A stretch of DNA of 64,000 bases. Origin: a virus. The notes under the pieces are model-generated. The model saw nothing but the letters and a program-made list of their open reading frames with translations. It made no database searches and was not told the origin of the DNA. The translations under genes and the position numbers were made by a program. The stretch lies in the IMG/VR virus record IMGVR_UViG_3300037042_006844, positions 122,556 to 186,555 of that record. One strand, written 5' to 3'. Of the stretch, positions 1 to 64,000 are shown in pieces. Every line of letters begins with the position of its first letter. Positions within the stretch are counted from its first letter, which is position 1.

Positions 1-2
1 CC

Positions 3-251
3 GATGAGCAGGAGAGCGGCACAACCCACAACCTCAACGGTGTCGGGTTCAGCGGGTGCGATGCTGAGATTTTGAGCAGCTTCGCGAAGCAACTCGCCAA
101 GGGACGCACGTTGAGCGCAAAGCAGATGGCGATTGTGTTCCGCAAGATGCCGCGCTACTGGCGGCAAGTGGCGGGTTTCATCCCGCAGGACAAGATGGAT
201 GCCATTGAGGCGCAAGCCAAGCTGGCACTGCCCGTGGCAGCTAAGGCGTAG
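3..251 (+). CDS. 3' end of a CDS truncated by the window edge, product unknown
   Basis: Open frame 3 from the window start to TAG at about 249-251 (…AKQLAKGRTLSAKQMAIVFRKMPRYWRQVAGFIPQDKMDAIEAQAKLALPVAAKA*). No start codon lies within the window. Confidence 0.35.
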   Translation, partial: DEQESGTTHNLNGVGFSGCDAEILSSFAKQLAKGRTLSAKQMAIVFRKMPRYWRQVAGFIPQDKMDAIEAQAKLALPVAAKA

Positions 252-593
252 CCCGCCAATACATAGCGAGTTGCCATGCTGCCGAAAGGCAGCTTTTTTG
301 TGGCCAGGTTTCTTATCCATATTCAAGCTATTTGACACGGTGAAAATCGATGTTACCATCTATCATATGAACGTATTCGATTTCTATAAATCTATCACCT
401 GCAGCATTGCAGATTATTTGATCTTTATAGCATCAATGGCTGTGCTGTATCTGGCGTTTAGTGTGATCGTGACATTTCTGGTTGACCAGTTTTGCAAAAT
501 TATTATGTTCATTCGCGCCCCCATCCGCATCCCCGAAACCGACAGCAATAGTAATAAGAATAAAACAACTAATTCAGTGGAATAAGTTCCCGA

Positions 594-621
594 TTGACTT
601 TCGCCGAATCGGGGTTATACT
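594..621 (+). promoter_or_regulatory. sigma70-like promoter (TTGACT-N16-TATACT) for the helicase gene; the predicted transcription start is 2-3 nt before the ATG, so the mRNA is leaderless
   Basis: TTGACT at 594-599, a 16-nt spacer, and TATACT at 616-621. The ATG at 631 is about 9 nt after the -10 box. The same TATACTTTAG module recurs at 41678-41705. Confidence 0.5.
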
Positions 622-630
622 TTAGGAACA

Positions 631-1989
631 ATGAATTTGGATCAATTGCTTGAACCTCAACGGGATCATGCTGTGCGTGGTCTCAACAGTCTGTTGCTCA
701 ACGGTGCTTTTGCCGATTTGAGCGAAACCGGTTGTGGCAAGACTTATGTCGCATCATGGCTCGCCAAACACCTAAACGTCCCCGTGGTTGTCGTTTGCCC
801 GAAAGTGGTCAAGCGCAACTGGACCAAAGTTTTGGGGTCGTTTGGCATCAAAGCCAATGTCGTTATCAATTTTGAGCTTCTCATGCGCGGCAACACTCCG
901 CATTTGACGTTTAAGAATGGGAAGGACGACAACTCCAGTTTCTATCAGATTCACTTCCCCAAGGATGCCCTTATCATCATCGATGAGGTTCACAAGTGCA
1001 AGGGTTGGAACAGCAAGAACAGCGATTTTCTGGTTGCTTGCAAGCAACAAGGTTTCAAGCTGTTGCTGTTGAGCGCAACTGCTGCGACCAATCCTTTGGA
1101 GATGCGTTCTTTTGGGTTTGCAACTCTGCTGCACGATCTCACGAATTTTCGCAAGTTTCTGGCAGATGCTGGTGCATACACCAGTCGTTTCGGTGGATAC
1201 CAGATTGATTTGACTTGTGACCGGACGCTCAAAGCGATGGGCAACATGCACCTTGATTTGTTCACCAAGCTGGAAATTGCTGGACGTATGACCCGCAAAC
1301 AATTTGGCAAGATTTTCCCGGATAATCGGGTGATTGCCGATGCGTTTGACATGGGGACCAATACCGCCAAGATTCAGAAAGTGTATGAAATCATGGAGCG
1401 GGAGCTTGCGCAACTCGAAGAATCGAGCCGTCATTATAAGGAACACCAGTTCGCTATCATGACCAAAGCTCGTCGTCTGGCGGAACTGCTCAAGGTTCCC
1501 ACGATGGTCGAGATGATTGAGGATCTATTCGATGAAGGCATCAGCCCCGTTTGTTTCGTAAACTACACCGAGACTGTGGATGCGATTCGAAGCAAGCTGG
1601 AAAAGAACAGCAAGCTGGCGAATCACCTCAACTTTATTGTTGGTGGTCAGAGCGAAAAGGTGCGCAATGCTGGCATCGATGCTTTCCAGAACAATACTCG
1701 TCGGATCATGATTGCCAACCTTGCAGCTGGCAACGCGGGTGTGGATTTGCACGATTTGCTGGGCGGGCATGGTCGTCATTCGATCATCAGCCCGAGCTTT
1801 AGCGCGATTCATTTGATCCAGGCTCTGGGTCGTATTCACCGTGCAGAGGGCAAAACCCCTTGCATCCAAACGATTCTGTTTGCTCTTGGCACGATTGAGG
1901 AAGTGGCATGTAAACGAGTTCAAGCCAAGATTAACAACACCGACATGTTGAATGACGGTGATTTGACTAGTGGTATCAAGATTATATAA
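631..1989 (+). CDS. superfamily-2 helicase of DEAD/DEAH or SNF2 type
   Basis: Walker A motif GCGKTYV and DEVH box (IIIDEVHKCK) in the translation. C-terminal helicase domain with QALGRIHRAEGK (motif VI). 452 aa. Confidence 0.8.
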   Translation: MNLDQLLEPQRDHAVRGLNSLLLNGAFADLSETGCGKTYVASWLAKHLNVPVVVVCPKVVKRNWTKVLGSFGIKANVVINFELLMRGNTPHLTFKNGKDDNSSFYQIHFPKDALIIIDEVHKCKGWNSKNSDFLVACKQQGFKLLLLSATAATNPLEMRSFGFATLLHDLTNFRKFLADAGAYTSRFGGYQIDLTCDRTLKAMGNMHLDLFTKLEIAGRMTRKQFGKIFPDNRVIADAFDMGTNTAKIQKVYEIMERELAQLEESSRHYKEHQFAIMTKARRLAELLKVPTMVEMIEDLFDEGISPVCFVNYTETVDAIRSKLEKNSKLANHLNFIVGGQSEKVRNAGIDAFQNNTRRIMIANLAAGNAGVDLHDLLGGHGRHSIISPSFSAIHLIQALGRIHRAEGKTPCIQTILFALGTIEEVACKRVQAKINNTDMLNDGDLTSGIKII

Positions 1990-1996
1990 GAAACAT

Positions 1997-2251
1997 ATGG
2001 CAACGAAAATCGTAGCAGTTTGGTATCCATTGAATACTGTCCGGGCAGGCCGCCGGGAGGTCATGACCGTCGAGAGCGATGCCGACATCAAAAAAGCGTT
2101 CGGTCTTTTATTGTTCGACAAAGCTGCCAACAATCTGTTGGTGAATTATGGTGGTAAACTGTATATCATCGAGGCAACCGACAGAATTAAACGCATTTAC
2201 ACCCGTCGAGTGACGGAGTATCATCCTTTGAGCGACATGGTCAAAATCTAG
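1997..2251 (+). CDS. hypothetical protein
   Basis: Track ORF 1970..2251. The likely start is the ATG within AACATATGG at about 1997 (MATKIVAVWYPL…). Confidence 0.4.
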   Translation: MATKIVAVWYPLNTVRAGRREVMTVESDADIKKAFGLLLFDKAANNLLVNYGGKLYIIEATDRIKRIYTRRVTEYHPLSDMVKI

Positions 2252-2313
2252 GTCGCTCATCTTCAACGGGGTTAACCTCCCCGTTATCTACAAAAACAAA
2301 AGGTCATTTCATT

Positions 2314-2356
2314 GTGGTTTCTCGCCCGTCTAACCTAAAAAGACGGGCATTTCTTT
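2314..2356 (+). terminator. rho-independent terminator
   Basis: GC hairpin GCCCGTCT…AGACGGGC followed by TTTCTTTTG. Confidence 0.5.
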
Positions 2357-2382
2357 TGTCCACATGCATATGTATATGATAT

Positions 2383-2610
2383 ATGCCACCACAACCGCCG
2401 CCAACAGAATGGAAAACCGGAAGCATCGACATACGAGGCTTGCAAACCAAATTGCAATCCTATGTGATCGTGCGTTCCAAATACAATGACCCGAGCTTGC
2501 CGTTGCTGCAAGACTTGATTAATGCTATAATCGCCAACCTTCAGAGCCTACAAACGCAGATAAATACTGGAGCAACCGTGGTGAATCTGCACACGTTCTG
2601 GGGATTGTAA
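2383..2610 (+). CDS. hypothetical protein
   Basis: 75-aa ORF after a run of ATGs (CATATGTATATGATATATG). Confidence 0.35.
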   Translation: MPPQPPPTEWKTGSIDIRGLQTKLQSYVIVRSKYNDPSLPLLQDLINAIIANLQSLQTQINTGATVVNLHTFWGL

Positions 2611-2642
2611 GCGCAATCCTGGCCAGGATTGTTATGCAAAAA

Positions 2643-2676
2643 GCCCCAACAGTGGAATAAATCCGTTGGGGCTTTG
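2643..2676. terminator. bidirectional terminator hairpin between convergent genes
   Basis: AGCCCCAAC…GTTGGGGCT with T/A runs on both sides. Confidence 0.5.
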
Positions 2677-2737
2677 TCTTTCTGTGTGTCTCACAAAATC
2701 AACGGGAATATGACAAACTCGTTGGTCATGAAAGAAT

Positions 2738-3070
2738 CTAGTTTTTATCCCACCGCTTGCGCCATTTTTCTTTTTCTGATACCTTTTTGCCAGCCTCGGT
2801 GATTTCATATATCGGCTGACCATCGTCATCGCTGCCAACCACTTCTACATATCCTTTGCTGCAAAGATACTCCATCTGAATAGCATGGATGAATTGCGTG
2901 GCAAGCTCTCGATCCATACCAGTAGTTTTCATTAAATCACATAATGTGTTTTCGATTGTGACTTCTGTTTCCACAGCATCTGAATCTTTTGATAAACAAT
3001 GTGCTAGAAACTCGTCGTTTGTGCCAGAGAAAAAATCAGGGAATATAGTGCTATTGATCAATCTGTTCAT
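2738..3070 (-). CDS. hypothetical protein
   Basis: 110-aa ORF. Stop codon (cta on the plus strand) and C-terminus …WDKN verified from the sequence. Confidence 0.5.
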   Translation of the reverse strand: MNRLINSTIFPDFFSGTNDEFLAHCLSKDSDAVETEVTIENTLCDLMKTTGMDRELATQFIHAIQMEYLCSKGYVEVVGSDDDGQPIYEITEAGKKVSEKEKWRKRWDKN

Positions 3071-3588
3071 ATGATTGATGTTACCGCCGATTTTTCGGGT
3101 GTCAACTTGAAAAACTCCCGATACGCCGACCGAGGAATTTTCTGTTTCGGATATAAATTCCGCAATTCTTTTCCCGCAACAAATCGAACTTTTATTGTTG
3201 GAAACTCGGTGATGTCGGTGATTATGTATATCAATTCATCATAAATCTTTCGGTCTGCCGGTGACGCATGAACAGGATCATGAATCTTTCGACCACTGCC
3301 CACCATAAAGCTTGGAGCGAAATTGCAGCCACCTTTGGTAAAACATTTATGTTCAAAATATGTTTGATCCACTTTGTGCATGTGATCAAAGCCAGATCCA
3401 TTGACATAATCCAAACAGTCGAACCATTTGGTCAATTGCAATTGAATCAAAGGAGCACATGCCCGACCATCGCGAAACAATAGGTTGAGATCATCACGGG
3501 TCAGATCGCCCCAACTGCATTGTTCAATGGTGAACGTATAGATTTTATTGATATTAATTGTGGTCATATTATGATACATTTTTCGCAC
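3067..3588 (-). CDS. hypothetical protein
   Basis: 173-aa ORF whose end overlaps the start of the downstream gene by 4 nt. Confidence 0.5.
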   Translation of the reverse strand: MRKMYHNMTTININKIYTFTIEQCSWGDLTRDDLNLLFRDGRACAPLIQLQLTKWFDCLDYVNGSGFDHMHKVDQTYFEHKCFTKGGCNFAPSFMVGSGRKIHDPVHASPADRKIYDELIYIITDITEFPTIKVRFVAGKELRNLYPKQKIPRSAYREFFKLTPEKSAVTSII

Positions 3589-3719
3589 GATGTTGGGTCA
3601 TTCTGTCAAGTCTCCGCAACAGACGGTCAATCCGGCAGCAAAGACACAACCGATCACCACAGCGGCACAGCTTTGCAGTTTGGCGCATTGCATCGATGCG
3701 GCCTGGATAACCGTCGCGG

Positions 3720-3944
3720 TCATATCGAATCAGTTTTGAGAGTGACATCATTACATTTGATAAATAGTTTCAACACCCGACGTTCTGCCCGTTGAAGCCG
3801 CAGAAAAGCGGCACGAAGCTCACGCTTCGATACATTATGCTTTCGAGCCACCATCATGTCCATAGCCACTTGGCACATGAATTTGGCATGATCTTCATTG
3901 GCTGACCAACGCTCGACAACTGGGTCAATCTGTTTGGTTTTCAT
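3720..3944 (-). CDS. hypothetical small protein
   Basis: 74-aa ORF in the minus-strand gene block. Confidence 0.3.
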   Translation of the reverse strand: MKTKQIDPVVERWSANEDHAKFMCQVAMDMMVARKHNVSKRELRAAFLRLQRAERRVLKLFIKCNDVTLKTDSI

Positions 3945-3986
3945 TTCGGTATATGTTGTGTTATTTCTATATTCTTGGACACTACC

Positions 3987-4346
3987 TTAGTCATTCATCA
4001 CAGTGGAAGGATGATTCGGCAACCACTCCTGCTTGACCGTGATCTGCTGCCACAGATACATGCGAATCTCGAACTGTTCCCATGATGGCGAATCGTCAAA
4101 CCGAATCGTGGTGCCCGATTCACTAATCACTGCGTCATTCAACATGCCTTCCGTGATGCTGACAGCATCATCATCATCCTCGTATTCACCGAGCCAAATC
4201 ACCGTGCGGTGTGGGTGTTCGCCCTGAGGTTCAGAAAAGCAACTAATCATTTCCTTGCCCTTGTAAACGTGGAAAAGCACGGTTGCATTGAGCATCTGGC
4301 GATACAGACTTTTGACTTTGATCATGTCCATTTTGGTCTCACTCAT
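3987..4346 (-). CDS. hypothetical protein
   Basis: 119-aa ORF with an acidic EYEDDDDA stretch. Confidence 0.5.
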   Translation of the reverse strand: MSETKMDMIKVKSLYRQMLNATVLFHVYKGKEMISCFSEPQGEHPHRTVIWLGEYEDDDDAVSITEGMLNDAVISESGTTIRFDDSPSWEQFEIRMYLWQQITVKQEWLPNHPSTVMND

Positions 4347-4506
4347 ATAATTAAAGATACCACGCTTTTGATAGAGGTCAATAGCTTTAATAACATTATA
4401 AATTCAAACCAGGAGTTATATGACGAGTTTTGAACATGTATGCACTGTTATAGCAGAAAAAAGCTATAAATGACTGGACAATGATATGAGCTTGTTGGCC
4501 AACAAA

Positions 4507-4530
4507 AAACCCAGCTTTTGGCTGGGTTGC
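4507..4530 (-). terminator. terminator hairpin for the 4551..4889 gene
   Basis: AACCCAGC-TTTT-GGCTGGGTT followed by a T-run on the minus strand. An inverted copy of the same hairpin lies at about 4958-4982. Confidence 0.45.
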
Positions 4531-4550
4531 CGATTGCTGCAATGACCTGA

Positions 4551-4889
4551 TCAGTCCTTGCGATCCTTGCGAATTTTATCGACTTGCATGGTGCCGAAAT
4601 GGGGCATCATATCCTTTGGAAACCTCGGGTCCTGAGCACGAACCTTGACCTTGCCGTTGACGATGACGAGGTCTTTCATCGCGATGCGCCAACCAGCGGG
4701 AAGCTTGACCACATGGCCTGGGGCATTGTTCATGGACTGCGTCACCGTCAACTCGGCTGGTTCGGCGACGGTTGCGTTTGCCCAACTGCAAAACTTGTTG
4801 GCGTTGGCGTTGGTGAGAACCTCGCCATACTTGGCGATCTGCGCGGCTTTGACTGCTTTGTCGACTTTCTGTTGTTTCGTCATGCCCAC
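4551..4889 (-). CDS. hypothetical protein, leaderless
   Basis: 112-aa ORF. The probable ATG start is the third codon (MTKQQKVD…). It sits immediately downstream of a TTGACT-N17-TATTAT promoter. Confidence 0.5.
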   Translation of the reverse strand: MGMTKQQKVDKAVKAAQIAKYGEVLTNANANKFCSWANATVAEPAELTVTQSMNNAPGHVVKLPAGWRIAMKDLVIVNGKVKVRAQDPRFPKDMMPHFGTMQVDKIRKDRKD

Positions 4890-4918
4890 ATAATACAGGA
4901 ATCAGCAGCACAAGTCAA
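4890..4918 (-). promoter_or_regulatory. sigma70-like promoter (minus strand) giving a leaderless transcript
   Basis: On the minus strand: TTGACT (plus-strand 4913-18), a 17-nt spacer, TATTAT (plus-strand 4890-95), and the ATG 6 nt later. Confidence 0.45.
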
Positions 4919-5005
4919 CAGCTTTCGATAAAAAGGTCAACAAATAAGTTCTGGCCGCGATTGACCCAGCCAAAAGCTGGGTTTGATGCGTAGGTATATG
5001 ATCGA

Positions 5006-5290
5006 TTAATTATCGAGCGTCAACCACCCGGTCGCGGGATAATAGTTGTCGCCGAGGCGCAGAGTCCAAACGCCATGTTGCGGATGGAGCGGATGCTGAC
5101 AGCGAATGACGTAGGTCTTGATCCTGGGGTCTCTGTAGTTGGGTATTGTCCGCACGATCTCCACACGATAACCGATGGGGAGTTGAACTGCCGGACGCGT
5201 TCCAGAAAAAAGGTTCTCGGCAAAGGCGCAACACGCACAAGCCACCGTGGCATTCGGCACGAACTGGTTTAGAGTCTCTCTCATGCCCAA
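5006..5290 (-). CDS. hypothetical protein, leaderless
   Basis: 94-aa ORF (MGMRETLNQ…). It has the same duplicated promoter and start module as 4551..4889. Confidence 0.5.
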   Translation of the reverse strand: MGMRETLNQFVPNATVACACCAFAENLFSGTRPAVQLPIGYRVEIVRTIPNYRDPRIKTYVIRCQHPLHPQHGVWTLRLGDNYYPATGWLTLDN

Positions 5291-5319
5291 ATACTACAGG
5301 AATCAGCAGCACAAGTCAA
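5291..5319 (-). promoter_or_regulatory. sigma70-like promoter (minus strand), a duplicate of the 4890..4918 module
   Basis: TTGACT-N17-TAGTAT on the minus strand, followed by gggcATG. Confidence 0.45.
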
Positions 5320-5736
5320 CAGCTTTCGACACAAAAAGATGAAAATAATCCGGGGCTGGCCCGCGTGGCCGCAGTTTTTGTATCCTGTTGTTATTCAACG
5401 CTTTGCATACATATCGTTTTTGTGTTTGTTATCTTATTGTTGCGCAACACTTTATAGCAATATTCCTTGCGTTGTATCCTGTTGTGCTATAGTGTGTTAT
5501 GGTGTCAGCATAGTAACTGTATGGCTCTTTATGTATGCTGTTGCATGATAACAGGATGCAACTTTAATTTCTAGTGTGTTTGCTAACGTGTTGACCGCGA
5601 ACATGTTGCAGTGTTTGCAGGCATATACTGAGTCGTCTGTTTATTTTTTTGGATTATTGCTATAAACTCTTGATGATCAAACACTTGCGAATTTATATAC
5701 TCCCCGGCATATTGAGTCTATATAAACGCCGCTTTG

Positions 5737-5865
5737 CGTTGCATTGCTGCAATCATAACCTGTTTGCTTATGTATTGAAAACATTGGGGTTTTTACACTT
5801 TTACCATATGTCTGACTCGATTTGCAATGCAGCAATCATAACCTGTTTACTTATGTATTGAAAAT
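5737..5865. repeat. two 44-bp direct repeats, TTGCAATGCAGCAATCATAACCTGTTTrCTTATGTATTGAAAA
   Basis: Copies at about 5737-5780 and about 5821-5865, read directly from the sequence. Confidence 0.6.
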
Positions 5866-6744
5866 GCAGCCGCTAGAGTCTCGCTTGACCTTTTTATAAA
5901 CGAGTGTAAAATGGGTTTATGTGGTGGTCAGTGAACATAGACCCAGTTTAATATAGCAATTCTCAGTCTATATCGGTTAGGCAAGCACCATATTGAGTGC
6001 ATACTGGTTTCCAGCATAGCATATGAGCATCAATTCAGTCTATATGCATAGTTCCTCGACATACTGAGTCTATAACGCTGCAACTCAACATAGACTCGAT
6101 CATCAGATACACTCATTATAGCATGGCACTATAAGCGCAACTGAGCCTATCCATTGAAACAACAACGCCGCAACTCAATATGCATTGGAAATTCCGAAAA
6201 AAATTTTTTTGAACTCGACAAAAATCCAAAAAACAGTTTTGGTAATAGACATACATAATAGACCAGCAGAATTTCTAATAGTTGTGGCGACCTCTTTACC
6301 ATACACTGTGTGTAGTGTCAAGTTATAAGAATTTGTATAATAATTCGGTCAACTCCCTGAAAAATAAACAGCCCTGCTCCAGCACCTACCATATATACAG
6401 ACACCACACAGCACCACATCATGAGCATATACCCACACACTGCAAAAATGCTCAGGAACACAGCAAAAATATGCAAAAAAGCCAATGAAATCAGGGGTTT
6501 GCGCTAAAAATGGACGTTATTCTTCATAGTTAGTCTACTTTTATTCATGTGCATTCTATACCCCCTAGTAGATATACAACCCTTCTTACCATCAATAATC
6601 TGCATATTATTATTGCTATTAATTCCAGTTTACTCCATATATACAATTTCGTCACCCCTCTGTTGAGCTTTTTGCAAAATGACCCGGGGGCCTGTTTCAA
6701 ATTATGAGGGGGGGGGGGTTCCTCTCATACGCAGGGGGGCCTGT

Positions 6745-6925
6745 TGAGCCTCTTTGCGGATGTTAAGCTCTCTCTAGGCTTATGATATGTTGAGCTTCCC
6801 ATATATGTTGAGCCTCTTTGCGGATGTTGAGCTTAGGCATATATTGAGCTTAGGCTTAGGCATATATGTTGAGCCTTTTTGCGGATGTTGAGCTTAGGGG
6901 CTCTTATGATATGTTGAGTTGTTGG
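6745..6925. repeat. iteron array of (T)ATGTTGAGC(Y)T
   Basis: About 10 copies. Three carry the longer unit TGTTGAGCCTCTTTGCGGATGTTGAGCTT. Confidence 0.6.
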
Positions 6926-7244
6926 TGTTGGTGTTGCTGCAAGGGTCTGAGCTTTTTGCAAAATGACCCGGGGCCTGTTAAGCTCTCTCTCTCTTAGGCT
7001 TATATGATATGAGGGGGGGGGTCTGTTGTGGAGCCCCCACCTATGGGGAGGGGTTTGATGTCTGAGCTTGAAGCTACCTATACACTCTCTCTCTCTCCTA
7101 AGCTCTCTCTGTCTCTCTATCTCTTATGAGATGAGCCTATGTGTGTGAAACTGAAATGATGAGTGGCACAGGCAATGCTATACATATTGGTATTTTATAT
7201 TTTGGTGATGTGTTGACCGCGAACATTCCTTGAATTGAATTCAT

Positions 7245-7835
7245 ATGAACATTTTGATTCTCTACTTATATGGTATGACCCACATGAAAAGACTGGTGCA
7301 GTTGTTTGCTGCTCTCACAATCGGCATTCTAATAATACTATTTTCTACAGGATGTGACGGCAAGAAAAAGTCCACCTATGAATTTCGTAGTCTGCCCAAA
7401 AATGAAGCACTGGATGTTCTGATGTATACCAATGCTATTCGTCCATTGAAGTGCTTTCGTATGAGTGATAAAACATATGCCATACCCAGTGTTAAGTGGA
7501 TACAAGAAGTATTTACCCCCGAATTCAAGAACTACCTATTCCGAAACAACTTGAAAACTGTTCGGGACAGCATCAACGATTGTGACAAATATTGTTTACA
7601 TGCCCGCAGTGTTGCCAGTGTATTGTATAGCAAAGAAACCAAACGCATCCCAGGTGCTGCACTGGCTATGGGTGAGTTCGTGTATTGGTATGGTTTGGAT
7701 ATGCATGATATTGTATTCTTTCTGGCATATGACGAAACATATGGCGATCTGGTTATGGTATTTTATGAACCCATGATTCAAAACATCATCATCTTTGAAC
7801 CCAGGGATGCTGGTTGTGTGGATTGTATGATGTGA
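7245..7835 (+). CDS. putative lipoprotein
   Basis: Signal peptide plus lipobox (…ILFSTGCDGKKK). The likely start is the internal Met of MKRLVQLF (about 7287). Confidence 0.5.
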   Translation: MNILILYLYGMTHMKRLVQLFAALTIGILIILFSTGCDGKKKSTYEFRSLPKNEALDVLMYTNAIRPLKCFRMSDKTYAIPSVKWIQEVFTPEFKNYLFRNNLKTVRDSINDCDKYCLHARSVASVLYSKETKRIPGAALAMGEFVYWYGLDMHDIVFFLAYDETYGDLVMVFYEPMIQNIIIFEPRDAGCVDCMM

Positions 7836-8084
7836 CTTTTTTATATAAAATATAACGCCTCCTTCTTTTTATAACTTGTTTTGTTGCAACTTCCATGATA
7901 ACATCTAGTCATGGATGATCGAATAATAGATTCAAAAACATCAAACCGACGACGGTTTTTCTCCTAATTTGTTTCAGGGTATTGTTGCTGCTGGTATAGC
8001 TCCCAGCATCATTGCCACAACAACTGTTAAAAACTATACCACACCACTACGATTCAGCATCAGGAGAATTGATATTAAATTAAT

Positions 8085-8375
8085 ATGAAAAATAGAAAAG
8101 GTTTTGGTAAAATCGACATCGACGGTAAGAAATTTCTGTTCAACTGGGCAAAAAACCTAGATGGAGATGGTCCTTTGCTTGTGATGTATGACGAGGATGA
8201 TAATAAAGTAGAAATACCATATAGTATTTGGAACATATATCCAGATAGTGATGAATATATGTCAGGACCGGGCACTTGGCATGGAAAACATAAACGTGGA
8301 CCTGAATGGGGTGGTTGGGGGAAACGTCAAGCAAGAGAGATGTATCGTAAATATCTAAAATTTATATCAATATGA
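8085..8375 (+). CDS. hypothetical protein
   Basis: 96-aa ORF rich in Lys, Gly and Trp. Confidence 0.45.
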   Translation: MKNRKGFGKIDIDGKKFLFNWAKNLDGDGPLLVMYDEDDNKVEIPYSIWNIYPDSDEYMSGPGTWHGKHKRGPEWGGWGKRQAREMYRKYLKFISI

Positions 8376-8575
8376 ACTGTAAAAAAAGCAATGTGAAGAA
8401 TAAAGAGTTTTATCAGGAAGCAGAAAATATGCAAACCGGATGGGGAAGACGATTGAAATCTATTGATGAGTTAAAAGATAAAATTAAAAACAAAAAAGAC
8501 ATTACCCTTAGTGATTTTGTATATACTCTTTATGGTGAGGGGCATTTTAGATATTTATATTCTACATATGAATGA
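8372..8575 (+). CDS. hypothetical small protein
   Basis: 67-aa ORF with ATGA overlap onto the previous gene. Confidence 0.3.
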   Translation: MNCKKSNVKNKEFYQEAENMQTGWGRRLKSIDELKDKIKNKKDITLSDFVYTLYGEGHFRYLYSTYE

Positions 8576-8831
8576 CTTATTGATGGGAATTGTGGGACAA
8601 CTAACGGTTGGCAGCGTTGTGTGGTATGTCACCTACTGCGTGATGCGCAACAAACTCGAAAAATTGGATCGTGAACGCTGCCCATATGGCAAGAGTTGCA
8701 TGACATATGATGTTGTTAAAAGCAAAGAGGCATTGGATCGAGTTGTGACCATGCTGGAAAAGAAAGTGGAGGGTTACAGTGAGAATAGACTTGAGACTCT
8801 CAAAATGCTACATGAGTTACGCAAGCTTTGA
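8568..8831 (+). CDS. small membrane protein, CxxxxCMxYD family
   Basis: Start at ACATATGAATGAC. One TM helix followed by RERCPYGKSCMTYDVV. Paralogue of 8944..9213. Confidence 0.45.
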   Translation: MNDLLMGIVGQLTVGSVVWYVTYCVMRNKLEKLDRERCPYGKSCMTYDVVKSKEALDRVVTMLEKKVEGYSENRLETLKMLHELRKL

Positions 8832-8867
8832 AAGTTTTTGATCGACCATAGAGTTACAACATTTTTT

Positions 8868-8912
8868 GCGCAAACCCGCTGATATTTTTTAATAATATCG
8901 GCGGTTTTTGAT
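8868..8912 (+). terminator. rho-independent terminator
   Basis: CCGCTGATAT…ATATCGGCGG followed by TTTTTG. Confidence 0.4.
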
Positions 8913-8943
8913 TTTCGTGTAGTATATTTATGGGATATACACA

Positions 8944-9213
8944 ATGAACGCATTTCTTATCATCATCACTATTATTGTCATCACTGCTGCGATCAGCATA
9001 TTTGCAACTCGCCATATCATGCAAAAAAGACAGGATCGGATCGCGCGTGAGGGCACCGATTGCATTTTTAACCGAGGCTGCATGGTGTATGATTGCGTGG
9101 GTGAGGCTCCTATAAAAACACAATTGACGAATTTATTGATTTATAAAATGAGCATGTGTCCCAACCAAAGCGGCGAAATTGTTGACATATTGAAAAAATT
9201 GCGTAGCAGTTGA
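8944..9213 (+). CDS. small membrane protein, CxxxxCMxYD family
   Basis: TM helix followed by REGTDCIFNRGCMVYDCVG. Confidence 0.45.
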   Translation: MNAFLIIITIIVITAAISIFATRHIMQKRQDRIAREGTDCIFNRGCMVYDCVGEAPIKTQLTNLLIYKMSMCPNQSGEIVDILKKLRSS

Positions 9214-9234
9214 TTCCGGGTTGCTTTTGACAGA

Positions 9235-9807
9235 GTGCGTGTTACACTGGTGTTATCAACACTAAAAATGACACACGATTTGGCTATAACATATCCCATT
9301 CAAAATAAAACTGAATGGAGTTTGATCGATTTCGACGAACCAGCTTTCTCCAATGCTGGACAGTATTTAACGCATTGGTATCCAAGAATTTTGTGTCCGG
9401 TGGGTGAGTGTCGAGAACTCTTGGATTCAGAGAGTGTTTTTTATGTTCGAGCATATGATCAAAATAGTGCTTTGCATAGCAAACTACTCGACCCTTGGAA
9501 TAGACCATTCAAAGTTTATTCATGTAGGAGTCCAAAACCCTCCAACAACCGCCGAGTTAACATCAACAATCATACAAAGTCGCACAATTGGCACAGTTTT
9601 TTAGCAACCATTCCGAAGGGAGTCTGTCCCAGTCGAGTGGTTGGTGAGGTCTTTATTACCTCAGTATGTTCTGTGCCAGTGGTATGTTTCAACATAGATA
9701 GGGCTGCATATTTACAAGTGGAGCACGATATTGTTTTAGAAGAAGGTAAATTATCGATGAATTATGGCATCAGATCGCCCGTTGTTAAATATCAAACTTT
9801 CAACTGA
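9235..9807 (+). CDS. hypothetical protein, LDPWNR-family paralogue 1
   Basis: Contains LLDPWNRPF. Stop TGA at 9805-07. The start may instead be MTHD at about 9268. Confidence 0.5.
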   Translation: MRVTLVLSTLKMTHDLAITYPIQNKTEWSLIDFDEPAFSNAGQYLTHWYPRILCPVGECRELLDSESVFYVRAYDQNSALHSKLLDPWNRPFKVYSCRSPKPSNNRRVNINNHTKSHNWHSFLATIPKGVCPSRVVGEVFITSVCSVPVVCFNIDRAAYLQVEHDIVLEEGKLSMNYGIRSPVVKYQTFN

Positions 9808-9811
9808 CTCC

Positions 9812-10429
9812 ATGAACCCGAAAAATAATAATTTCAGTTACGTAACAGAAACTATACTGCATAAATATCCCGTCACCAACAGCGAATGGATTGTTGTTGG
9901 AGTTCCTGGTAGTGTTGGCAATGGGTTAACGTTGTTTGAATATATGATGCGGTATTATCCATACATTCTTATTCATGGGATGGACGATACCAACGTTGCG
10001 AATGTTCTGCTGGGGGGTATATACAGAAAACATGATGATACACCACAAATTAGCTCACCATATTGGGGTGGTGTCGTTACGACGCCGGTTTCATTTCCAT
10101 CTAACAATGAAAAGCTCTATTTTGTTCGAACACCAGAGCGACATCATGCCAAATCTGAATATAAACAAGGTTCCGAATTGTTTCTTGATCCTTGGGACCG
10201 AGCTTTTATAGCAAGCCCTTGGTCCGCCGATGATAAAAGAATATCTGGCAAAGCGTATTCTAAAAATTGTTTATCGACGGGAGTTCCTTCTTTTAGAATG
10301 GATTGTCATGCATATTGGCATTTGATAAACGAGTATAACAAACAAATATTGGGGAGTGTATTTTTTACCACAGTCGATGGAACAATTGCGATCTGTATTA
10401 ATATTGCAATGGCGGCAACACTCAAATAG
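9812..10429 (+). CDS. hypothetical protein, LDPWNR-family paralogue 2
   Basis: ATG 5 nt after the previous stop, in the same frame as track ORF 9764..10429. Contains FLDPWDRAF. Confidence 0.5.
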   Translation: MNPKNNNFSYVTETILHKYPVTNSEWIVVGVPGSVGNGLTLFEYMMRYYPYILIHGMDDTNVANVLLGGIYRKHDDTPQISSPYWGGVVTTPVSFPSNNEKLYFVRTPERHHAKSEYKQGSELFLDPWDRAFIASPWSADDKRISGKAYSKNCLSTGVPSFRMDCHAYWHLINEYNKQILGSVFFTTVDGTIAICINIAMAATLK

Positions 10430-10430
10430 C

Positions 10431-10459
10431 TTGACCTGCCCCTAAATAAAGACTATACT
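10431..10459 (+). promoter_or_regulatory. sigma70-like promoter
   Basis: TTGACC-N17-TATACT, about 23 nt upstream of the ATG at 10482. Confidence 0.45.
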
Positions 10460-10481
10460 CTCTCTTGCACACACACATTAT

Positions 10482-10862
10482 ATGGCACGAAAAAAGACAC
10501 AACCACCCAAAATAGACGCAAAGCACAAAAAGCTGATCGCTGATGCTATTACTCGCAGTTGCAACCGAACCAGCGCATTCCCCAGTCTCACAATGCGGGA
10601 CATTCGACAGCTATGCAGCCAAATTCCATCTCACTACGACGATTGTATTGTGAGTTTTGGGTTTGTATTGAAGGATTTTGGAGAAGATCCCGTTGGAAGT
10701 GGTATGCATAATTTCGAAATGGCGTTGATACCCGTGAAAAACGTGTGCGTGCATCCAGATCAAACACATTTGGTTCTATGCGACGACGAATTGAGCGAGT
10801 ATATGACAACCAAATGTAAACATACATCTCTTCAACAAAACGACGATGTGGTCGAGGAGTGA
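10482..10862 (+). CDS. hypothetical protein
   Basis: 126-aa ORF. Confidence 0.45.
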   Translation: MARKKTQPPKIDAKHKKLIADAITRSCNRTSAFPSLTMRDIRQLCSQIPSHYDDCIVSFGFVLKDFGEDPVGSGMHNFEMALIPVKNVCVHPDQTHLVLCDDELSEYMTTKCKHTSLQQNDDVVEE

Positions 10863-10864
10863 AT

Positions 10865-11407
10865 ATGGTGCGCGATCTGTTTTCAATGAACGAAATTCAC
10901 AATAATACGTTGCAACTTCTTGAAGTTCTTGAGCCTCAAGAATTTGCAACCAGACCAACGCTATCGCAAATCATTGCTGAGTATCCAATAACCAATGGTA
11001 ACTGGGAAGCTGCGACACGAAAGGATTGTTATCACAACCACCGTGGTCCAGGTCGTGCCAAAACTTTAGAAGAAGCCTTGAAACGCGTGGTTAGTCATTG
11101 GGAGACCGATCCAATGCCGCCCCCAAATTGTCCGCCGTTTTCTATAATAGAAGAATGGATAGTTCGTGGACCGATAATAAATGTCATTTTGCCGCAGTAT
11201 TGTTGTTTGGACCCTTGGAACCGAAATTTTGAAAACAACCCCGTTCTTGCAGCAATGGGGCTGACCACACCAATCCGTATAACATATAATAAAAGATCCA
11301 TTGCAACGATTCGATGGACCACTGTCAATAAACAAGCAGTGTGCTGCGTGGAGTTGGGATCGACTGTGATAGCCAGCCCTTGGTTGTTCGGAATTTCACA
11401 TAAATAA
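10865..11407 (+). CDS. hypothetical protein, LDPWNR-family paralogue 3
   Basis: ATG 2 nt after the previous stop (the track shows a GTG start at 10859). Contains CLDPWNRNF. Confidence 0.5.
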   Translation: MVRDLFSMNEIHNNTLQLLEVLEPQEFATRPTLSQIIAEYPITNGNWEAATRKDCYHNHRGPGRAKTLEEALKRVVSHWETDPMPPPNCPPFSIIEEWIVRGPIINVILPQYCCLDPWNRNFENNPVLAAMGLTTPIRITYNKRSIATIRWTTVNKQAVCCVELGSTVIASPWLFGISHK

Positions 11408-11450
11408 CAAAAGCCGCAAATTTCGTCAAATTTTTTCTATTTATATTCAT

Positions 11451-11873
11451 ATGAGTGAACTAACAAACAATACATTTAAGAAGCATCTTGGACTGCTTCA
11501 CAATCGTCTCAACGAAATCGCAACACACGAAGGCAGAAGTGGCGATGAGGCAATCGGACAAATGAACACCGATGCCGAGAAAAGCCCAGAAAGCGTTTTG
11601 GCGTATCTTCAAAACGTCACAGACAAAGCTGGCAACCCAGATTTCAGTGGCGACTGGGATCATTATAGGGGAACATATTATTTCCACGTAGATTATCCTG
11701 GTAGCAGAATGTCATCGGCAGAAATCCATGTCACTCCAAATAAAGGTGGCGGATCGCAATGGGAATTTCTAACAGTGCGCCCTCATCAAGTCAAAAGGGT
11801 GAATACACTTCAGGAAATTGGAGCTTTGGTCACTGACTGGCTGGAAAATCATGGTGCCGCCCCTGACGCTTGA
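11451..11873 (+). CDS. hypothetical protein, a paralogue of 27871..28449
   Basis: N-terminus …NTFKKHLGLLHNRLNEIA, compared with …ETFKKHLGLFQARIRSLNEA in the other copy. Start at TCATATGAGT. Confidence 0.5.
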   Translation: MSELTNNTFKKHLGLLHNRLNEIATHEGRSGDEAIGQMNTDAEKSPESVLAYLQNVTDKAGNPDFSGDWDHYRGTYYFHVDYPGSRMSSAEIHVTPNKGGGSQWEFLTVRPHQVKRVNTLQEIGALVTDWLENHGAAPDA

Positions 11874-11927
11874 TAATATAGCGATTTTCTAAAAATCATT
11901 GATGTCGGAAAATTTCCCGACGGCACA

Positions 11928-11956
11928 CCTCGATCAAAACAGATCGAGGTTTTTTG
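11928..11956 (+). terminator. rho-independent terminator
   Basis: CCTCGATC-aaaaca-GATCGAGG followed by TTTTTTG. Confidence 0.5.
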
Positions 11957-11992
11957 TTGTGTGCCATGCATAACATATAGTTATTATAACAT

Positions 11993-12448
11993 ATGAAGTA
12001 TCTAAAATCATTAGCATTGGCAACGTTGCTGGGTATATCGACCCTATCAGCACAAACATTTACCAATGTAGTTGATCAGCGAGTTGAATCGCACGAAGAG
12101 TTCAATTACAACTACAAAAACCACTCCCAGACCATAACCAATCCGTTGACATTTTTTGTTACGTTTTCGGATGGTTCATCCACGAATATATACGGCAAAT
12201 TGACTCACCAAGATAAAGAGCAAGTTGTGTTCTCTGGTATTGCCAGCACCAATCCGACGGTAATTATTCAACCAATCGATAATTTTTATGGAACCAAGCA
12301 AGGCAGTGAATGGAAATTCTATTTTCACACCAGTTCTCCACTAACGGTTCACAGTTGGGGTGTATCAACGATCCCAGAGCCGTCTGTGTTGACAATCACT
12401 GGTCTTGCGATGATAGCATTTGCATTTTTCAGGAGGCACAGAGTATGA
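11993..12448 (+). CDS. secreted protein with a PEP-CTERM sorting signal
   Basis: N-terminal signal peptide MKYLKSLALATLLGISTLSAQ. C-terminal PEP motif, TM segment and basic tail (IPEPSVLTITGLAMIAFAFFRRHRV). Confidence 0.55.
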   Translation: MKYLKSLALATLLGISTLSAQTFTNVVDQRVESHEEFNYNYKNHSQTITNPLTFFVTFSDGSSTNIYGKLTHQDKEQVVFSGIASTNPTVIIQPIDNFYGTKQGSEWKFYFHTSSPLTVHSWGVSTIPEPSVLTITGLAMIAFAFFRRHRV

Positions 12449-12685
12449 TGCGCCGATGCTGCGAAAAACATGTGATCAGCAAAAACGGGTTTTATCTTGG
12501 AAGTGAGAAGGTTCGCTTTCCAAACCTCAACACGCAGTTATGTATGGTTTTCATTGTGCTTGTGAGCATAGGCATTGGCATTGCACTGGGCATGTATAAA
12601 TAGCAACGCCAGTGCTATAGTAGTTTTATAAAAACGCAATAATATTGGTGGCTGATAGTTATATCTAGTTGTTATAAACTTTAAT

Positions 12686-13747
12686 ATGACTGTTATCATC
12701 ATACCATGTTTCACGTATTACTACGAGACTGAACCTCTCGAAAGAATTCGGATATTGACATATGAATTCATTTTGAAAAACATCGACCGATATGCTGCCG
12801 ATGTCGTTTGTTTTGTAGGACGAAACTGTGGATTTGAAACGCACACCGAAATGCGTGGCAACAAAGAGCTTCGCTTCATTAACACTGCTGACTACGATCC
12901 CATGTATGGCGACGGTAGAATTGAGTTTAACACGTTTGCTGCGGTCAACACAATGTCTTCTGGAGACAAACTGATACTGGCTGATCTTGATCTCATCGTA
13001 TACGATCCAGCGTATTTTACAGAAATCTTCAGTGACCTTGATAAATACGACGTGGTGAGCACATTGGATACCCATGCAACGATGCCAACGTATCGCAAAT
13101 TTAACGATAGACCCGCAAATGGTTGGATAAACGATGATCATCGTGATCTGTCTTACCGATTAGAAATCATGAGACCCACTCCATATCGGGATGGAAAATC
13201 AAGATTTGCTCATTTTACGTTTGCATGTAGCTATGACTTTTTCAAGAGTGTTACCAACACACCCGCCACTATGGACGATTTCACACGCCTCGTCGCAACG
13301 AAATTTCCAAACGCACGAATCAAAGAGATCATATCCCACAGAAACACAGTGGGGATTCGTTCATCAAACCCCGATCCAGAAAGTTTGGATACGGGTGGAT
13401 TTTCGTTACCAGGAGATGGAAATGACGATGTGCGCTGCACCGAAGAATCATTCGCCAAAATCAAAGCGTTCCACATCGGAGCGTTTTCCCACATACCAAT
13501 ATCAGTTTTACATTTGCTGGGTCTGCGCCAAAATTCTATCATGGACAGCGGCGACATCATTTTGATGCCATTTTACATTTGCTGGGCAATCACCATGATG
13601 GACCGAGTTTATGATGATGCCACCAAAGCCAGATATTTGGCGTTGTTTGACACGGCACTGAAAAAATACAACATTGGACTTGACACTCCATATTTCAAAC
13701 GATATCATCAACTATTCAAATCATACTACCGAACCCATTTGTTATAA
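12686..13747 (+). CDS. hypothetical protein
   Basis: 353-aa ORF. Stop TAA, then an ATG 4 nt later for the methyltransferase gene. Confidence 0.5.
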   Translation: MTVIIIPCFTYYYETEPLERIRILTYEFILKNIDRYAADVVCFVGRNCGFETHTEMRGNKELRFINTADYDPMYGDGRIEFNTFAAVNTMSSGDKLILADLDLIVYDPAYFTEIFSDLDKYDVVSTLDTHATMPTYRKFNDRPANGWINDDHRDLSYRLEIMRPTPYRDGKSRFAHFTFACSYDFFKSVTNTPATMDDFTRLVATKFPNARIKEIISHRNTVGIRSSNPDPESLDTGGFSLPGDGNDDVRCTEESFAKIKAFHIGAFSHIPISVLHLLGLRQNSIMDSGDIILMPFYICWAITMMDRVYDDATKARYLALFDTALKKYNIGLDTPYFKRYHQLFKSYYRTHLL

Positions 13748-13751
13748 CCAT

Positions 13752-14345
13752 ATGAACGATGCTACTACCATTAAGAGAATCGCCGCTTTGCTGCAAACTC
13801 CTCGCTTGGAATTCAAATCCAAACAAAGCAACACCACAAAAGGATTGTATGATTTGATCATCAAACACGTCCGCCCCACCCATACTGTTGTGGAGTTGGG
13901 CAGTTTCGCTGGAGTCAGCAGTGAGTTGTTTGCCATCCACTGCGAAACGTTGTATTGTATTGATCGTTGGGAACCGTATTGGGAAATCAAACAAACCGAA
14001 CGTATGCAAACTGCCGAGCAACGTTTCGACAATATGACCAAAAACTATACCAACATTGTCAAAATGAAAAGTGATAGTTTGGATGCCGTGAAGAATTTTG
14101 AGGACGAAAGCATTGATCTCATTTACATTGACAGTGATCATAGCAGTGCTCAAGTGGACAAAGAAATCAGAGCATGGATGCCCAAAGTCAAACCAACGGG
14201 ATTGATAGCCGGGCACGATATCAATATGCCCACGGTATTCAAAGTGGTGATGCATTATTTTGATCCCACTTTGGTAGAGTTCTTCAATGACACGAGTTGG
14301 ATCACTCAGAAAAATAACATGAACGTGTGGACAGCACCAGCTTAA
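13752..14345 (+). CDS. class I SAM-dependent methyltransferase of the TylF/CmcI type
   Basis: ELGSFAGVSS (motif I) and IDLIYIDSDH…GLIAGHD. Start at CCATATGAAC. Same family as the four domains of 57960..60659. Confidence 0.65.
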   Translation: MNDATTIKRIAALLQTPRLEFKSKQSNTTKGLYDLIIKHVRPTHTVVELGSFAGVSSELFAIHCETLYCIDRWEPYWEIKQTERMQTAEQRFDNMTKNYTNIVKMKSDSLDAVKNFEDESIDLIYIDSDHSSAQVDKEIRAWMPKVKPTGLIAGHDINMPTVFKVVMHYFDPTLVEFFNDTSWITQKNNMNVWTAPA

Positions 14346-14352
14346 AAAACAT

Positions 14353-15198
14353 ATGAGCATCAAAATTGATTGCGACATCATCACGGTTGCGCCAAGACAT
14401 GTGGATTATCCAGCGTATCGTAAACGGCTCAAGGAGTTGGCACCCCATTTCAACAAAATCCATTATTTGTTCAACTACCACAGCGCAATACCTTACGCAG
14501 TTAATTACAGCGAAATGATTCGGCAAGACATCCCATTCTGTAATTTTATTGATGTGGATATGGTAAACACCAATGCTTCAGCACATTGGTATCATGCCAC
14601 GTTAACAGAAGCCTTCAAACATTGCACCAGCAAATACATCCTAATACTTGAGCCAGATTTTATTTTTAATGTATCTGAAGTAATCGCCGCAATGTCAACG
14701 TTCGACCGAGATGTGTTGACATATTCTGTGCGTCCCACGCCGAGCGATTGTGAAGGGAACAAAAGCTTTTTTAGAATATCCCCATCATTTTTCATGGTTA
14801 GACGATCATTGGCATTGCAAACGGCACAAGATTTTAGCGAAGGAATGACTGACAATTATACGGACCTTGATTTTCGAGAAGATGGAAGCACCGTATTGGT
14901 TAGATATCCACTAGAAAAGTTGAAATTGGTTGATTGTTTCAACAAATTTACCAATGATTTGTGGAAGCTGACTACAGATATTTGTTTGTTGACCGATTTG
15001 GGAATAACCAACTATTTTCATTATGCGGGGATCACGCACAATTTCTCGTTGTGCAGCCACGGAAATTTCGGCGGGTTGCACAATACAGATAATTTTGTGC
15101 AGTATCTCAAAGACAATTTGGATGTGCCCGGAGTGGCTTATCATCCAGATTATATTAATAATACCCACACACATCTCGCAGCAATTGCCGCTCTATAA
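14353..15198 (+). CDS. hypothetical protein, tandem paralogue A
   Basis: MSIKIDCDIITVAPRHVDYPAYRKRLKELAPHFNKIHYLFNYH…. Clearly paralogous to 15224..16075. Confidence 0.55.
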   Translation: MSIKIDCDIITVAPRHVDYPAYRKRLKELAPHFNKIHYLFNYHSAIPYAVNYSEMIRQDIPFCNFIDVDMVNTNASAHWYHATLTEAFKHCTSKYILILEPDFIFNVSEVIAAMSTFDRDVLTYSVRPTPSDCEGNKSFFRISPSFFMVRRSLALQTAQDFSEGMTDNYTDLDFREDGSTVLVRYPLEKLKLVDCFNKFTNDLWKLTTDICLLTDLGITNYFHYAGITHNFSLCSHGNFGGLHNTDNFVQYLKDNLDVPGVAYHPDYINNTHTHLAAIAAL

Positions 15199-15223
15199 GG
15201 TTCTCAATTGATATTTATATCAT

Positions 15224-16075
15224 ATGAGCACTATTATCAATTGCGAAATTATCACTGTCGTCCCACGTTGTGTTGACTATCCCGCATTCAGAAAACGTCT
15301 CAAAGAGTTGGAACCATACGTCAACAAAATTCATTATGTTTTCAACTATCATGCTGCCAGCCCGTCATCGTTCAACTACAGCGGTTTGATTCAACAAGAC
15401 ATGCCATTTTGTAATTTCATCAACATTGATGCGGCTACAATCCATGACCATTGGTATAATGTGGGAATGAAAACCGCATTCGATCAATGCACCAGCGATT
15501 ATGTTTTGTTTTTGGAGCCAGATTTTATATTCAAAACATCGGAAATACTGAACGTGCTTTCAACATTTACCCGAGATATATTGACGCATGGTAATCGTCC
15601 CACGGTAAATTTTGGAGACGTTGACACATCGTATCCTTGTTTGTCCCCATCGTTTTTTATGGTGAAACGATCATTGGCATTGCAAACATCATTGGAATTC
15701 GGAGAAGGAACCATCGCTGATTACACCAATATTCAATTCAACATGGATGGAACCACTTCTTTGGTGGCACCAGCCGAAACCACTCGTCGGGTGGACTGTT
15801 TCAATAGATTCACAAACGATTTGTTCAAACTCACCACCGACATTTGTTTGTTGAGTGATCTTGGCATCACCAATTATTATCATTACAACGGCATCACTCA
15901 TAATTTCACGTTGTGTCGCATGGGGGAGTATGCTACGTTGCACAACGCAGAAGAGTTTGTGTGGTATCTTAATGAGAATTTGAATTTGGACGGGATTGCC
16001 TACGACCAAGCTTATATTGACGAGAGCAACACATATCTTGCTGCAATCGGATCAAACAACAACAACAATAATTAA
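15224..16075 (+). CDS. hypothetical protein, tandem paralogue B
   Basis: MSTIINCEIITVVPRCVDYPAFRKRLKELEPYVNKIHYVFNYH…. Ends with a poly-Asn tail. Confidence 0.55.
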   Translation: MSTIINCEIITVVPRCVDYPAFRKRLKELEPYVNKIHYVFNYHAASPSSFNYSGLIQQDMPFCNFINIDAATIHDHWYNVGMKTAFDQCTSDYVLFLEPDFIFKTSEILNVLSTFTRDILTHGNRPTVNFGDVDTSYPCLSPSFFMVKRSLALQTSLEFGEGTIADYTNIQFNMDGTTSLVAPAETTRRVDCFNRFTNDLFKLTTDICLLSDLGITNYYHYNGITHNFTLCRMGEYATLHNAEEFVWYLNENLNLDGIAYDQAYIDESNTYLAAIGSNNNNNN

Positions 16076-16162
16076 AAAATAACACGATCATTGGGATGTG
16101 CATATGTATTATTGAAGGGAGTCATACAACTTGACTTCCGACACACAAACACAAAAACACAT

Positions 16163-16576
16163 ATGACACAACCACAACACAGCAAAACTGGGAATGTTGA
16201 CGGCAATCATCCCGATTTCCAACCATTCAAAACACATCCGAAGGACAGCGACTTCTTAAACCCGGACGGCACCTTTAATCCTCGACATATTCGGGAACCA
16301 CACGCCTATATGGCAGCTTATAACGAAGCGCATGGGTGTCCAGAACAAAAACAGGCAGCATCGAGCGCAAAAACTCCCTACGAACTTCGTTGGGATATCC
16401 TCAAAGAAATGATTAGTGTCACTCAAAACGAGTGGTTCACCAAAAAAGAGATTGCGGAGCGCAACGCTGATAGAAGCGCAAGACCTGTGGAATACATTGG
16501 GGATTTTCCGCTAGACCGCGCAGTCGAACGTGCAGAGACAGTTTACAGCAAATTCATTTGCAATAACAGAAAGTAA
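16163..16576 (+). CDS. hypothetical protein
   Basis: Track ORF 16091..16576. The likely start is the ATG within CACATATGACAC. Confidence 0.4.
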   Translation: MTQPQHSKTGNVDGNHPDFQPFKTHPKDSDFLNPDGTFNPRHIREPHAYMAAYNEAHGCPEQKQAASSAKTPYELRWDILKEMISVTQNEWFTKKEIAERNADRSARPVEYIGDFPLDRAVERAETVYSKFICNNRK

Positions 16577-16605
16577 AATCACCTAACTGTTTTATATAGA
16601 TCGAA

Positions 16606-16640
16606 AATCCCGTCAACTTTCGCTGACGGGATTTTTGTTT
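16606..16640 (+). terminator. rho-independent terminator
   Basis: AAATCCCGTCA…TGACGGGATTT followed by TTGTTTT. Confidence 0.55.
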
Positions 16641-16680
16641 TCCTTGACTTCATAAAAAGCGGGTGTATCTTGGTATCAAG

Positions 16681-17145
16681 ATGATAATTATAAAAGACAA
16701 CTGCAACATTTTCGATGGTGGTGCTCAAGCCATCATTCATCAAGCCAACTGTTTCAACACGATGGGTAGTGGAATTGCCCGTCAGATTCGTGAACTCTAT
16801 CCAGAGGCGTATGCTGCGGATTGCATGACAGACCGAGGAGATCGGCGCAAGCTGGGTCATTTTAGCTGGACAAAGACCGGCGATGGTAAGTTTCACATCT
16901 ATAATTGCTATAGCCAATACGAATATGGCAGAGAACGTAGGCACACCAATTACGAAGCAATTTACACGGGGCTTACTGACATCAAAGCACACGCTGAGTC
17001 GCATGGTCTGACCACGTTGAGTCTGCCGCATATGATGGGTTGTATGTTGGGTGGCGGCAGTTGGAGAATTGTCGCTGCAATTATCGATGAGATTTTCTCC
17101 ACCGATCCAGAAACGGCGTTGTATATCTGCAAATACAATCCTTAA
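16681..17145 (+). CDS. macro domain protein (ADP-ribose binding or processing)
   Basis: GGAQAIIHQANCFNTMGSGIARQI matches the macro-domain glycine-rich motif. The ATG sits about 9 nt after a TTGACT…TATCTT promoter, so it is near-leaderless. The track's upstream start is a GTG. Confidence 0.65.
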   Translation: MIIIKDNCNIFDGGAQAIIHQANCFNTMGSGIARQIRELYPEAYAADCMTDRGDRRKLGHFSWTKTGDGKFHIYNCYSQYEYGRERRHTNYEAIYTGLTDIKAHAESHGLTTLSLPHMMGCMLGGGSWRIVAAIIDEIFSTDPETALYICKYNP

Positions 17146-17158
17146 AATAAAAAAACAT

Positions 17159-17509
17159 ATGAAAAATAGACCAGCAGTAGTTACGTTATTTGATAAAAAC
17201 CGATGGGACAGCTATAAAGAGCGTTCTTATCAACCGTTTAATTGTGAAACATGGCAGAGTCTATTACGTTCTGACTTAGCAATTAGTGTGGATTACATCA
17301 ACCAAACATTTACTGTGGTTAAAAATAGATATGGGTATTATGATAAAATCAAAAATGCTCCAATGAATTTGATGACCACGTTTATTTTCGATCCAGAATT
17401 GGATACGATGGAAAAACTTGGCAAATTTGGTCAGAAACCGTCAGACGTTGGTATTACTAATAATAATAAACCTCAACAAACACTATTTGCATGGGAGGCA
17501 CCGCATTGA
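17159..17509 (+). CDS. hypothetical protein
   Basis: Track ORF 17051..17509. The likely start is in AACATATGAAAAAT. Confidence 0.4.
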   Translation: MKNRPAVVTLFDKNRWDSYKERSYQPFNCETWQSLLRSDLAISVDYINQTFTVVKNRYGYYDKIKNAPMNLMTTFIFDPELDTMEKLGKFGQKPSDVGITNNNKPQQTLFAWEAPH

Positions 17510-18249
17510 ACACCACATTGGAACTTGGCACTTTCGTAAACACGGTCGCCGTAAAAAATCATCCATTCAAAAAACTGGTGGCACATCACAAATGCGCCAC
17601 TCCATTTGAATACATCATCGAAATTCTGCCAAAATGTAGTCCGACAGGACCGTGGATTGCTGGTGGGGCATTGTTACGCACATACACTGGACAGCCTCTT
17701 GACAGCGATGTTGATGTGTTTTTTCAAAACAAAGAGCAGTGTGATAGGTTCATCACCACCATTACAAGTGGTGCCTACGGTGGATCGATGGAAGATCGCA
17801 AGAAAAATCAATACACTGTGGAAACCCGGTTCAGCAACCAATGGCACACCACAATCACCATGAACTACATGGGTCGGGACTGGAAGATTCAGTGCATTAC
17901 ATTCGTGTTTTTTAAGACCATTAATGAATTGTTTGAATCATTTGATTTCGATGTGTGCATGATGGCATATGACGGTAATGAGTTGTATGTCAACAACACC
18001 ACATTTGATGCAATCGAAAACAAAATGGTTAAGTTGATGAAAATCAACTATCCCAGTATTACACTAAAACGACTTGTCAAATACATGCGTCAGGGGTATA
18101 ATGTTGATGACGCGGACGTTACAATGCTCGTCGCCAGTTTCCGAGGACCGAAGGAACCTGTTGGCATTATGGATGAAAGTGGTGAAAACGGAGGAAGGTG
18201 GGCAAAAATATCAAAAACCAACAATTGGTATATAAATTTGAGGCGATGA
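17491..18249 (+). CDS. Pol-beta-superfamily nucleotidyltransferase-like protein
   Basis: WIAGGALLRTYTGQPLDSDVDVFF fits the hG[GS]…[DE]h[DE]h nucleotidyltransferase signature and resembles the head domain of CCA-adding and MNT enzymes. Confidence 0.4.
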   Translation: MGGTALNTTLELGTFVNTVAVKNHPFKKLVAHHKCATPFEYIIEILPKCSPTGPWIAGGALLRTYTGQPLDSDVDVFFQNKEQCDRFITTITSGAYGGSMEDRKKNQYTVETRFSNQWHTTITMNYMGRDWKIQCITFVFFKTINELFESFDFDVCMMAYDGNELYVNNTTFDAIENKMVKLMKINYPSITLKRLVKYMRQGYNVDDADVTMLVASFRGPKEPVGIMDESGENGGRWAKISKTNNWYINLRR

Positions 18250-18262
18250 TTTAAGAAAATTT

Positions 18263-18502
18263 ATGAGCAAATATAAAACAAAAACGGCAATGGAAATCCG
18301 AATTGAACACTCCGAGTCTGAAGGACAGTATCTAAAAGTCTGTCAGGCAGACAATTGTATTGGTCTATATGCTATGAACTCGAAACATGATGGTTTAGTT
18401 TTGGGTTGTCTTGAGATCGATCCTGGCATGGCACCTATGCTAATCAAGGCGATTCAAAGAGTGGCGGACTGCATTAATGATAATAATGATAATAAGGAAT
18501 AA
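18263..18502 (+). CDS. hypothetical protein
   Basis: 79-aa ORF. Confidence 0.4.
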   Translation: MSKYKTKTAMEIRIEHSESEGQYLKVCQADNCIGLYAMNSKHDGLVLGCLEIDPGMAPMLIKAIQRVADCINDNNDNKE

Positions 18503-18567
18503 ATTATTATGAGTGTTGATTATACTAATAAAGTGGGGAGTATTGTGCTGGATATCTTAACAAACAT

Positions 18568-18810
18568 ATGACTGTAGGAAATTTAATTGAGTTATTGAAA
18601 GCGCAGGATCAGAACTTGCCTGTTATGGTTCGAGGATATGAGGCTGGCGTTGATGATGTAACTAGTATCCGTCGGATGAAAGTTGTATTAAATGCAAATA
18701 CCACCGAATGGTATTATGGAGATCATGAGCCTTATGATTTGAAGCAATTAGACATACCGGAAAATGCCGTGACAGCTTTGTTCTTACAAGGAGGTTCGGA
18801 GATCGTATGA
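18568..18810 (+). CDS. hypothetical protein
   Basis: 80-aa ORF starting at AACATATGACT. Confidence 0.4.
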   Translation: MTVGNLIELLKAQDQNLPVMVRGYEAGVDDVTSIRRMKVVLNANTTEWYYGDHEPYDLKQLDIPENAVTALFLQGGSEIV

Positions 18811-19094
18811 GAATTGACGTTCTACCAATCACGATGGTCAAAGTAACATGTCTGGATGCTGACTGTCCATACACAAAAAAATGTGCAAACCATGTATCTG
18901 CCGATTTTGGGCGCAATCAATGTGGATTTAGTCCACAGTTGTCGAAGCTTAAATGCGGCGGGGTTTTTTGTGATACCAAACGGAAAAAAGTGCAACGCAC
19001 CGATGCTTTTGAGGGATTGCCAGAAAACTACGTCAGACTCGATCATGGTGCTGTGCTATGGCACGCCCTAAGAAATTTAGTTATGGATTATTGA
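18807..19094 (+). CDS. hypothetical Cys-rich protein
   Basis: 95-aa ORF with ATGA overlap onto the previous gene. Confidence 0.4.
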   Translation: MRIDVLPITMVKVTCLDADCPYTKKCANHVSADFGRNQCGFSPQLSKLKCGGVFCDTKRKKVQRTDAFEGLPENYVRLDHGAVLWHALRNLVMDY

Positions 19095-19132
19095 TCTTTA
19101 TCCCAGCGTAGAGTTGCCAATTAAGATTCGTA

Positions 19133-19540
19133 TTGATGGGCATGATGATGGAGCACTTGAAGCGCAAATTGGTGCGGATGAGATTGATGAATTTGTTGAA
19201 AGAATTTCGACATTTTGTGGGGGAGTTCATACACCATTGCTTAGGGATCATTTTGAATTCAAACGCACAGATTAACTTGACACGGGATAAAAAAAGTGAT
19301 ATAGGATATAGTATTTATATGAATTTAATAAGTTTAGTGAAAACAGAAAACATTGAAGATTTGCCAAACGCACTTAGAGCATTGGCAAACATCGCTGAAA
19401 CCGATATTAAAAGAATGGGGAGTTCTGCCAATTCGATTGGTATTTTTGGGGAGATAGATGGCGTTGTGGGCGATTTTGATTATGAGGTAAATTGCTCTCA
19501 TTTAAGTGGACTTTCAGACTATATTGAAAAAAATAATTAA
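19133..19540 (+). CDS. hypothetical protein
   Basis: 135-aa ORF. Confidence 0.4.
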   Translation: MMGMMMEHLKRKLVRMRLMNLLKEFRHFVGEFIHHCLGIILNSNAQINLTRDKKSDIGYSIYMNLISLVKTENIEDLPNALRALANIAETDIKRMGSSANSIGIFGEIDGVVGDFDYEVNCSHLSGLSDYIEKNN

Positions 19541-19541
19541 T

Positions 19542-19988
19542 ATGGAACAACTATTAGCACATATATTCGGGGACTACATCTTTCAGTCAGATTATCAGGC
19601 ATTAAACAAAAGCAAGAGGTCGTTTCCATGTTTTCTGCATGTATTGATCTATACAAGTATGTTTTTGTTTCTCACCACCAGTTGGAAGGCATTGCTGGTA
19701 ATCGGTGGGGTGCATTTTGTATTGGATAGGTGGCACTTCATTATTCGTAGGTTAATTTGGTGTAAGAATCATCTTGGACCTGGACTATCGTATGTTCCAT
19801 TTGCCAAATGTAATGCGACTGGCTATTATGATAACCTTATGAATGAGGTCACAAATCATCCGTCAACAAATGAGGAGATCAATGGATACACTCCCCGCCT
19901 CAATTATATTACGATTTGGCTTTATATCATTACGGACAATGCCATCCATTTGTTGACAAATTATTTGGCACTCAAATATCTAGCGTAA
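19542..19988 (+). CDS. hypothetical membrane protein
   Basis: ATG 2 nt after the previous stop (track ORF 19506..19988). TM helices present. Confidence 0.45.
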   Translation: MEQLLAHIFGDYIFQSDYQALNKSKRSFPCFLHVLIYTSMFLFLTTSWKALLVIGGVHFVLDRWHFIIRRLIWCKNHLGPGLSYVPFAKCNATGYYDNLMNEVTNHPSTNEEINGYTPRLNYITIWLYIITDNAIHLLTNYLALKYLA

Positions 19989-20004
19989 ATCCATATTTAT
20001 TGAT

Positions 20005-20346
20005 ATGAAACGCATTCTTTTTTCTATGGCTCTGGTTGCAACCGCATTGGTGGGGTGTGCCTCACATGAAACCACGGAGTCTCCCCAGCCCCCATCTACT
20101 GTGATTTACTATTATGATCCAATGCCCCCTTCGATGTGGATATACGAGTCACGTTTTTATCGCCACACACCCAGACCGGGTGTTGTTGTAGCAAGACCTC
20201 CGCATCGTGAGCCGCCACATGGGCATGATGATCACAGAGTTGCACCAACACCACCAATACCACCACCCGTCAAGGCACCTCCAGTGCATAACAACAACAA
20301 AATGCAGCCCCAGCCCGCAAATCGCATACATAATAGCGAGCGTTGA
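20005..20346 (+). CDS. Pro-rich lipoprotein
   Basis: Lipobox …ATALVGCASHE. Pro/His-rich C-terminus. Confidence 0.5.
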   Translation: MKRILFSMALVATALVGCASHETTESPQPPSTVIYYYDPMPPSMWIYESRFYRHTPRPGVVVARPPHREPPHGHDDHRVAPTPPIPPPVKAPPVHNNNKMQPQPANRIHNSER

Positions 20347-20371
20347 CAAATTGAGGTGGTTGTGTTAAGAT
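20343..20371 (+). promoter_or_regulatory. sigma70-like promoter (TTGACA-N17-TAAGAT) upstream of the structured leader of the coaD-coaE gene
   Basis: Read directly from the sequence. Confidence 0.45.
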
Positions 20372-20377
20372 AGTTAA

Positions 20378-20433
20378 ATGGTCGGAATTCCTCCTCTTGG
20401 CTAAAGCCGAAGAGGTTTCCTTCCTCCAAAAAT
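20378..20433 (+). repeat. conserved 5' leader element, copy 1, with a TAAA-loop hairpin
   Basis: AATGGTCGGAATTCCTCC-CTCTTGGC-TAAA-GCCGAAGAGG-TTTCCTTCCTCCAAAAATATG. About 85% identical to 41614..41661, with compensatory changes in the stem. Confidence 0.6.
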
Positions 20434-21567
20434 ATGAAAACCTGCATTTACCCCGGAAGTTTTGACCCAGTTACATTCGGACATGTTGATATTATCAACC
20501 GTGCAGCCAGCACGTTTGACAAAGTTATTGTTGCGGTTGGGATCAACAGCAGCAAAAAATATACATTCAAAACTGAACAACGCATACAGTTTCTTAAAAA
20601 CAATATCAAGCAGAGTAATGTATGTGTAATGCCATTCGATGGATTGCTGGCGGATTTTGCATACGAAAACAATGCCAAGACCATTATCAAAGGTGTTCGC
20701 AACAACCAAGATTTTGATTATGAAAGATTGTTGCACGAAATCACCATCACACAGCAAGCTGGAATTGACACACATATTCTGGTGGCAGATCAAAAGTTGA
20801 GCCACATCAGCAGCACTGCCGTAAAAGAACTGTGCAAATTTCAAGGGTTAATTCATGAATATGTTCCCTATGATGTCAAGGAAGCATTGGAGTGGGTGCT
20901 GAATGGGCAATTTATTGTGGGAGTCACTGGAGAAATTGGCATGGGCAAAAGCTATGTCAGTTCAAAGATCGTCGAAAAAACGGATGGCTGGCTTGGATAT
21001 GTGCATCCAGTGACAAATGTGGATTTGGATAAAGTGGCGCACGAATTGTATGAATCGGATGCTCCAGCCCATTTGGAATTGCGAGAAAATATCATTGAAC
21101 GGTTTCAAATGAAAAGTGGCTTCAGCCGAAAAGAGTTGGGCGATGTTGTGTTCAATGACATCAATAAACTACAACAACTCAATACTTTGATTCGCACACC
21201 ACTACTCACATTGCTGCGCAAGAAAATCAGAGAGCACAAGGGTTTGATTTTGTTGAATGGAGCATTGCTGGTTGAAGGCAACTACTTGTCGCTTTGCAAC
21301 AACAATGTGGTGGTAGTAGAATCAACAGAGCAGCAACAATTGGAAAATCTGGAACGTCGTGGGTTGACCGAAAAACAAGTTGAACGTCGATGGGCAAGTC
21401 AACTGACCACAGATGGAAAAATCAGACAGATCAACAGAGAAATTGAAAAGCATGGTCATGGCAAGTGCATCAAATACCAAAATGTTTACGTTGATCCATA
21501 TCAGGACCATATGAACACGTTTTTGATCAATCCATTGTATAACATGATGAGCAATCTTGAGAAATAA
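20434..21567 (+). CDS. coaD: bifunctional phosphopantetheine adenylyltransferase (CoaD) and dephospho-CoA kinase (CoaE) fusion
   Basis: N-terminal domain aligns with E. coli PPAT throughout (IYPGSFDPVTFGHVDI, SKK…F…EQR, KGVRNNQDFDYE, ISSTAVKE). C-terminal domain has a P-loop (IVGVTGEIGMGKSYV) and dephospho-CoA kinase-like layout. Confidence 0.75.
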   Translation: MKTCIYPGSFDPVTFGHVDIINRAASTFDKVIVAVGINSSKKYTFKTEQRIQFLKNNIKQSNVCVMPFDGLLADFAYENNAKTIIKGVRNNQDFDYERLLHEITITQQAGIDTHILVADQKLSHISSTAVKELCKFQGLIHEYVPYDVKEALEWVLNGQFIVGVTGEIGMGKSYVSSKIVEKTDGWLGYVHPVTNVDLDKVAHELYESDAPAHLELRENIIERFQMKSGFSRKELGDVVFNDINKLQQLNTLIRTPLLTLLRKKIREHKGLILLNGALLVEGNYLSLCNNNVVVVESTEQQQLENLERRGLTEKQVERRWASQLTTDGKIRQINREIEKHGHGKCIKYQNVYVDPYQDHMNTFLINPLYNMMSNLEK

Positions 21568-21799
21568 TAATTATAGTAATATGAGACCAGCACAAGCATA
21601 TAAAGTAAACCGAAATTTAGGTATCCATGATTCATACGCTCCCCACCCGCTTGCAAAAGATACGATTCTGTTTGAATGCACACGACATACTTATGGTTGC
21701 ATTGGACATGGAGGTATTGCGGTCACGTTCGACTCAGATGGAGACTATCCTTTTTTTGAAATAAATGAGGAGGATGTTGACCCTGTTGACAAAGTATAA
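21557..21799 (+). CDS. hypothetical protein
   Basis: 80-aa ORF. Confidence 0.3.
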   Translation: MRNNNYSNMRPAQAYKVNRNLGIHDSYAPHPLAKDTILFECTRHTYGCIGHGGIAVTFDSDGDYPFFEINEEDVDPVDKV

Positions 21800-21838
21800 A
21801 AACGTGCTAAGATATAAACAGTAAATAATACAAACAAT

Positions 21839-22378
21839 ATGATTCTTAAAACTAAATGCACTTGGTCTGATTGCGGACAAAATATTGAATTCGATGAGAG
21901 CCAGATAAACACAGAATGCTTGTGTCCATCTTGCAATCGTGAAATTAAATTGGCGGTCAATAATAGCAGCACTCCAATGGGCATACCAATTGCGGTTAGA
22001 TTGCATAGCAATAATAACAACGTTTCTATTGCTTGCAACTATACAAACGGTGATGCTCTTCAAAATTTAAGAGGCAATACGCACTACAAAACCACACGAA
22101 TATTTATTGAAATCATCCGATATTTCTTCTATGTCAATGCTGCGTTTCTTGTTATTGGCTATTTAGCATCGTTTATTGCCTCAAGTGGAGACGTATCTCC
22201 TAATACAGCATTAACGATCATAAATTTTGTCAACTCTGGAGCGTTTCAATTCTTTATTGTTGCGTGGGGTGTGTTGATCTGTTTGTTTCTCGGTTCTCTG
22301 TGGAAGGAAACAGCATCTTTGTTGGTGGATATTGCCGACGTTCAAATGTCAGTTTACAAGAATAATCGTAGGGATTGA
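21839..22378 (+). CDS. membrane protein with an N-terminal zinc ribbon
   Basis: CTWSDCGQ…CLCPSCNRE, followed by several TM helices. Confidence 0.5.
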   Translation: MILKTKCTWSDCGQNIEFDESQINTECLCPSCNREIKLAVNNSSTPMGIPIAVRLHSNNNNVSIACNYTNGDALQNLRGNTHYKTTRIFIEIIRYFFYVNAAFLVIGYLASFIASSGDVSPNTALTIINFVNSGAFQFFIVAWGVLICLFLGSLWKETASLLVDIADVQMSVYKNNRRD

Positions 22379-22423
22379 CATTTCATAGTTCCATGCCATA
22401 ATTATATTCAAGGTCAACAACCC

Positions 22424-22795
22424 CTAGGCTAAAGCCATAGGGGCTTGAAAGACACCGAGCTTTCTCAGTGATTTACATTCATTTGGCGAATTGACTGTCG
22501 CCTGCCCATCAAGTATGTTTCCATACGAGACGGGAAGTTTGGAACGATTTCCTATGTTCCGTGCAGCATTTAAGTCTGCATCATACACAATCCCACTCTT
22601 CGCATAAAACCTACAACCTCTACGCACACCCTCTTTGATACCACTAAAACTATCAATTTGAGAAGTGTAAGCAGGGCTAACTAGAATAACATTTTTTCCA
22701 ATGTTTTCTGCCTTGTAAGTTAATATTCTGCGAAGTTCAAATAATGGAACTTGTGCTATATGAGCAGTAAATGGATTTCGCCTCCTGCAATTCAC
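22424..22795 (-). pseudogene. tnpB: truncated TnpB (C-terminal RuvC region only), same lineage as 24855..26051
   Basis: …VRRGCRFYAKSGIVYDADLNAARNIG parallels …VRKGCRYYGLDKVVLDADLNAANNI in the full-length copy. The N-terminal roughly 270 aa are absent. A TAAA-loop hairpin overlaps its 3' end (22421-22443). Confidence 0.55.
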
Positions 22796-23116
22796 AAATC
22801 CAAAACATCCAGTTGGAAATATACAAGTTCTATCGAGCAGAGAGACTCCTATTTGGAAAATAACGAGCAGGATTTGCTATTGCACAGCAAATTGAACGAT
22901 CTGGGTTATTATACAAAAGACCAGCTTCCTACGAAAAACTTGGGTAACAGTGAAAATAAAAAATGAAAGTGCGTAGATCAGCTTGACTTCCAACCATTTC
23001 TCCGCTAAAGTTATTTACAGACAACATTGGATATAGGTTTCAGTGTTACGTCTAAAAAACAAAACAAAAGTATTCGGTTATAATTATCGGATATAAAAAA
23101 AGAAAGGTCAGTAGTA

Positions 23117-24727
23117 ATGAAAAAACTAGTAAAATGCCCGCCCCTGCCGAGAATGGCGAAATCGCTGCAAAATACAGATCATGATCCATACACAGCAACC
23201 GCCGATATTATTGATAACAGCATCGATGCTGATGCTACAACAATAAAACTGGATGTTTGCGTGGAAAATAAAGAATTTGTTGTTAGAATTATCGACGATG
23301 GATTTGGTATGGATGTGGACGGCTTGCTTGCGGCAATGACTTATGGCGATCATCGATCTGGAGATGGTGGTCATGGCAAGTTTGGTTTGGGGTTAAAAAC
23401 TTCCGCAACCAGTATAGGTAATCGATTTGAAGTCCACACAAGAGACGAAGACGGCAAAATTCTTCGAGGTAGTTTTGATGTGGACGAGCTTATCGCCGAA
23501 GAGGACCCTGACCATCAGTGGGAACATGAAATTAGCGATGAAATTGGCGACGAAGACGTTTTGTGGTTCAATGAATGTGTGGGGACTGGAACTGGAACAA
23601 TAGTCACTATAACAAAAATCGACCGAACTAATGCGTCTCAATTTGCAACGCGTATGAAACAGCATTTGGGACAAGTTTACCGTAACTATTTGGCACCTTC
23701 AAAAGATGCAACTATTCCGGGTAAAATCAAAATGTATGTCAATAATGCTCTGATTTATGCAGTAGACCCGCTGCTTCGGCATATACCATCCACAAAACCG
23801 TATGAAATTCCAATTGAGCTTGCTCCTGGAGAAGTGGTTCACGCAACTATAGTCAAACTTGGTAAACTTGAAGCTGAATCAGATAAAGTCGTCGATGAAA
23901 ATGATGATGACTACCAAAATAATCTCAACACAAATATTCGGAATCAAGGTGTATATGTCATGAGAAATGATCGGGAGATCATGTCGGCTGATAAAAAGGT
24001 GTTTGCGTTTACTTGGCCTGGAAAAGGACACAACAGTATGAATTATATTCGAGTGGAATTAGCATATAGTTCAGAACTGGATAAACATTTTCAGCTAAAC
24101 CATAATAAAACCGCTATTCAAATCCCAAGTCAGAGTATCCGAGATAAAATCAAAAGTGCTTTAGTTAATCCGATTAAAGAAATTAAAAGGCAGATAGACG
24201 AAGAAAAAGCCGCCGTTCCAGATGGTAAAATGCAGGAAATATTTGATGCCATCAATGCTACCCTAATTGAAAAACGGAGAACTCTTATTCTTCCAAAAGG
24301 AAAGAGCGAGACCCGTCAGCCGAGCGGCGGAACCAACAATTCTGGGTCTATACAACCGAAAAACAGTGGCAGGAAAAGAGGCGTGGGGAGCAATCCCAAT
24401 TTGAATCGAAAAGAAATTGTTCCAACTATCGGTGTTGTTTCCAACGGAAAGGGCGGCGCAATATTCGAATACGGACTCAATCTTGATGACGGCAAGCCCG
24501 ATCAAATGTATGTTAATTGGAACACAGATCATCCATTTTATCAAAAATTTGTGATTAACCACGCCCCCGATCAACTGATTGCGACGACATATTTGATAAT
24601 TGGATTAGCAGCCGCATTTCAAATGGAACAGGGCAATTGTTGTTCTGATGAAAACGACAAATTGGTCGATAATTTGATGGAGAGAATTTCTACCGCCATA
24701 TCTCAAAATATGAGAACATTATCCTAA
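23117..24727 (+). CDS. GHKL-superfamily ATPase (HATPase_c_3/MORC-like), 536 aa
   Basis: N-box ADIIDNSIDADAT, G1 box IIDDGFGMD and G2 box GKFGLGLKTSA at the N-terminus. Flanked by a TnpB fragment and a TnpB gene. Confidence 0.65.
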   Translation: MKKLVKCPPLPRMAKSLQNTDHDPYTATADIIDNSIDADATTIKLDVCVENKEFVVRIIDDGFGMDVDGLLAAMTYGDHRSGDGGHGKFGLGLKTSATSIGNRFEVHTRDEDGKILRGSFDVDELIAEEDPDHQWEHEISDEIGDEDVLWFNECVGTGTGTIVTITKIDRTNASQFATRMKQHLGQVYRNYLAPSKDATIPGKIKMYVNNALIYAVDPLLRHIPSTKPYEIPIELAPGEVVHATIVKLGKLEAESDKVVDENDDDYQNNLNTNIRNQGVYVMRNDREIMSADKKVFAFTWPGKGHNSMNYIRVELAYSSELDKHFQLNHNKTAIQIPSQSIRDKIKSALVNPIKEIKRQIDEEKAAVPDGKMQEIFDAINATLIEKRRTLILPKGKSETRQPSGGTNNSGSIQPKNSGRKRGVGSNPNLNRKEIVPTIGVVSNGKGGAIFEYGLNLDDGKPDQMYVNWNTDHPFYQKFVINHAPDQLIATTYLIIGLAAAFQMEQGNCCSDENDKLVDNLMERISTAISQNMRTLS

Positions 24728-24748
24728 ACAATTAGACTATAGAACACA

Positions 24749-24782
24749 AAGCCCAGAGGAAACATCTTCTGGGCTTTTTTAT
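24749..24782 (+). terminator. rho-independent terminator
   Basis: AAAGCCCAGA…TCTGGGCTTT followed by TTTTATG. Confidence 0.55.
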
Positions 24783-24819
24783 GCCCATGTGTCGGCACGC
24801 TGAAAATTCGTCAGAGCAG

Positions 24820-24847
24820 TTGACATTTTATAGAACCGTGGTAAGAT
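24820..24847 (+). promoter_or_regulatory. sigma70-like promoter (TTGACA-N16-TAAGAT) reading antisense into the tnpB 3' end and hairpin
   Basis: Read from the sequence. Its function is uncertain. Confidence 0.35.
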
Positions 24848-24854
24848 ATAAGTG

Positions 24855-26051
24855 TCAATTGACACACGACCCTAAAGGGTCGGTGCTTGCCAGAGAAGAA
24901 CCTCTGACGATTGGTTGATTGACAGCAACCTGTCCATCGAGTGCGGAGCACGAGATGGAGTGTTCTTTGTCATATCTAAAAGTGATATTGTTCGCAGCAT
25001 TTAGGTCTGCGTCCAATACGACTTTATCAAGTCCATAATACCTACATCCTTTACGGACTCCGTTATCAAGACCACGATGGTCTAATTGGGATGTCCAGTG
25101 CGGATTAACGATGACCACTTGTTTTCCAAGTGATGCTGCCTTGTAGGTCAATATGTTCCTGAGAAGGAAATATGGCATTTGTGAATTGCGATTATTAAAT
25201 CTTCGTCCTTTGAACTTGGATTTAATCTTGGTCAAATCCTCAATCACAATGGTATTTGCCTTTGTGGTGAGAAGATGATTTACAACATTGTGTATGTAGT
25301 TCTTTGAAAAATGGTGTTCACGTCTGCGGAGTTTGGTTTGCTTAACTCTGGTAGAATGTGATTTGTGAGATTGGAGTTTTCTCTTGTTCCAACGTATCTT
25401 ACGTTTGGTTCGGTTAAACTCATTGCCTTTGATGATAATGCCTTCACTGGTAGAAGCAAGTCGTTTGAGTCCCAAATCAACTCCAATACATTTTTTGTTG
25501 TCTTGGAATGTTGTGGTATCGTCAAATACAATAGAGAGGAACACTCTATCGTCTCTTACAAAAAGAGAAGGGTCTTTGAGTTTGTATTTTGAAAATAATT
25601 CGTTGACCTTATTATACTTGAGAAGTTTGGCAGTGATACGACCATTACAAGTTGTCAGTTTAATGGCGTCTTGACCAATCCAAGTATAGATGCGAGTGTC
25701 CAGTTGGATGTTTAGTCGGTTTGTCTCAACTGGTTCTGTGATTTTATGGCAATTGGAACGAAGAGATTTGTATTTTGCAACCACGTCTTGTTCTGCCTTA
25801 ATGACAAACTGACTTGGAAGCATTGGAAGTTGTTCTCGAACCATCTTATAACATCTTTGGTGAAGAGGCATAAGACCATTACAGGACTTCATTCCAAATC
25901 GGATTTTAGATATGATATTGAAAGCATCACGTTTCAACGATAGTGATTTGATGAGAGATTGTTTATCCTCATCATTTTCAAAAATCAGTTGAACATTGTA
26001 TGTTTTCATTATTACTGGATATACATATTGTGAAGAAACAGAAAACAACAA
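24855..26051 (-). CDS. tnpB: TnpB-like RNA-guided nuclease (compact lineage without a canonical CxxC zinc ribbon)
   Basis: RuvC-like motifs (IGVDLGLKRL, …IVIEDL…, DADLNAANNI). The likely start is the internal Met of MKTYNVQLIF. Confidence 0.75.
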   Translation of the reverse strand: MLFSVSSQYVYPVIMKTYNVQLIFENDEDKQSLIKSLSLKRDAFNIISKIRFGMKSCNGLMPLHQRCYKMVREQLPMLPSQFVIKAEQDVVAKYKSLRSNCHKITEPVETNRLNIQLDTRIYTWIGQDAIKLTTCNGRITAKLLKYNKVNELFSKYKLKDPSLFVRDDRVFLSIVFDDTTTFQDNKKCIGVDLGLKRLASTSEGIIIKGNEFNRTKRKIRWNKRKLQSHKSHSTRVKQTKLRRREHHFSKNYIHNVVNHLLTTKANTIVIEDLTKIKSKFKGRRFNNRNSQMPYFLLRNILTYKAASLGKQVVIVNPHWTSQLDHRGLDNGVRKGCRYYGLDKVVLDADLNAANNITFRYDKEHSISCSALDGQVAVNQPIVRGSSLASTDPLGSCVN

Positions 26052-26130
26052 ACTATTTTGAGAAAGTGAGATATTTTCGTTGCTCCTCCCCTACCCTAAA
26101 GGGATAGGGGTTTCCGCAACGAGTGAGAAT

Positions 26131-27237
26131 ATGAAGATAGACATTTCAGCAATTGACCGCTCACAATTTATGGTGCATGAGCATGTTGTGAACGGCGAGG
26201 TCGTTTATTTGGTTCACCCAAAAAATATGGGAGTAAAATGGACTAATGACAATATACATTTGAGATCGAGTATATGGGACAGCGATGGCAATTTGGTGAG
26301 TGCCAGCTTCAAAAAATTCACCAACTGGGGAGAGAATCCTGAGAATTTTCCTGTTCCAGAGTCGTTGCGAAACGCATGTGTTGTGGAGAAGCTCGACGGA
26401 AGCACTTTAATTGTCAGTAAGTATAAGGGCAATTATATTCTTAGAACCCGTGGAACCACAGATGCTGCCAAACTGGACAATGGTTATGAGTTGGAGCAGT
26501 TTAAGCAGACCATTTTGCCTAAACTGTTGGATGTTCATTTGGTTGCTGGAGATACGTGGAAGTATTCATTCTTGTTTGAGTGGGTCAGTCCCGTAAACAA
26601 AATTGTATTAAACTACGGAGATTCTCCAGACTGGTTTTTGATCGGTATCATTTATCATGGGGACTATTCTTTGATTGATCAACTTACGTTGGACAATTTA
26701 GCTTGGCAACATGGTTTGAAACGCCCAACTGTTTACAGCTTTCCAACCATTGAGCAATTATTGAAGGATGTTGATGCTTGGAAGCTCAAGGAGGGCGTGG
26801 TCGTTTACAGCAATCGTGATCAAATGCTGCACAAAGTCAAGGGGGCGTGGTATCTTGCATTGCACCACATGAAGAGCGAGTTGGCGAGTGTTGAGAAAGT
26901 GATGGATGTTTGGTTGGATCAAAACATGCCTACATACAATGCTTTTTATGATTACATTGCGACCACGTTCGATTTTGAGTTGGCAGAGCAGTGCCGTGGA
27001 ACCATCAGCAATCTTTGTGATGCTCGTAAAGAGGTTGATAAGATTGTTGCTGCGATGGCAGATTTCGTGGAGTCGAAAGTGCGTTGTCTGCCGTCACGCA
27101 AAGAGCAAGCACAGCTTGTATTGGGTTCTTATGGTAACACCAACCGTTCGGCGTATGTGTTCGCACTACTCGACGGCAAGACGCTAACTAAAGATCAATA
27201 CAAGAAATTGATGTTCCAAGTAATAATGAAAAAGTGA
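26131..27237 (+). CDS. rnlA: RNA ligase 1 (T4 RnlA/gp63 family)
   Basis: Motif I VVEKLDGSTLIVSKYKGNYILRTRGT (T4: LTKEDGSLVS…KSKGS). Also FKKFTNWGENPE, FLFEWVSPVNKIVLNY and EGVVVYS…HKVKGAWYLALH, which match T4 Rnl1 blocks. ATG at 26131; the track's upstream start lies inside the IS hairpin. Confidence 0.75.
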   Translation: MKIDISAIDRSQFMVHEHVVNGEVVYLVHPKNMGVKWTNDNIHLRSSIWDSDGNLVSASFKKFTNWGENPENFPVPESLRNACVVEKLDGSTLIVSKYKGNYILRTRGTTDAAKLDNGYELEQFKQTILPKLLDVHLVAGDTWKYSFLFEWVSPVNKIVLNYGDSPDWFLIGIIYHGDYSLIDQLTLDNLAWQHGLKRPTVYSFPTIEQLLKDVDAWKLKEGVVVYSNRDQMLHKVKGAWYLALHHMKSELASVEKVMDVWLDQNMPTYNAFYDYIATTFDFELAEQCRGTISNLCDARKEVDKIVAAMADFVESKVRCLPSRKEQAQLVLGSYGNTNRSAYVFALLDGKTLTKDQYKKLMFQVIMKK

Positions 27238-27245
27238 ACACAAAA

Positions 27246-27280
27246 CAAAAGCCCCACCGAGAAATTGGTGGGGCTTTTTT
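27246..27280. terminator. bidirectional terminator
   Basis: AAAAGCCCCACC…GGTGGGGCTTTTTTG between convergent genes. Confidence 0.55.
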
Positions 27281-27300
27281 GTAGAATGTTATATTGATTG

Positions 27301-27828
27301 TTAATAACGCTGGCGAATGTCTTTGACAATGCGCCGCTCATAGGCACCCCCTTTGGTTTGAATCACGATTTCTTTGCCGTTCTTGCCATGATCCATGACT
27401 TGCACGACAGTTCCGCCTTGCAATGGATCGTTGTCTGCATCGCCAAAAACGATTCCTGGATTTTTGATTATAGGTTCGGCTTCTGAAATGCTGGTGACGT
27501 GTCTGGTAGAACGCGGACCAGCCGAGTTTTCTCCTTTCGTCACTGTGATTTCGAGATCGTTCGGACCCCCGGCACACTTGACGTTAACAAAAAATCCTAA
27601 CGGAGATACTGAAAATACCCAAGCTTCCGTTCGAGTTCCATCATGACCACCATCCAATTCTTGGTCATAATGTGCTCCTACTTTTTTATAACCATTTTTG
27701 CGCATTAATGCTTCGATTGCTTTTGCTGCTACGTTCGAAGGCTTGTTAGCATATTTTGGTTGGAGTGTTGGGTATTTGCTTTCAGCCAGCACTTCGCGGA
27801 TGAGATTTTTGAGAGTTGATATTGTCAT
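27301..27828 (-). CDS. hypothetical protein
   Basis: 175-aa ORF. Confidence 0.5.
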   Translation of the reverse strand: MTISTLKNLIREVLAESKYPTLQPKYANKPSNVAAKAIEALMRKNGYKKVGAHYDQELDGGHDGTRTEAWVFSVSPLGFFVNVKCAGGPNDLEITVTKGENSAGPRSTRHVTSISEAEPIIKNPGIVFGDADNDPLQGGTVVQVMDHGKNGKEIVIQTKGGAYERRIVKDIRQRY

Positions 27829-27870
27829 ATGATAATAAATATATAGAGTTCAAAAAAAAAACAAATTTTT

Positions 27871-28449
27871 TTACAGATTTTCAGCATCATCGCCAAAATC
27901 CTCTGGGCTGGGCAATGGTCCTGGGAGTTCGTTTGCTGTTCTGATTTTCTTTCTGGCTGCCAATCTTGCTGGAATATCGTTCGGCACATGCACAACTGCA
28001 TAAATACAGTTTGCCAATGAGCTGCCGTGATGATTAAACTGTTTGTCGATCATGGCAACATCCTCCGGGGGCAAATCTTCTGAATGTCCGCCGCCACCAA
28101 CTCGAACGTGTCTGATTCTGCCGTTTGAAAATACAACCGCAATTGGTTCAGGGACACCGTCTTCATATACTCCAGAAGGTATTTCGAAATCATATACACC
28201 AGAGTAGTTTTTGCCATATTCGACTTCAAACTGGGATTTAGTAAACTCGCCATTCTCCACAGGTTGCCCATGAGCCATGACGGGACCATGCGCCCCTTTC
28301 AGCTTTTTGCTCAAACCTTTTACTGCTTGCATATCGGGATGATTTGCGGGTAAATTCGTTGAAGCTTCATTGAGTGAGCGAATTCTTGCTTGGAAAAGAC
28401 CCAAATGCTTTTTGAATGTCTCGTTGAGAATGTTGTTGGTGTTGTCCAT
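27871..28449 (-). CDS. hypothetical protein, a paralogue of 11451..11873
   Basis: Shares the N-terminal TFKKHLGL motif. Confidence 0.5.
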   Translation of the reverse strand: MDNTNNILNETFKKHLGLFQARIRSLNEASTNLPANHPDMQAVKGLSKKLKGAHGPVMAHGQPVENGEFTKSQFEVEYGKNYSGVYDFEIPSGVYEDGVPEPIAVVFSNGRIRHVRVGGGGHSEDLPPEDVAMIDKQFNHHGSSLANCIYAVVHVPNDIPARLAARKKIRTANELPGPLPSPEDFGDDAENL

Positions 28450-28530
28450 ATATAATCTATAAATATATGTGAAAATGGAAAACCCCTCAATTTTGTCAAG
28501 GGGCGTTGATTATTTTGCAATTGCTATATG

Positions 28531-28911
28531 TTACTTCACTGGCACAGCATTGGTGCCATGATCTCTTGGAGGCGGACCATCATGTGGTGGGCGTGGTCCC
28601 ATTGGACCTTTGCCGTGTGGTCCCATTCCGTCTCTGCGAGGACCGCCCCCGGGACGACCTCCCATCGCATCACGCATTATTGCTTCACGCATTTTTTTGC
28701 GATCATCAGAGGAAATCTTCAGACGTTCTTCTCTGTCCAGCTTGCCATTTTTGTTGGTATCATATTTGGCAACCATTTCAGCTTGCACTTTCTTTTGTGC
28801 TTCGGTCATTGGAGGACGGGGTCCGGGAGGTGGTCCCTTTGGTCCTTCTTGAGCGTTAACAACATTGATTGTGAGTGCAGCCAGTAGTGCGAGCAGTGCG
28901 TATTTTTTCAT
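28531..28911 (-). CDS. secreted Pro/Gly-rich protein
   Basis: Signal peptide MKKYALLALLAALTINVVNAQ. PGPRPP and GPxG repeats. Confidence 0.5.
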   Translation of the reverse strand: MKKYALLALLAALTINVVNAQEGPKGPPPGPRPPMTEAQKKVQAEMVAKYDTNKNGKLDREERLKISSDDRKKMREAIMRDAMGGRPGGGPRRDGMGPHGKGPMGPRPPHDGPPPRDHGTNAVPVK

Positions 28912-29048
28912 TTTTGTCCTTTTGGTTCAACACCACCTTGATAAATGGTGCCGTCACATATAACTATACTCGGAACATACCACTTCGTCAATAGCTCACA
29001 CCGTATTAACCCCATTTCATCTCACAAATTGGCAGGTTCGTCCCAAGC

Positions 29049-29076
29049 TTGACTTTTTTTAACTTCGTGCTATTAT
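29049..29076 (+). promoter_or_regulatory. sigma70-like promoter (TTGACT-N16-TATTAT), ATG 7 nt downstream (leaderless)
   Basis: Read from the sequence. Confidence 0.45.
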
Positions 29077-29082
29077 TATATT

Positions 29083-29316
29083 ATGAGCGAACAACATTTT
29101 TTTGGACCGTCGTGGAATCCAGCAATCAGAGATTTATTGAATCACTTAAAAAATCTTCAAGACGTTGCTGATTATCGTGCTCGGTTGATCACCAACAACT
29201 TTTATGCTCACGAAACTGAGGAAGAACAAACGTTGCGTCAAGCAAAGGCTCAAGCCGCAGCAGATACATATGCGTATTGCATCAGCTGTATTATGGATTT
29301 GAATCGAAAAATCTGA
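29083..29316 (+). CDS. hypothetical protein
   Basis: 77-aa ORF. Confidence 0.4.
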   Translation: MSEQHFFGPSWNPAIRDLLNHLKNLQDVADYRARLITNNFYAHETEEEQTLRQAKAQAAADTYAYCISCIMDLNRKI

Positions 29317-29356
29317 CGGTTGACAATCAGCGAGTGTGTGCTATGATATAACACAT

Positions 29357-29818
29357 ATGGCGACACTATTTTTAACAGTTGGCTTACCCGGAAGCGGCAA
29401 GAGCACATGGGCAAAGCGATTCATTGCGAATCACGCGGAGCCTATCACCTATTTGAGCAGTGATGAACTCCGAGCCAGATTTGGAACGGGTGAAGAGGAC
29501 CAAACAGTTACTCCGCAGGTTTTTTCACATATTCGTCAAGAAATTGGGAATTTATTGAAAAACGGCAAAAACGTGATGGTGGATGCGACCAACGTCAACC
29601 GCAAAGACCGCATAGATTCGATTCGCATCGCAAAAAAGTATGGTGCCAGAGTGACCGCATTTGTATTTGAAATGAATCGTGCGGGATTGATCAAGAGAAA
29701 CGCCGACAGAGGCAAGCAGGGCGGTCGAGTTGTTCCAGACTGGGTCATCGACAAAATGCTTGCCAAGTATGAAGCTCCCTCCAATGCCGAGGGAATTGAT
29801 GATATTGTTTATGTTTGA
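29357..29818 (+). CDS. pnk: polynucleotide 5'-kinase (T4 Pnk kinase-domain homologue with no HAD phosphatase domain)
   Basis: LTVGLPGSGKSTWAKRFIA (T4: LTIGCPGSGKSTWAREFIA), VDATNVNRKDR and VPDWVIDKMLAKY. Start at ACACATATGGCG. Confidence 0.7.
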   Translation: MATLFLTVGLPGSGKSTWAKRFIANHAEPITYLSSDELRARFGTGEEDQTVTPQVFSHIRQEIGNLLKNGKNVMVDATNVNRKDRIDSIRIAKKYGARVTAFVFEMNRAGLIKRNADRGKQGGRVVPDWVIDKMLAKYEAPSNAEGIDDIVYV

Positions 29819-30455
29819 AAGACCTTTGAAACTACGGCACGGTGCCGAGCAGAATGTGTTTTTCACATCTGATACGCATTTCAACCACAACAAGGAGTTT
29901 ATTTACAAAAGTCGTGGATACATCGACCGGTATGAACACAACGATGCATTGATCACCAAAATCAATGAGCGCGTTCATGCTCAGGACGTATTGTTTCATC
30001 TGGGCGATTTTTGTTTGAATATCACTCCTCCAGAATTCCAGACAATTATCAGCCGTATCAACTGCCAGAATATTTACTATATCTGGGGCAACCACAACAG
30101 TTGTATTCGTAAGTATTATGAGGATGCCGTTCTCCAGAAGTTGAACGCGGCAATTGAAATGTATCCATACACGGTGGGTAACATCACCTTTTTGGGCGAC
30201 TACAAAGAAATCATTGTCAATGGGCAATTGATTGTGCTGCATCATTATCCTCACGATATTTTCAACCAGCAGCAAAACGGTGCTTGGCAGCTTAGTGGAC
30301 ATAGCCATTACACCAACCAAAAAACTCAAATCGACTATTTGGAAAAGAAAAGCTTGGATGTGGGCTGGGATGGTCACGGCAAGCCTTTGAGCTTTGACGA
30401 AATTTATAGAATTATGAGCACGAAAACCAACGTGCGAACCGACGATCATCACTAA
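29811..30455 (+). CDS. calcineurin-like metallophosphoesterase, a candidate 2',3'/3'-phosphatase partner of Pnk
   Basis: VFFTSDTHFNH, LGDF and WGNHNS motifs. The ATG overlaps the pnk stop (ATGTTTGA). Confidence 0.6.
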   Translation: MFERPLKLRHGAEQNVFFTSDTHFNHNKEFIYKSRGYIDRYEHNDALITKINERVHAQDVLFHLGDFCLNITPPEFQTIISRINCQNIYYIWGNHNSCIRKYYEDAVLQKLNAAIEMYPYTVGNITFLGDYKEIIVNGQLIVLHHYPHDIFNQQQNGAWQLSGHSHYTNQKTQIDYLEKKSLDVGWDGHGKPLSFDEIYRIMSTKTNVRTDDHH

Positions 30456-30463
30456 CATAGATT

Positions 30464-30661
30464 ATGAAAACAAAAACATATAAATGCCACGACGTATCAT
30501 TCAATTTCAGCAAAATGGATGAGGACACACTGTTTCGGATGTGGACCCACTATTGCGGCGGGTCTGCATCCGAATCGAAAACAATAAGTGCATTGATTGA
30601 AAATATAGCGCATCTGCGTGGATTCGATGTCACTAAATGGGAAGCAAGAGAATCGGATTGA
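30464..30661 (+). CDS. hypothetical protein
   Basis: 65-aa ORF. Confidence 0.35.
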   Translation: MKTKTYKCHDVSFNFSKMDEDTLFRMWTHYCGGSASESKTISALIENIAHLRGFDVTKWEARESD

Positions 30662-30685
30662 CAATTCGAGAGATCGTGCTATTTT
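30658..30685 (+). promoter_or_regulatory. sigma70-like promoter (TTGACA-N16-TATTTT), ATG 7 nt downstream
   Basis: Read from the sequence. Confidence 0.45.
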
Positions 30686-30691
30686 GATATT

Positions 30692-31072
30692 ATGAAAATT
30701 GAACTAACACCACAGCAAGTCCACTCCGTAGTATTTAACTCTCCTTGGGAAACTCGAACCGCAGTTTTTGATCAGATAATGGTGCTCGCCGAAAAGGGTG
30801 CTCAAGAGCCACCTCTGCCAAAAGTGGTGCCGCCCGTGGAACCGGGTTGTGACAGTGGAGTAAATGCACTGTGTGATAATGAGTCTATTTCCGAATTACT
30901 GGCAACCGTCACTCAGTATGAAAATTCATACGGCGATAATATTATCAAAACTCGAATCGGAATGTGGATGCGTGCTATACCAAACCTCTCAGCAGAAAAC
31001 GCCCTAGAATTATGCAATCGTTTGCGAAACGCTCAGTTGTATTATCAGATTAAGAATTTTGATACAATATGA
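30692..31072 (+). CDS. hypothetical protein
   Basis: 126-aa ORF. Confidence 0.45.
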   Translation: MKIELTPQQVHSVVFNSPWETRTAVFDQIMVLAEKGAQEPPLPKVVPPVEPGCDSGVNALCDNESISELLATVTQYENSYGDNIIKTRIGMWMRAIPNLSAENALELCNRLRNAQLYYQIKNFDTI

Positions 31073-31287
31073 AAATATACATTGTTGAGTCCGTGGCATT
31101 TAACGAACATACCGAGATACTCCACGTTAACTCCGATTTGAATAAAACAATTGAATACGTGGATAAGTGTAAATCGCCGTATGATGAGGATGATAATTAC
31201 GAAATTGGAGTCTTTGAATTCGTTTCAAAAGAAGGCAGCACCGAATTTGTGTATAGTAAACAAGTATACGAGCGAATTTTCAAATAA
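31069..31287 (+). CDS. hypothetical protein
   Basis: 72-aa ORF with ATGA overlap. Confidence 0.4.
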   Translation: MKIYIVESVAFNEHTEILHVNSDLNKTIEYVDKCKSPYDEDDNYEIGVFEFVSKEGSTEFVYSKQVYERIFK

Positions 31288-31291
31288 ATTT

Positions 31292-31573
31292 ATGAACAGC
31301 AAAAACAACACTACGTTTAGTAGCAACCGCAACATCATCAAATACACCGCAAAGTATTTTGTGCTCAGTATTCTGGGCGTTTTAATCTGGGACTGTGCAG
31401 GAAAATTGAGCACAGAACGGGATACATTCGCAAATATTTTCGGAGCCGCACTTTTCACTGGACTTTTTTTAGGGTTCGTGTTAATCTTGAAAAGTGACAT
31501 CGCCAAGTTGATAACGACTGACGATCAAACAACTGACAACAAAACAGAAAACAAAACAAATGAGCAGCAGTAA
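31292..31573 (+). CDS. hypothetical membrane protein
   Basis: Track ORF 31151..31573. An ATG follows the previous stop. Two TM helices. Confidence 0.4.
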   Translation: MNSKNNTTFSSNRNIIKYTAKYFVLSILGVLIWDCAGKLSTERDTFANIFGAALFTGLFLGFVLILKSDIAKLITTDDQTTDNKTENKTNEQQ

Positions 31574-32489
31574 GACATTGGTGAAGATGGTTAGTATTGG
31601 GCTGGTCGCAAGTGCGCTGGCGTTAGCAACAACTGGTTGTAATCGGATTGAACCCGGATGGGTCGGAATCAAAGTCAACCAAGCTGGAAGCGCAAAAGGT
31701 GTGGAGGATTATCCTCTGCAAACTGGCTGGGTGCTGTATATGCCGGGTCTCACCAAAGTATATGAGTATCCCACATTTCAGCAGAACGTCATTTGGTGCG
31801 CGAGTCTAAACGAGGGACGAGCATTGGATGAAAGCATCAGCTTCAACTGCAAGGGTGGTGCAGCCATCGTGGCAGATGTGAGCATGAGCGGCAAGTTCAA
31901 GATCGAGAAGGTGCCGTTTATTTTCGTCAAGTTCCGCACTGAACCGAGCCTAATCGTCCACGGATATTTACGCAACGAAGTCCGTGATGCACTGGGACGC
32001 ATTGCATCCACATATGATCCGATGGATGTGATTGGCGACAAGCGTGGAGAGTTTCTGGATGCTCTCAAGAAGGAAGTGGATTCAAGGGTTGGTGATTGGT
32101 GGGTTGTTGACTATATCACATTCGCCAACAAGCTCCGTATGGACCCTCGCATTGAGCAAAGCATCAACACAATTATTGAGCAGAAACAACAGACGGCAGC
32201 AAGTGAATTGAAAGTCAAACAAACCAAGGCTGAAGCTGATCAGCAAGTCGCCAAGAGTGAGGGTGAAGCTCGCAGCAAGAAGGCTCTGGCAGAAGGTGAA
32301 GCTCAAGCCATTCTTGCCAAGGCAAAGGCTCAAGCAGAAGCAAATACACTGCTCACGCAAAGCATGACGCAGATGTTGCTACAGTATGATGCACTGCAAA
32401 AGTGGGATGGCAAGCTGCCCACGATTACTACTGGAAGTGGTGTAGTGCCTTTCATCAATGTTGGCGGTGTCGTATCCACCAACCGATAG
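31560..32489 (+). CDS. SPFH/band-7 (prohibitin/flotillin-like) lipoprotein
   Basis: Lipobox LALATTGC. SPFH core plus an Ala/Glu-rich coiled-coil tail (EGEARSKKALAEGEAQAILAKAKAQAEA). Confidence 0.65.
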   Translation: MSSSKTLVKMVSIGLVASALALATTGCNRIEPGWVGIKVNQAGSAKGVEDYPLQTGWVLYMPGLTKVYEYPTFQQNVIWCASLNEGRALDESISFNCKGGAAIVADVSMSGKFKIEKVPFIFVKFRTEPSLIVHGYLRNEVRDALGRIASTYDPMDVIGDKRGEFLDALKKEVDSRVGDWWVVDYITFANKLRMDPRIEQSINTIIEQKQQTAASELKVKQTKAEADQQVAKSEGEARSKKALAEGEAQAILAKAKAQAEANTLLTQSMTQMLLQYDALQKWDGKLPTITTGSGVVPFINVGGVVSTNR

Positions 32490-32567
32490 AAAAGCAACAG
32501 ATAGGGGAACTCAAGGCTCCATTGACGAAAGTTGATGGAGCCTTGTTTATTGTGGGAAACTAAATTT

Positions 32568-32789
32568 ATGGCAAAGAAACTCGTAATCAAATGTGTGGTG
32601 TGTGACAAATCCGATAATTTTTCGGATTCCAAAGACGTTACCCAGGCAAGATGGAAAATTATTGGTTGGAATATCGGTCAAGACGAACCCATATGCACAT
32701 GCAACAAATGTGATTATTTTGATCAACCAAAAAAGCAAGCAAAGTCGAGCGTTGACAAAACAAAAAAAGCTGCTAAGATAACACCATGA
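32568..32789 (+). CDS. small zinc-ribbon protein
   Basis: CVVCDK…CTCNKCDYFD. Confidence 0.4.
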   Translation: MAKKLVIKCVVCDKSDNFSDSKDVTQARWKIIGWNIGQDEPICTCNKCDYFDQPKKQAKSSVDKTKKAAKITP

Positions 32790-33940
32790 ACAAGACATAC
32801 GACACAATTTATTCAAAAGATTCCCTTGGCAACATTCGCATTTGGTATATGAAACAGCAAGATGCGAAATATTGCACCATTTCGGGTCTCAAAGACGGAG
32901 AGAAAGTCACTAGCGAGTGGACCCTCGTCGAGGGAAAGAATACTGGCAAGAAAAACGCCACATCTGCCGAGCAGCAAGCCACTGCCGAGATCATCTCCCG
33001 CTATAAAAAGCAACTTAAAACGGGATATTTCAAAAATATAAAGGATGCTGGTAAGATTTTGTATGTGGAACCCATGCTGGCTCAATCGTTGCACAAGCTC
33101 GCCGACAAGAATTTGCCAGACTACAACAAACAGCACTGGGCGATTCAATGTAAATTCAACGGTAACAGGTGCGTTGCCACCAAGAGTGGTCTGTTCACCC
33201 GCACGGGGGAACGCTATATGAGCGTTCCGCATATTGAAGCGGCTCTCAAGCCATTTTTCGATAAAAATCCAGACGCAGTTCTGGATGGTGAGCTATTTAA
33301 CAACGATTTGCGACAAAAGTTGAACGAAATAAGCGAGCTATTGCGTAAAACTGTGAAAATAACCCCAGAAATTCTTGCCAAAAGCAAGAATATGGTGCGA
33401 TATTATGTTTACGACGGCTACGGTTTCAACAGCGATACGTATGACTTCGATGCGGCAACACCGTATCGCATCCGCAAAGAATATATTGATGGAAATATCG
33501 TCGGTGCCTATGATTACATTGAGCACGTTGAAACGACCACAATCAAAAACGAATCGCACATGATGGAAATTTTCCAGAAGTATTTGGCTGACCAGCAGGA
33601 GGGTGGTATTCTGCGAAACATGGCGGCTCCTTACGAACACAAGCGCAGCAAAAACCTTGTCAAGGTAAAAGTCGATGAAGATGATGAAGCTGTGATTGTT
33701 GATTTGACTGATGGAAATGGCAATTGGAGTGGTGCCGCAACCAATGTCACACTCAAATGGAAAGATAAAACATTTGATGGTGTATTCAAAGGTGAATATG
33801 AACAACGGGTTGAAATCCTAAAAAATAAAAAGGATTGGATCGGCAAGACAGTCACGTTCTTTTTTATGGGTTTGACTGGTTTGGGAACCCCGAATTTCGC
33901 CAGAGTAAATCCAGATAATTGTTTCAAAACGGATCGATAA
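32786..33940 (+). CDS. ATP-dependent DNA ligase (T7/T4-like), with motif I written KFNGNR
   Basis: Nucleotidyltransferase motifs: I (CKFNGNRC), III (VLDGELF), IV (EGGILRN) and V (LVKVKVD), plus a C-terminal OB-like domain. Confidence 0.6.
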   Translation: MNKTYDTIYSKDSLGNIRIWYMKQQDAKYCTISGLKDGEKVTSEWTLVEGKNTGKKNATSAEQQATAEIISRYKKQLKTGYFKNIKDAGKILYVEPMLAQSLHKLADKNLPDYNKQHWAIQCKFNGNRCVATKSGLFTRTGERYMSVPHIEAALKPFFDKNPDAVLDGELFNNDLRQKLNEISELLRKTVKITPEILAKSKNMVRYYVYDGYGFNSDTYDFDAATPYRIRKEYIDGNIVGAYDYIEHVETTTIKNESHMMEIFQKYLADQQEGGILRNMAAPYEHKRSKNLVKVKVDEDDEAVIVDLTDGNGNWSGAATNVTLKWKDKTFDGVFKGEYEQRVEILKNKKDWIGKTVTFFFMGLTGLGTPNFARVNPDNCFKTDR

Positions 33941-33955
33941 AAAAAGAAGGCGCAT

Positions 33956-34279
33956 ATGATGATTCGAAACGTGCATCTGATTTATACAGTTACGACAGTG
34001 AAATTCCGCGCCGAAGTTCCCACAGACAACTGGTGCGATTCAAGATGCTGGGGATACTATTTCGATTTGAAAACAGCCAAACGAATGGTATCGAAAAATT
34101 ATGCTGCTTTTAATGAGGCTGGATATTGGCCCTGGATTGTGATTGAAGGAGTTAAACCAGGAATTGGGCATGTGGATCGCAATGAATATTGGTTCGTTTA
34201 TGACAACGATACACAAAAATATGTTGCGGCGGAAAAACCAACGTATGCATATTTTGCGGTGTGCTGGGGAATGGGGTAA
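33956..34279 (+). CDS. hypothetical protein
   Basis: 107-aa ORF starting at GCGCATATGATG. Confidence 0.4.
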   Translation: MMIRNVHLIYTVTTVKFRAEVPTDNWCDSRCWGYYFDLKTAKRMVSKNYAAFNEAGYWPWIVIEGVKPGIGHVDRNEYWFVYDNDTQKYVAAEKPTYAYFAVCWGMG

Positions 34280-34287
34280 TATAACGC

Positions 34288-34761
34288 ATGATATTCAAAA
34301 TTATAGATAGAATCACAATTCGGAAATTTTCGGAACTGTGTGTGATTGCCGCATTGATTATTTTTGCATTGGTTAATATCAACCAGCTTGCCCGACAGAT
34401 ATTTGTGAAAGGGCATGGTAAACGCATGGGCGTGGTCACAAAACTAACAGAGCGTGGTTGGTTCAACAAAAGTTGGGAAGGCGAACTGTTTGTTCCGAGT
34501 GAAGAAATCAATTACAGTAGTGGAGCATTGGACCCGGACATATGGAATTTCAGTGTAACCGACACAAACTTGGTGAGCAAAATTGAATCGTGTATTGGAA
34601 AAAATGTAATACTTATTTACAATCGCAGCTTTGATCCAAAACATCGAGAAACATTATTTGACGTAATTGAGATCACCACAAATAATGTGCAGCAAGTGTT
34701 CATTCAGATTCAAGACCCGATGGTTCCCTTTCCCAGATTTGTCGCCGTAACAAATCATTGA
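34288..34761 (+). CDS. hypothetical protein
   Basis: 157-aa ORF. Confidence 0.4.
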   Translation: MIFKIIDRITIRKFSELCVIAALIIFALVNINQLARQIFVKGHGKRMGVVTKLTERGWFNKSWEGELFVPSEEINYSSGALDPDIWNFSVTDTNLVSKIESCIGKNVILIYNRSFDPKHRETLFDVIEITTNNVQQVFIQIQDPMVPFPRFVAVTNH

Positions 34762-34811
34762 TAATATCAAAGCTTGACAAAGCACCAACCTTTTGATAAA
34801 TTGGTAGCAGC

Positions 34812-35096
34812 ATGAAACCTACATCATCTGGAATTTATGAGTGGTTCGATCACACTGGCAAAAAGCGGTTGGTCGAAGTCGTGGACGTAAGCAGAGGCAT
34901 GTTGCCGCCATATTTGCGGGTGTATTTTAATGGCAGTTACTACAACATCCACGATGAGCATGACCCGGAATGCCCCCAATTCGATCATCTGACCAAAGCA
35001 GAATGGGCTGACAAATGGGGCAGTCGCATTGCCAATAATTTTGAATTACCAGACGAGCAATTGTATCTGGCTCCCGACAAAAACACTGAAGTATAA
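34812..35096 (+). CDS. hypothetical protein
   Basis: 94-aa ORF. Confidence 0.4.
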   Translation: MKPTSSGIYEWFDHTGKKRLVEVVDVSRGMLPPYLRVYFNGSYYNIHDEHDPECPQFDHLTKAEWADKWGSRIANNFELPDEQLYLAPDKNTEV

Positions 35097-35112
35097 CAAA
35101 CGCACAGTCATA

Positions 35113-35283
35113 ATGAAACTAAACAGATCCAAAGTATTCTCAGCGTATATAACTTTCTTTTTATTAAGCATCATTCCGATGCTATTTTTCGAAATGAACA
35201 GCCCTATCAGCCGCGAGCTTGTTATTTTTAATGCGAAACTCTCATTAATTATACTGGCGATCTATCTTTGCACCACCGAATAA
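35113..35283 (+). CDS. small membrane protein
   Basis: Track ORF 35029..35283. The internal ATG starts MKLNRSKVF…. Two TM helices. Confidence 0.35.
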   Translation: MKLNRSKVFSAYITFFLLSIIPMLFFEMNSPISRELVIFNAKLSLIILAIYLCTTE

Positions 35284-35297
35284 CAACATAACAACAT

Positions 35298-35948
35298 ATG
35301 AACTATTTCATTGCCACAGATTGCGAAACCGGAGGAATCGGAGACGACAAAAGTTTGCTCACAGCATACTTTGCTTTTCTCAGACAATATGACGACGGCA
35401 GCATCGTGAAGCTCGATGAGTTGGATTTGAAAATCAAGCCAAACGACGATGTGTATCGTATTACAACCGAAAGTCTTGAGATCACTCACATCAATTTGAT
35501 TCAGCACAACAAAGGTGCCATTTCCGAAAAACAAGCTGGAACCAAGCTGTATGATAAGCTGCGCATTTGGTATAGTGACAGCGGAAATACCAAGCTTATT
35601 CCAATTGGACATAATGTGGCGTTCGATATTCGTCGCATCACTAATACTTTGGTAAACCGGGGAAGCTGGGAACAATATGTTAGTTATCGTGTGTTGGACA
35701 CATGCACTATCGCCCAATTTCTACGGTTAACTGGTAATTTGCCAACAGATTTGTCGTGTGGTTTGGGCAACCTTAGAGATCATTTCAAAATCGAAATGCC
35801 CGAAGGTGCTGCACATGAAGCAAAATACGACACGCTTGTCACCGTAAAGGTGCTACAGCATTTAATGGAAATTGTCAGTAGCAGTAACAAGAAAACGACC
35901 CAACCTCCGTTGTGGGGGACCACGGTTACTACCGGAGACGGTTGGTAA
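35298..35948 (+). CDS. DEDD-family (DnaQ-like) 3'-5' exonuclease
   Basis: Exo I motif ATDCETGG, Exo II motif IGHNVAFDI and Exo III motif HEAKYDT. Confidence 0.7.
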   Translation: MNYFIATDCETGGIGDDKSLLTAYFAFLRQYDDGSIVKLDELDLKIKPNDDVYRITTESLEITHINLIQHNKGAISEKQAGTKLYDKLRIWYSDSGNTKLIPIGHNVAFDIRRITNTLVNRGSWEQYVSYRVLDTCTIAQFLRLTGNLPTDLSCGLGNLRDHFKIEMPEGAAHEAKYDTLVTVKVLQHLMEIVSSSNKKTTQPPLWGTTVTTGDGW

Positions 35949-35980
35949 CATATTCAAACCCAAGTTTTGAAAAAAAGCGT

Positions 35981-36008
35981 TTGACTTCTTATCAAACGCT
36001 GCTAAGAT
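35981..36008 (+). promoter_or_regulatory. sigma70-like promoter (TTGACT-N16-TAAGAT) for rIIA
   Basis: The -10 box overlaps the track's first ATG, so the real start is probably the ATG at about 36025 (MKTIATNN…). Confidence 0.45.
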
Positions 36009-38457
36009 GAGTTTATCGCTGAGAATGAAAACTATCGCAACCAATAACACAGTCACAAACAGTCCAAACCTTACTTCGACTGGATTTACCATCCGTCCGA
36101 AGAATTTGGGAAAAATCATCAATATCGTTGAGAACGACATCTATTCTGATAAAGTTCTCGCCGTTATCCGAGAATATTCCTGCAATGCCTACGATGCCAA
36201 TATCGAAGCTGGCAAGCGGGAGACTCCCATCGTTGTTTCTCTACCATCACGTTTGAGCAGTGAGTTCAAAGTTCGTGATTACGGCAATGGTTTGACCGAA
36301 GCTGAAATTCATGAGATTTATACCTCCTACGGTGAATCCACCAAAGAGGATTCCGATGATTATATCGGTCAGCTTGGAATTGGTAGCAAGAGCGGCTTTG
36401 CTTATGGTGAGAATTTCGTTGTGACCAGTTGGAAAAACGGAGTCAAAACCATTTACAACGCCGTAAAAGGCACCAATGAGCGTCAGATGGTGAAGCTGTT
36501 CAGCCTACCTTCCGATGAACCCAGTGGTATTGAAGTGACCATTCCTGTTAAAAACGGGGATGAGGTATCATTCAAAAACAAAAGCATTGAGTTTTTCAAG
36601 TATTGGAAAATCCAACCCAAGCTAATTGGTGCGAGCCAGCAAGAAATCGACTCTTTCCAAACCCCAGTAATTCTTGAAGGCAAAGGTTGGCAAATTACCA
36701 AATCGTTCAACAGTAAATGGTCGGGTGTGTCTGCGATTGCCGTCATGGGCAACATTTCATATCCTATTCAGTGGGGGTTGGTGCAAGATAAACTGCGCAC
36801 CCATTTGGATTCGATGACCCAGGATAGAACGCTTTTCATGAAGTTTCTGCCGTTTATCACCAACAATCGGTTCGTGATTCGGTTCGGCATTGGGGACGTT
36901 CAGATGGCTCCCAGCCGAGAAGCATTGCAATACACTGACCGCACCGTTAATGGCATTGTCAAACGCCTTTTGGAAATCAGCAAAGAAATCGAAGCAGTGG
37001 TCCTCAATATTTTCAACAATTGCACAACGTTGTGGGAATACAAAGGTCATCTCAATAACATTTTTGGAAGAGCTTTGGGTGGTGGTTATTACTCTGCTCA
37101 CGAGACTGTGTTCTATAGTATGTCAAACATTGAAGTGCTTTATGATTTGGTTAAAAACAAATTGCATTTCAACGGAGCCAACGTGGTCAGCGCACATTAC
37201 GAAAATGTTTCTTATTGGGATGTCAACAAAGGAAAAGTATCGATGGTGCTCCAACCAAAAGCATCTCCATCATTATCGCCAGGAGCAACTTTAAGTAGTA
37301 GTATGCAAGAGCCTGCCTACGAGTCAATCGTAACTAGCCATTACGTTAATAGCCGCGATAAATTGGTAACTGAGTCTCCGAGATTTGGAAACCAGTATTT
37401 CAAAATCATTGCCACTCCCCATGCACATTTTGTGATCATGGATATTGATCGCAAAAGCAATGTCAAGCAGTGTCTCAAATGGTATATCAGTGAAGGCGCA
37501 AAAAATCCTAAATTGAATATTCAGCATCGTGCTCCGAAACTGGTTTATACACTACAATTTGGAAATGATGCGGTGCGTGCTGCATTTTTCAATGCGTTTA
37601 ACATCAAAGGTGCTACAATTGTCAATTTCAGCCAAATATTTGAACTGTATAAACCATTGATTCCAAAACGGCAGAGTTCTGCTACCAAGCTGGAAGATGA
37701 TACTGTGTATTGCGGCATGATTAACCCTGGGAACCATTTCAGCTACTATCGGTCCCGCAACACGCTCGACGCTCTGGCAGAGTGGAGAGCCAACGTTGAT
37801 CTCAAAGCTGAAAAAGGGTTTTATGTTGATATGAGCAGTGCCAACGGGAATGTTGTGATCAATGGTATGGTGATTACGCCTTGGACATTTTTCAGCAATA
37901 TCAGTATGCTAAAAAATGCTGGTGTTGATTTTGGTCAAATTACTCGGGTTCAACTATTCGGTAGTCGCATTATGAATGGGAATAAATTTGATCGCAACAA
38001 ACAAAATTGGACAAATTTTGTTACATACATGGAACAGTTTCTCCGGGGCTACGACAAAAGTCCGTTCGTGGCTTCGTCTGTTATACATAAAAGAGTTAAT
38101 GATCCACATCGACCGTTTTATATTCACAAAGATGCATTGGCGCAGATCGCGCAGTATTTTTCAAAAAATCATTTGTTGCACGAATTCCTCGGTGCGTTTC
38201 CTTGGATGCCGACCAACATTCAAGATCGGATTGGTATTTTGAATTCGTTGCACGTTGAGATTGTGCATGGAAAGGATGTTGCGGTTAAAGACACGATGGA
38301 ACATTATTTTGACACGATCATCAAGAAATATCCCATGCTTAAAACACTGCTATTTGTCCCCAGTTATAAAGATGTGCAGGGTCAGGTCCCAGTGACGATT
38401 GTCCAAGAAATTGTTGATTATATTAAACTTGTTGACAGCCTTCAAAGTAACGGCTAA
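36007..38457 (+). CDS. rIIA: rIIA-like protein with an N-terminal GHKL ATPase fold
   Basis: N-box EYSCNAYDA, G1 box VRDYGNGL and G2 box GQLGIGSKSGF. About 800 aa. Directly upstream of a clear rIIB homologue. Confidence 0.65.
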   Translation: MSLSLRMKTIATNNTVTNSPNLTSTGFTIRPKNLGKIINIVENDIYSDKVLAVIREYSCNAYDANIEAGKRETPIVVSLPSRLSSEFKVRDYGNGLTEAEIHEIYTSYGESTKEDSDDYIGQLGIGSKSGFAYGENFVVTSWKNGVKTIYNAVKGTNERQMVKLFSLPSDEPSGIEVTIPVKNGDEVSFKNKSIEFFKYWKIQPKLIGASQQEIDSFQTPVILEGKGWQITKSFNSKWSGVSAIAVMGNISYPIQWGLVQDKLRTHLDSMTQDRTLFMKFLPFITNNRFVIRFGIGDVQMAPSREALQYTDRTVNGIVKRLLEISKEIEAVVLNIFNNCTTLWEYKGHLNNIFGRALGGGYYSAHETVFYSMSNIEVLYDLVKNKLHFNGANVVSAHYENVSYWDVNKGKVSMVLQPKASPSLSPGATLSSSMQEPAYESIVTSHYVNSRDKLVTESPRFGNQYFKIIATPHAHFVIMDIDRKSNVKQCLKWYISEGAKNPKLNIQHRAPKLVYTLQFGNDAVRAAFFNAFNIKGATIVNFSQIFELYKPLIPKRQSSATKLEDDTVYCGMINPGNHFSYYRSRNTLDALAEWRANVDLKAEKGFYVDMSSANGNVVINGMVITPWTFFSNISMLKNAGVDFGQITRVQLFGSRIMNGNKFDRNKQNWTNFVTYMEQFLRGYDKSPFVASSVIHKRVNDPHRPFYIHKDALAQIAQYFSKNHLLHEFLGAFPWMPTNIQDRIGILNSLHVEIVHGKDVAVKDTMEHYFDTIIKKYPMLKTLLFVPSYKDVQGQVPVTIVQEIVDYIKLVDSLQSNG

Positions 38458-38550
38458 GATACTTATAGTGGATAGAACAAAAACGTCGGTCATAACAAAT
38501 TAGAGAGTAATAAACAAAAAAGAATAGATAGCAATAATAATAATAAACAT

Positions 38551-39843
38551 ATGATTAGCATAAGCCAAAGCACCAATAGCGTCACGATCATCATCTCCGA
38601 TCCAGTGACCTTTACATACGAAGGACATTATACAGTTAATCGGGATCAAGCCCATTACGAAGCTGTAATGGAAGCGATTCGCAACAACGATGAGGCTGCG
38701 ATCAAGAATCTGTGCAATGTTTCAAAAGCCATTACAACCTACACCGAGGGTAAGGTCCGAGTTGAAAACGGTCACGTTTACTACGGCAATGTTCTTGTGG
38801 AGGGCATCATTGTGGATCGTATTTTGGGATTCATCAAGGAAAAGCTGCCCATTCAGCCCGTTCTTCGTTTCATCAACAAGCTCATGGAAAATCCTTCCAG
38901 CCGTGCTGTGAATGAACTCTACAAGTTCCTTGAGCACCGCAACATGCCCATCGGTCCTGACGGCACTTTCTTCGCATACAAGGGAGTTCAGAATGATTAT
39001 TTCAGCAAAACTGCTGGCGACATCGAAGTCATTGAAGGCATCGTGGCAGATGGTAAAATTCTGAATGCTGTTGGTCAACGAATCGAAGTAAAGCGTAATC
39101 AAGTTTGCGACAACAAAGACATTGGTTGCAGCAAAGGGCTTCATGCTGGCAGTCTGAAGTATGCTTGCGAGTTTGGCTCTGATGGCAAAGTTGTGATCGT
39201 GGAGATCGATCCCAAGGACGTTGTGAGCATTCCCACAGATTGCGGTTGTCAAAAGCTTCGGACTTGCGCCTACAAAGTGGTTGGAGAGTTCGAAGGAGTT
39301 CCTTTGAGCGACAACTATTGCGATGCATATTCAGATGATGATGCGACCTACGAAGATGAAACTGACGAGAACGAAAGCGATCATTGTTGCGGCGATCCCG
39401 CCGACGGTTGCCCATGTGGTTGCGGCAGCGATCCCGAAAAGTGCATTGCTCGTCCTGCGGATGATGACGATGACGAAATCATCGAAGTCGCGGTTTCCGA
39501 CACAAACAATACGTGTTCTTCAAATTGTGAATGTAAATACGATGAAACCGATACATGCACCCATTGCGGAGGTAATCTTAACAGCGAATGCTGCCAGCAC
39601 AGTGACGATTCCGAGCCACAAACCGTTCTGGACGATGCTTTCGGCGAGGGATTTGATGATGGATACGATGACGGTGTAAACAGTTTGGGATATCAAGGCA
39701 CGACTTTGGATATCACCGAAGATGTTGTTCGCAATGAGCACATTGTGACTGCCGCCCAATACAGCGAGGTCTGGAAAGAGGGATACCAGAAGGGATATGA
39801 TGAAGGTGTGCGGGAACGTCCAGACAATAATGTTAACGTCTGA
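38551..39843 (+). CDS. rIIB: rIIB-like protein with an extra Cys/Asp-rich C-terminal extension
   Basis: Blocks matching T4 rIIB: VENGHVYYGNVLVEGIIVDRILGF, NPSSRAVNELYKFLE, DGTFFAYKGV, CSKGLHAGS and DPKDVVSIPTDCGCQKLRTCAYKVV. About 120 additional C-terminal residues rich in Cys, Asp and Glu. Confidence 0.75.
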   Translation: MISISQSTNSVTIIISDPVTFTYEGHYTVNRDQAHYEAVMEAIRNNDEAAIKNLCNVSKAITTYTEGKVRVENGHVYYGNVLVEGIIVDRILGFIKEKLPIQPVLRFINKLMENPSSRAVNELYKFLEHRNMPIGPDGTFFAYKGVQNDYFSKTAGDIEVIEGIVADGKILNAVGQRIEVKRNQVCDNKDIGCSKGLHAGSLKYACEFGSDGKVVIVEIDPKDVVSIPTDCGCQKLRTCAYKVVGEFEGVPLSDNYCDAYSDDDATYEDETDENESDHCCGDPADGCPCGCGSDPEKCIARPADDDDDEIIEVAVSDTNNTCSSNCECKYDETDTCTHCGGNLNSECCQHSDDSEPQTVLDDAFGEGFDDGYDDGVNSLGYQGTTLDITEDVVRNEHIVTAAQYSEVWKEGYQKGYDEGVRERPDNNVNV

Positions 39844-39874
39844 CCGCACATAGGATAGATTATAAATACCACCA

Positions 39875-39908
39875 GAGGGGCAGCGAAAGCTGCCCCTCTT
39901 TTTTGTTG
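39875..39908 (+). terminator. rho-independent terminator
   Basis: AGAGGGGCAGC-GAAA-GCTGCCCCTCT followed by TTTTTTG. Confidence 0.6.
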
Positions 39909-39920
39909 AAAATTATTTGA

Positions 39921-39948
39921 GTTGACGTTTTGCCAATTGGCGGTATAG
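39921..39948 (+). promoter_or_regulatory. sigma70-like promoter (TTGACG-N16-TATAGT) for the NAMPT gene
   Basis: Followed by an approximately 200-nt GC-rich structured leader before the ATG at 40159. Confidence 0.45.
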
Positions 39949-40158
39949 TTATGTATGTAGCCGAGATGAGATTTATAAGTCGAAGCTGCGAAACAGCTGT
40001 TAACCCAACCCATCTCCCCAGAAGCCAACACCATTTCCATGGTTTCGGGTGGTATAGTTTCCGTCCGACCTCAGATGTCTCTGTAAGGGGCTGCATCTGG
40101 AGGTAGGGATCCGATCACCGACTCTGTTCAAATTCCAACAAAGAAAGACGTTTAAGAT

Positions 40159-41556
40159 ATGAATAAAAACATCTGTTTAACTACTGACAGCTACAAGCTA
40201 AACCATTGGAATCAATACCCTCGTAACACCGAGATTGTGTATAGTTATTTCGAGTGTCGCAAAGGAGCAACCTTCGCCGAAACCCCGTTCTTCGGGCTTC
40301 AATACATTATTAAAAGCCACCTTGAGGGCGCAGTCGTGACCAGGGAGAATATTGAGAAGGCAGCTAGGCTTTGCAAATTCCATTTTGGCGACGAGCGTTA
40401 CTTCAACCGTGAGGGCTGGGAATACATCCTCAATAATTGGGGAGGTAAACTTCCAGTCGTTATCAAGGCTGTTGAGGAGGGAACTGTGGTTCCGGTCAAC
40501 AACGTGTTGATGACCATTGAGAATGTGGGCGGTGCCATGACGGCTTGGCTCACCAATTTCCTTGAGACGATTTTGTCCCAAGTATGGTATCCCACAACCG
40601 TTGCAGCTTTGAGCCGTGAGGTCAAAAAGAATATCAAAGAATATCTTGATTTAACCAGTGAGGGCGGACTGCTCAATTTCGGACTGCATGATTTTGGGTT
40701 CCGGGGGGCATCGTCTTGGGAATCTGCTGGTATTGGTGGTGCGGCTCATCTAATCAACTTCCTTGGCACCGATACTTTGGTCGCGATGGAGGTCGCCATG
40801 AACTATTACAATGCAAACCTCGAAGGATTAGCATACAGTGTGGCAGCAACCGAGCACAGTGTGATGACTGCTTTGGGCAAGGACGGTGAGGAAACGGTCG
40901 TCGAGAATCTGCTCAATGAATATCCCACGGGTATTCTTTCTGTGGTCTCCGATAGCTACGACATCTACAATTTTGTTAACAACATCGTTGGACGCAAATT
41001 TAAGGATTGGATTCTTGAGCGTGATGGTGTGTTCGTGGTTAGACCAGATTCCATTACTCCGAGCCATCCAACTCCTGAGCAGGAAATGGTTTGGATTATG
41101 TGGAGTCTTTGGGACAATTTTGGTGGCATTATAAACAGCAAGGGATTTAATGTTATCAATCCCAAGGTTCGTGTTCTTTGGGGCGATGGAATCGATTTGG
41201 AAGGTATCAAAAAGATTCTGTGTGCTGTTGCCGATGCTGGATTTGCAACCGAAAATATCGCATGTTTCGGAATGGGTGGCGGACTCTTACAGAAAGTCAA
41301 TCGTGATACACAGCGTTGTGCATTCAAATCGTCTGCACAGTATCGCAACGGTCAGTGGTTTGATATTTTCAAGAGTCCCAAGGATATTTCCAAGGCTTCC
41401 AAAAAGGGCAAGCTCAAGCTCACCAAGATTGACGGCAAGTTCGTTACTGTTGGTGAAAACGATCCCGGTGAGGATTATTTGAAGGTTGTGTTTACGAATG
41501 GTGTGCTGGTCAAGGAAATTGACTTTGCAACCGTTCGCAAGAACGCTGCTCTATGA
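40159..41556 (+). CDS. nicotinamide phosphoribosyltransferase family protein (NAMPT/NadV; possibly the Namat of a NARP1 pathway)
   Basis: Full-length match to the NAMPT family: LTTDSYKLNHW, VYSYFECR, FGLQY, KAVEEGTVVP, HDFGFRGASS, GTDT, EHS, VVSDSYDIYN, RPDSI, GDGID, FGMGGGLLQKVNRDTQRCAFK and EIDFATVRKNAAL. Confidence 0.85.
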   Translation: MNKNICLTTDSYKLNHWNQYPRNTEIVYSYFECRKGATFAETPFFGLQYIIKSHLEGAVVTRENIEKAARLCKFHFGDERYFNREGWEYILNNWGGKLPVVIKAVEEGTVVPVNNVLMTIENVGGAMTAWLTNFLETILSQVWYPTTVAALSREVKKNIKEYLDLTSEGGLLNFGLHDFGFRGASSWESAGIGGAAHLINFLGTDTLVAMEVAMNYYNANLEGLAYSVAATEHSVMTALGKDGEETVVENLLNEYPTGILSVVSDSYDIYNFVNNIVGRKFKDWILERDGVFVVRPDSITPSHPTPEQEMVWIMWSLWDNFGGIINSKGFNVINPKVRVLWGDGIDLEGIKKILCAVADAGFATENIACFGMGGGLLQKVNRDTQRCAFKSSAQYRNGQWFDIFKSPKDISKASKKGKLKLTKIDGKFVTVGENDPGEDYLKVVFTNGVLVKEIDFATVRKNAAL

Positions 41557-41613
41557 ACTACCCACCCGCTAAAGCAGGCGGGTTTTCTGCTCCCACAAAG
41601 ATAAAATTGTGAA
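41551..41613. mobile_element. apparent tnpB-less miniature derivative of IS-2 (right-end hairpin fused to left-end sequence)
   Basis: 41551-41587 (CTATGAACTACCCACCCGCTAAAGCAGGCGGGTTTTC) matches 60849-60885 at the IS-2 tnpB 3' end in 35 of 37 positions. The next stretch TCTGCTCCCACAAAGATAAAATTGTG matches TCTGCTCCCTCAAAGATAAATATAGTG at 62133-62158, beyond the tnpB start. The NAMPT stop codon lies inside the element. Confidence 0.4.
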
Positions 41614-41661
41614 AATGGTCGGAATTCCTCCCCTTAGGGGTTTCCTTCCTCCAAAACTATG
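41614..41661 (+). repeat. conserved 5' leader element, copy 2
   Basis: AATGGTCGGAATTCCTCC-CCTTAGGGG-TTTCCTTCCTCCAAAACTATG. The stem differs from copy 1 but remains self-complementary. Confidence 0.55.
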
Positions 41662-41677
41662 AAATGGATTAATCCCC

Positions 41678-41705
41678 TTGACTTCTATAAAATCTGTGGT
41701 ATACT
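41678..41705 (+). promoter_or_regulatory. sigma70-like promoter (TTGACT-N16-TATACTTTAG)
   Basis: Near-identical -10 region and downstream sequence to the helicase promoter. ATG 7 nt downstream. Confidence 0.5.
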
Positions 41706-41711
41706 TTAGAT

Positions 41712-41846
41712 ATGAGTGAATATAAAATAAAAACTGTCGTTAATATAGAGTTGGAAAAGGATCATGTTACTGTTGTGGTGTGTGAAAAAGCAGGGTATTT
41801 AGTTCATTATTTCTCATTCGACAATTCGATGGTCATTACTTGGTGA
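41712..41846 (+). CDS. leaderless small ORF of 44 aa (MSEYKIKTVVNIELEKDHVTVVVCEKAGYLVHYFSFDNSMVITW), not in the ORF track
   Basis: ATG 7 nt after the -10 box. Stop TGA at 41844-46. Too short to appear in the supplied track. Confidence 0.3.
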   Translation: MSEYKIKTVVNIELEKDHVTVVVCEKAGYLVHYFSFDNSMVITW

Positions 41847-41858
41847 AAACATAAACGT

Positions 41859-42407
41859 ATGATAAAACTCAAATTACAACAGTGTTTGTGGATCAATCTG
41901 GCGTTTCCAGAATCATCCAAACTGCAACAGCGTGGTATTGCCGACAAGATTGAATCCGACTGCGTTGACATTATCAAAGCAAATTTCACCAATGTAAAAG
42001 CTGCTCGCAGTCGCAGAAGCATTGAAGATGTCACGGTGGAAGGTTGTTATGTTGACATCAAAACCAGCGATGAAGTTTTAATGTTCAAAATGCCCAACTT
42101 GATCAGCATTGATCGGCTTCACAAGTTGGATAAACCACTGTTCTATGTGTTTGTTACCTATAACAGCATCAACAAAGTTATTCTCGACATTAAAGTGATG
42201 AACGTCTATGAATTGAACTGGAGCCAATTGCATATCCAAAATTTGGGTGTGGGACAGCTTCAAATCAAAAACATGTCGAGATTCATGAAAGCTGGTCCCA
42301 GCGCGATGAATGAGCAAACGTGGAAAAACACATTGAAACAACAAGCGGTTCTTTTCTACGACAAGCTGATCAAAAAAACAGAAATTCGTAAAAATAAATG
42401 GTCGTAA
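41859..42407 (+). CDS. hypothetical protein between the NAMPT-family and PRPS-family genes
   Basis: 182-aa ORF. Contains EGCYVDIKTSDE, which resembles a PD-(D/E)xK core, but this is only weakly supported. Confidence 0.45.
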   Translation: MIKLKLQQCLWINLAFPESSKLQQRGIADKIESDCVDIIKANFTNVKAARSRRSIEDVTVEGCYVDIKTSDEVLMFKMPNLISIDRLHKLDKPLFYVFVTYNSINKVILDIKVMNVYELNWSQLHIQNLGVGQLQIKNMSRFMKAGPSAMNEQTWKNTLKQQAVLFYDKLIKKTEIRKNKWS

Positions 42408-42422
42408 TAATATAAAATCACT

Positions 42423-43403
42423 ATGAACGTGAACACTCTAAAGTTATTTGCGGGAACCAGCAACGTTCCACTTGCTGAACGTATAGCTTCCAATTTTTTG
42501 AACTCCAAACTCGGCGATATTTTTCACCACAAATTTCCCAGCGGAGAAACATATTGCCAATTTCGTGAGAATATTCGTGGGTGTGATGTGTTTTTGATTC
42601 AAAGCATCACTGCTCCCGCCAACGAAAATTTGATGGAATTGTTGGTGATGGCGGATGCTGCTAGACGCGCCAGTGCAGACCGCATTACTGCAATCATTCC
42701 CTATTTTGGCTATGCCAGACAAGATAGAAAAGAGAAAAGCAGGGTGCCGATCACTGCCAAGCTCGTTTTGGACTTGATCGAAGCGAGCGGAATTGACCGT
42801 GTGGTAACTATGGATTTGCACAGTCCACAGGTCAGTGGCTTCACCAACCTTCCGTTCGACCATCTGACCTTTGAACCCGTATTGAACAATTGGATTAGAA
42901 ACAAATACCATAGTTTGGCTTTGCGAGACAGTGTTATTTTGATGGCACCCGATGTTGGAGCCGTCAAACGTGTGGAAAAATACGCAACCACGCTTGGCAC
43001 TGACTTTGGATTCATCAGCAAAAAGCGTGTGGGTGATGATACGGTTGAATTGCAAAGCATTGTTGGTGACGTGGCTGACAAGCACGTTGTTATCATCGAT
43101 GATCTGACCGAGAGTTGCGGAACCATGATTCAAGCTGCCAAGGCTTGCAAACACAATGGAGCCAAAAATGTGACATGTGCGGTGACTCATGGAGCTTTCA
43201 CGAATATTGGTGTGGAACGTTTGTGTGAAACATCCAGCATCGATCATTTGGTTCACAGCAACACAGTGAATCATGCATGGGACACAAACATGGATATGTG
43301 CAAAGACCCTCGCAGCATCACACAGCTTGATGTCAGCATGTTGTTTGCCAAAGCAATCAGCAGCATTCACAACAACGAAAGCATCAGTGAATTATTTGTA
43401 TGA
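42423..43403 (+). CDS. ribose-phosphate pyrophosphokinase family protein (PRPS, or the ADPR pyrophosphokinase Adps of a NARP1 pathway)
   Basis: PRPS architecture: N-terminal domain, VVTMDLHSPQVSGFTNLPFDHL (flexible loop) and VVIIDDLTESCGTMIQAAK (PRPP-binding loop). The latter deviates from the canonical DDMIDTAGT. Confidence 0.8.
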   Translation: MNVNTLKLFAGTSNVPLAERIASNFLNSKLGDIFHHKFPSGETYCQFRENIRGCDVFLIQSITAPANENLMELLVMADAARRASADRITAIIPYFGYARQDRKEKSRVPITAKLVLDLIEASGIDRVVTMDLHSPQVSGFTNLPFDHLTFEPVLNNWIRNKYHSLALRDSVILMAPDVGAVKRVEKYATTLGTDFGFISKKRVGDDTVELQSIVGDVADKHVVIIDDLTESCGTMIQAAKACKHNGAKNVTCAVTHGAFTNIGVERLCETSSIDHLVHSNTVNHAWDTNMDMCKDPRSITQLDVSMLFAKAISSIHNNESISELFV

Positions 43404-43593
43404 TAGCAACATTTACTGATATATATTACCAGATACGCACATAAAAAGAAAGTGCTTGCAGTTTGATGGAACGGTGTTAAGATAGAAGTGTTGATGGTTC
43501 TTTGCATGGTGAGGGGAGCAGCCCTTCCAGAACATCTTTGAATGGCGGAGTCGCCTCGACCTAAAAATCGAATGCGACCATCGAAAAGAACAG

Positions 43594-43622
43594 TTGACAG
43601 ACAGAGCAAAGTCTGCTAAGAT
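43594..43622 (+). promoter_or_regulatory. sigma70-like promoter (TTGACA-N17-TAAGAT) for the tRNA cluster
   Basis: About 35 nt upstream of the first tRNA. Confidence 0.45.
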
Positions 43623-43657
43623 AGATGAAGTTAGCAGTTGATTTTTGAAATTAGAAT

Positions 43658-43732
43658 GGGGTCTAAGCTTTAATGGTGAAGCAAGCGGCTTTTAACCGCT
43701 AGAAGACGGATCGTTACCGTCAGGCCCTACCA
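43658..43732 (+). tRNA. tRNA-Lys (anticodon UUU)
   Basis: Manual fold. Acceptor stem GGGGTCT/AGGCCCT with G1-U72 and U5-G68 wobble pairs. D arm GCTT-TAATGGTG-AAGC. Anticodon stem-loop AGCGG-CTTTTAA-CCGCT. T arm GACGG-ATCGTTA-CCGTC. ACCA encoded. Confidence 0.65.
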
Positions 43733-43748
43733 AATTTACAGTTAAAAT

Positions 43749-43824
43749 GGGGTTATCGTCTAATGGCTAGGACGGGAGACTTTCAATCTCCAAATCGTGG
43801 GTTCAATTCCCCGTAGCCCTACCA
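43749..43824 (+). tRNA. tRNA-Glu (anticodon UUC), with a T stem that pairs poorly
   Basis: Acceptor stem GGGGTTA/TAGCCCT (with wobbles). D arm GTCT…GGAC. Anticodon stem-loop GGAGA-CTTTCAA-TCTCC. T loop TTCAATT. ACCA encoded. Only 3 bp of the T stem pair in my fold. Confidence 0.45.
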
Positions 43825-44154
43825 TTTTCACTGTCAGGTCAATAATGACAGACCGTTAGCAATAAGCGGTGTCAATGTGCAAAAAAATTCAAGTGGTATA
43901 GCACATCTGACGTTATAGATTCCACTTGATGGTGGAGGGGCGCGGAATAGCCCCCTAGACAAACAGATTGACGGATTGATATAATCGAAGGATATTATAT
44001 CTAATGCAACAGATAAATCCGATATAATGGTTTGTCGAGAGTTTGACATAACTCTACAACAACATATGTCTGGTTGCGGGGATGAGCCAATGGTGTCTCG
44101 GTTATCCGATTGGATCGAGATTCAATAACCCTACAATCGGACCAATTTTATAAT

Positions 44155-44231
44155 TGCGGAATAGAGTTCTGGTGAACTCCGGTGTCTCATAAGCACTCGC
44201 TAGAAAAGTTCGATTCTTTTTTCCGCTACCA
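44155..44231 (+). tRNA. tRNA with anticodon CAU (Met or Ile2 type); mismatch at positions 1:72
   Basis: D arm GAGT-TCTGGTGA-ACTC. Anticodon stem-loop GGTGT-CTCATAA-GCACT, with G-U pairs. T arm AAAAG-TTCGATT-CTTTT. Acceptor 3' strand TTCCGCT plus ACCA. Confidence 0.5.
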
Positions 44232-44236
44232 ATTTC

Positions 44237-44330
44237 GGTTCTGTAGTTTAACTGGTAAAACCCCATACTTATAATATGGTAATCGCTAGATGTGCGTGAC
44301 TTCTCGGTTCGAATCCGAGCAGAACCACCA
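44237..44330 (+). tRNA. class II tRNA with a long variable arm and an apparent UAU anticodon
   Basis: Acceptor stem GGTTCTG/CAGAACC plus A and CCA. D arm GTTT-AACTGGTA-AAAC. Anticodon stem-loop CCATA-CTTATAA-TATGG. Variable arm of about 23 nt with a CGC/GCG stem. T arm CTCGG-TTCGAAT-CCGAG. Confidence 0.55.
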
Positions 44331-44394
44331 AATTTATGACGAACGTGTCATAAAAAAACAAAGTTACATTGAATTAATACTAATATAATAGAAT

Positions 44395-44721
44395 ATGAAA
44401 AAGATACTTCTAACAGTTGCAACCCTCTCTCTTCTTTTGACCGCTAGTGCGGTTGATACCAAGGAACTCTACGATTCACAATGCTCCAAGTGTCATGGAA
44501 CAAATGGCAATGGTGTGACCAAGATGGGTCAAAAGCTCAATGCGAAGGATTGGACCGATGTCAAGATTCAAGCCGCAATGACCGAGACCAACATGGTCAA
44601 GGCAATTAAGGTGGGCATTAAAGATGCCGAGGACAAGACTCGCATGAAGGCATATTCAGATATGACTGATGCCGATGTGACGAATTTGGTTACGTATATC
44701 AAAACCTTCAAAAAGCAATAA
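44395..44721 (+). CDS. small secreted c-type cytochrome
   Basis: Signal peptide and a single CSKCH haem-binding motif (CxxCH). Confidence 0.65.
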   Translation: MKKILLTVATLSLLLTASAVDTKELYDSQCSKCHGTNGNGVTKMGQKLNAKDWTDVKIQAAMTETNMVKAIKVGIKDAEDKTRMKAYSDMTDADVTNLVTYIKTFKKQ

Positions 44722-44739
44722 CATCGTATATAACATCGT

Positions 44740-45069
44740 ATGAAGAAATCATTGATGCTCGGGGTTTTGATTCTCAGCGGAATGTTGTGTCAAGCACAAA
44801 ACGCTGGAACCAACGAATTGTATAACAGCAAGTGCAGCAAGTGCCATGCAAAAGATGGCTCGGGCAACACACTGATGGGCAAAAAGTATAGTGCGAAAAA
44901 CTATACAGATGCAGCCGTCCAAAACAAGCTTACTGATGAAGCTTTTGATAAGTCCCTCAAAGAGGGTTACACCGATGCCGAAGGCAAGAAAGTAATGCAG
45001 GCTTTTCCAGAGCTTACGGCACTGGAGCGCAAGGAACTCATCAAAACGATGCGGTCCTTCAAGAAATAA
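44740..45069 (+). CDS. small secreted c-type cytochrome, a paralogue
   Basis: Signal peptide and LYNSKCSKCHAKDG. Paralogous to 44395..44721. Confidence 0.65.
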   Translation: MKKSLMLGVLILSGMLCQAQNAGTNELYNSKCSKCHAKDGSGNTLMGKKYSAKNYTDAAVQNKLTDEAFDKSLKEGYTDAEGKKVMQAFPELTALERKELIKTMRSFKK

Positions 45070-45088
45070 GATTGACATATCAATTTAT

Positions 45089-45161
45089 GCGGAATTAGTG
45101 TCATGAGGAGCACGGCTATCGACCAGATAGCAAGGTTGGTGCAAGTCCAAATTCCGCTCCA
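45089..45161 (+). tRNA. degenerate tRNA-like element with G at position 33, an ACC anticodon loop and a 4-bp T stem; possibly a pseudo-tRNA
   Basis: Acceptor stem GCGGAAT/ATTCCGC plus U and CCA. D arm GTGT…GCAC. Anticodon stem-loop GCTAT-CGACCAG-ATAGC. T arm TTGG-TGCAAGT-CCAA. Confidence 0.3.
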
Positions 45162-45169
45162 CTTTTTCA

Positions 45170-45245
45170 GGGCTCTTAGCTTAATTGGTTAAGCAGCAAA
45201 CTCATAATTTGTTGAGTGGGGGTTCGAGTCCCTCAGGGCCCACCA
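45170..45245 (+). tRNA. tRNA-Met (anticodon CAU)
   Basis: Acceptor stem GGGCTCT/AGGGCCC (with U-G). D arm GCTT-AATTGGTTA-AAGC. Anticodon stem-loop GCAAA-CTCATAA-TTTGT. T arm GGGGG-TTCGAGT-CCCTC. Discriminator A plus CCA. Confidence 0.7.
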
Positions 45246-45248
45246 TTT

Positions 45249-47681
45249 CTATCCTCTTCCAACAGTTGTTATTGGGTATGACGTAATTCTCGCCCAGTCT
45301 ATATCGAATTGTCGAACAGTAACAATGGTCGGCCAAATTTGGATACCAAATTGATATCCCGTGGTTGCTGGCATGATATATGAACTGGTTCCGTATTGAA
45401 TGCCATCGATCAAATAATGCATTTTGTTTGTAACGTTGTTTCTGACCAATTGGAATTTATGCCAGCCATCATCACCAGCCGATCCACTTCCGTATTTCAC
45501 AGACGTTGGGAATGATTGATTGATGCTGGCACTTCGCGCAGCATATCTCCAAGAACCAGTGATGGACCCCACCGATCCAGTTCTTTCAAAATAAAATCCT
45601 CTGACTACCCCTGTTGCCAATATATCACTAAACAATCCGACTCGCATTATATGATCTGGGGCTGTTTGAACATTTCTCATAATGGTTTCAAATGATCTAA
45701 AATCGCCCCATGCAATATGCATCGGTTGGGTTGGTGCCGCTATAAGCCCTGGTGTAAACGCACTCGGTGTAGTTGTGGAAGTGCTGCTTTGCCTTCTCAA
45801 CACACCAGGATGCCCCAGCGTTGAACTTAGCGTGGGAAGCATTGTTCCGTTATATATATTCCAACCATCATAGACTTGGTCTGCCGACTGGTGCGCCGAT
45901 AAAAATTCCCAAGATATATCTACAAGTCTGCTGGTATCTCTATACCCCAACAAATAGCTAGCTGACGTGGCATTTGTGGCGGTTGTTGTGCTTGTTGCAC
46001 TGGCAGCTTTCACTGCCCAACTGCTTGTGATTGGATACGTAGAAGCAGAAAGCAATCCTTTTTGATAATACGATCCGTGCTGACCATCGAGTTTATCAGA
46101 ATCACTGGAATAGCTGCTGAAGCTTGCGGACGTTACATGTTGCGCCCAACTGCTTGTTATTGGATACGTTGAGGCTGTGTGCAGCGTTGTTCCACCTCCT
46201 GGTGCCCAACTTGCACTACGGGCATTTTCAGCCCAGCTTGAGGTAAACGGATATGTCGAACCAGTATGCAGTGTCGTGCCGCCTCCACTTGATGGTGCCC
46301 AACTTGCACTACGTGCTTGATTTGCATAGCTGGCAGTTCCAGCAAATAATGATGCAGTAATTACTGAACAACTTATATGCCCCGCAACGTCCAGTGTATT
46401 TACTGGGTTGCTGACTCCTATACCAACTTTTCCGTTTGGTTGTGGTTGCCCAGTAGTCCCAGGAGTATTTGCGAATATAACATTGGCAATGTTTGTTTGA
46501 TCTGGCGCAGTGTTTATGGCTCCTCGACCAATTGCAATGCTGTTACCATACCCTCCTGTCGATGTATAATCTCCGATCAAAATTGAAGAGGAATTTCCCG
46601 CCGAGTTATTAACCGTGTCAGTCTGACCCGCTGCATAACCTATGAAAATGCTGTTATTTGCTGTAGTAGCCCCCGATCCAGCCCACGTTCCGATGAAATT
46701 GCTATTCAAAGCTCCAGTCGCCGAATCCCCTGCCGAATATCCAATGAAATTGCTGTTGTATGCATTTGAAGCATTAGCACCAGCAAAGTATCCAATGAAA
46801 TTGCTTTCATATGCGTTTATTGCATTAACACCCGCTCTGTCACCGATGAAATTACTACGTGCGGCATGATCAGCACTAGAGCCAGCAAAGTATCCAATGA
46901 AATTACTGTCGCCCGCATCGGTTGAGAATTTTCCCGCTTTATATCCAATGAAATTGCTGGCTCTGACACTACCAGATGCGCCATATCCCGTTTGATATCC
47001 TATAAAATTGCACTCCATGGCATCGGGGGCATTATATCCAGAACCACTTCCAATAAAATTGCTTTTGACGGGAGCACTTCCTGTATTGCTGACGATGTGC
47101 CCAATTAATATCAGATTTCCAGCAATACTGGCTCCCGTATTAATTTGAAGACCGTTGTTTGGAGAAATCGATGCGGATGCACTTCCACTTATGATTTTGG
47201 ATGGATCGCCGCCGCCAGGTGCCCAACTTGCACTGTGGGCATGGCTTGAACTATGAGCATGGCTTGCACTGTGGGCATGGCTTGCACTACGAGCATAACT
47301 AGATGATGTCGCATTATCGGCTTTCAAAGCATGGCTTGCACTGTGTGCGTGGCTTGAGCTTCTTGCCCAGCTTGCACTGTGTGCATGGCTTGAGCTTCTA
47401 GCATAGCTCGCCGACACAGCGTTTCTTGCCCAACTGCTTGTGATCGGGTATGATGAACCAGTGCGAATTCCTGGTAGATTTACCGAATTGCCGAGTCCGT
47501 CATAATAGCTAGCCGATGCTATTTGCACCAACCGTCCATATGTGGTTGATATTTGCTTTCCTAGTAAAGAATAGTTCATATTTAGAGTCAGTGTGTATAT
47601 ATAATTATCAATAATATCTTCCGTCCACAAACGAATTTCCTGCGGTGCTACCTGGGAAATAACTTGCCCCAGCACCACCAC
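45249..47681 (-). CDS. tail fibre or receptor-binding protein, paralogue 1, repeat-rich
   Basis: 810 aa. NSNFIGY.AG repeats and ARSASWAPGGG…STYPITSSWA repeats. Block SILIGDYTSTGGYGNSIAIG shared with the upstream paralogue. Confidence 0.65.
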   Translation of the reverse strand: MVVLGQVISQVAPQEIRLWTEDIIDNYIYTLTLNMNYSLLGKQISTTYGRLVQIASASYYDGLGNSVNLPGIRTGSSYPITSSWARNAVSASYARSSSHAHSASWARSSSHAHSASHALKADNATSSSYARSASHAHSASHAHSSSHAHSASWAPGGGDPSKIISGSASASISPNNGLQINTGASIAGNLILIGHIVSNTGSAPVKSNFIGSGSGYNAPDAMECNFIGYQTGYGASGSVRASNFIGYKAGKFSTDAGDSNFIGYFAGSSADHAARSNFIGDRAGVNAINAYESNFIGYFAGANASNAYNSNFIGYSAGDSATGALNSNFIGTWAGSGATTANNSIFIGYAAGQTDTVNNSAGNSSSILIGDYTSTGGYGNSIAIGRGAINTAPDQTNIANVIFANTPGTTGQPQPNGKVGIGVSNPVNTLDVAGHISCSVITASLFAGTASYANQARSASWAPSSGGGTTLHTGSTYPFTSSWAENARSASWAPGGGTTLHTASTYPITSSWAQHVTSASFSSYSSDSDKLDGQHGSYYQKGLLSASTYPITSSWAVKAASATSTTTATNATSASYLLGYRDTSRLVDISWEFLSAHQSADQVYDGWNIYNGTMLPTLSSTLGHPGVLRRQSSTSTTTPSAFTPGLIAAPTQPMHIAWGDFRSFETIMRNVQTAPDHIMRVGLFSDILATGVVRGFYFERTGSVGSITGSWRYAARSASINQSFPTSVKYGSGSAGDDGWHKFQLVRNNVTNKMHYLIDGIQYGTSSYIMPATTGYQFGIQIWPTIVTVRQFDIDWARITSYPITTVGRG
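47215..47440. repeat. tandem repeats of about 15 nt (GCATGGCTTGCACTG-like) inside the tail-fibre gene, encoding SAS(H/W)A(H/R) repeats
   Basis: Direct inspection of 47215-47440 shows at least 8 imperfect copies. Confidence 0.55.
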
Positions 47682-50172
47682 TGTTTATAATTGCAAACGA
47701 GTTGGCATTGTATCGTTGTCCAGATGCGGTTCCAACCCATGTAATTCCTGGAGCATACACAACGCCAAAAGTATCGGCTGCGCAAAACCATGCTGTGAAC
47801 GCAAGAGACCCAACTAAAGTAACTGTCCAACCACCATCAGCACTGACTGTGGCACTGTTTGAAGCATACCAGTGTCCCAACCCTCCAGCAACAATACTAT
47901 AACTTCCCCCAAGTCTCACATTTGCTCCGAACAGTGATGCTATATGCAAACTTCCAGCGGGAACCGTTCCAAACCGAATGCCCGCCCCAGTCGCAACTGT
48001 TGTATATGGTCCTGATGCATAAATACAATGTTGTGTGGTGGATCTTAATTCCATATTTTGGAACACGAATTTTCCGAACACGTTTGCCGCATATATCGAA
48101 TTTTTGCCAGCAGCAGGAGAACCAGAGAGAATGACATTTGCGGGAGTTCCAGAATTTCCATTAAATATTACTCGCCCCGATCCAACAACGTTTGACAGAT
48201 TTACAGTCTGCGCATATGTTCCATCTGCCAATTGAACCGTTACGTCGTATATTCCAGTATCAATTGACGAAACTACATCCATTGCTTTCTGCAAAGTTGC
48301 AAATGGAGCACCGACTGTCAATCCATTGTTTGAATCGTTGCCAGTTGTGCTAACATAATATGTTCTTTCCGCCAGCAACACTGTGCGAGTCGTTGCCGAT
48401 GTTGGTGCTGGAGCATATGATGCTGATACGGCATTTCTAGCCCAACTGCTTGTTATTGGATATGTGCTGCCAGTGCGAAGTGTTGATCCTCCACCCCCAC
48501 CACTGCTTGGTGCCCAACTTGCACTACGAGCTTGTTTTGCATAACTTGCTGTGCCAGCAAACAATGATGCGGACACAACCGTCGCCGATATGTTTCCGGC
48601 CACATCCAATGCATTAACTGGGTTGCTGACTCCTATACCAACTCTACCGTTGGATTGAACAGAGCCAGTTGTTGTGGTGCCAGTATAAATACCCGTTGCG
48701 AACAACACATTTCCAATGCTCACTTGTTCTGGTAGAGTATTTTGAACTCCCTGACCAATCGCAATGCTGTTGCTGTTACCACCAGTTGACGTAAAATCAC
48801 CAATCAGTATTGAAGATTTTCCTATCACTGAGTTATCAACGATATCAGCGTAACCTGCACTATAACCTATGAAAATACTGTTGTTGGCTTTGGGTGCGTT
48901 AACACCACACCAACGACCAATGAAATTGCTGTATGATGCGCTTACTGAGTTCTGTCCAGCAGCAAATCCTATGAAATTGCTGTTATTGGCTTCGGTTGCT
49001 TCAGAGCCAGCACTGACACCTATAAAATTGCTTTCATATGCATTTACAGCCCAGTTGCCCGAACCCATTCCAATAAAATTGCTGCTGTGGGCATTGGTGG
49101 CTTGTGATCCAGCACCCGCTCCAAAAAAATTACTGTTTGTGGCACTGACGGCGTTGATGCCAGCACTATTTCCCATGAAGTTGGAAAACGAGGCTTCAGC
49201 AGCATTGATACCAGCCCAAATTCCAATAAAATTGCTGTTTTCAGCATTTGTTGCTGCTTCGCCAGCTTGTGTTCCAATGAAATTGCTGTTGTTGGCGTTT
49301 GCTGCTTGATTTCCAGCACCGGCACCAACAAAATTGCTATATACCGCATATACTGCTTGATTTCCAGCACCATCTCCAACAAAATTGCTATGGTGGGCAT
49401 ATGATGCGCTGAGTCCAGCTTCATAGCCCAACAAATTGGTATTGGCTGGAGGAGTTTTTGTGTTGACGATATAACCAGTTATCAATACATCCCCTTCAAA
49501 ACTTGCAGATGTGTTGACTTGCAAGCCCCCAGCTGGCGAAATCGAGGCTGATACGCTGCCATTGATAATTCTGGTTGGTTCACCGCTACCACCCGGTGCC
49601 CAGCTTGCACTTCGAGCGTGGTTTGCATAACTGGATGATGATGCGTTTGAACTGATATTGATCAGCATTTTTCCAGCCGTTGTGTGTTGGTATAAACAAT
49701 ATCCAACCACAGTTGGCACTGCGTTTCCATCTGGGGGAGTCAATGAGTATCTACCAGGAGTTGTTCCGCTCAAATACAATAATGACCCAGCCGAATAGCC
49801 CGATGTATTGACATCATTGACTTGACCTTGGGCTGTAACGTATCCTTTGCTTGCACTGAGAATATTTTGAGCAGCTACACCAGCAACGTTGTATTTCTTC
49901 GTAACACCATCACTGATTGCTTTGAAACCGATTGGGTATGTTAGCAAAGACCCCGACAGTGTTATAGCATCACCCGCAGAAATATTTTCGCCAGCATAAA
50001 TTTGCCCAAGGGTCTCTTGACCAATTTTCAACGTCAATCCAGATTGATCGTTGTATACGGCGTATGTGTGGTTATCTTTGTCCCAAAACAGCAACCCTTC
50101 TTGCCATGCAGGTTTTGTTGCATTGGTAGCCGCTTGGATATACGAATTCTGATCTATTTGAAAAATGTGCAT
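47608..50172 (-). CDS. tail fibre or tailspike with a right-handed beta-helix (pectate-lyase-like, putative depolymerase) domain, paralogue 2
   Basis: 854 aa. YVSTTGNDSNNGLTVGAPFATLQKAM is the hallmark N-terminal cap of beta-helix tailspikes. Shares the NFIG repeats and SILIGDFTSTGGNSNSIAIG with paralogue 1. Confidence 0.65.
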   Translation of the reverse strand: MHIFQIDQNSYIQAATNATKPAWQEGLLFWDKDNHTYAVYNDQSGLTLKIGQETLGQIYAGENISAGDAITLSGSLLTYPIGFKAISDGVTKKYNVAGVAAQNILSASKGYVTAQGQVNDVNTSGYSAGSLLYLSGTTPGRYSLTPPDGNAVPTVVGYCLYQHTTAGKMLINISSNASSSSYANHARSASWAPGGSGEPTRIINGSVSASISPAGGLQVNTSASFEGDVLITGYIVNTKTPPANTNLLGYEAGLSASYAHHSNFVGDGAGNQAVYAVYSNFVGAGAGNQAANANNSNFIGTQAGEAATNAENSNFIGIWAGINAAEASFSNFMGNSAGINAVSATNSNFFGAGAGSQATNAHSSNFIGMGSGNWAVNAYESNFIGVSAGSEATEANNSNFIGFAAGQNSVSASYSNFIGRWCGVNAPKANNSIFIGYSAGYADIVDNSVIGKSSILIGDFTSTGGNSNSIAIGQGVQNTLPEQVSIGNVLFATGIYTGTTTTGSVQSNGRVGIGVSNPVNALDVAGNISATVVSASLFAGTASYAKQARSASWAPSSGGGGGSTLRTGSTYPITSSWARNAVSASYAPAPTSATTRTVLLAERTYYVSTTGNDSNNGLTVGAPFATLQKAMDVVSSIDTGIYDVTVQLADGTYAQTVNLSNVVGSGRVIFNGNSGTPANVILSGSPAAGKNSIYAANVFGKFVFQNMELRSTTQHCIYASGPYTTVATGAGIRFGTVPAGSLHIASLFGANVRLGGSYSIVAGGLGHWYASNSATVSADGGWTVTLVGSLAFTAWFCAADTFGVVYAPGITWVGTASGQRYNANSFAIINSGGAGASYFPGSTAGNSFVDGRYY

Positions 50173-50269
50173 ACGTTATTTCGTATATAAATAGATGTTG
50201 GTTGCGGTGTTGACAACAAATATTTTCGTGGTAAACTGTTGGTAGTCGTAGATACAACAAAAACAAAAT

Positions 50270-50521
50270 ATGTCACAATTTATTAAATTAACTCGCGTTC
50301 TCAGGGGTTCGGACCCAGAGGTTTCTTTTCCCCAATTGTATAATATAGATACAATTATAACAATTTTGCCAGAGGACGGAGGGGGATCGAGGGATCAGTG
50401 CATTATTGTTACAATTGGGTTTTCTGACGGAGATTTAGTCAAAGAATCCTTCAAAACTGTGTGTGACTTGATTGCAATTGTCTCGCCAATGCCCCAACGA
50501 AAGTCCCTTGTTAAGGGATAA
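50270..50521 (+). CDS. hypothetical protein
   Basis: 83-aa ORF. Confidence 0.35.
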   Translation: MSQFIKLTRVLRGSDPEVSFPQLYNIDTIITILPEDGGGSRDQCIIVTIGFSDGDLVKESFKTVCDLIAIVSPMPQRKSLVKG

Positions 50522-50544
50522 CGCAAATAGACCAATATTATATT

Positions 50545-51090
50545 ATGAATGTCCACGATCACCTAAAGCCGTTAACGGTAACGGAGATCAAAACTTATTA
50601 TCAGTCAAACACGATACCAGCAGCATCAGCCATGATGCACGTAACTGGGGATTTCAATCTGTCCACGTTGATTCGTAACAGCAACTTTTTTGGTTATGAG
50701 AAGGTATACTATGTGGGCGGTAGCAAGCAGTATGATCGTCGTGGCACCGTTGGAACACACAATTACGTCGATGTTAACTTCATCAAGACCGAAGAGGAGT
50801 TCGTCAAGGTTATGCGTGAGGATGGTTATAAGATAATTGCAATTGAAAACAACATAGAGCATCCATCCGACAGTTTTTTTAAGTTTTTCGATGCAATCCA
50901 AAACGTTGCTGAATTTGGCAAGCCCATCTTCATTTTTGGCGAAGAACAGCGCGGTCTCAGTGATTATATGCTGTATAACAGTGACCACATTTTGTTTATA
51001 CCAGGTAATGGGACCGTGCGCAGTCTGAACGTGGGGACTGCCAGTGGCATAGTTTTGTCATATTATTACGCCCGTTATTTTATGAAATAG
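50545..51090 (+). CDS. SpoU/TrmH-family (SPOUT) RNA 2'-O-methyltransferase
   Basis: IIAIENNIEHP, PIFIFGEEQRGLS and FIPGNGTVRSLNVGTASGIVLSYY match SPOUT motifs I-III. Confidence 0.65.
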   Translation: MNVHDHLKPLTVTEIKTYYQSNTIPAASAMMHVTGDFNLSTLIRNSNFFGYEKVYYVGGSKQYDRRGTVGTHNYVDVNFIKTEEEFVKVMREDGYKIIAIENNIEHPSDSFFKFFDAIQNVAEFGKPIFIFGEEQRGLSDYMLYNSDHILFIPGNGTVRSLNVGTASGIVLSYYYARYFMK

Positions 51091-51200
51091 CTCAGGGGGT
51101 GGTGTTGATTTTTATAGTTGACACCCGCCCATCTATGATCTATGATCCATTTATGCAGAACACAAACAAAAAATTTGACAAAGACCCGATTGGTTCCAGA

Positions 51201-52046
51201 ATGAAATCTTCTTACGAGGATCGGACTAGATATTGTCTGCCTCGTAGAACATACACCATTTTGCGTCTCGATGGCAAATCGTTTCATTTTTACACCCAAG
51301 ACCTCGACAAACCTTTTGATGCGGGTTTTATCGAAGACATGAATCGAGCCGTTGTCAACACGATTCATGAAATTTCACAAGGTGTTGCTTTTGCCTACGC
51401 ACAGTCTGACGAAATTTCAATTCTGCTCACCGATTTTGAGAATGATCAAACAGATGCTTGGTTTGGTGGCAATATTCAAAAAATGAGTAGTGTTGCTGCC
51501 AGCATTATGACTGCTCAATTCAACCGTTTCAGACATATTAGACATTACAACCAAGTTCTTGGGACTTTGAATTTGGCAGACCCAACAATTGCTGCGGATG
51601 TGAATGCAAAAAATCGACTGTCGCCAATTTGGCTGCCGTATTTTGATTGCCGAGCGTTTACCATTCCCGACAGAACCGAAGTTATGAATTATTTTCGGTG
51701 GAGGCAGCAGGATTGCATTCGCAACAGTTTGAGCATGGTCGCACAAAGCATGTTCAGTCACGGCGAATTACAGAATAAAAGCCAAATTGACATGCACGAA
51801 ATGTTGCACCAAAAAGGTGTGAACTGGGCAACCGATTATACCGCTGCCCAGAAGAACGGTAGAATTTTTGTGAAAGAAACCAAACCGACTGAACATATGA
51901 GCAATGTGATAAGTTGGGAGGCTGATATGGCGAACTACAAAGTGGTTCCGGTTCCAACGCACATCGTAAAATGGCAAGCCAATGAAGCTTGGGTCTTTAG
52001 CAAAGACGAAGGCAAACTGCTTGACATGATTCCTAAATATGCATAA
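51201..52046 (+). CDS. Thg1-like protein (tRNA-His guanylyltransferase / 3'-5' polymerase family)
   Basis: TYTILRLDGKSFHFYTQDLDKPFDAGFIEDMNRAVVNTIHEISQGVAFAYAQSDEISILL aligns with the Thg1 core (RVDGRAFHKFS…KPND…DIVLAYGQSDEYSF). Start placed at MKSSYED, by analogy with the Thg1 N-terminus; the track ORF starts at 51099. Confidence 0.7.
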   Translation: MKSSYEDRTRYCLPRRTYTILRLDGKSFHFYTQDLDKPFDAGFIEDMNRAVVNTIHEISQGVAFAYAQSDEISILLTDFENDQTDAWFGGNIQKMSSVAASIMTAQFNRFRHIRHYNQVLGTLNLADPTIAADVNAKNRLSPIWLPYFDCRAFTIPDRTEVMNYFRWRQQDCIRNSLSMVAQSMFSHGELQNKSQIDMHEMLHQKGVNWATDYTAAQKNGRIFVKETKPTEHMSNVISWEADMANYKVVPVPTHIVKWQANEAWVFSKDEGKLLDMIPKYA

Positions 52047-52446
52047 CAGTGACCATCACAAAATCAACAGACGGACGATCACAAAATGCCGAGTCTACGA
52101 CGAAAAATATCGTTGTTGGGACACATCTCCATTGATGATTTATCCGGGGGAGCCAATCGTCAAACAAGGAAGAATCATTCAATGGTGGACGGGATTGATT
52201 GATATTAACAAGAAGGAGATTTACGAAGGCGACATCGTTCGTAAATTGATGTCGCGGTCGCTGTGGGATGTTCCAGAATATGATCGCGGAGTGATTACGT
52301 GGGTAAGGGAATCATTTTGCATTAACCAGAAAAACATTGGCAGCACAAACATATCGGAATACGTTTCCTGTGATTGTTGCTCTACTGATTTGAATGTGAT
52401 CGGAAACATTTTCGATAACCCAGAACTACTATTGGACACCGTATGA
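52039..52446 (+). CDS. YopX-like protein
   Basis: C-terminal …VIGNIFDNPELL is typical of YopX-family proteins. Confidence 0.45.
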   Translation: MHNSDHHKINRRTITKCRVYDEKYRCWDTSPLMIYPGEPIVKQGRIIQWWTGLIDINKKEIYEGDIVRKLMSRSLWDVPEYDRGVITWVRESFCINQKNIGSTNISEYVSCDCCSTDLNVIGNIFDNPELLLDTV

Positions 52447-52643
52447 ACGATAAAAAGCGAACACATCATTATTTGAAATTGGAACTCTCCAAAGAGTTGA
52501 GTGAGAACGATATCGATTACATCCAACATATGTTGGAGCGAGTATTGCATGATTCATTCATCGACCGCACGGAACACCAACTCGGAAAAAAGTTTGAAAT
52601 TAAACTAACAAAAATAACATATACATCCAGCACGGGAATCTAA
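52443..52643 (+). CDS. hypothetical protein
   Basis: 66-aa ORF with ATGA overlap. Confidence 0.35.
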   Translation: MNDKKRTHHYLKLELSKELSENDIDYIQHMLERVLHDSFIDRTEHQLGKKFEIKLTKITYTSSTGI

Positions 52644-52648
52644 AAAAT

Positions 52649-53212
52649 ATGGCTATACAAATACCATCACCAAAAGACCGCAATCTGATGTTCGCCGCGA
52701 ACGTCAATAATACCAGCATTGCTGAACTAACCAAAGCATTGATAGATATCAGCAACGACGACATTTATATCGGAAAGCTCTATGCCCTTCATGGACTGGC
52801 ATACACACCACAACCCATCAAAATTCACATCGATAGTTATGGCGGTCAAGTATATCAATGCCTTGGACTATTGAGCATAATGAAAAATTGCGCAACGCCG
52901 ATTCACACAATCGTTACTGGCTGCGCCATGAGTTGTGGATTTATGATCAGTATCAGTGGCCACAAACGGTTTGGACACAAACACTCCACGTTTATGTATC
53001 ATCAAATCAGCAGTCTCCAAGGCGGCAAACTCAAAGATTTGGAGGAAGATATTATTGAGGCAAAACGGTTGCAGCACATCATTGAACAGCACACGATGGA
53101 GCAAACCAAAATTTCTCAGATCAGACTGACCGAGAGCTATGAAAAGAAAGAAGATTGGTATATGAATGCCAAACAAGCACTCAAATTGGGAGTGATTGAC
53201 GACATTCTATGA
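52649..53212 (+). CDS. clpP: ClpP-family serine protease
   Basis: IHIDSYGGQV and the catalytic-Ser context GCAMSCGFMI, followed by MYHQ containing the catalytic His. Confidence 0.75.
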   Translation: MAIQIPSPKDRNLMFAANVNNTSIAELTKALIDISNDDIYIGKLYALHGLAYTPQPIKIHIDSYGGQVYQCLGLLSIMKNCATPIHTIVTGCAMSCGFMISISGHKRFGHKHSTFMYHQISSLQGGKLKDLEEDIIEAKRLQHIIEQHTMEQTKISQIRLTESYEKKEDWYMNAKQALKLGVIDDIL

Positions 53213-53374
53213 GACGGGAGCTACGCAAAGATATGTTTAATTGGTTGACATTGGAGTTTGGTCTTGAAAGAATACTATTAATAGTGATTACATCTTGCTT
53301 CGTTTTCGTTCCTTTGGGGATTTGGAAAATGATAGAGATCATAATCTGGCTATGGCACCACCACAACATTCACC

Positions 53375-53620
53375 TCACCGTCGGCTAAACACAGATGACC
53401 AAGCATTATTGCTACCTACATAATACTTACCATTAATTTTGTTCACTATTTTGTATATTCCGCTTATTTTCCCAGTATCGTCGCATGGATTTTTCGTTAA
53501 GCAGTTGTTTGTGTTTTTGATAATATCGTTTGCCTCTGTTGCGTTGTTGTTCAAGCAACTCTTCTCTGGTTCTATTGAGTTTTTTTCTTCCCATAATATT
53601 TTTTCGTTTGTTGTTGACAT
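53375..53620 (-). pseudogene. N-terminal GIY-YIG nuclease fragment, a homing-endonuclease remnant
   Basis: GIYKIVNKINGKYYVGS is the GIY-YIG motif. The ORF stops after about 80 aa with no downstream domain. Confidence 0.35.
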
Positions 53621-53680
53621 AGTGTGATGTAGCCTCTATACTATAAGTAGAATGTTGGAGAATAAAACGTCAAAGAATTT

Positions 53681-53926
53681 ATGTCTTGGTTTGTATATTT
53701 AGTGATAACTTCAAAAAACACATTGTATTGCGGTTATACTATCAACATTGAGAAACGTGTTGCCACGCACAATGCTGGTCGTGGTGCTAAATACACACAA
53801 AAGCGATTGCCTGTGAAACTGGTTTATTCAGAAGAATTCGCAACTAAAACCGAAGCGATGCAACGTGAATATGCCATTAAACAGATGAGTCGCAGTGAAA
53901 AATTGAAATTGATAAAAAACACATGA
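53681..53926 (+). CDS. small GIY-YIG nuclease-superfamily protein (YhbQ/UPF0213-like)
   Basis: WFVYLVITSKNTLYCGYTINIEKRVATHNAGRGAKYT…REYAIKQMSRSEKLKLI parallels E. coli YhbQ. Confidence 0.6.
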   Translation: MSWFVYLVITSKNTLYCGYTINIEKRVATHNAGRGAKYTQKRLPVKLVYSEEFATKTEAMQREYAIKQMSRSEKLKLIKNT

Positions 53927-54282
53927 ACCGATTTTTGTGCAGATGTAAAAATCTGGCAACGTGGCAATATATGCCATCTTCGAGCAATCCAGATTACGAC
54001 TATTTTTGCGAGCTTTGCGTTCCCCGTGGATGCAGTTGCAACAACCATCACATTGAGGATGGTGATAACATTGCCGAGGGAGATGTTTTTGAGCATCCAG
54101 AAGAAGATGGAAGCTGGAAATGGCTGATCGAAAATGTTGAATGGTGCTACATAGATTCACAAGGTAGAGAACTGCCTTGCATCGAATTCTGGCATGAACC
54201 GGAAGGGTTCGATGCCAATGAAGAAACCATCGAACATTACAAAAAGCACAATATCAAATACTTCACAACAGACGAAGAATAA
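53923..54282 (+). CDS. hypothetical Cys-rich protein
   Basis: 119-aa ORF. Confidence 0.4.
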   Translation: MNRFLCRCKNLATWQYMPSSSNPDYDYFCELCVPRGCSCNNHHIEDGDNIAEGDVFEHPEEDGSWKWLIENVEWCYIDSQGRELPCIEFWHEPEGFDANEETIEHYKKHNIKYFTTDEE

Positions 54283-54288
54283 TAATCT

Positions 54289-54894
54289 ATGCATACATCA
54301 ACACAAAAATTGATTAGATGGAGTGAGGAATTGGGAGTTGATCAACTAGCCAAAGTTGTGCTGGAATCTCCCAGATTCGACATTTGGAGTGGTAGCAGCA
54401 AACCAACGCAGCATCACTATGGCAAACATGGTTTGACCATTCATACACACGAAGTGGTCAACCTTTGTATGGAAATTCCACATACATTATGCGTTCAAGT
54501 CAACACAATCGAACTGTTTTTGTCTGCGGTGTTTCACGATTGCGGTAAAATGTTTGATTATAAACCAGCACGGGGAGATTTTGCTGGATCTATTGATTAC
54601 AATAATTGGGTCGGAACTGATCACAAACGGCTGATTCATCATGTTAGTCGATCAGCATTGATTTGGCAGACTGCATGGGACAATGCTGTATCAAACAACA
54701 TTTGTGACCGAGACCCAGAATTGGTGGATCGTGTATTGCACAACATATTGTCGCATCATGGTCAGCGTCAGTGGGGTAGTCCAGTGATGCCAAAAACCAA
54801 AGAAGCATGGCTTTTGCATTTGTGTGACGGCATCAGTGCTCGTATGAACGATGCCGATAAATGGGATTTTGTTGCAGATACACCGAAACTATAG
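54289..54894 (+). CDS. HD-domain phosphohydrolase
   Basis: His at IHTHE, HD motif at LSAVFHDCGK, downstream His and Asp at LSHHG and HLCD. Confidence 0.6.
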   Translation: MHTSTQKLIRWSEELGVDQLAKVVLESPRFDIWSGSSKPTQHHYGKHGLTIHTHEVVNLCMEIPHTLCVQVNTIELFLSAVFHDCGKMFDYKPARGDFAGSIDYNNWVGTDHKRLIHHVSRSALIWQTAWDNAVSNNICDRDPELVDRVLHNILSHHGQRQWGSPVMPKTKEAWLLHLCDGISARMNDADKWDFVADTPKL

Positions 54895-54917
54895 AATGTT
54901 TTGCCATATTTATAATC

Positions 54918-56084
54918 ATGGCAAATACAAACTATACTGATTTACTCTTCAAAGACAATTTTATTTCTTGGATCAACGCTATCGCTTCAAACGATAGCGA
55001 TGCAACCATTAAAACGGCTGCAAAAGAAATTTCCACCAACGTATCCACAGACACAGCGGTTGCTCCAAAACCATACTACAATGCGCTGTATAACAAATAT
55101 CAATTCAAAATTCTATCGACCAAAATAAATGGGGCGATTGGATCAGCACTGTATTCGTTCGTTGGGCAAAAACAAAAGCTGATCGGCACAATTCAAAAAA
55201 ATCCCGTTGTCAAAACGGTGACTCCTCCAACCCCAGTTCCTCCCGCACCCACTCCCACACCAGAAACAGTCTATACGTTTGGTGTGTTAGGCGACAGTGG
55301 TATGAGCGGGTTGTTGGAATACACAGAAGCAGTGGCTACACAAATTCAAAGCTACAATCCACAATGGGTTGTTCATGTTGGGGATTGCAATTACAGCAGC
55401 CCGGGATTGTTGTGGAACAATTTTTTGCAATATTGGCAACACGATTCTTTCTACGCCAGACACATGTATATAGCGTTTGGTAATCACGATCTGGATGTCG
55501 ATTACGGAGGGGCGATATTGACTGCTTTAGAATACACCACTGCTGCCGCGATTGGTCCTGAGAAACAAGATACGCATCTTCTGTGCTATGATTTTGTGCG
55601 TGGACCCGTTCATTTTTTCGTATTTAACACAGGCAACACAGCTTCTGGCGATCAAATGGATGAAGAAATTGACCCAAACATTCAACTGCAAGCTCAGATT
55701 GATGAACTTGAGCCATTGATGTTGGCATCCACATCTCCTTGGAAAGTGGTTGTGTGTCATAAACCTCCCTATACAAGTGAACAGGTGCATAGAGAGGGCG
55801 CAGCACCCATGCGCCTCGACTATGCTGCACTGGGAATTGATATAGTTCTCAGCGGTCACAGCCACGACTACGAGGTATACACCAACGGAGGCATTCAATA
55901 TTTTGTTCAAGGTTTGGGCGGAGCATCAAGACGTTGCGTGACCGAACCATTGGTTGAAGGTTATGTTACGGATTTCTGCCAAAATTGGGGTTATTCAATC
56001 TGTAATGTTACTTCAAAACACTTCACAATTGCCACGTTCGACATTGCTGGATACACCATCGACGTTCGCTCGTTCAGCAAATAA
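54918..56084 (+). CDS. calcineurin-like metallophosphoesterase (purple-acid-phosphatase-like)
   Basis: VHVGDCNY, FGNHDLD and GHSHDYE motifs. Likely start at MANTNYT; track ORF 54861..56084. Confidence 0.65.
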   Translation: MANTNYTDLLFKDNFISWINAIASNDSDATIKTAAKEISTNVSTDTAVAPKPYYNALYNKYQFKILSTKINGAIGSALYSFVGQKQKLIGTIQKNPVVKTVTPPTPVPPAPTPTPETVYTFGVLGDSGMSGLLEYTEAVATQIQSYNPQWVVHVGDCNYSSPGLLWNNFLQYWQHDSFYARHMYIAFGNHDLDVDYGGAILTALEYTTAAAIGPEKQDTHLLCYDFVRGPVHFFVFNTGNTASGDQMDEEIDPNIQLQAQIDELEPLMLASTSPWKVVVCHKPPYTSEQVHREGAAPMRLDYAALGIDIVLSGHSHDYEVYTNGGIQYFVQGLGGASRRCVTEPLVEGYVTDFCQNWGYSICNVTSKHFTIATFDIAGYTIDVRSFSK

Positions 56085-56104
56085 CACCAATATAACAAAC
56101 GAAA

Positions 56105-56148
56105 AACCGTCAGACGTATATGCACATCTGACGGTTTTGTTTTTTTAG
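56105..56148. terminator. bidirectional terminator
   Basis: AAAACCGTCAGA…TCTGACGGTTTTGTTTTTTT. Confidence 0.6.
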
Positions 56149-56160
56149 GGTTTGTGTTCT

Positions 56161-56376
56161 CTACTTAAACGGAACAGTCCATTTAGGTTTGTTGTTGGCA
56201 TCTTTGTTTGCGTCTGCCACTTTGTTGATAAACTGATCAACTTTTTGTTGACGCTGCGTTGCACGCCGATCCGCAATCTTTTTTGCTTCTTCGGCTTGCG
56301 CAACTGTCATACTTGGATTATTGGTGATGAGACCGCCAATTGGTTTGAGACTTACGATTCCTCCTGCTACGAACAT
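56161..56376 (-). CDS. hypothetical protein
   Basis: 71-aa ORF. Confidence 0.35.
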   Translation of the reverse strand: MFVAGGIVSLKPIGGLITNNPSMTVAQAEEAKKIADRRATQRQQKVDQFINKVADANKDANNKPKWTVPFK

Positions 56377-56414
56377 AATAGTGTATTCCTTTCGTTATAT
56401 ACTAATAAATAGTC

Positions 56415-56630
56415 TTATGGAATGTTTGCCAGTGCATTTTTTGCAATATTGTGGTTTGCATCCATTTGCTGTTCAATTTTAGAATACAGCCGGTCCCTAT
56501 AATATCCGCTACGATAGTGTTCCAAATTGAAAACCCGCATATCTTCATCACACATACATCGCATGTGAATATAGCTATATGTTATTTTGGTGGGCGTATT
56601 ACAGCACACACATCGAATGTCATTGTTCAT
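56415..56630 (-). CDS. hypothetical Cys-rich protein
   Basis: 71-aa ORF with CVCC…CMCDED. Confidence 0.35.
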   Translation of the reverse strand: MNNDIRCVCCNTPTKITYSYIHMRCMCDEDMRVFNLEHYRSGYYRDRLYSKIEQQMDANHNIAKNALANIP

Positions 56631-56719
56631 GTATATCTAAAATATCACACACTTATCAAAAAACAAGGGTTGTCACAATAATGTAACAACCCTTGTTGCG
56701 ATAATTTGTATGGATATTC

Positions 56720-57676
56720 CTATTTAATATCACCAATCCAATGAACCGTTACCATGTCGGTTGCATCATCATGGATACCATAATAATTGCAATGACTTAC
56801 ATCCAAGCAAAGGTTTTGTGTATAGCTTTTGGCAGTGGGCCTGCCATTATACAACCATACTGGTTTTCTTTGCGGCGTATGCCCAAAAACTTGGTTAATT
56901 CCCATAATTGGTCTGAACTCGCTAGAATCGCACCAAATGATTCCACCGAAAGGATGGTCGCCACCACGGCTATATCCAGCACACAGAATTTCCTCTCGCA
57001 CACCACCTCCAAATGCTACTTTCAATGCTTTGTCGCAAGTTGATCGTAACTGCTCTTTAAGGTCGAATTCCCGACGATAGAAATGCTCATGGAATCCAGC
57101 ATGAGTGCAAAGCCAACTGCCAACCCAAGTATGCAATGGTAGCTTTTCCCAATCGTTTTCAGTCATGATGGCATTAATAGCAAACTCTTTTGCTTGTTCA
57201 TAGCCACTGCATTTGTATGCACGGTGTGGCACGGCATAATGAATGTCGTGGTTGCCCATCAGATGAATTCGATTTGGTTGCTTCAGAGAATTCACCAACC
57301 AATCTGCGGTTTCGGCAGCATCGGCGGGGGTATCACCGAAGTCATCAAAATAGTCACCGAGAAAGACAACTGCATCAGCAGCCTCATGCTTGATTATTTT
57401 GTCAGCTTTTTCCCATTTCAAGTGAATATCTGGGATAATTAATGTTCGTTTACTCATCTTATAATGATAACACGGAACTTCCACGATGTCAACATCTGGC
57501 TCAGTATTTTTTGGCTTTTTTGGGCGACCCCAATCAATGCCGTCGTAGTTTTTGTTATACTGACTTTTCTTCACTGGACGGGGTTTGTCCCCCTTGCCCG
57601 CTTGTTTGTTGCTCATAAAGTTGCTGGTATCCGTCTTCAATGGCTGTAAAAAACTGTCCTTTGCGATACATTTCAA
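56720..57676 (-). CDS. Ser/Thr-phosphatase-like metallophosphoesterase (lambda PPase family)
   Basis: LIIPDIHLKW, VFLGDYFD and MGNHDIHY motifs. Possible true starts at MSNKQ (about 57616) or MSKRTL (about 57456). The track ORF overlaps 57555..57950. Confidence 0.6.
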   Translation of the reverse strand: MKCIAKDSFLQPLKTDTSNFMSNKQAGKGDKPRPVKKSQYNKNYDGIDWGRPKKPKNTEPDVDIVEVPCYHYKMSKRTLIIPDIHLKWEKADKIIKHEAADAVVFLGDYFDDFGDTPADAAETADWLVNSLKQPNRIHLMGNHDIHYAVPHRAYKCSGYEQAKEFAINAIMTENDWEKLPLHTWVGSWLCTHAGFHEHFYRREFDLKEQLRSTCDKALKVAFGGGVREEILCAGYSRGGDHPFGGIIWCDSSEFRPIMGINQVFGHTPQRKPVWLYNGRPTAKSYTQNLCLDVSHCNYYGIHDDATDMVTVHWIGDIK

Positions 57677-57950
57677 AAGCTATTGCCGTATCGCTTTTGA
57701 GAAATTTCGGGTCGTTCGGAGGCCTGATCCAGAATCCTCCGTCAGCTTCCTTTTCATATACCACAAAAATGACATTGAATAGTCGTTCTTCCAATGCATC
57801 ATATAGTTCTTTGATAGGATTGTCAATATAGAAAATGTCTTTTTCGCTCCAGTGTCCATCTATGCGAGGACACACGCACATTCTATACTCACCTTCGATC
57901 AATACTTTGAATACAAAGGCATTCGGTTTTTTATTATTATTTTCGCTCAT
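57555..57950 (-). CDS. hypothetical protein
   Basis: 131-aa ORF. Confidence 0.45.
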   Translation of the reverse strand: MSENNNKKPNAFVFKVLIEGEYRMCVCPRIDGHWSEKDIFYIDNPIKELYDALEERLFNVIFVVYEKEADGGFWIRPPNDPKFLKSDTAIAFEMYRKGQFFTAIEDGYQQLYEQQTSGQGGQTPSSEEKSV

Positions 57951-57959
57951 ATATTGTTA

Positions 57960-60659
57960 TCAATCTTCATCCCAAATTTTGATTTTGCTCCAGCTAGAGT
58001 CCTTGAAATAAATATCGGGTTCACCAAAATGATCCAGTGCTGCTTGCACAACATTACCACTGCCCCAATAGTTTCCAGTTATGAATCCTTCTGGACGAAT
58101 TTTTGGCAGCCATTGGGCAAGCAAACGCCAGTTATACTGATAGCTTTTGTATTCATTGAGATAAATCAGATCGATACTCCCTGGTTCAAACCGATCAGCA
58201 GCTTCCATTGCATCAACATCTTCAATGACTTTGACGCACGGATATGATGCTGTGCGCAGATTAAAATTGTGCCGCACATCATCCAACGCAATGCTTTTTG
58301 GCCAGCTATCATCAATTTTATCAAATTGATCTACGACCCACAGTTCTTCTGGTTGTAGATACTTTGCGAGCAACGATGTGGCTTCGCCTTGATAACAGTT
58401 GATTTCGACGATGCGTTTGATTTTGAAATTGCGCTCGGTTTGATTTTTGTTGACGTAATTACAGAAATCGATGAACCCTGTGAGATATATTTTGGCTGGG
58501 TTATCCAACATGCTCAAAAATTTGATATCACTATCGGTGGCAAAAAACTGCTCTTGAACACCTATGCCAATGCGGCTGTTTTGAATCATGCGCAATTTGT
58601 TTTTATTGCTTTGCATTCGCTTTTTGTTGATCCGCTTGACCCAACTACCATCTTCAAAATGGGCATCGATATTGCTCACCGTATCGGTGATAGTTTTGAC
58701 CACACTGTCGCTACCCCATTCTCCGCCACCAATCACGCCGCCATCGCGTAATTTGGGCAGATACAAATCCAACAACTGCTTGATCATGCTGGCTGAGTTA
58801 TTGGTTCCGATGTAAATGAAATCCAAACTGCCGTCCGCAAACTGTTTTGCCGCACCCACGATATCTGTGTCGTAGTGTCTAATACATGGATACTGCTTGG
58901 AACGCAGAAAAAAGTTGTGCTTTACATCATCCCATTTATGTTTGAAAATAGTTTCGTCGTCGTTAACAACGTCACCGCTGATGCGGCTTTCAAACGACTC
59001 GACTGCATGTAAACTCGTTGGATTGAATTTATGCGCAAAAATAGTGGTCAATTCTCCTTGGAAACTATTGAGTTCCAATATATTTTTGACTGGGGTTTTG
59101 CTGCTAACATAGTCGCACAAATCCAAGGCACCTTGAAGCGGGGCAGGCACAAAATATGGTGTGTCGAGAATGAAATCAATGCTTTGCTGGCTTACATAAA
59201 ATTGGTTGCTCACGCCTTGATCTGTTGCGGGAACTCCCAGACGAAACTTTTTAACTGACGTAATCAGTGGTATTGTTGCCATATGTTTTGTATAATAATC
59301 TGTATTATTAGATTCTGTTGGTTCTGTTAATTTTGTTGATCTTATTCTGGCTGAGTGAGTGATCCAAGTTGAATCTGAAAAGAAAACATCGGGTTCTCCA
59401 ATAGTCTCTAAACATGCATTGACCACCTCACCATTACCCCAACCAATCCCGGCAATAATGCCATTCTTTTTAAGTTTTGGTAATGCCCGTGCGATAAGCG
59501 ATTTCAAATAATCTTTATTGCTGTGCTCGTTGATGTAAACCAAATCAATACTATCATCCGCAAACAGGTCTGTCAACACAGTTTCGGGACTAAATTTGAG
59601 GGGCTTGACGCACGGATACGGTTTGATTCTGAATTTGAAATTCGATTCGACCTTTTGCATGTCCAAAGCCGACTGGGAAATTTTCGGCTGTTTGTCGAAC
59701 TTTTCAACGGCATACAAACTGGTTGGAGCTAGATATTTTGCAAACAGTTCAGTGGTCTCACCTTGATAGCAATTGATCTCCACAACGGTGTCCAGTTTTT
59801 GACCTTTTAGATGGTCAAAAAAACTTAAAATTGCTTTGGTTTGATCGGTCTGGTCGTTTTCCAACAACCAAGCAATATCATCGTCGCAAGCAGTAAACGA
59901 CTTGGATATGCTTACTCCCAATCGGGTATTTGGAAGAACATACAGACCCGCATTGCGTTTGATACGAGGCGTTACTTTTACCAACCAACTACTATCATCA
60001 AAATGTATATCGACATCGCCAAACGCTTCAATGATGGCTTTGGTCACTCCACCCTTGCCGAGATCGTGACCGCCCATGTAACCACCCAATTTAATTTTTG
60101 GTAGATATGTGTTGATGTCTCGTATCACGCCTTCATAAGTATGATCTCCGTCAATATACACAAAATCCAAACTGTTGTCCGCAAACATATCAACAGTGTC
60201 ATAGCTGAATTTTTTGATATGTCTGACACATTCAAACGGCTCGGTTCGTAATTTGAAATTGTAGCTGACATCGTCAAAATTTGCAAATGAGCTATCATCG
60301 TTCGCATCATATCCATTCACAAACGGATCGATGGCATACAAATCTTTTGGATTGAACTGCATTGCGAATAAACTGGTGCTTTCACCTTGATAGCTTCCGA
60401 TCTCCACCATTCGTTCAACGGTAGTATCATTTTTTACATGATCAATACATGCAAGAAGTCCACGCAGCCAGTTATTTTGAAATAACTCGTCGTGATTCAA
60501 GATATACTCAATGTTTTCCTTGGTGGCAAAAAATTGCCTACCACCGAGACCGGTGCCCAATCGCATACAAGGCAATGTTGTGCGTAACAATGAGTTATCC
60601 ATAACGTATTTTTTTAGTCTTTCAAGTATTGCAAATTTTTGGTGAAACACTGAAAGCAT
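57960..60659 (-). CDS. 899-aa protein made of four tandem TylF/CmcI-type methyltransferase-like domains
   Basis: Four repeats of about 200 aa, each with a G(S/E)(Y/F)QGE…(L/I)D(F/L)(V/I)Y(I/L)…G-rich…D(S/G)(S/T)W block. Only one domain keeps the catalytic DGDH signature (LDFVYIDGDH); the others read INEHS, IGTNNS and LNEYKS. Confidence 0.7.
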   Translation of the reverse strand: MLSVFHQKFAILERLKKYVMDNSLLRTTLPCMRLGTGLGGRQFFATKENIEYILNHDELFQNNWLRGLLACIDHVKNDTTVERMVEIGSYQGESTSLFAMQFNPKDLYAIDPFVNGYDANDDSSFANFDDVSYNFKLRTEPFECVRHIKKFSYDTVDMFADNSLDFVYIDGDHTYEGVIRDINTYLPKIKLGGYMGGHDLGKGGVTKAIIEAFGDVDIHFDDSSWLVKVTPRIKRNAGLYVLPNTRLGVSISKSFTACDDDIAWLLENDQTDQTKAILSFFDHLKGQKLDTVVEINCYQGETTELFAKYLAPTSLYAVEKFDKQPKISQSALDMQKVESNFKFRIKPYPCVKPLKFSPETVLTDLFADDSIDLVYINEHSNKDYLKSLIARALPKLKKNGIIAGIGWGNGEVVNACLETIGEPDVFFSDSTWITHSARIRSTKLTEPTESNNTDYYTKHMATIPLITSVKKFRLGVPATDQGVSNQFYVSQQSIDFILDTPYFVPAPLQGALDLCDYVSSKTPVKNILELNSFQGELTTIFAHKFNPTSLHAVESFESRISGDVVNDDETIFKHKWDDVKHNFFLRSKQYPCIRHYDTDIVGAAKQFADGSLDFIYIGTNNSASMIKQLLDLYLPKLRDGGVIGGGEWGSDSVVKTITDTVSNIDAHFEDGSWVKRINKKRMQSNKNKLRMIQNSRIGIGVQEQFFATDSDIKFLSMLDNPAKIYLTGFIDFCNYVNKNQTERNFKIKRIVEINCYQGEATSLLAKYLQPEELWVVDQFDKIDDSWPKSIALDDVRHNFNLRTASYPCVKVIEDVDAMEAADRFEPGSIDLIYLNEYKSYQYNWRLLAQWLPKIRPEGFITGNYWGSGNVVQAALDHFGEPDIYFKDSSWSKIKIWDED

Positions 60660-60848
60660 AATTGCCCAGCACCTTCCACATAATGGTTGCGAAACTCAAT
60701 GTGCAATGCTTTTGGAACACTCGTTTTTTTATTGCATAGAATGCAACGTTCAAACTGAGAGTCTTTTTCAGACTCGACGGGAACATTGCCAGCAATGATG
60801 GCTTTCTGTGGAACATTATTATTCATGTATTTGACCTATAACTATTTG

Positions 60849-62160
60849 CTATGAACTACCCACCTGCTAAAGCAGGTGGGTTTCCACCGCAATAGTTATG
60901 AGTTTCTATCGGGTAGTTCCTACCCGTATTAAACGTTGTCTTTGGAAATGAGAAGTCCAAGATATTCTTGGCAGCATTCACATCTCTATCGTGTTTCTCA
61001 TTACAATCTGGGCAAGTCCATTCTCTATCATTTAATGTAAGAGAATGATTAACATATCCACAATGAGAACACGTCTTACTGGATGGTTCAAATCTACCTA
61101 TTTTTAGGAAGTTCTTACCATACCAGTCGCTTTTATATTGGAGCATATTTACAAATTTTCCCCAAGCATAATCTCCTATGAGTTTATTAGTTGGTGAATA
61201 GTTGTTCTTCTGCATCCCCCGAATGGTTAAATCCTCAATACAGATATTACCAATTTGGTTATCATTGGTTAGTTTGTATGAGAGTTTATCCAAGAAATCT
61301 TTGCGTTGTCTTGTTATTTTAGAATGGAGTTTGGTTATCTGCTCTTGCTTGGAGATATGAGCAGTAGAACCTTTAGTGAGTTGCTCCAAATCCTGTTGGT
61401 GTTTAGTAAGTTTATCAGCAGATTGTTTCAATACCTTCGGGTTCTCAATCTTTGTTCCATCATTCAGAGTAAGAAATGTTTTTACTCCAAAATCTATTCC
61501 TATTGCTTTATCCTTTTTTGGTGTTGGTTTCTTTGATAGTTCTTTTTCAACCTCTACAAGAATGGAAACATAGTATCGTTTATCTCTGTCTTGGGATACG
61601 ATTGCTTGTTTAATCGTTCCTTCTGCTTGTCGGTCAAAGATACATTTAATGCCTCCACGAAACTTTGGAATGACTAATCGCTTTCCATCATAGTTCAACT
61701 TAATGTTGTTATTAGTCATTGGGACAACGAACGATTTACGAGCATACTTCTTCGACTTAAACTTTGGAAATCCAGCATTGGAACGAAAGAAGGAAGTATA
61801 TGCTCTATCCAAGTTGAGGATGGATTGCTGTAGCGATTGAGAACCTATCTCACTCAACCATTCATTTGTCTTTTTCAACTTTGGAAGTTCAGTTGCCATA
61901 TCCTGCCAGTTCAATGTTTTCTTGGTTTCTTTGTAATGCTTAATCTTTACTTCAAGGAAATGGTTGTATATCCATCGGCAGTGTCCAAAATGCTTGGACA
62001 AAAGAACCTCTTGTTCCTTGGTAGGATATATTCTGTATTTGTAAGCAACGTTATACATTCTACAACATACATATCATTCACTTTCTAAAAACGATTAATT
62101 ATTTTTCAATGGGTCGCATTCATCCCATATGGGGTTTCTGCTCCCTCAAAGATAAATATA
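60849..62160 (-). mobile_element. IS200/IS605-family element carrying only tnpB (IS-2)
   Basis: TnpB 60856..62058. Perfect TAAA-loop hairpin CCCACCTGC-TAAA-GCAGGTGGG at 60859-80, which encodes the TnpB C-terminus. Hairpin CCCATATGGGG plus TTTCTGCTCCC beyond the start (62108-62160). Boundaries are approximate. Confidence 0.45.
60856..62058 (-). CDS. tnpB: TnpB (OrfB_IS605 type, with a zinc ribbon)
   Basis: YKYRIYPTKEQ N-terminus, DFGVKTF (RuvC I), CIEDL (RuvC II), CSHCG…CPDCN zinc finger and DRDVNAAKNI (RuvC III). Confidence 0.8.
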   Translation of the reverse strand: MYNVAYKYRIYPTKEQEVLLSKHFGHCRWIYNHFLEVKIKHYKETKKTLNWQDMATELPKLKKTNEWLSEIGSQSLQQSILNLDRAYTSFFRSNAGFPKFKSKKYARKSFVVPMTNNNIKLNYDGKRLVIPKFRGGIKCIFDRQAEGTIKQAIVSQDRDKRYYVSILVEVEKELSKKPTPKKDKAIGIDFGVKTFLTLNDGTKIENPKVLKQSADKLTKHQQDLEQLTKGSTAHISKQEQITKLHSKITRQRKDFLDKLSYKLTNDNQIGNICIEDLTIRGMQKNNYSPTNKLIGDYAWGKFVNMLQYKSDWYGKNFLKIGRFEPSSKTCSHCGYVNHSLTLNDREWTCPDCNEKHDRDVNAAKNILDFSFPKTTFNTGRNYPIETHNYCGGNPPALAGG

Positions 62161-62164
62161 GTGG

Positions 62165-62554
62165 TTACTTCCAAACTACTTGCAACACCACTATTAGAAC
62201 ACTAAGTCCAATCAATGTCAAGGTTTTTGGAGTAAGCTGCTCGTTAAAATAAAACGTGGTTAGTATAGTAAACATTAACATTCCAATACTGAACGTAAAT
62301 ATCCTATTAGGCCAGATTTTGCCGTCGAAATGCTCGCTGATCAGTTTAACGCTGTAAATTGATAATAATGTATTGGGCATCGACAATAACAACATTGGAT
62401 ACTGGTATCGTTTGAATGCTTCGTGCAAAAACTGCCCATATAGTTGGTGCCAGCCAACTACATATACGATTACCAATAAACATAGTCCGTAAAACAGTTT
62501 CATCGGTTGGAGTTCATTGTTACAATGAACCCGGGGGTATTGAGTCCAACCCAA
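62165..62554 (-). CDS. hypothetical membrane protein
   Basis: 129-aa ORF with about 4 TM helices. Confidence 0.45.
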   Translation of the reverse strand: MGWTQYPRVHCNNELQPMKLFYGLCLLVIVYVVGWHQLYGQFLHEAFKRYQYPMLLLSMPNTLLSIYSVKLISEHFDGKIWPNRIFTFSIGMLMFTILTTFYFNEQLTPKTLTLIGLSVLIVVLQVVWK

Positions 62555-62760
62555 GCATCTTGTTGGTTATAATGGTGGAATTCCATAGCCTCATTCTCGG
62601 TCATGCCATCGTCCATAAGCTTTTGCAGCACTTTGTCGGTATCATATACAACATATTCGCCGCTACCACTACGGGATCCAATACCAGCGATACAGTCGTC
62701 GTATCCATCCATTGTGATGAGTTCGTTCGTTTCAATATACTCCTGTAAACTTGTTTTCAT
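62500..62760 (-). CDS. hypothetical protein
   Basis: 86-aa ORF. Confidence 0.3.
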   Translation of the reverse strand: MKTSLQEYIETNELITMDGYDDCIAGIGSRSGSGEYVVYDTDKVLQKLMDDGMTENEAMEFHHYNQQDAWVGLNTPGFIVTMNSNR

Positions 62761-63305
62761 TTGGGGCTTAGATATCCGTGCTTAATGTAGTGAATAATGT
62801 TTTCTCGTCCAACCGGGTCCATGCTGTGAACCAAAAACGATGGATGTGCTACGCCCTCTTTTCTGCATTCTTCGCACAAAAATCTGGCGCAGTCATAACC
62901 AGTTTTTTCGTCAGTGATCGGACCATCATAATGATGATCATTCTCCTCCAGAATGTGGTCGTAACAAACGAACTCAGGAATTCCTTTGCTGCGAATAACA
63001 TCGCAAAATGCATCGTAGTTTCTCACAATTGTCCATTCAGTTGGAATGGTTGGGAGTGTAACCCAATAAACCCAATCAGGCATTCGGATATCGTCAAGAA
63101 AAAGATAGTATGGTTGCATAGAGTTTTCTTCCAGATGTAGAGTATACATCACTTCTCCATCGTTGTAAAGACAATCGTTGGTTCTCTCGACCTTTTTGAC
63201 CACGATCCCATTTCTGCCATAATGGGCAATAATTTCGTCCAACTGTTCGGCAGTTTTGACTTTATGTAGCTGAATTGAATTGTTGTTGATAATATCTCGC
63301 ATCAT
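62757..63305 (-). CDS. hypothetical protein
   Basis: 182-aa ORF. Confidence 0.45.
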   Translation of the reverse strand: MMRDIINNNSIQLHKVKTAEQLDEIIAHYGRNGIVVKKVERTNDCLYNDGEVMYTLHLEENSMQPYYLFLDDIRMPDWVYWVTLPTIPTEWTIVRNYDAFCDVIRSKGIPEFVCYDHILEENDHHYDGPITDEKTGYDCARFLCEECRKEGVAHPSFLVHSMDPVGRENIIHYIKHGYLSPK

Positions 63306-63343
63306 TTAGATACTTATATGTAGTTGAGTTGCGTTATAAATAA

Positions 63344-64000
63344 TGAAAATCGGAATAATAACAATGGCAGCGGGAAGAGTTTACAGAGAATATGCTCAAC
63401 GACTTTTGGATTCTCTGCATTTATTTCTACCAATTCACGAACGAACAGTTATCATTCTTGGCGACGATACCACCAATCATTCCAGTCTGGCAATACGAAC
63501 GCTGTATATTCCACCGTTGCCAAAACCACTGAACACTTTACTGCGATTTCATTATATAAAACAATGCGATCTGTCGGAGTTTGATTTGATTTATTATATA
63601 GATGCCGACTGTGAAGTGGTCGTTCCAATAGGAGACGAAATTTTTCCAGATAAACAGGGGCAATTGTGTGTGGTAAAACACCCTTGGGCAGATAAATGTG
63701 GTTACGGTTTGGGACCGGATGATTTTTACGAAAGAAATCCTCTATCGCAAGCCGCAACGTCCGATCCTCGTAACGGTATTTACTACCAAGGGTGTTTTTT
63801 TGGCGGGTATCGTGATGATTTTCTGACTATGGTAGAATTGTTGGATAAAAATGTCAAGCTGGATTTGAACAACCGAATCATTGCCAAATGGCATGACGAG
63901 TCCCACATGAACAAATATTTCATCGACAATCCACCAAAAGAATTGTCGCCATCATATGCTTATCCTGGGTGCGATTCGTATCGTGGTATATTTCCAGCCT
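63344..64000 (+). CDS. glycosyltransferase family 6 (ABO/alpha-1,3-Gal-transferase-like), 3'-truncated by the window edge
   Basis: A frame stays open from ATG at about 63344 to the window end (absent from the track for lack of a stop). DxD motif at YYIDADCE. GCFFGGY…AKWHDESHMNKYF matches the GT6 signature (human ABO: LGGFFGG…AVWHDESHLNKYL). Confidence 0.65.

Follow-up and report, generated by a model that had tools for sequence, protein, structure and literature searches.

Decoding of AUA and long tRNAs with a UAU anticodon

The standard bacterial decoder of AUA is tRNA-Ile2(CAU), in which TilS turns C34 into lysidine (L34), a change that is needed for decoding and also serves as an identity element for isoleucyl-tRNA synthetase (IleRS). 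tRNA-Ile2 has a single anticodon arm, but otherwise shares with the two-arm tRNA described here the AUA codon, A73 and, as proposed below, the amino acid. E. coli IleRS prefers LAU over UAU ~360-fold in kcat/Km (PMC3575796). The tRNA-Ile2(UAU) of Mycoplasma mobile, which reads AUA through an unmodified UAU anticodon independently of TilS, meets the same problem of U34 rejection (Taniguchi et al., PMC3575796). In that case the solution is provided by the enzyme (Arg865 in the Zn-binding domain of IleRS) and by the ribosome, and the tRNA is of class I, whereas the solution proposed for the two-arm tRNA would lie in the tRNA itself, as G34 on a second arm. A solution on the tRNA side is to be expected for a phage, because the enzyme of the host must be used.

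The nev-tRNA-Ile(UAU) of nematodes combines UAU with a long variable arm and, like the tRNA studied here, falls outside the rule that such arms belong to Leu, Ser and Tyr tRNAs (Hamashima et al., PMC3333845, PMC4300185). An earlier note on this DNA was right that none of these three uses UAU. The nematode tRNA comes from a eukaryote and is built as a true class II molecule, to which an anticodon-blind LeuRS attaches Leu, whereas AUA is Ile-like in the phage examined here. Its variable arm has no reported anticodon-like loop, unlike that of the two-arm tRNA.

Long UAU tRNA-like genes termed allo-tRNA-UAU are abundant in soil and sediment metagenomes and are described as having no known function (Mukai et al., NAR 2016/17, PMC5389517). 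Those authors propose that they are non-translational, and in the main text of the paper there is no mention of a GAU loop or of Ile identity. Six allo-tRNA-UAU converted to CUA gave no suppression in E. coli (PMC5389517); insertion of Ile would have been invisible in this assay because the reporter accepted only Ser or Ala. The two-arm family resembles allo-tRNA-UAU in its length and UAU anticodon, and its short-D subgroup (61 of 144 members) may overlap with them. However, in the allo-tRNAs of that account the acceptor/T geometry is 8/4 or 9/3, the discriminator is G73 or U73 and Ser identity is presumed (PMC5389517), while the two-arm family has 7/5 geometry and A73. Their D arm is tRNA-Sec-like, with a long stem and a tetraloop, and their anticodon stem is lengthened, while the tRNA studied here has a 4-bp D stem, an 8-nt D loop with GG and a 5-bp anticodon stem. 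With 7/5 geometry and A73, this tRNA is excluded from the allo-tRNAs.

Class II tRNAs (Leu, Ser, Tyr, Sec) also carry an extra helix between the anticodon and T arms, and such an arm is tolerated by the ribosome and EF-Tu. Look-alikes of an anticodon arm exist outside tRNA as well, as in the operator of the E. coli thrS mRNA, which is bound by the synthetase. That mimic regulates translation of an mRNA, whereas the one described here is built into the very tRNA that is predicted to be aminoacylated. Mimics of the thrS type may thus serve as a precedent for a synthetase reading an anticodon-stem-loop look-alike in a non-standard context. "Anticodon-like" elements are discussed in PMC9976931.

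The tRNA(UAU) gene and its second arm

The window (the whole stretch of 64,000 nucleotides analysed) encodes a genuine, intact tRNA whose anticodon is UAU, as confirmed by two programs and by direct reading of the sequence (Table 1). The ARAGORN call, tRNA-Ile(tat), runs from 44237 to 44330 exactly on the plus strand (94 nt). The Rfam tRNA model RF00005 matches 44237-44327; the score is 60.2 bits, where the gathering score is 29, with an E-value of 1.6e-10, and the match spans positions 1-71 of the model, the variable region holding an insertion of 21 nt. The cloverleaf given in the earlier note (7-bp acceptor stem, 5-bp anticodon stem, CTTATAA loop and TTCGAAT T loop) is borne out, as are the UAU anticodon, the phage origin and the variable region of ~23 nt, which measures 23 nt between the anticodon and T stems. 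Its fear of a misfold can be discarded given the ARAGORN call and the Rfam score, and the two programs agree on UAU rather than on the different anticodon register that it named as a refutation.

Table 1. Features of the two-arm tRNA(UAU) gene and of the tRNA cluster around it
Feature	Position	Strand	Evidence
tRNA cluster: Lys(UUU), Glu(UUC), CAU, two-arm UAU, CAU	43658-45245	+	
Lys(UUU) tRNA	43658-43732	+	ARAGORN, RF00005
Glu(UUC) tRNA	43749-43824	+	ARAGORN, RF00005
tRNA(CAU), 5 nt upstream of the two-arm tRNA	44155-44231	+	ARAGORN
Two-arm tRNA(UAU), whole gene, 94 nt, CCA encoded	44237-44330	+	ARAGORN, Rfam RF00005
Acceptor stem, 5' strand GGUUCUG, 7/7 bp with 44320-44326	44237-44243	+	Read from sequence
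D arm: 4-bp stem GUUU/AAAC, loop AACUGGUA with G18 G19; includes U12-A23	44246-44261	+	Sequence, RF00005
Decoding arm: 5-bp stem CCAUA/UAUGG, loop CUUAUAA, U33, A37	44263-44279	+	Sequence, ARAGORN, RF00005
Anticodon UAU	44270-44272	+	Sequence, ARAGORN, RF00005
Inter-arm linker UAAU; last U opposite U44297 (U.U mismatch)	44280-44283	+	Sequence
Second, anticodon-arm-like arm: stem CGC/GCG, 7-nt loop UAGAUGU	44284-44296	+	Comparison with 144 relatives, RNAalifold
GAU in the second-arm loop	44289-44291	+	Sequence
Unpaired linker UGACUU, of class I variable-loop length	44297-44302	+	Sequence, family comparison
T arm CUCGG-UUCGAAU-CCGAG	44303-44319	+	Sequence, RF00005
Acceptor stem, 3' strand CAGAACC; A73 (44327); CCA (44328-44330)	44320-44330	+	Sequence
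Small cytochrome c gene, between the two-arm UAU and last CAU tRNAs	44395-44721		
Small cytochrome c gene, between the two-arm UAU and last CAU tRNAs	44740-45069		
Second tRNA(CAU), end of the cluster	45170-45245	+	ARAGORN, RF00005

The description of the long arm as class II is not sustained. Among 234 class II (Leu/Ser/Tyr) tRNAs from the contigs that carry relatives of this tRNA, variable-arm loops are mostly 3-4 nt long and unconserved, 0-3 nt precede the T stem in nearly all, and a single tRNA has GAU in the loop, whereas the arm here has a 7-nt loop and a 6-nt 3' linker. A Leu, Ser or Tyr isoacceptor with a mutated anticodon, also suggested in the earlier note, is not supported in view of the class I-like 4-bp D stem, the atypical extra arm and A73 in place of the Ser-type G73. 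That description did not include the GAU in the loop of the extra arm, which lies at the position of an anticodon; GAU is the major tRNA-Ile anticodon.

The three pairs of the second arm are equivalent to C29-G41, G30-C40 and C31-G39 of an anticodon stem, C29-G41 being C44284-G44296. C29-G41 and G34 are present here and absent from the decoding arm, which has A29-U41 and U34. In the decoding loop positions 37 and 38 are both A, which makes a possible t6A site, and in the second loop they are G37 and U38. When the 23-nt region is folded alone, the minimum free energy fold misplaces the hairpin and the centroid leaves the region open, and the structure of this arm is therefore drawn from the comparison with 144 relatives only. 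The copy in the window carries all the features that define the family but stands at its weak end, with 3 bp followed by a U.U mismatch, G37 and U38; a 3-bp stem is the shortest class, with six of the 144 members including this one.

A family of two-arm tRNA(UAU) genes

Two-arm relatives comprise at least 144 unique sequences, in at least 209 viral loci and at least 15 loci from MAGs or bacterial genomes. The family is characterised by a UAU decoding arm followed by a second arm with at least 3 bp, including C29-G41, and a 7-nt loop centred on GAU, then by a linker of 5-6 nt to the T stem, 7/5 acceptor/T geometry and A73. The central GAU, itself a membership criterion, is found in 144 of 166 long UAU tRNAs. 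Recurrence of the same architecture in at least 209 viral loci is far beyond chance.

A full-length MAFFT alignment misplaces gaps past the anticodon loop and was replaced for the counting of pairs by a gap-free concatenation of fixed-length modules. On the latter the second arm is 98.6% paired, a figure that partly follows by construction from the selection for a stem of at least 3 bp, although its covariation does not: double-sided changes occur at all four pairs. The whole structure is 98.2% paired, compared with 58.8% after shuffling and at most 43% with partners slid. RNAalifold predicts the second hairpin without prior assumptions.

The second arm has a stem of 4-5 bp and a 7-nt loop, Y-A-G-A-U-U-A. 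C29-G41 is present in 138 of 144 members and C31-G39 in 132, while pairs 28-42 and 30-40 covary (GC, UA, AU, UG, CG). In the loop A33 is found in 137, U37 in 122 and A38 in 93 of the 144, whereas 1532 of 1763 real anticodon loops have U33 and A37. Positions 33 and 37 of the second loop are complementary, three of the cases being compensatory changes to G-C; this points to a closed triloop. The UAGAUGU loop of the window copy is also found in L601. Inspection of the alignments showed no conserved AUC, in the D loop or in the linkers, with which the GAU loop could pair.

The decoding loop is YUUAUAN on an arm whose pair 29-41 is unconstrained, the inter-arm linker is mostly 2-4 nt, and the linker after the second arm is 5-6 nt in 139 of 144. 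The acceptor stem has 7 bp in 142 members, with compensatory changes at all seven pairs; the T stem has 5 bp in all 144, position 49:65 being paired in every one; A73 is found in 142 and an encoded CCA is often present. A canonical D arm like that of the window copy occurs in 83 members, 50 of which have U12-A23. The other 61 form the short-D subgroup, with a 16-nt D region, a D stem capped by a tetraloop and a long anticodon stem.

Coupling of UAU to GAU and probable isoleucine identity

Scans anchored on the second arm and T arm only, and thus blind to the anticodon, recovered UAU in 100 of 101 and in 42 of 43 unique sequences; these scans were seeded with stem sequences of the family, so the coupling could partly reflect common descent. 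The bacterial Ile identity elements include C29-G41, G34, A35, U36, A38 and A73, and the set also lists U12-A23, C4-G69, t6A37 and L34 as an alternative (PMC9976931, Table 1). Among tRNAs of the same contigs, 58% of tRNA-Ile(GAU) and 11 of 12 short tRNA-Ile(UAU) have C29-G41, compared with 10% of 1530 non-Ile tRNAs and 25% of the UAU arms of the family itself. The signature thus lies on the second arm, and because E. coli IleRS so strongly prefers LAU over UAU, such a GAU arm has a rationale. The U12-A23 pair of the window copy also belongs to the identity set.

Three observations count against this reading. t6A37 is a strong determinant for IleRS of the E. coli type (PMC9976931, PMC3575796), and the GAU loop has U37 rather than A37. 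C4-G69 is mostly missing, being present in 41 of 144 members and replaced by U4-A69 in the window. Lastly, 15 loci hold both long and short tRNA(UAU) genes.

Meaning of AUA in the phage

The window contains 197 AUA codons (12.6 per 1000). At the 28 that can be aligned, the residues of orthologues are I 0.44, V 0.22 and L 0.12, compared with I 0.49, V 0.21 and L 0.09 at AUU/AUC codons and L 0.63 at Leu codons. AUA is therefore Ile-like in this phage. The earlier suggestion that the tRNA reassigns AUA or competes for it survives in its second half only: a role in supplying or competing for AUA decoding stands, whereas reassignment finds no support, as AUA aligns like AUU/AUC and unlike Leu codons. 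A recoding of AUA to Leu or Ser is rejected on the same test.

A proposed split of decoding and identity, and its alternatives

The explanation that we favour, and consider somewhat more probable than not, is that this is a functional phage tRNA-Ile for AUA with two tandem arms of anticodon type, one for decoding and the other for synthetase identity. The 5' arm, with UAU in a canonical Y32-U33...A37 loop and placed 1 nt after the D stem, would read AUA without lysidine or TilS. The 3' arm, placed 5-6 nt before the T stem, would present G-A-U at positions 34-36 on a C29-G41 stem, which are the identity elements of tRNA-Ile(GAU). A host IleRS that strongly discriminates against U34 could then recognise the second arm along with A73 and the tRNA body, and so isoleucylate the tRNA. 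The swap to A33/U37 in the second loop, which probably closes a GAU triloop, would keep this arm from serving as an anticodon on the ribosome. If the UAU arm stacks on the D stem, an arm in the variable region misses the anticodon-binding domain of IleRS, and the model therefore calls for a different stacking or for flexibility in the five-way junction, where the D stem could stack with the one arm or the other. Binding of IleRS to the GAU arm, charging with Ile and the way in which such a junction presents each arm are inferred; what was observed is the structure with its conservation and covariation, the strict pairing of UAU with GAU, the stem signature of Ile type, the Ile-like behaviour of AUA in this phage and the parallel arrangements for Gln and Trp. 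The whole looks like a widespread and apparently undescribed phage trick for having the host charge tRNAs with a "wrong" anticodon. No description of a second anticodon-like arm was found in the open full-text literature searched.

An unlikely alternative, yet the strongest, is that IleRS reads the UAU arm directly and that the second arm is read by another factor, such as an enzyme modifying U34 or A37 against misreading of AUG, a phage factor or a processing enzyme. Misreading of AUG is indeed a risk for UAU tRNAs (PMC3575796), a SpoU-family 2'-O-methyltransferase is encoded in the window, and the occurrence of short class I tRNA(UAU) genes in phages makes it possible that some hosts recognise UAU directly. 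This would leave unexplained why a cognate anticodon occupies the loop in three independent systems (GAU, CUG/UUG and CCA, see below), and why the Ile-specific C29-G41 is found on the second rather than the UAU arm.

Less probable again is a non-translational tRNA-like RNA, for instance one that titrates IleRS or a nuclease directed at tRNA-Ile as a decoy or sponge, or an element linked to mobile DNA or toxin-antitoxin systems, which is what Mukai et al. suggested for allo-tRNA-UAU. In the account of Mukai et al. six UAU-to-CUA variants were inactive and two toxic, and the Rnl1-like and Thg1-like repair enzymes of the window suggest a conflict over tRNAs; the reporter of that account was, however, blind to Ile. 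A pure decoy would need no conserved UAU anticodon, whereas the family conserves all the features of processing, EF-Tu binding and decoding (covarying 7/5 helices, the U33/A37 UAU loop, the T loop, A73 and often CCA). Its members also sit in tRNA clusters, including near-complete arrays in which they are the sole evident AUA decoder, and the Gln and Trp analogues described below are suppressors that recoded phages require.

Charging as a class II-type tRNA by an anticodon-blind LeuRS or SerRS, with Leu or Ser at AUA as recoding or deliberate mistranslation, is given little credence. The long variable region is in keeping with it; A73 is also the Leu discriminator (PMC9976931), leucylation of nev-tRNA(UAU) has been seen in vitro (PMC3333845, PMC4300185) and allo-tRNAs insert Ser at Leu codons; a separate bacterial set of long tRNA(UAU) genes does have Ser/Leu-like D arms and G73. 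The present family, however, has A73 in 142 of 144 where Ser identity requires G73, a class I-like D arm, and an extra arm that differs from the 234 class II arms in its loop and 3' linker. Ile-like rather than Leu-like AUA sites in the phage oppose this charging too, and the invariant GAU, the fixed C29-G41 and the exclusive pairing with UAU would go unexplained.

A dual decoder, in which both loops act as anticodons in alternative conformations reading AUA and AUC/AUU, is the least credible, for although the second arm is sized like an anticodon arm and lies at the right distance from the T arm, and the second loops of the Gln and Trp analogues are canonical (U33, A37), the GAU loop has A33 in 137 and U37 in 122 of 144 members, lacks the near-universal U33/A37 and by its 33-37 complementarity suggests a closed triloop.

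Parallel designs in suppressor tRNAs

Phage suppressor tRNAs show the same arrangement with other anticodons. Among CUA (amber) suppressors, 30 of 59 have a second arm with the loop CUCUGAA or CUUUGAA, which contains the Gln anticodon CUG or UUG. The bodies of these 30 are Gln-like, with G73 in 21, G2-C71 in 29 and a weak or mismatched pair 1-72. Half of the UCA (opal) suppressors (17 of 34) have a second arm with CUCCAAA or GUCCAAA, containing the Trp anticodon CCA, on Trp-like bodies with G73 in 17 of 17 and A1-U72 in 15 of 17. The second loops of both analogues are fully canonical, with U33 and A37. Phage CUA and UCA tRNAs have been found to insert Gln and Trp, respectively, in E. coli extract (PMC12636597).

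These parallels raise the prospect, to which we assign an even chance, of a general and previously unrecognised tRNA architecture with identity and decoding on two tandem anticodon arms, used by phages and mobile tRNA arrays and arisen at least three times: UAU with GAU for Ile at AUA, CUA with CUG/UUG for Gln at UAG, and UCA with CCA for Trp at UGA. Synthetases that read the anticodon tie the amino acid to it, which is a main barrier to change of the genetic code. If the architecture is real, a spare cognate arm offered to the synthetase would bypass this barrier without altering any enzyme. It would explain how tRNAs with non-cognate anticodons are charged by unmodified host IleRS, GlnRS and TrpRS, and would give a route both to stop-codon recoding and to TilS-independent decoding of AUA. 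It would also answer the question of Borges et al. of how suppressors are charged although phages rarely encode a synthetase, show how phages decode AUA independently of the host TilS, and provide a function for the abundant allo-tRNA-UAU, set aside as probably non-translational. The design suggests a compact rule for making tRNAs that suppress stop codons or reassign sense codons.

Genomic neighbourhood

The commonest neighbour of family members is a tRNA(CAU), with 105 cases. Many members stand beside a tRNA(CAU) with C4-G69, which may be of the lysidine type. In arrays of 24-34 tRNA genes, the family member accompanies tRNA-Ile(GAU) and is the sole evident AUA decoder. In the window the tRNA(CAU) at 44155-44231 is atypical, with U1.U72 and a score under the gathering threshold of the Rfam tRNA model in an E-value search.

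Neither IleRS nor TilS was found among the ~30 of 63 window ORFs scanned, the window being part of the genome. GenBank phages yielded no close relatives, the matches being generic tRNA-Glu/Lys similarity and ~26% identity to rIIA only. Seventeen related contigs (68-76% identity) have no tRNAs beside their PRPP-synthetase gene, and the position of the cluster is therefore lineage-specific; these contigs were still used for the codon test.

The window encodes Rnl1-like and Thg1-like tRNA-repair enzymes and, as noted above, the SpoU-family methyltransferase. Two-arm tRNA genes are at present annotated inconsistently; ARAGORN sometimes reads the anticodon from the GAU arm, and filters on length or score may discard them.

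The tRNA(UAU) of the window

Of the five tRNA genes that ARAGORN predicts in the window, one is a tRNA-Ile(tat) exactly at 44237-44330 (+). The Rfam tRNA model matches 44237-44327 end to end at 60.2 bits (gathering score 29), placing 21 nt of the variable region as an insertion. Read from the sequence, the tRNA has a 7/7 bp acceptor stem (GGUUCUG/CAGAACC), U8 and A9, a D arm with stem GUUU/AAAC and loop AACUGGUA, C26, an anticodon arm with stem CCAUA/UAUGG and loop CUUAUAA, 23 nt between anticodon and T stems, the T arm CUCGG-UUCGAAU-CCGAG, and A73 with an encoded CCA. The ARAGORN call, the Rfam match and these helices make the earlier note's cloverleaf, with its UAU anticodon and ~23-nt variable region, accurate.

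The same note's classification as a class II tRNA whose anticodon is out of place does not hold. In 234 unique Leu, Ser and Tyr tRNAs from the same contigs, variable-arm loops are mostly 3-4 nt, GAU occurs in the loop once (1/234), and 0-3 nt follow the hairpin in nearly all; the window tRNA departs from this pattern and belongs to a two-arm family, a finding of greater interest than the original proposal. It also lacks the features that define allo-tRNAs (Mukai et al., PMC5389517): an acceptor/T geometry of 8/4 or 9/3, G73 or U73, and a D arm like that of tRNA-Sec. Folded in isolation, the 23-nt region is unconvincing, and its structure emerges only through comparison with relatives. The second arm of the window copy, CGC-UAGAUGU-GCG with a flanking U.U mismatch, is among the weakest of the family; its loop recurs in viral locus L601 on a 4-bp stem.

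A family of two-arm tRNAs

A seed scan of viral contigs for CTTATAA, a gap of 20-36 nt and GGTTCGAATCC matched at least 120 loci with tightly clustered spacings, ~100 of which ARAGORN called tRNA(tat) of 85-99 nt. Their "variable arm" is a hairpin with a lineage-dependent stem and a conserved 7-nt loop, Y-A-G-A-U-N-N. The same pattern run on prokaryotes (one genome per species) found the GAU-loop family chiefly among MAGs of Acidobacteriota and Rhodospirillaceae. After two more scans there were at least 166 unique long tRNA(UAU) sequences, at least 144 of which have a 7-nt loop with GAU at its centre on a stem of 3 bp or more; these come from at least 209 viral loci and at least 15 MAG or bacterial-genome loci. 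Geometry is uniformly 7/5. A G1.U72 wobble tops the acceptor stem in 105/144 members, the window copy having G1-C72. Full-text searches of openly accessible literature turned up no description of a second anticodon-like arm, and two-arm tRNAs appear to be a large family undescribed as such. The family is real; its function is put forward here as a proposal.

Composition of the second arm in 144 unique members, numbered as if it were an anticodon arm
Position or pair	Composition
32	Y
33	A in 137/144
34-36	GAU, by membership definition
37	U in 122/144
38	A in 93/144
31-39	C-G in 132/144
30-40	varies: GC 88, UA 21, AU 15, UG 15, CG 5
29-41	C-G in 138/144
28-42	varies: GC, CG, GU, UA
27-43	mostly mismatched

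About 2 nt precede the second arm, and 5-6 nt follow it in 139/144 members. This 3' spacer is as long as a variable loop of class I, which gives the gene order D arm, N26, UAU arm, short linker, GAU arm, variable loop, T arm. The architecture amounts to two tandem anticodon-type arms at a five-way junction. Counted over the fixed modules aligned without gaps (A2, 89 sequences), 98.2% of cells are paired; shuffling lowers this to 58.8%, and sliding the partners to 43% or less. The covariation score is 0.981 versus 0.203. The GAU arm is 98.6% paired with double-sided changes at 4/4 pairs; as at least 3 bp was a membership criterion, the percentage is partly circular, but the covariation is not. 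RNAalifold predicted the GAU hairpin from a full-length MAFFT alignment without prior input.

Positions 33/37 of the second arm are A/U in 118/144 members, which reverses the U33/A37 of real anticodon loops (1532/1763), and three members have a compensatory G-C. Together, these observations suggest a display of GAU in a triloop, which would be unable to make a U-turn. Anticodon-blind scans, anchored on the second arm and T arm with the anticodon unconstrained, returned UAU in 100/101 and 42/43 unique sequences (loops YUUAUAN); as the scans were seeded with family stem sequences, this coupling owes part to shared descent.

Several other long tRNAs were encountered. Prokaryotes hold a separate long tRNA(UAU) type with Ser/Leu-like D arms, no GAU loop, often G73 and ordinary class II variable arms (bacterial loci L135, L137, L153, L168, L180, L184, L192, L196, L198, L208, L216 and L225), whose members are candidates for AUA readers charged with Ser, akin to allo-tRNAs or nev-tRNA. 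A single UAU tRNA (L004, 7871-7962, +) has the second-arm loop UGGACGA, centred on the Val anticodon GAC; either this copy has drifted or it represents another pairing. In L147 (2639-2729, -) and L157 (4323-4413, -) a 91-nt paralogue adjoins the family member. It resembles that member in acceptor and T arm, but its anticodon loop is disrupted (called 'aat' and 'aaaa' by ARAGORN) and it lacks the GAU loop; it is a degenerate duplicate or else another RNA. Long two-arm and short class I tRNA(UAU) share a contig in 15 viral loci (L013, L077, L093, L100, L102, L107 and others). Phage tRNAs of 83-88 nt with moderately long variable arms ending in GAAA-type tetraloops (Thr(UGU), Lys, Met, Glu, Gln, Ile(GAU)) occur in L029, L038, L068, L116, L346 and L279, where nearly every tRNA carries one; these arms differ in kind from the GAU arm.

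Isoleucine identity elements and the meaning of AUA

The bacterial Ile identity set comprises A73, C4-G69, U12-A23, G16/U20/U21, C29-G41, G34 or L34, A35, U36, t6A37 and A38 (PMC9976931). A73 is present in 142/144 members. C29-G41 is found on 96% of GAU arms but only ~25% of the decoding (UAU) arms; on the same contigs it occurs in 58% of tRNA-Ile(GAU), 10% of non-Ile tRNAs (n=1530), and the anticodon stem of 11/12 short class I tRNA-Ile(UAU). Other features depart from the set: C4-G69 is scarce (41/144; U4-A69 in the window) and the GAU loop lacks A37. E. coli IleRS prefers LAU over UAU ~360-fold in kcat/Km, a rejection that Mycoplasma mobile answers with an altered IleRS (PMC3575796). This adapted IleRS with its tRNA-Ile(UAU), lysidine-bearing tRNA-Ile2 and the Leu-charged nematode nev-tRNA-Ile(UAU) (PMC3333845, PMC4300185) are, along with allo-tRNA-UAU and class II tRNAs, the closest known items.

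The 63 window ORFs comprise 15,626 codons, of which 197 are AUA (17.7% of Ile codons). Window proteins were aligned to all fetched viral loci and the aligned residues tallied by window codon. Residues opposite AUA (28 positions; I 0.44, V 0.22, L 0.12) resemble those opposite AUU/AUC (301; I 0.49, V 0.21, L 0.09) and not those opposite Leu codons (395; L 0.63, I 0.08), so AUA reads as an Ile codon in this phage.

Parallel pairings in suppressor tRNAs

TAG-to-Gln and TGA-to-Trp are known phage recodings. Two exploratory scans covered CUA (viral loci L381-L500) and UCA (L501-L600) suppressor tRNAs. A second-arm 7-nt loop centred on CUG (26) or UUG (4) is present in 30/59 unique long amber suppressors (for example L387, L397, L404, L409, L429, L442); the loops CUCUGAA, UUCUGAG, CUCUGAC and CUUUGAA are the tRNA-Gln anticodon loop and variants. 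These 30 tRNAs have Gln-like bodies (G73 21/30, weak or mismatched 1-72, G2-C71 29/30) and, in 25/30, an unpaired 5-6 nt linker 3' of the second arm. Among long opal suppressors, 17/34 have a second arm with the tRNA-Trp anticodon loop CUCCAAA or GUCCAAA (CCA), with G73 in 17/17 and A1-U72 in 15/17 (for example L506, L524, L530, L534, L539, L541). Their acceptor, AGGGGC...GCCCCUG, resembles that of E. coli tRNA-Trp. Borges et al. left the charging of phage suppressor tRNAs open, and a 2025 preprint (PMC12636597) reports that phage CUA/UCA tRNAs insert Gln/Trp in E. coli extract, the second arm going unmentioned.

Proposed mechanism and alternatives

It is rather probable that the UAU arm decodes AUA, that the GAU arm together with A73 and the tRNA body recruits the host IleRS, and that the A33/U37 swap bars the GAU arm from decoding. 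What the analysis establishes is the anatomy of the second arm, its conservation, covariation and coupling to UAU, its Ile-type stem signature, AUA as an Ile codon, and the Gln and Trp parallels. From these it is inferred that IleRS would bind the second arm and charge the tRNA with Ile. In three dimensions either arm can be imagined as stacked on the D stem, since each has canonical spacing to one neighbour. The strongest comparative argument for an identity module is the three independent pairings (Ile, Gln, Trp), each second arm matching the anticodon of an anticodon-reading synthetase. It is unlikely that the second arm instead serves recognition by something else, for instance a modification enzyme.

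A non-translational tRNA-like RNA is a doubtful reading. Mukai et al. (PMC5389517) describe abundant allo-tRNA-UAU with five-stem junctions, inactive in a reporter accepting only Ser or Ala, and suggest a non-translational role. In MAG loci the family member is embedded in arrays of 24-34 tRNA genes for nearly all amino acids, adjoining tRNA-Ile(GAU), which is the placement of a working AUA decoder. Several of these arrays have no CAU gene within the fetched stretch. Arrays of this size, packed into ~8 kb and each with the two-arm tRNA(UAU) beside tRNA-Ile(GAU), occur in L121, L125, L147, L157, L207 and L212 (Acidobacteriota and other MAG contigs) and viral L601; they are probably mobile or phage-derived and binned into MAGs.

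Charging by LeuRS, which has its precedent in the nematode tRNA, or by SerRS is improbable and would cause mistranslation in this phage. Least probable is a dual decoder, which would have to read from the mirrored GAU loop.

Genomic context

The window (39-46% G+C) is part of the genome of a large uncultivated phage to which no GenBank phage is closely related. Its genes include those for an rIIA-like protein, DNA ligase, helicase and large tail-fibre-like, repeat-rich proteins. ARAGORN orders the tRNA cluster as Lys(UUU), Glu(UUC), CAU, tRNA(UAU) and another CAU.

Features of the window
Feature	Position	Strand	Remark
TnpB/IS605-OrfB-like transposase	24855-26051	-	PHROG 506, E 9e-32
T4 Rnl1-type RNA ligase	26080-27237	+	
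NAMPT	40159-41556	+	NAD+ salvage pair with PRPP synthetase, just upstream of tRNA cluster
PRPP synthetase	42423-43403	+	NAD+ salvage pair with NAMPT, just upstream of tRNA cluster
tRNA(CAU)	44155-44231	+	5 nt upstream of tRNA(UAU)
Small secreted c-type cytochrome, first of tandem pair	44395-44721	+	CxxCH; Pfam Cytochrom_C, Cytochrome_CBB3
Small secreted c-type cytochrome, second of tandem pair	44740-45069	+	CxxCH; Pfam Cytochrom_C, Cytochrome_CBB3
SpoU/TrmH-family 2'-O-methyltransferase	50545-51090	+	
Thg1-like tRNA 3'-5' polymerase	51099-52046	+	
TnpB/IS605-OrfB-like transposase	60856-62058	-	PHROG 506, E 3e-115; AUA-rich (10 AUA codons)

Seventeen related viral contigs share the NAMPT/PRPP synthetase pair (68-76% identity, in PRPP synthetase), and none of them has tRNAs beside the PRPP synthetase gene. 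The cytochrome pair inside the tRNA cluster represents unusual auxiliary genes for a phage. The methyltransferase, Thg1-like polymerase and RNA ligase suggest tRNA repair or modification, possibly directed against host anticodon nucleases.

The commonest immediate neighbour across the family is a tRNA(CAU) (105 cases). Most of these partners carry C4-G69 and all lack initiator marks, which makes them possible tRNA-Ile2-type tRNAs or Met competitors for AUG. The window's upstream tRNA(CAU) is atypical, with a U1.U72 mismatch, G4-C69, G5-C68 and a weak anticodon stem; it falls under the Rfam tRNA gathering threshold, its best match being tRNA-Sec at 30.9 bits.

Follow-up and report, generated by a model that had tools for sequence, protein, structure and literature searches.

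Does this viral DNA encode an enzyme that extends RNA in the 3'-5' direction, and if so, what would a phage use it for? The question is raised by a plus-strand gene in the 64-kb stretch analysed here (hereafter the window), which is part of a 303,564-bp JGI contig. The initial annotation had read positions 51201-52046 as a phage-encoded Thg1-like 3'-5' nucleotidyltransferase and had suggested a role in tRNA maturation or repair from its neighbours. Judged by its sequence, the gene is a genuine and apparently intact member of the Thg1-like 'reverse' (3'-5') RNA polymerase type in a 303-kb jumbo phage. The phage origin of the window is supported by rIIA (E=2e-107), rIIB (E=7e-61) and a ligase matching a T4 Rnl1-type PHROG; the exact protein is found on the JGI contig and its relatives are found in IMG/VR.

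Identification of a Thg1-like protein

Profile searches place the protein in the Thg1/TLP (Thg1-like protein) family. More specifically, Pfam Thg1 (PF04446) matches with E=8e-26 (90.9 bits against a gathering cut-off of 29.2 bits) over profile positions 3-130 of 130, and PHROG 4717, 'tRNA-His guanylyltransferase', matches with E=6.9e-69; NCBIfam has no matching model. The top solved relative is the Bacillus thuringiensis TLP, BtTLP (PDB 4kgk), with a HMMER E-value of 1.2e-38 and 136.6 bits, compared with 55.7 bits for Candida Thg1, 40.3 for human Thg1 and about 40 for the archaeal MaTLP. The Thg1 core had initially been described as conserved over about 60 residues; the similarity is in fact much wider, spanning about 230-250 residues (ORF residues 29-261 against BtTLP, 28-280 against PHROG 4717). 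These matches, together with the catalytic carboxylates described below, bear out the assignment to the Thg1-like nucleotidyltransferases, and by sequence the protein groups with the TLP subgroup (the bacterial and archaeal repair type), closer to BtTLP than to eukaryotic Thg1.

The AF2 model of the protein (pLDDT 79, pTM 0.74) predicts the polymerase-like palm fold of the solved Thg1/TLP structures. With this predicted model as the query, all 32 Foldseek matches in the PDB at E<=0.001 were Thg1 or TLP chains, and the target-normalised TM-score was 0.85-0.89 for the 4kgk/4kgm chains and 0.65-0.70 for human Thg1.

Conserved and variable regions of the protein

Equivalents of all 12 described active-site residues of BtTLP (E12, R28, D30, K43, S74, D75, E76, K99, R131, R147, N154 and M158) are present, and 11 of these positions are invariant in 26 homologues, the exception being K59, which is either Lys or Arg (residues of the phage protein are numbered as in the JGI protein, P0001). 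The catalytic carboxylates, which the initial annotation had proposed to look for in an alignment, are D46, D92 and E93, corresponding to D30, D75 and E76 of BtTLP and to D29, D76 and E77 of human Thg1; they are encoded at 51270-51272 and 51408-51413 and are invariant in the 26 homologues. [quoted passage not shown] In the alignment, an R-L-D element (51264..51272, plus strand) supplies the NTP-binding Arg and the first metal-binding Asp (BtTLP R28 and D30), and an S-D-E element (51405..51413, plus strand) supplies the activation Ser, the second metal-binding Asp and the third carboxylate (BtTLP S74, D75 and E76).

A further stretch on the plus strand, 51699..51743, encodes the TLP-type motif WRQQDCIRNSLSMVA, which residue-level alignments match to WRQQDASKNSISMVA in BtTLP as against WRQVDCHINNLY in Candida Thg1. 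The WRQ.D...N motif reads WRQQDCIRNSLS here and WRQQDASKNSIS in BtTLP, and W189, R190, N197 and M201 are invariant in the alignment of homologues (A1).

Two regions are variable. An insert at about residues 137-167 (51543..51635, plus strand), which is absent from BtTLP, differs in length and sequence between homologues: HMMER breaks the BtTLP alignment in two there, A1 has a variable block, and the model pLDDT falls to 55-67. The C-terminal beta-region and helix (51888..52043, plus strand), delimited from conservation in A1 and from the secondary structure of the model, consist of a variable hairpin (strands 260-264 and 269-273) and a clade-conserved tail, W..AWVF.KDEGKLL.MIPKY. The hairpin (260-273) aligns, at moderate model confidence, with the tRNA-elbow-binding beta-hairpin of MaTLP (R198-R215), to which it may correspond. 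Two residues before W280, Arg is the majority residue among the 26 aligned clade members, and the phage protein has Ile; R215 of MaTLP is the conserved hairpin Arg (PMC4820378).

Gene boundaries and transcription signals

The interval 51201-52046 lies within a plus-strand ORF, 51099-52046 (315 codons), with the same stop at 52046. Position 51201 is an internal in-frame ATG, 48 nt too far downstream to be the start, because homology begins at 51183 and homologues start in line with ATG 51153. The alignment with BtTLP opens at ORF residue 29 (window position 51183), where the conserved N-terminal codons DPIGSR (51183..51200, plus strand) face BtTLP residues 2-7 (D2-SIGDR7); these codons would be lost with a start at 51201. 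Of the residues they encode, D17 and R22 do not vary across A1, and G20 hardly does. The ATG 51153 column is the start in 25 homologues of A1, one of which opens with MRNTSKRFDKDPLG where the phage protein opens with MQNTNKKFDKDPIG. The homologues point to 51153..52046 (plus strand, 297 aa) as the TLP gene, a call that draws on PF04446, PHROG 4717, BtTLP 4kgk, the start column and the AF2 model; alternative starts are 51135, used by JGI for P0001 (303 aa), and GTG/TTG codons at 51099-51105.

A promoter-like site, TTGACA-N17-TATGAT (51118..51146, plus strand), ends 6 nt upstream of this ATG, at which translation of a leaderless transcript might begin, and is the joint best of the region with 11 of 12 consensus positions; it is a consensus match only, and the total number of such sites in the region is not above that in shuffled sequences (16 compared to 12.4 +/- 3.1). 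Downstream, a YopX-family gene (52039..52446, plus strand; PF09643 E=3.7e-14) shares its first 8 nt with the end of the TLP gene, and because of this overlap the two genes are probably co-transcribed. A YopX homologue is also found 2.5 kb downstream of the TLP gene in locus L001.

The neighbouring methyltransferase gene

The SPOUT methyltransferase gene that had been recorded next to the TLP gene is indeed there: a TrmH-like SpoU 2'-O-methyltransferase is encoded upstream at 50545..51090 (plus strand; SpoU_methylase PF00588, E=5.5e-22), with the TrmH/Gm18 enzymes as its closest matches. Lying on the same strand with 62 nt between them, the two genes might form a dedicated module in which the 5' end is repaired and the tRNA then protected with a 2'-O-methyl group, much as by bacterial Pnkp/Hen1. 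SpoU genes of three subtypes also occur within 10 kb of TLP genes in L001, L004, L005, L007 and L072. The adjacency itself is not conserved across lineages, however. At least 153 viral stretches encode relatives of this SpoU subtype, and among the 80 loci fetched only one has a TLP gene within 10 kb; LR756508 carries the SpoU gene with no TLP gene within 15 kb. In the other direction, a SpoU gene of any kind lies near the TLP gene in about 6 of roughly 75 TLP loci. In addition, the strong promoter-like site separates the two genes, and TrmH, to which the SpoU protein is similar, places its methyl group on G18 of the D loop, not on the acceptor end. We therefore reject the two-gene module, now highly improbable and largely refuted by the 1-in-80 count; because of the same count, the SPOUT neighbour is a weak argument for a role of the TLP in tRNA metabolism.

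tRNA and RNA-repair genes in the window

ARAGORN and Rfam identify a cluster of five tRNAs at 43658..45245 (plus strand): Lys-UUU, Glu-UUC, a CAU-anticodon tRNA with a U1.U72 mismatch, a 94-nt Ile-UAU and Met-CAU. The TLP gene had been described as near this cluster; the cluster is real, but it is upstream by 5.9 kb, measured from its end to the TLP start, with two minus-strand genes (45249-50172) in between. Neither program finds a tRNA-His in the 64-kb window, in agreement with the initial reading.

Several genes related to RNA ends are dispersed around the TLP gene. A T4 Rnl1-type RNA ligase (26080..27237, plus strand; PF09511 E=5.5e-9, PHROG 562 E=9.8e-35, KLDG motif; TIGR02308 E=6.5e-18, below the model cut-off) is 24 kb away, and a cREC_REC (cyclic-phosphate processing receiver) domain protein with a predicted function in RNA-end healing (62757..63305, minus strand; PF20274 E=8.1e-19) is 10.7 kb away. 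A pair of plus-strand genes (54289..56084) starting 2.2 kb downstream encodes a YhaM-like HD-domain protein (54289-54894; PF01966 E=1.1e-4, YhaM model E=1.3e-12, below cut-off) and a calcineurin-type phosphoesterase (54861-56084; PF00149 E=5.5e-14). The RNA-repair genes thus lie 2-25 kb off and form no operon with the TLP gene. The window also holds a Macro gene 34 kb from the TLP gene, and no polynucleotide kinase was recognised in its 64 kb.

TLP genes in other phages

To say that such genes are uncommon in phages, as the initial annotation did, is numerically right, since 161 of 50,697 GenBank phage records encode a TLP, all with less than 60% identity to the window protein. The family is nevertheless familiar: a PHROG is devoted to it, a 2013 paper drew attention to the copy in phage Bc431v3 (PMC3601020), and it appears among the listed RNA-repair genes of jumbo phages (PMC7824862). 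Annotation and discussion of phage TLPs go back more than ten years (papers of 2010, 2013 and 2021), and the associations with repair genes have precedents for bacterial Thg1 homologues (Anantharaman, Iyer and Aravind, 2010; PMC2904730) and for jumbo phages (2021; PMC7824862).

Megablast against the 50,697 phage records gave no match, hence no near-identical cultured phage, and the nearest relatives are uncultured metagenome contigs with 52-62% identity. The clade is large, with 804 clusters at 50% identity matching at E<=1e-30, and hardly represented in the reference cellular genomes searched. A scan of genome contigs with clade-specific patterns, which do not sample bacterial TLPs such as BtTLP, returned two MAG contigs only, labelled Gammaproteobacteria and Methanobacterium; these are probably mis-binned viral DNA, and we make no host call from them.

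The surroundings of the TLP gene vary by lineage. It lies inside tRNA arrays in L024-L027, in the order His, Leu, TLP, Leu, Trp in L025; in both L024 and L025 it is just downstream of tRNA-His, with one tRNA-Leu between. Throughout a 13-locus clade an RNA ligase gene is directly upstream and a CCA-adding enzyme is encoded within 9 kb. Mycobacterium phage Hannaconda has a polynucleotide kinase gene 0.9 kb downstream, XacN1 has an RNA ligase gene 4 kb away, L007 has RNA ligase, TROVE, SpoU and PTH2 genes within 10 kb, and L009 has PTH2. One clade places the TLP gene among NAD-salvage, SIR2 and Macro-type genes. As a raw count with no baseline, a tRNA gene occurs within 10 kb in 28 of 76 TLP loci and is absent from 48; tRNA-His is found at this distance in 2 of the 76, and in Bc431v3 the TLP gene has no tRNA gene closer than 20 kb. 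Because TLP genes are found elsewhere in tRNA arrays and near ligase, kinase and CCA-adding enzyme genes, this context, along with the Rnl1-type ligase, cREC, Macro and phosphoesterase genes of the window, supports a tRNA or RNA-repair role for the phage protein, so that the role first suggested from the SPOUT neighbour and the tRNA cluster is retained on other grounds.

Proposed function and alternatives

We propose, with somewhat better than even confidence and by analogy with characterised TLPs, that this jumbo-phage protein, an intact TLP of the bacterial type, carries out templated repair of tRNA 5' ends as part of a phage tRNA-maintenance set. Thg1/TLP enzymes use a two-step 3'-5' chemistry (PMC3701042), and TLPs repair 5'-truncated tRNAs regardless of the anticodon (PMC4820378). 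As in BtTLP and MaTLP, the phage enzyme would activate a tRNA 5'-monophosphate with ATP or GTP, or take a 5'-triphosphate directly, and would then add nucleotides in the 3'-5' direction with the 3' strand of the acceptor stem as template. Truncated tRNAs would be rebuilt up to position +1, and in tRNA-His G-1 would be restored opposite C73. We infer both the substrate, tRNA 5' ends, and the templated mechanism from this analogy; a search of the literature found no enzyme assay of any phage TLP. Biologically, the enzyme would belong to a scattered set of genes for tRNA maintenance and RNA repair (the phage tRNAs, the Rnl1-type ligase, the cREC and Macro proteins, the phosphoesterases, the HD protein and the TrmH-like methyltransferase) that keeps the tRNA pool usable during infection.

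The names given by JGI to the exact protein ('tRNA(His) 5'-end guanylyltransferase') and in most GenBank records (tRNA-His guanylyltransferase) imply instead a dedicated tRNA-His enzyme, adding or maintaining G-1 on phage or host tRNA-His for charging by HisRS. The gene order in L024 and L025 fits such a function, and so does the L024 tRNA-His itself, in which position -1 is T, position 73 is U and CCA is not encoded, so that G-1 would need to be added after transcription; MaTLP, moreover, has an anticodon-dependent G-1 addition mode (PMC4820378). Against this, the sequence is of the TLP type and not the Thg1 type, the window lacks a tRNA-His, and a tRNA-His gene accompanies so few of the 76 loci. 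The tRNA-His genes of XacN1 and L025, both TLP-carrying, already encode G-1 opposite C73, the arrangement that bacterial RNase P preserves. We consider this reading unlikely. Still more doubtful is a substrate other than tRNA, with the enzyme extending small RNAs or broken transcripts or activating them (5'-App), possibly for the phage RNA ligase. Small-RNA repair or 5'-App ligation was proposed for Thg1 homologues linked to kinase, Macro and ligase genes (PMC2904730), and both the 48 loci without a nearby tRNA gene and the 13 with an upstream ligase could be read in this way. However, the characterised TLPs in the literature consulted all act on tRNA (PMC3701042, PMC4820378), the predicted structure has a C-terminal hairpin region that may correspond to the elbow-binding one of MaTLP, and the TLP genes embedded in tRNA arrays point to tRNA.

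A different tRNA function, the 5'-editing of acceptor-stem mismatches as in amoebozoan mitochondria, was assessed with 177 tRNAs parsed from the window and the fetched loci, fragmentary and low-quality ARAGORN calls being set aside. Mismatches at 1:72 occur in CAU-anticodon tRNAs only (window 44155-44231, L006, L018, L025 and L062); because this restriction is the hallmark of initiator tRNAs, we reject editing.

Why would a phage need templated repair of tRNA 5' ends? One tentative possibility, which we hold to be improbable as it stands, is counter-defence: an undescribed host nuclease or exonuclease would trim the 5' acceptor ends of tRNAs, and the TLP would rebuild them from the 3' strand, together with the ligase of the phage, its enzymes for end healing and its replacement tRNAs, here Lys-UUU and Glu-UUC. 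Looking in the literature for defence nucleases that attack the 5' strand of tRNAs, we found only enzymes acting on T loops, 3' tails and the 3' side of the acceptor stem. Other tRNA-targeting defence nucleases cut anticodon loops, and none is known that removes 5' nucleotides. If counter-defence were true, the TLP would mark an undescribed class of tRNA damage in the conflict between phage and host. Work on the role of the TLP in a tractable phage of Bacillus or Mycobacterium that carries one might bring to light a new target of anti-phage defence.

Comparison with known systems

BtTLP (4KGK/4KGM) is the closest characterised enzyme, with a Foldseek E-value of about 1e-18 at the TM-scores given above and 30-33% identity. 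Besides the described active-site residues, the two proteins have the WRQQD..NS.SMVAQ motif in common. The phage protein differs by its insert, some 25-30 residues that follow the long palm helix, and by a longer C-terminal region, which ends in the clade-conserved tail. BtTLP is a cellular enzyme with an in vitro preference for 5'-end repair, which the phage TLP may share.

The archaeal TLP of Methanosarcina acetivorans, MaTLP (5AXK-5AXN), is more distant (E=2e-9, 23-26% identity). In its complex with tRNA, binding is independent of the anticodon and a flexible beta-hairpin gauges the length of the acceptor stem (PMC4820378); the model of the phage protein has its variable hairpin at the aligned position.

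The eukaryotic Thg1 enzymes (human 3OTB, Candida 3WBZ and yeast 5XOX) share the catalytic carboxylates and, as predicted, the palm fold, but the similarity is weaker (40-56 bits, 18-28% identity) and their HINNLY form of the motif is absent from the phage protein. Thg1 recognises tRNA-His specifically, through the anticodon, and its addition of G-1 opposite A73 needs no template (PMC4820378, PMC9508852); unlike Thg1, the phage TLP is expected, by analogy with its closer relatives, to be template-dependent.

The phage proteins of PHROG 4717 (for example XacN1 ORF126, Bc431v3 gp143, that of Eldridge and Mycobacterium Omegavirus gp112) have 37-44% identity over 74-86% of the protein. They come, as here, from large phages, among them Xanthomonas phage XacN1 and Bacillus phages Bc431v3 and Eldridge, and the annotated phage TLPs are often encoded near RNA ligase or polynucleotide kinase genes. 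The window protein differs from them in having no close relative in any cultured phage, and is one more divergent member, at most 62% identical to anything on record, of a family already catalogued in phages.

Identity of the Thg1-like gene

The plus-strand open reading frame at 51099-52046 (315 codons) matches the Pfam Thg1 family PF04446 over all 130 profile positions (E=8e-26; 90.9 bits, gathering score 29.2 bits) and PHROG 4717, 'tRNA-His guanylyltransferase', over residues 28-280 (E=6.9e-69). These profile searches place the protein in the Thg1/Thg1-like protein (TLP) family, as the initial annotation had proposed. By far the top match among solved structures is the Bacillus thuringiensis TLP (BtTLP, PDB 4kgk; E=1.2e-38, 136.6 bits), followed by Candida Thg1 (55.7 bits), the archaeal Methanosarcina acetivorans TLP (MaTLP, 40.6 bits) and human Thg1 (40.3 bits). 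An AlphaFold2 model built with 26 homologues (mean pLDDT 79, pTM 0.74) was compared with the PDB using Foldseek; target-normalised TM scores on BtTLP chains are 0.85-0.89, and every one of the 32 matches with E<=0.001 belongs to Thg1 or a TLP. Judged by sequence and predicted fold, the Thg1-like identity is real, far beyond chance.

The start codon previously assigned at 51201 is an internal ATG: the BtTLP alignment starts 18 nt further upstream, and DPIGSR of the phage protein aligns with BtTLP residues 2-7. Across an alignment of 26 clade members, the column of ATG 51153 is the start of every homologue; one begins MRNTSKRFDKDPLG, and the phage protein read from this ATG begins MQNTNKKFDKDPIG. 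JGI uses a start at 51135, which gives the 303-aa version (P0001) whose residue numbering is followed here. From these alignments we take 51153-52046 (297 aa) as the probable gene. A promoter-like site, TTGACA-N17-TATGAT (51118-51146), lies 6 nt before this ATG and is the joint best match in the region; promoter-like sites around the gene are not above shuffles in number, and this candidate promoter is only a lead. A YopX-family gene (52039-52446) follows, overlapping the TLP stop by 8 nt.

Most of the residues with which BtTLP binds metal, activates the 5' end and catalyses nucleotidyl transfer have been described (PMC3701042). In our alignment, BtTLP E12, R28, D30, K43, S74, D75, E76, K99, R131, R147, N154 and M158 correspond to phage E28, R44, D46, K59, S91, D92, E93, K116, R173, R190, N197 and M201, respectively, so that all 12 listed residues are kept, including the catalytic carboxylates D46, D92 and E93 on which the family assignment depended. 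Eleven of the 12 are invariant in 26 homologues, with K59 being Lys or Arg. The gene looks functional. Because the segment that discriminates TLPs from Thg1 reads WRQQDCIRNSLS in the phage protein, WRQQDASKNSIS in BtTLP and WRQVDCHINNLY in Candida Thg1, the protein is classified as a bacterial-type TLP, not a true Thg1.

Phage origin and distribution of the family

Judging by its gene content, the window is phage DNA: it encodes rIIA (E=2e-107), rIIB (E=7e-61), a T4 Rnl1-type ligase PHROG and a tail-spike-like protein. It also carries a GIY-YIG homing-endonuclease domain and two TnpB (IS605 OrfB / Cas12f-like) genes (24855-26051 and 60856-62058, both minus strand), one of which adjoins the RNA ligase gene. 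The identical TLP protein, already named in the JGI annotation, is recorded on a 303,564-bp contig, and the source is therefore a jumbo phage. No close cultured-phage relative was found among 50,697 GenBank phage records (megablast was empty and all tblastn matches were below 60% identity); 161 of these records have a homologue, most named tRNA-His guanylyltransferase.

The family is large, with 3019 homologues at E<=1e-5 in a 90%-clustered collection and 5169 clusters (50% identity) at E<=1e-3, 804 of them at E<=1e-30. TLP relatives occur at 70 IMG/VR loci, 15 of whose contigs are >=200 kb. The clade of the window looks essentially viral, because a motif scan of one genome per species for 185,579 species, using motifs too clade-specific to pick up bacterial TLPs, recovered it in two MAG contigs only. 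A study of 2013 on Bacillus phage Bc431v3 drew attention to its TLP gene (PMC3601020), and Thg1 figures in a 2021 survey of jumbo phages as a sporadically occurring RNA-repair component restoring 5'-end nucleotides (PMC7824862); the literature searched contains no experiments on any phage TLP. Phage TLPs are not new, and the window copy is a divergent addition to a family already annotated.

Elsewhere in the window, a CoaD-CoaE fusion (20434-21567, plus strand; pantetheine-phosphate adenylyltransferase and dephospho-CoA kinase) covers the final two steps of CoA synthesis; its CoaD part scores 162 bits against TIGR01510 (cut-off 103 bits), and a homologue is present in another viral locus (L003). 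An 899-aa protein (57960-60659, minus strand) contains three Methyltransf_24 domains (E=2.4e-36) and falls in a DNA methyltransferase PHROG class, with a single-domain paralogue at 13674-14345.

tRNA genes around the TLP gene

The gene was initially described as lying near a tRNA cluster, and five tRNAs indeed end 5.9 kb upstream of it, past two large minus-strand genes (45249-50172; 810 and 854 aa). The second of these genes is rich in SNF.G.GAG.-type repeats and has a weak tail-spike PHROG match (E=3e-8). A tRNA gene lies within 10 kb in 28 of 76 TLP loci, and in L024-L027 the TLP gene is embedded in a dense tRNA array, the order in L025 being ...Pro, His, Leu, [TLP], Leu, Trp. Such arrays are the strongest contextual link to tRNA.

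Parsing covered 177 tRNAs, taken from the window and from the loci retrieved up to that stage. Fragmentary or low-quality calls aside, 1:72 mismatches are confined to CAU-anticodon tRNAs; we read them as an initiator-tRNA signature and rejected 5' editing of phage tRNAs. The CAU tRNA of the window (44155-44231, plus strand) is initiator-like, with a U1.U72 mismatch topping the acceptor stem, as in CAU tRNAs of the TLP-carrying contigs L018 (1940-2015) and L025 (1815-1890); it is without the usual three anticodon-stem G-C pairs and is under the Rfam gathering score. A G1.U72 wobble, common in the parsed set (42/177), occurs in tRNA-Lys(UUU) (43658-43732, plus strand), which has an odd T loop, AUCGUUA, with 54/58 swapped to A and U, and in tRNA-Glu(UUC) (43749-43824, plus strand). 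Because Lys-UUU and Glu-UUC are classic anticodon-nuclease targets, these two may be replacement tRNAs.

The cluster contains several other elements of note, all on the plus strand. The 94-nt Ile-UAU tRNA (44237-44330; Rfam tRNA score 60.2 bits when the insert is looped out) has a long variable arm made by a ~21-nt insert. Thirteen further viral contigs (L086-L106) carry full-length homologues that include the insert (77% identity across 95 nt), and the class-II-like shape is therefore conserved. A tRNA-like element (45089-45163), uncalled by ARAGORN or Rfam, lies 7 nt before tRNA-Met. Its acceptor stem pairs perfectly over 7 bp (GCGGAAU/AUUCCGC) and runs on into U-CCA; the D and anticodon arms are good, position 33 is a G, the T stem has 4 bp and the T loop is non-canonical. 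L097 carries a 75%-identical copy, and the fold z-score of the element is only -2.15. The non-coding stretch of 330 nt that separates tRNA-Glu from the CAU tRNA (43825-44154) folds far more stably than shuffles (z=-4.1, reached by 0/100) and has an 8-bp hairpin ending in CCA close to its 3' end; it had no Rfam match and no homologue among the fetched loci. Two small cytochrome c genes (44395-44721 and 44740-45069; PF00034 E=5.5e-15 and 1.4e-4) encode CxxCH motifs and hydrophobic N-terminal stretches, putatively signal peptides.

RNA-repair and other neighbouring genes

Anantharaman, Iyer and Aravind (2010) described bacterial Thg1 homologues as linked to genes for polynucleotide kinase, Macro proteins and RNA ligase, and proposed a tRNA-repair role for them (PMC2904730). 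Among viral loci, a 13-locus clade has an RNA ligase gene (PF09414) immediately upstream of TLP and a CCA-adding enzyme ~8 kb off; Mycobacterium phage Hannaconda has a polynucleotide kinase 0.9 kb downstream, and XacN1 an RNA ligase 4 kb away. RNA ligase, TROVE, SpoU and PTH2 genes lie near the TLP of L007, and PTH2 near that of L009, both jumbo-phage contigs with close TLP relatives. The TROVE protein of L007 (4215-5594) is Ro60-like, PTH2 is a peptidyl-tRNA hydrolase in both contigs, and L009 also encodes a major-vault-protein-like protein (1-1693; Vault_3, MVP_shoulder).

The window itself encodes an Rnl1-type (T4) RNA ligase (26080-27237, plus strand), a Macro protein (16663-17145, plus strand), a protein with a cREC_REC domain for cyclic-phosphate processing (62757-63305, minus strand; E=8e-19), two phosphoesterases of the calcineurin type and a YhaM-like HD protein. 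No gene of the window was recognisable as a polynucleotide kinase. The repair-type genes listed are scattered, not operonic, and the cREC_REC, Macro and ligase genes together resemble a dispersed RNA-repair toolkit. Neighbours vary by lineage, with NAMPT, PRPP synthase and SIR2 recurring in another clade. NAD-salvage genes of the window encode NAMPT and PRPP synthase (40159-41556 and 42423-43403, plus strand), both of which lie within 10 kb of TLP in 9-14 other viral loci, often with SIR2.

Possible functions of the phage TLP

We somewhat favour general templated 5'-end repair, in which the phage TLP would restore lost 5' nucleotides, including a lost G-1. This ranking rests on the tRNA-His data, on the sequence being of the TLP type and on the repair of tRNA 5' ends that TLPs carry out irrespective of the anticodon (PMC3701042, PMC4820378). 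A dedicated role on tRNA-His seems unlikely. It would suit L024, whose tRNA-His has T at position -1 and U at 73, contains two mismatches in the acceptor stem and lacks CCA; against it, ARAGORN and Rfam found no tRNA-His in the 64-kb window, as had been noted initially, and the tRNA-His genes of TLP-carrying XacN1 (G at 48818) and L025 already encode G-1 opposite C73, plus CCA. An encoded G-1:C73 is the bacterial arrangement, and RNase P leaves G-1 on tRNA-His; a guanylyltransferase is therefore not needed for tRNA-His maturation in these two. Action on a non-tRNA substrate is rated slightly lower still.

The initial annotation also drew on the adjacent SPOUT methyltransferase. The neighbour is real (SpoU methylase, 50545-51090, E=5.5e-22, closest to TrmH/Gm18 enzymes), but its pairing with TLP is not conserved: relatives of this SpoU subtype are encoded in at least 153 viral stretches, and TLP is nearby in only one of the 80 such loci fetched. 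A SpoU-coupled role is very improbable. SpoU genes of three subtypes do occur within 10 kb of TLP in five other loci. What weighs against every repair reading, including the favoured 5'-end repair, is the kind of damage that tRNA-targeting nucleases inflict: the defence nucleases in the literature searched cleave tRNA in the T loop, in the 3' tail or on the 3' strand of the acceptor stem, others act at the anticodon loop, and none is known to remove 5' nucleotides. That phage TLPs counter a still-undescribed host attack on tRNA 5' ends is a doubtful proposition.

Comparison with characterised TLPs

Relative to BtTLP, the phage clade adds a variable insert of ~25-30 residues past the long palm helix, and its C-terminal beta-region is longer, carrying the conserved tail AWVF.KDEGKLL.MIPKY. 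In MaTLP, a beta-hairpin grips the tRNA elbow and gauges acceptor-stem length (PMC4820378). A variable hairpin of the phage C-terminal beta-region aligns with this element and may correspond to the elbow-binding hairpin of MaTLP.

Follow-up and report, generated by a model that had tools for sequence, protein, structure and literature searches.

A GT6-family glycosyltransferase gene with a predicted B-type donor motif, no GT11 partner nearby, and a short C-terminus in an uncultured jumbo phage

What would a phage do with a glycosyltransferase of family GT6? The question is raised by a gene that runs off the end of the window analyzed here, a 64,000-nucleotide stretch of viral DNA. Enzymes of this family build the sugars of the human A and B blood groups, and the A, B, and alpha-Gal epitopes shape antibody barriers among vertebrates. 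One proposal traces the vertebrate genes to DXD-type GT6 of prokaryotes and phages, which would have been both their ancestors and their vectors (PMC3516806). Phage GT6 genes were described earlier from cyanophage P-SSM2 and from marine metagenomes (PMC3516806, PMC3961637), and GT6 and GT11 “auxiliary metabolic genes” were reported from soil viromes in 2025 (PMC12016548). We found a GT6 homologue in 71 GenBank phage records, mostly those of Synechococcus and Prochlorococcus phages, and an environmental Megaviridae sequence of the family in BFVD. DXD-type GT6 is also now common in bacterial MAGs. Because GT6 has been known in phages since P-SSM2, the gene in the window is no surprise, and it opens no new question, since phage GT6 genes and their likely role in surface glycans have both been published. 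What is new is modest: a jumbo-phage carrier without a close cultured relative, a predicted B-type donor motif, the loss of a GT11 partner, and a tail that lacks the C-terminal lid.

The GT6 gene occupies positions 63343 to 64000 on the plus strand. An earlier note on this DNA had described an open frame running to the end of the window. That frame exists, but its start had been placed one base late, at 63344, where translation runs into stop codons; the ATG lies at 63343 to 63345. Counting from this ATG, 219 sense codons reach position 63999, and codon 220 contributes just its first base, at 64000. The full-length protein, P0001, was recovered by searching 5.8 billion proteins; it contains 231 amino acids, is 100% identical over all 219 residues encoded in the window, and is recorded on a JGI contig of 303,564 bp. 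The rest of the gene past the window consists of 12 codons, beginning with Y220, and a TAG stop at an equivalent coordinate of about 64038. These 12 residues, YIKHWNNAWDDK, are followed by the stop codon in P0001 and likewise in L007, a locus from the 164-kb ENA contig ERZ27313431 k141_609505. The DNA of L007 is 98 to 99% identical to window positions 51812 to 64000 and was used as a proxy for the sequence downstream; the gene ends GAT AAA TAG in L007. In the list of open reading frames for the region, no ORF longer than 101 amino acids competes with the GT6 frame on either strand. Comparison of the gene with a diverged, 90% identical homologue (L096) gave a dN/dS of 0.18 at a dS of 0.31, which indicates that it is under purifying selection.

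Assignment to GT6, as claimed in the earlier note, is upheld by the Pfam score, the fold match of a structural model, and the aligned DXD motif and catalytic Glu, and we consider it secure. The window frame matched PF03414 (Glyco_transf_6) with 69 bits against a cutoff of 25 (E = 3.5e-19). The complete gene, which the note had wanted for annotation with dbCAN, became available as P0001 and also passed the Pfam GT6 model, taken here as a proxy for dbCAN (69.6 bits, with the gathering score at 25; E = 2.6e-19). PF03414 is carried by every homologue found (60/60), and PHROG 3317, “glycosyltransferase,” matched the window protein with an E value of 1.2e-39. When all PDB chains were searched with phmmer, BoGT6a was matched with an E value of about 5e-19, bovine alpha3GalT with ∼1e-15, and human ABO with ∼5e-15; GT6 enzymes made up all of the at least 60 PDB sequence matches listed for the protein. 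P0001 scored 146 bits against NCBIfam NF041524, “family 6 glucosyltransferase,” under the curated cutoff of 250; it is related to this subfamily but lies beyond its curated bounds. An AlphaFold2 model of P0001, built on an alignment of 59 homologues, had a pLDDT of 92.1 and a pTM of 0.91. A Foldseek search of the PDB with this model placed BoGT6a (4cjc) first, with a TM score of 0.85 and an rmsd of 2.6 Å, and gave TM scores of 0.78 to 0.83 with alpha3GalT, GTA, and GTB. The earlier description of the motifs as nearly identical to the GT6 signature holds for the WHDESHxNKYF block, in which 11 of 13 positions agree with alpha3GalT, but not for the protein as a whole, which is 24 to 29% identical to solved GT6 enzymes.

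Three clades of GT6 have been described: minimal DXD enzymes of prokaryotes and phages (clade 1), which include P-SSM2, marine metagenome homologues, and PaGT6 of Parachlamydia; the vertebrate enzymes (clade 2); and metal-independent bacterial NXN enzymes with a membrane-binding tail (clade 3) (PMC3516806, PMC3961637). P0001 has the features of clade 1, with DXD at the subdomain junction, a length of 231 amino acids, a single domain, and no BHB membrane domain. It departs from clade 3 in having DAD rather than NAN and in lacking a C-terminal extension. Its sequence thus fits clade 1, the “minimal catalytic domain with DXD” type. An exhaustive HMMER search yielded about 2,000 representative sequences of GT6 clusters, and for 1,061 the E value was 1e-10 or lower.

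Residue equivalences were drawn from multiple alignments and PDB alignments, with numbering checked against known residues. Multiple alignments were used instead of the pairwise phmmer alignment to alpha3GalT, which misplaces the DXD motif and the C-terminus. The string YYIDADCE, previously singled out for its DxD, was confirmed at residues 84 to 91 (63592 to 63615). Within it, D87-A88-D89 (63601 to 63609, plus strand) is the predicted Mn2+/Mg2+-UDP site (role per PMC3961637) and aligns with D225-V-D227 of alpha3GalT, N95-A-N97 of BoGT6a, and D-V-D of P-SSM2. Two further strings quoted in the earlier note, GCFFGGY and AKWHDESHMNKYF, were located at residues 150 to 156 and 181 to 193. The second of these contains the block W183-H-D-E186-S (63889 to 63903, plus strand), in which W183 would stack against the acceptor and E186 (codon 63898 to 63900) would be the catalytic Glu by homology (PMC3516806). 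Their equivalents are W314 and E317 in alpha3GalT and W189 and E192 in BoGT6a, and in 1vzt_A, E186 aligns with index 238, the position of E317. The catalytic Glu (alpha3GalT E317, GTA E303, BoGT6a E192) has been reported to be conserved in all GT6. In the 59-sequence alignment, D185, E186, S187, and Y147, the equivalent of BoGT6a Y153, are invariant, and W183 is nearly so (at least 90%).

The putative acceptor site H113-P-W115 (63679 to 63687, plus strand; roles per PMC3516806) corresponds to Q247-A-W249 of alpha3GalT and H122-P-G124 of BoGT6a. H113 matches BoGT6a H122 and the His of GTA and GTB, a position occupied by Gln in alpha3GalT, while W115 matches alpha3GalT W249. The DXD-type prokaryotic enzyme PaGT6 requires Mg2+ or Mn2+, whereas NXN types do not (PMC3516806, PMC3961637), and BoGT6a is metal independent because it has NXN in place of DXD. 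By homology, we infer that the window enzyme is metal dependent and performs retaining alpha-1,3 chemistry.

The carrier is a phage, as the earlier note had supposed. The window contains rIIA and rIIB, large tail-spike-like ORFs at 45249 to 50172, a homologue of RNA ligase/tail-fibre attachment proteins, an ATP-dependent DNA ligase, a Thg1-like enzyme, five tRNA genes, and many PHROG matches, and the identical GT6 protein lies on the 303-kb contig. NAMPT, a PRPP-synthetase-like gene, and ClpP are also present, and an Rfam scan of the window returned tRNAs only. Megablast of 8 kb retrieved no near-identical GenBank phage. The rIIA protein is only about 26% identical to those of T4-like phages, and a concatenate of five proteins yielded a DNA-ligase match alone, with Caulobacter and other jumbo phages, at no more than 37% identity. 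Since these markers are just 26 to 37% identical to those of cultured phages, we conclude that the window derives from an uncultured jumbo phage to which no cultured phage is closely related. Members of the 90% cluster of the window GT6 occur on 17 contigs, and the best GT6 match in 185k species genomes is 39 to 40% identical, in Dependentiae and Phycisphaerae. Genes in the window start without Shine-Dalgarno motifs, which gives a weak hint of the host.

Starting from an intact GT6 gene that is under purifying selection in a phage and has the fold and motifs of its family, we lean toward the reading that it encodes a functional, soluble, single-domain enzyme with a GT-A fold. This would be a retaining alpha-1,3-galactosyltransferase that depends on a metal and, in the infected cell, caps a host-envelope glycan ending in galactose. 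The enzyme would be made inside a cell infected by this uncultured phage of ∼300 kb. It would bind the UDP-sugar via a divalent metal held by D87 and D89, with UDP-galactose as the donor, to judge from the triad Q149-G-C. E186 would aid transfer of the sugar to the 3-OH of galactose with retention of the alpha configuration. The target would be LPS, capsule, or glycolipid intermediates at the cytoplasmic face, and capping would alter the surface of infected cells. Both the acceptor and the biological pay-off, an altered surface or receptor, are speculative, and the functions suggested in the earlier note, modification of host LPS or capsule to mask receptors or of structural glycans of the phage, are likewise guesses.

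The donor prediction derives from Q149-G150-C151 (63787 to 63795, plus strand), which aligns with codons 266 to 268 of human ABO, H280-A-A of alpha3GalT, and A155-G-G of BoGT6a. Whether a GT6 enzyme uses Gal or GalNAc depends mainly on the codon 266 to 268 motif. In the human A-transferase backbone, QGC conferred B (Gal) activity scored as +++++, the maximum, with A activity absent (PMC5377540 Table 2), and QGC also occurs in bacterial “B genes” (PMC5377540). This suggests that the window enzyme is a “B-transferase-like” alpha-1,3-galactosyltransferase with UDP-Gal as its predicted donor, by extension from the human backbone. Such an extension leaves room for a GalNAc (A-type) or other hexose transferase, given that one motif acted differently in a bacterial enzyme than in the human backbone (PMC5377540) and that both characterized prokaryotic enzymes, BoGT6a and PaGT6, use UDP-GalNAc (PMC3516806). 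The NCBI name “family 6 glucosyltransferase” likewise points to another hexose. However, GalNAc users have Gly in the third position of the triad (AGG, LGG, or CGG), where the window enzyme has the bulkier Cys, and it was precisely QGC that abolished A activity. A donor other than UDP-Gal is unlikely in our estimation, though a candidate to be kept in mind.

Gene neighborhoods bear on the acceptor. A GT11 HMM was built and scanned over all fetched GT6 loci, and a GT11 gene was found within the GT6 flank in 47 of 91. It is directly adjacent to GT6 in five of the six IMG/VR viral loci, as well as in L011 to L013 and L095, and follows GT6 immediately in the closest relatives P0002 (55% identity), P0006, and P0007. 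P0003 belongs to a tandem pair of GT6 genes that is followed by a Caps_synth-like glycosyltransferase. GT6 and GT11 are the only genes that the neighborhoods of the closest homologues have in common with known phage loci. The adjacency of GT6 and GT11 in relatives is what would be expected if the acceptor were of the H type (Fuc-alpha1,2-Gal), as it is for ABO, BoGT6a, and PaGT6. The predicted acceptor pocket of the window enzyme is a mosaic, with H113 as in fucose-accepting enzymes, W115 as in alpha3GalT, F128 in place of a conserved Thr (BoGT6a T134), and H223 at “A7.”

A search for GT11, GT2, and GT25 homologues found none in the 64-kb window or in the next 10 kb as read in L007, a total of 74 kb around the gene. 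The window GT6 stands alone, on the strand opposite to its neighbors. It is divergent from a cREC_REC gene (start 63305, minus strand), from which it is separated by a 37-bp spacer (63306 to 63342), and it converges on thyA (thymidylate synthase), from which it is 3 bp away in L007, with DHFR beyond. The position beside thyA is kept in L007, L008, L096, and L097. A four-domain Methyltransf_24 protein is encoded at 57960 to 60659, 2.7 kb upstream of GT6, and a GT1-family enzyme (Glycos_transf_1) and an RmlD-like reductase are found 5 to 7 kb downstream in L007. A membrane ORF at 62165 to 62554 on the minus strand was considered as a GtrA/flippase-like partner and rejected, as it had no Pfam match even at an E value of 10. 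The window gene shows that a GT6 can stand by itself, need not belong to a glycan cluster, and need not carry the C-terminal lid.

This isolation among non-glycan genes, with no GT11 partner, would also suit an enzyme whose target is the phage itself, whether capsid, tail, or fibre proteins or a virion-associated glycan. The tail-spike-like ORFs in the same window are in line with such a role, and a lidless C-terminus could leave the site open to a bulky acceptor. The spacer before the gene holds the octamer TATAAATA, which we take to be the consensus of T4 late promoters, and which occurs in the window 11 times versus 2.6 expected. At 63335 to 63342 it abuts the GT6 ATG, and the spacer has no Shine-Dalgarno-like motif. 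However, a promoter in this position would leave no 5′ leader ahead of the conserved N-terminus. Copies of the octamer, several in number, also lie on the non-coding strand, so TATAAATA is weak evidence for late expression. Scans for sigma-70-like promoters and terminators around the GT6 gene gave nothing above chance. All characterized GT6 enzymes, moreover, act on galactoside glycans rather than proteins (PMC3961637, PMC3516806), and relatives of the window gene are located in polysaccharide-type operons. We therefore regard a virion target as doubtful, about on a par with a donor other than UDP-Gal.

The preferred reading, a functional enzyme that caps a host glycan, has to accommodate an unusual C-terminus. 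A Lys residue corresponding to alpha3GalT K359 and BoGT6a K231 has been stated to be conserved in all GT6, both DXD and NXN, and the K359A substitution in alpha3GalT caused a 350-fold loss of kcat (PMC3961637). In the window protein this column is occupied by N226, and just five more residues follow, with no equivalent of Arg365. The last residue of the window protein, K231, is not retained in the 90% identical relative P0062. The register of H223 and N226 was set by a manual “K-N-H” tail alignment of DXD-clade homologues with the C-terminal ends of human GTA and bovine alpha3GalT as we presume them to read; the alpha3GalT fragment in the tool alignments stops at Q357 and mis-registers the last strand by three residues. 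Because family membership is defined by sequence, the missing Lys marks a GT6 variant and not an exclusion from the family. Given the cost of the K359 mutation, the activity of the window enzyme could be low or organized differently. As a compact (231-amino-acid), soluble candidate alpha-galactosyltransferase, it could bear on whether the “universally conserved” Lys is dispensable.

A short tail together with HPW or HPL and a Q-x-C triad was observed in about 25 of the ∼200 closest cluster representatives, and some of these 25 belong to intact GT6-GT11 operons. This indicates that the short tail is a lineage trait and not a sign of decay. The absence of a nearby GT11 gene and of the Lys359 and Arg365 equivalents could otherwise suggest a gene that is inactive or in decay, left over from a glycan cluster after the loss of its GT11 partner and its lid. 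The dN/dS of 0.18 stands against this, as do a frame that is intact in at least four diverged contigs and the retention of all other catalytic residues, and we consider decay very improbable. A bolder possibility, for which we hold out modest hope at best, is a “lidless” GT6 subfamily, marked by HPW or HPL, Q-x-C, and a “KIIHYN” end, together with a jumbo-phage enzyme that is uncoupled from GT11 and acts alone on a host-made or non-canonical acceptor. If the tail is truly lidless, the UDP leaving group would be stabilized in a different way. If the enzyme is uncoupled, it might, for example, cap a receptor glycan to block superinfection or decorate virion proteins.

T-even phages pair a ThyA-like hydroxymethylase with DNA glucosyltransferases, and convergence of the window gene on thyA, with DHFR beyond, could be read in this way, with GT6 as the sugar transferase for a hypermodified base. 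We rejected such a role as the least probable of all, since the adjacent ThyA passes the equivalog models for genuine thymidylate synthase (TIGR03284, 337 bits versus 108; NF002496, above cutoff) and is not a hydroxymethylase, the galactoside-binding residues of GT6 are conserved in the window protein, and the known T4 DNA glucosyltransferases have a GT-B fold and stand outside GT6.

Among known systems, the GT6 of P-SSM2 (PSSM2_268) resembles the window enzyme in being phage borne, ∼230 amino acids long, and a single domain with no BHB, with DXD and the catalytic Glu. The two are 37.7% identical over 95% of the query. They differ in the triad, which is AGG (GalNAc type) in P-SSM2 and QGC in the window enzyme, and in the C-terminus, where P-SSM2 has a K..H..R tail and the window enzyme, which also has HPW, lacks the Lys and Arg. 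The P-SSM2 gene lies within a GT2/GT1/GT11/GT6/epimerase/GT25 cluster, whereas the window gene lies alone between cREC_REC and thyA in a jumbo phage that is not cyanophage-like. PaGT6 of Parachlamydia shares the clade 1 DXD type and is metal dependent (PMC3516806).

BoGT6a (PDB 4AYJ, 4CJC) is the best match in both sequence and structure, at 29% identity, an E value of 6e-19, and the TM score of 0.85 given above. Its H122, Y153, W189, and E192 correspond to H113, Y147, W183, and E186 of the window enzyme. It differs in its AGG triad (UDP-GalNAc), in having G124 and T134 where the window enzyme has W115 and F128, and in its K231/R243 lid, and its clade carries a C-terminal membrane-binding domain that the window enzyme lacks. 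GTB and bovine GGTA1 share the GT-A fold, DXD, the catalytic Glu in a WHDESHLNKY block, and, with the window enzyme's predicted donor, the use of Gal. In contrast, they are Golgi type II membrane proteins that include a stem region, their triads read MGA or HAA, and they possess a K359/R365 (K346/R352) lid; identity of the window enzyme to mammalian GTB and alpha3GalT is just 24 to 25%. The soil-virome GT6/GT11 “auxiliary metabolic genes” likewise place GT6 on contigs of uncultured phages, but there it is paired with GT11 (PMC12016548).

Comparison of the window with L007, a relative locus on a 164-kb ENA contig, revealed that 1,296 bp of the window (60856 to 62151) are missing from L007, which is elsewhere 98 to 99% identical. 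This stretch holds an IS605-family TnpB ORF (60856 to 62058, minus strand) with OrfB_IS605, Cas12f1-like TNB, and HTH domains. Its absence from a near-identical locus marks the stretch as a recent insertion in this jumbo phage, at a distance of 1.3 kb from GT6. Another TnpB-like transposase ORF (24855 to 26051, minus strand; phrog_506) adjoins the RNA ligase gene. Since the two window TnpB ORFs share only 23% identity, the second is an element independent of the first. The window and L007 also differ at 53419 to 53725, where ∼307 bp in the window correspond to ∼24 bp in L007. This stretch is probably a homing-endonuclease remnant; a short GIY-YIG-like ORF lies in it on the minus strand (53375 to 53620), beside a GIY-YIG gene on the plus strand (53681 to 53926).

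Two other ORFs near GT6 are kept in both L007 and L096, a diverged relative locus. One encodes an 899-aa protein with four tandem Methyltransf_24 domains (57960 to 60659, minus strand) that gave a faint match to a NanM-like “sugar O-methyltransferase” (33.6 bits, under the cutoff of 44). This protein is a candidate glycan methyltransferase that could act together with GT6. The other is a 129-aa ORF (62165 to 62554, minus strand) that is flanked by the TnpB insertion and the cREC_REC gene and appears hydrophobic by eye; a search for family matches to this ORF returned none, even at an E value of 10. The gene immediately upstream of GT6 encodes cREC_REC (cyclic-phosphate processing receiver), and no such gene is found in L096. 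It is part of an RNA-repair-like set (26080 to 27237, 51099 to 52046, 54289 to 57676, and 62757 to 63305) that also includes an RNA ligase, a Thg1-like tRNA-His guanylyltransferase, an HD protein, and two metallophosphoesterases.

The thymidylate synthase gene that converges on GT6 encodes 374 aa in L007 (10682 to 11806) versus 285 aa in L096 (6735 to 7592), with an insertion of ∼90 aa in the L007 lineage, the one closest to the window. In L094, the locus of a 51%-identical relative of the window GT6 protein (P0003), two GT6 genes lie in tandem (583 to 1937), the second of which encodes P0003, and a Caps_synth/Gly_transf_sug-type transferase follows the pair. This tandem arrangement shows that GT6 has been duplicated inside a single glycan operon.

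The window contains the NAD salvage genes for NAMPT and a PRPP-synthetase-like protein (40159 to 43403), and a SIR2-family protein is encoded downstream of GT6 in L007 (13996 to 14856). These genes may function in NAD+ reconstitution or counterdefense.

The whole window contains 11 copies of the octamer TATAAATA, the consensus of T4 late promoters, versus 2.6 expected (e.g., 12595 to 12602 and 39861 to 39868). One copy (63335 to 63342) directly abuts the GT6 start codon, but several are found on the strand opposite the local genes. Shine-Dalgarno-like motifs were not found upstream of gene starts throughout the window (e.g., 31560, 38551, and 63343), where the upstream regions are A-rich. These gene starts may reflect a host whose translation initiation does not depend on Shine-Dalgarno motifs. 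The window also carries a cluster of five tRNA genes (43658 to 45245): Lys-TTT, Glu-TTC, two Met-CAT, one of which was not picked up by Rfam, and Ile-TAT, which is unusually long at 94 nt.
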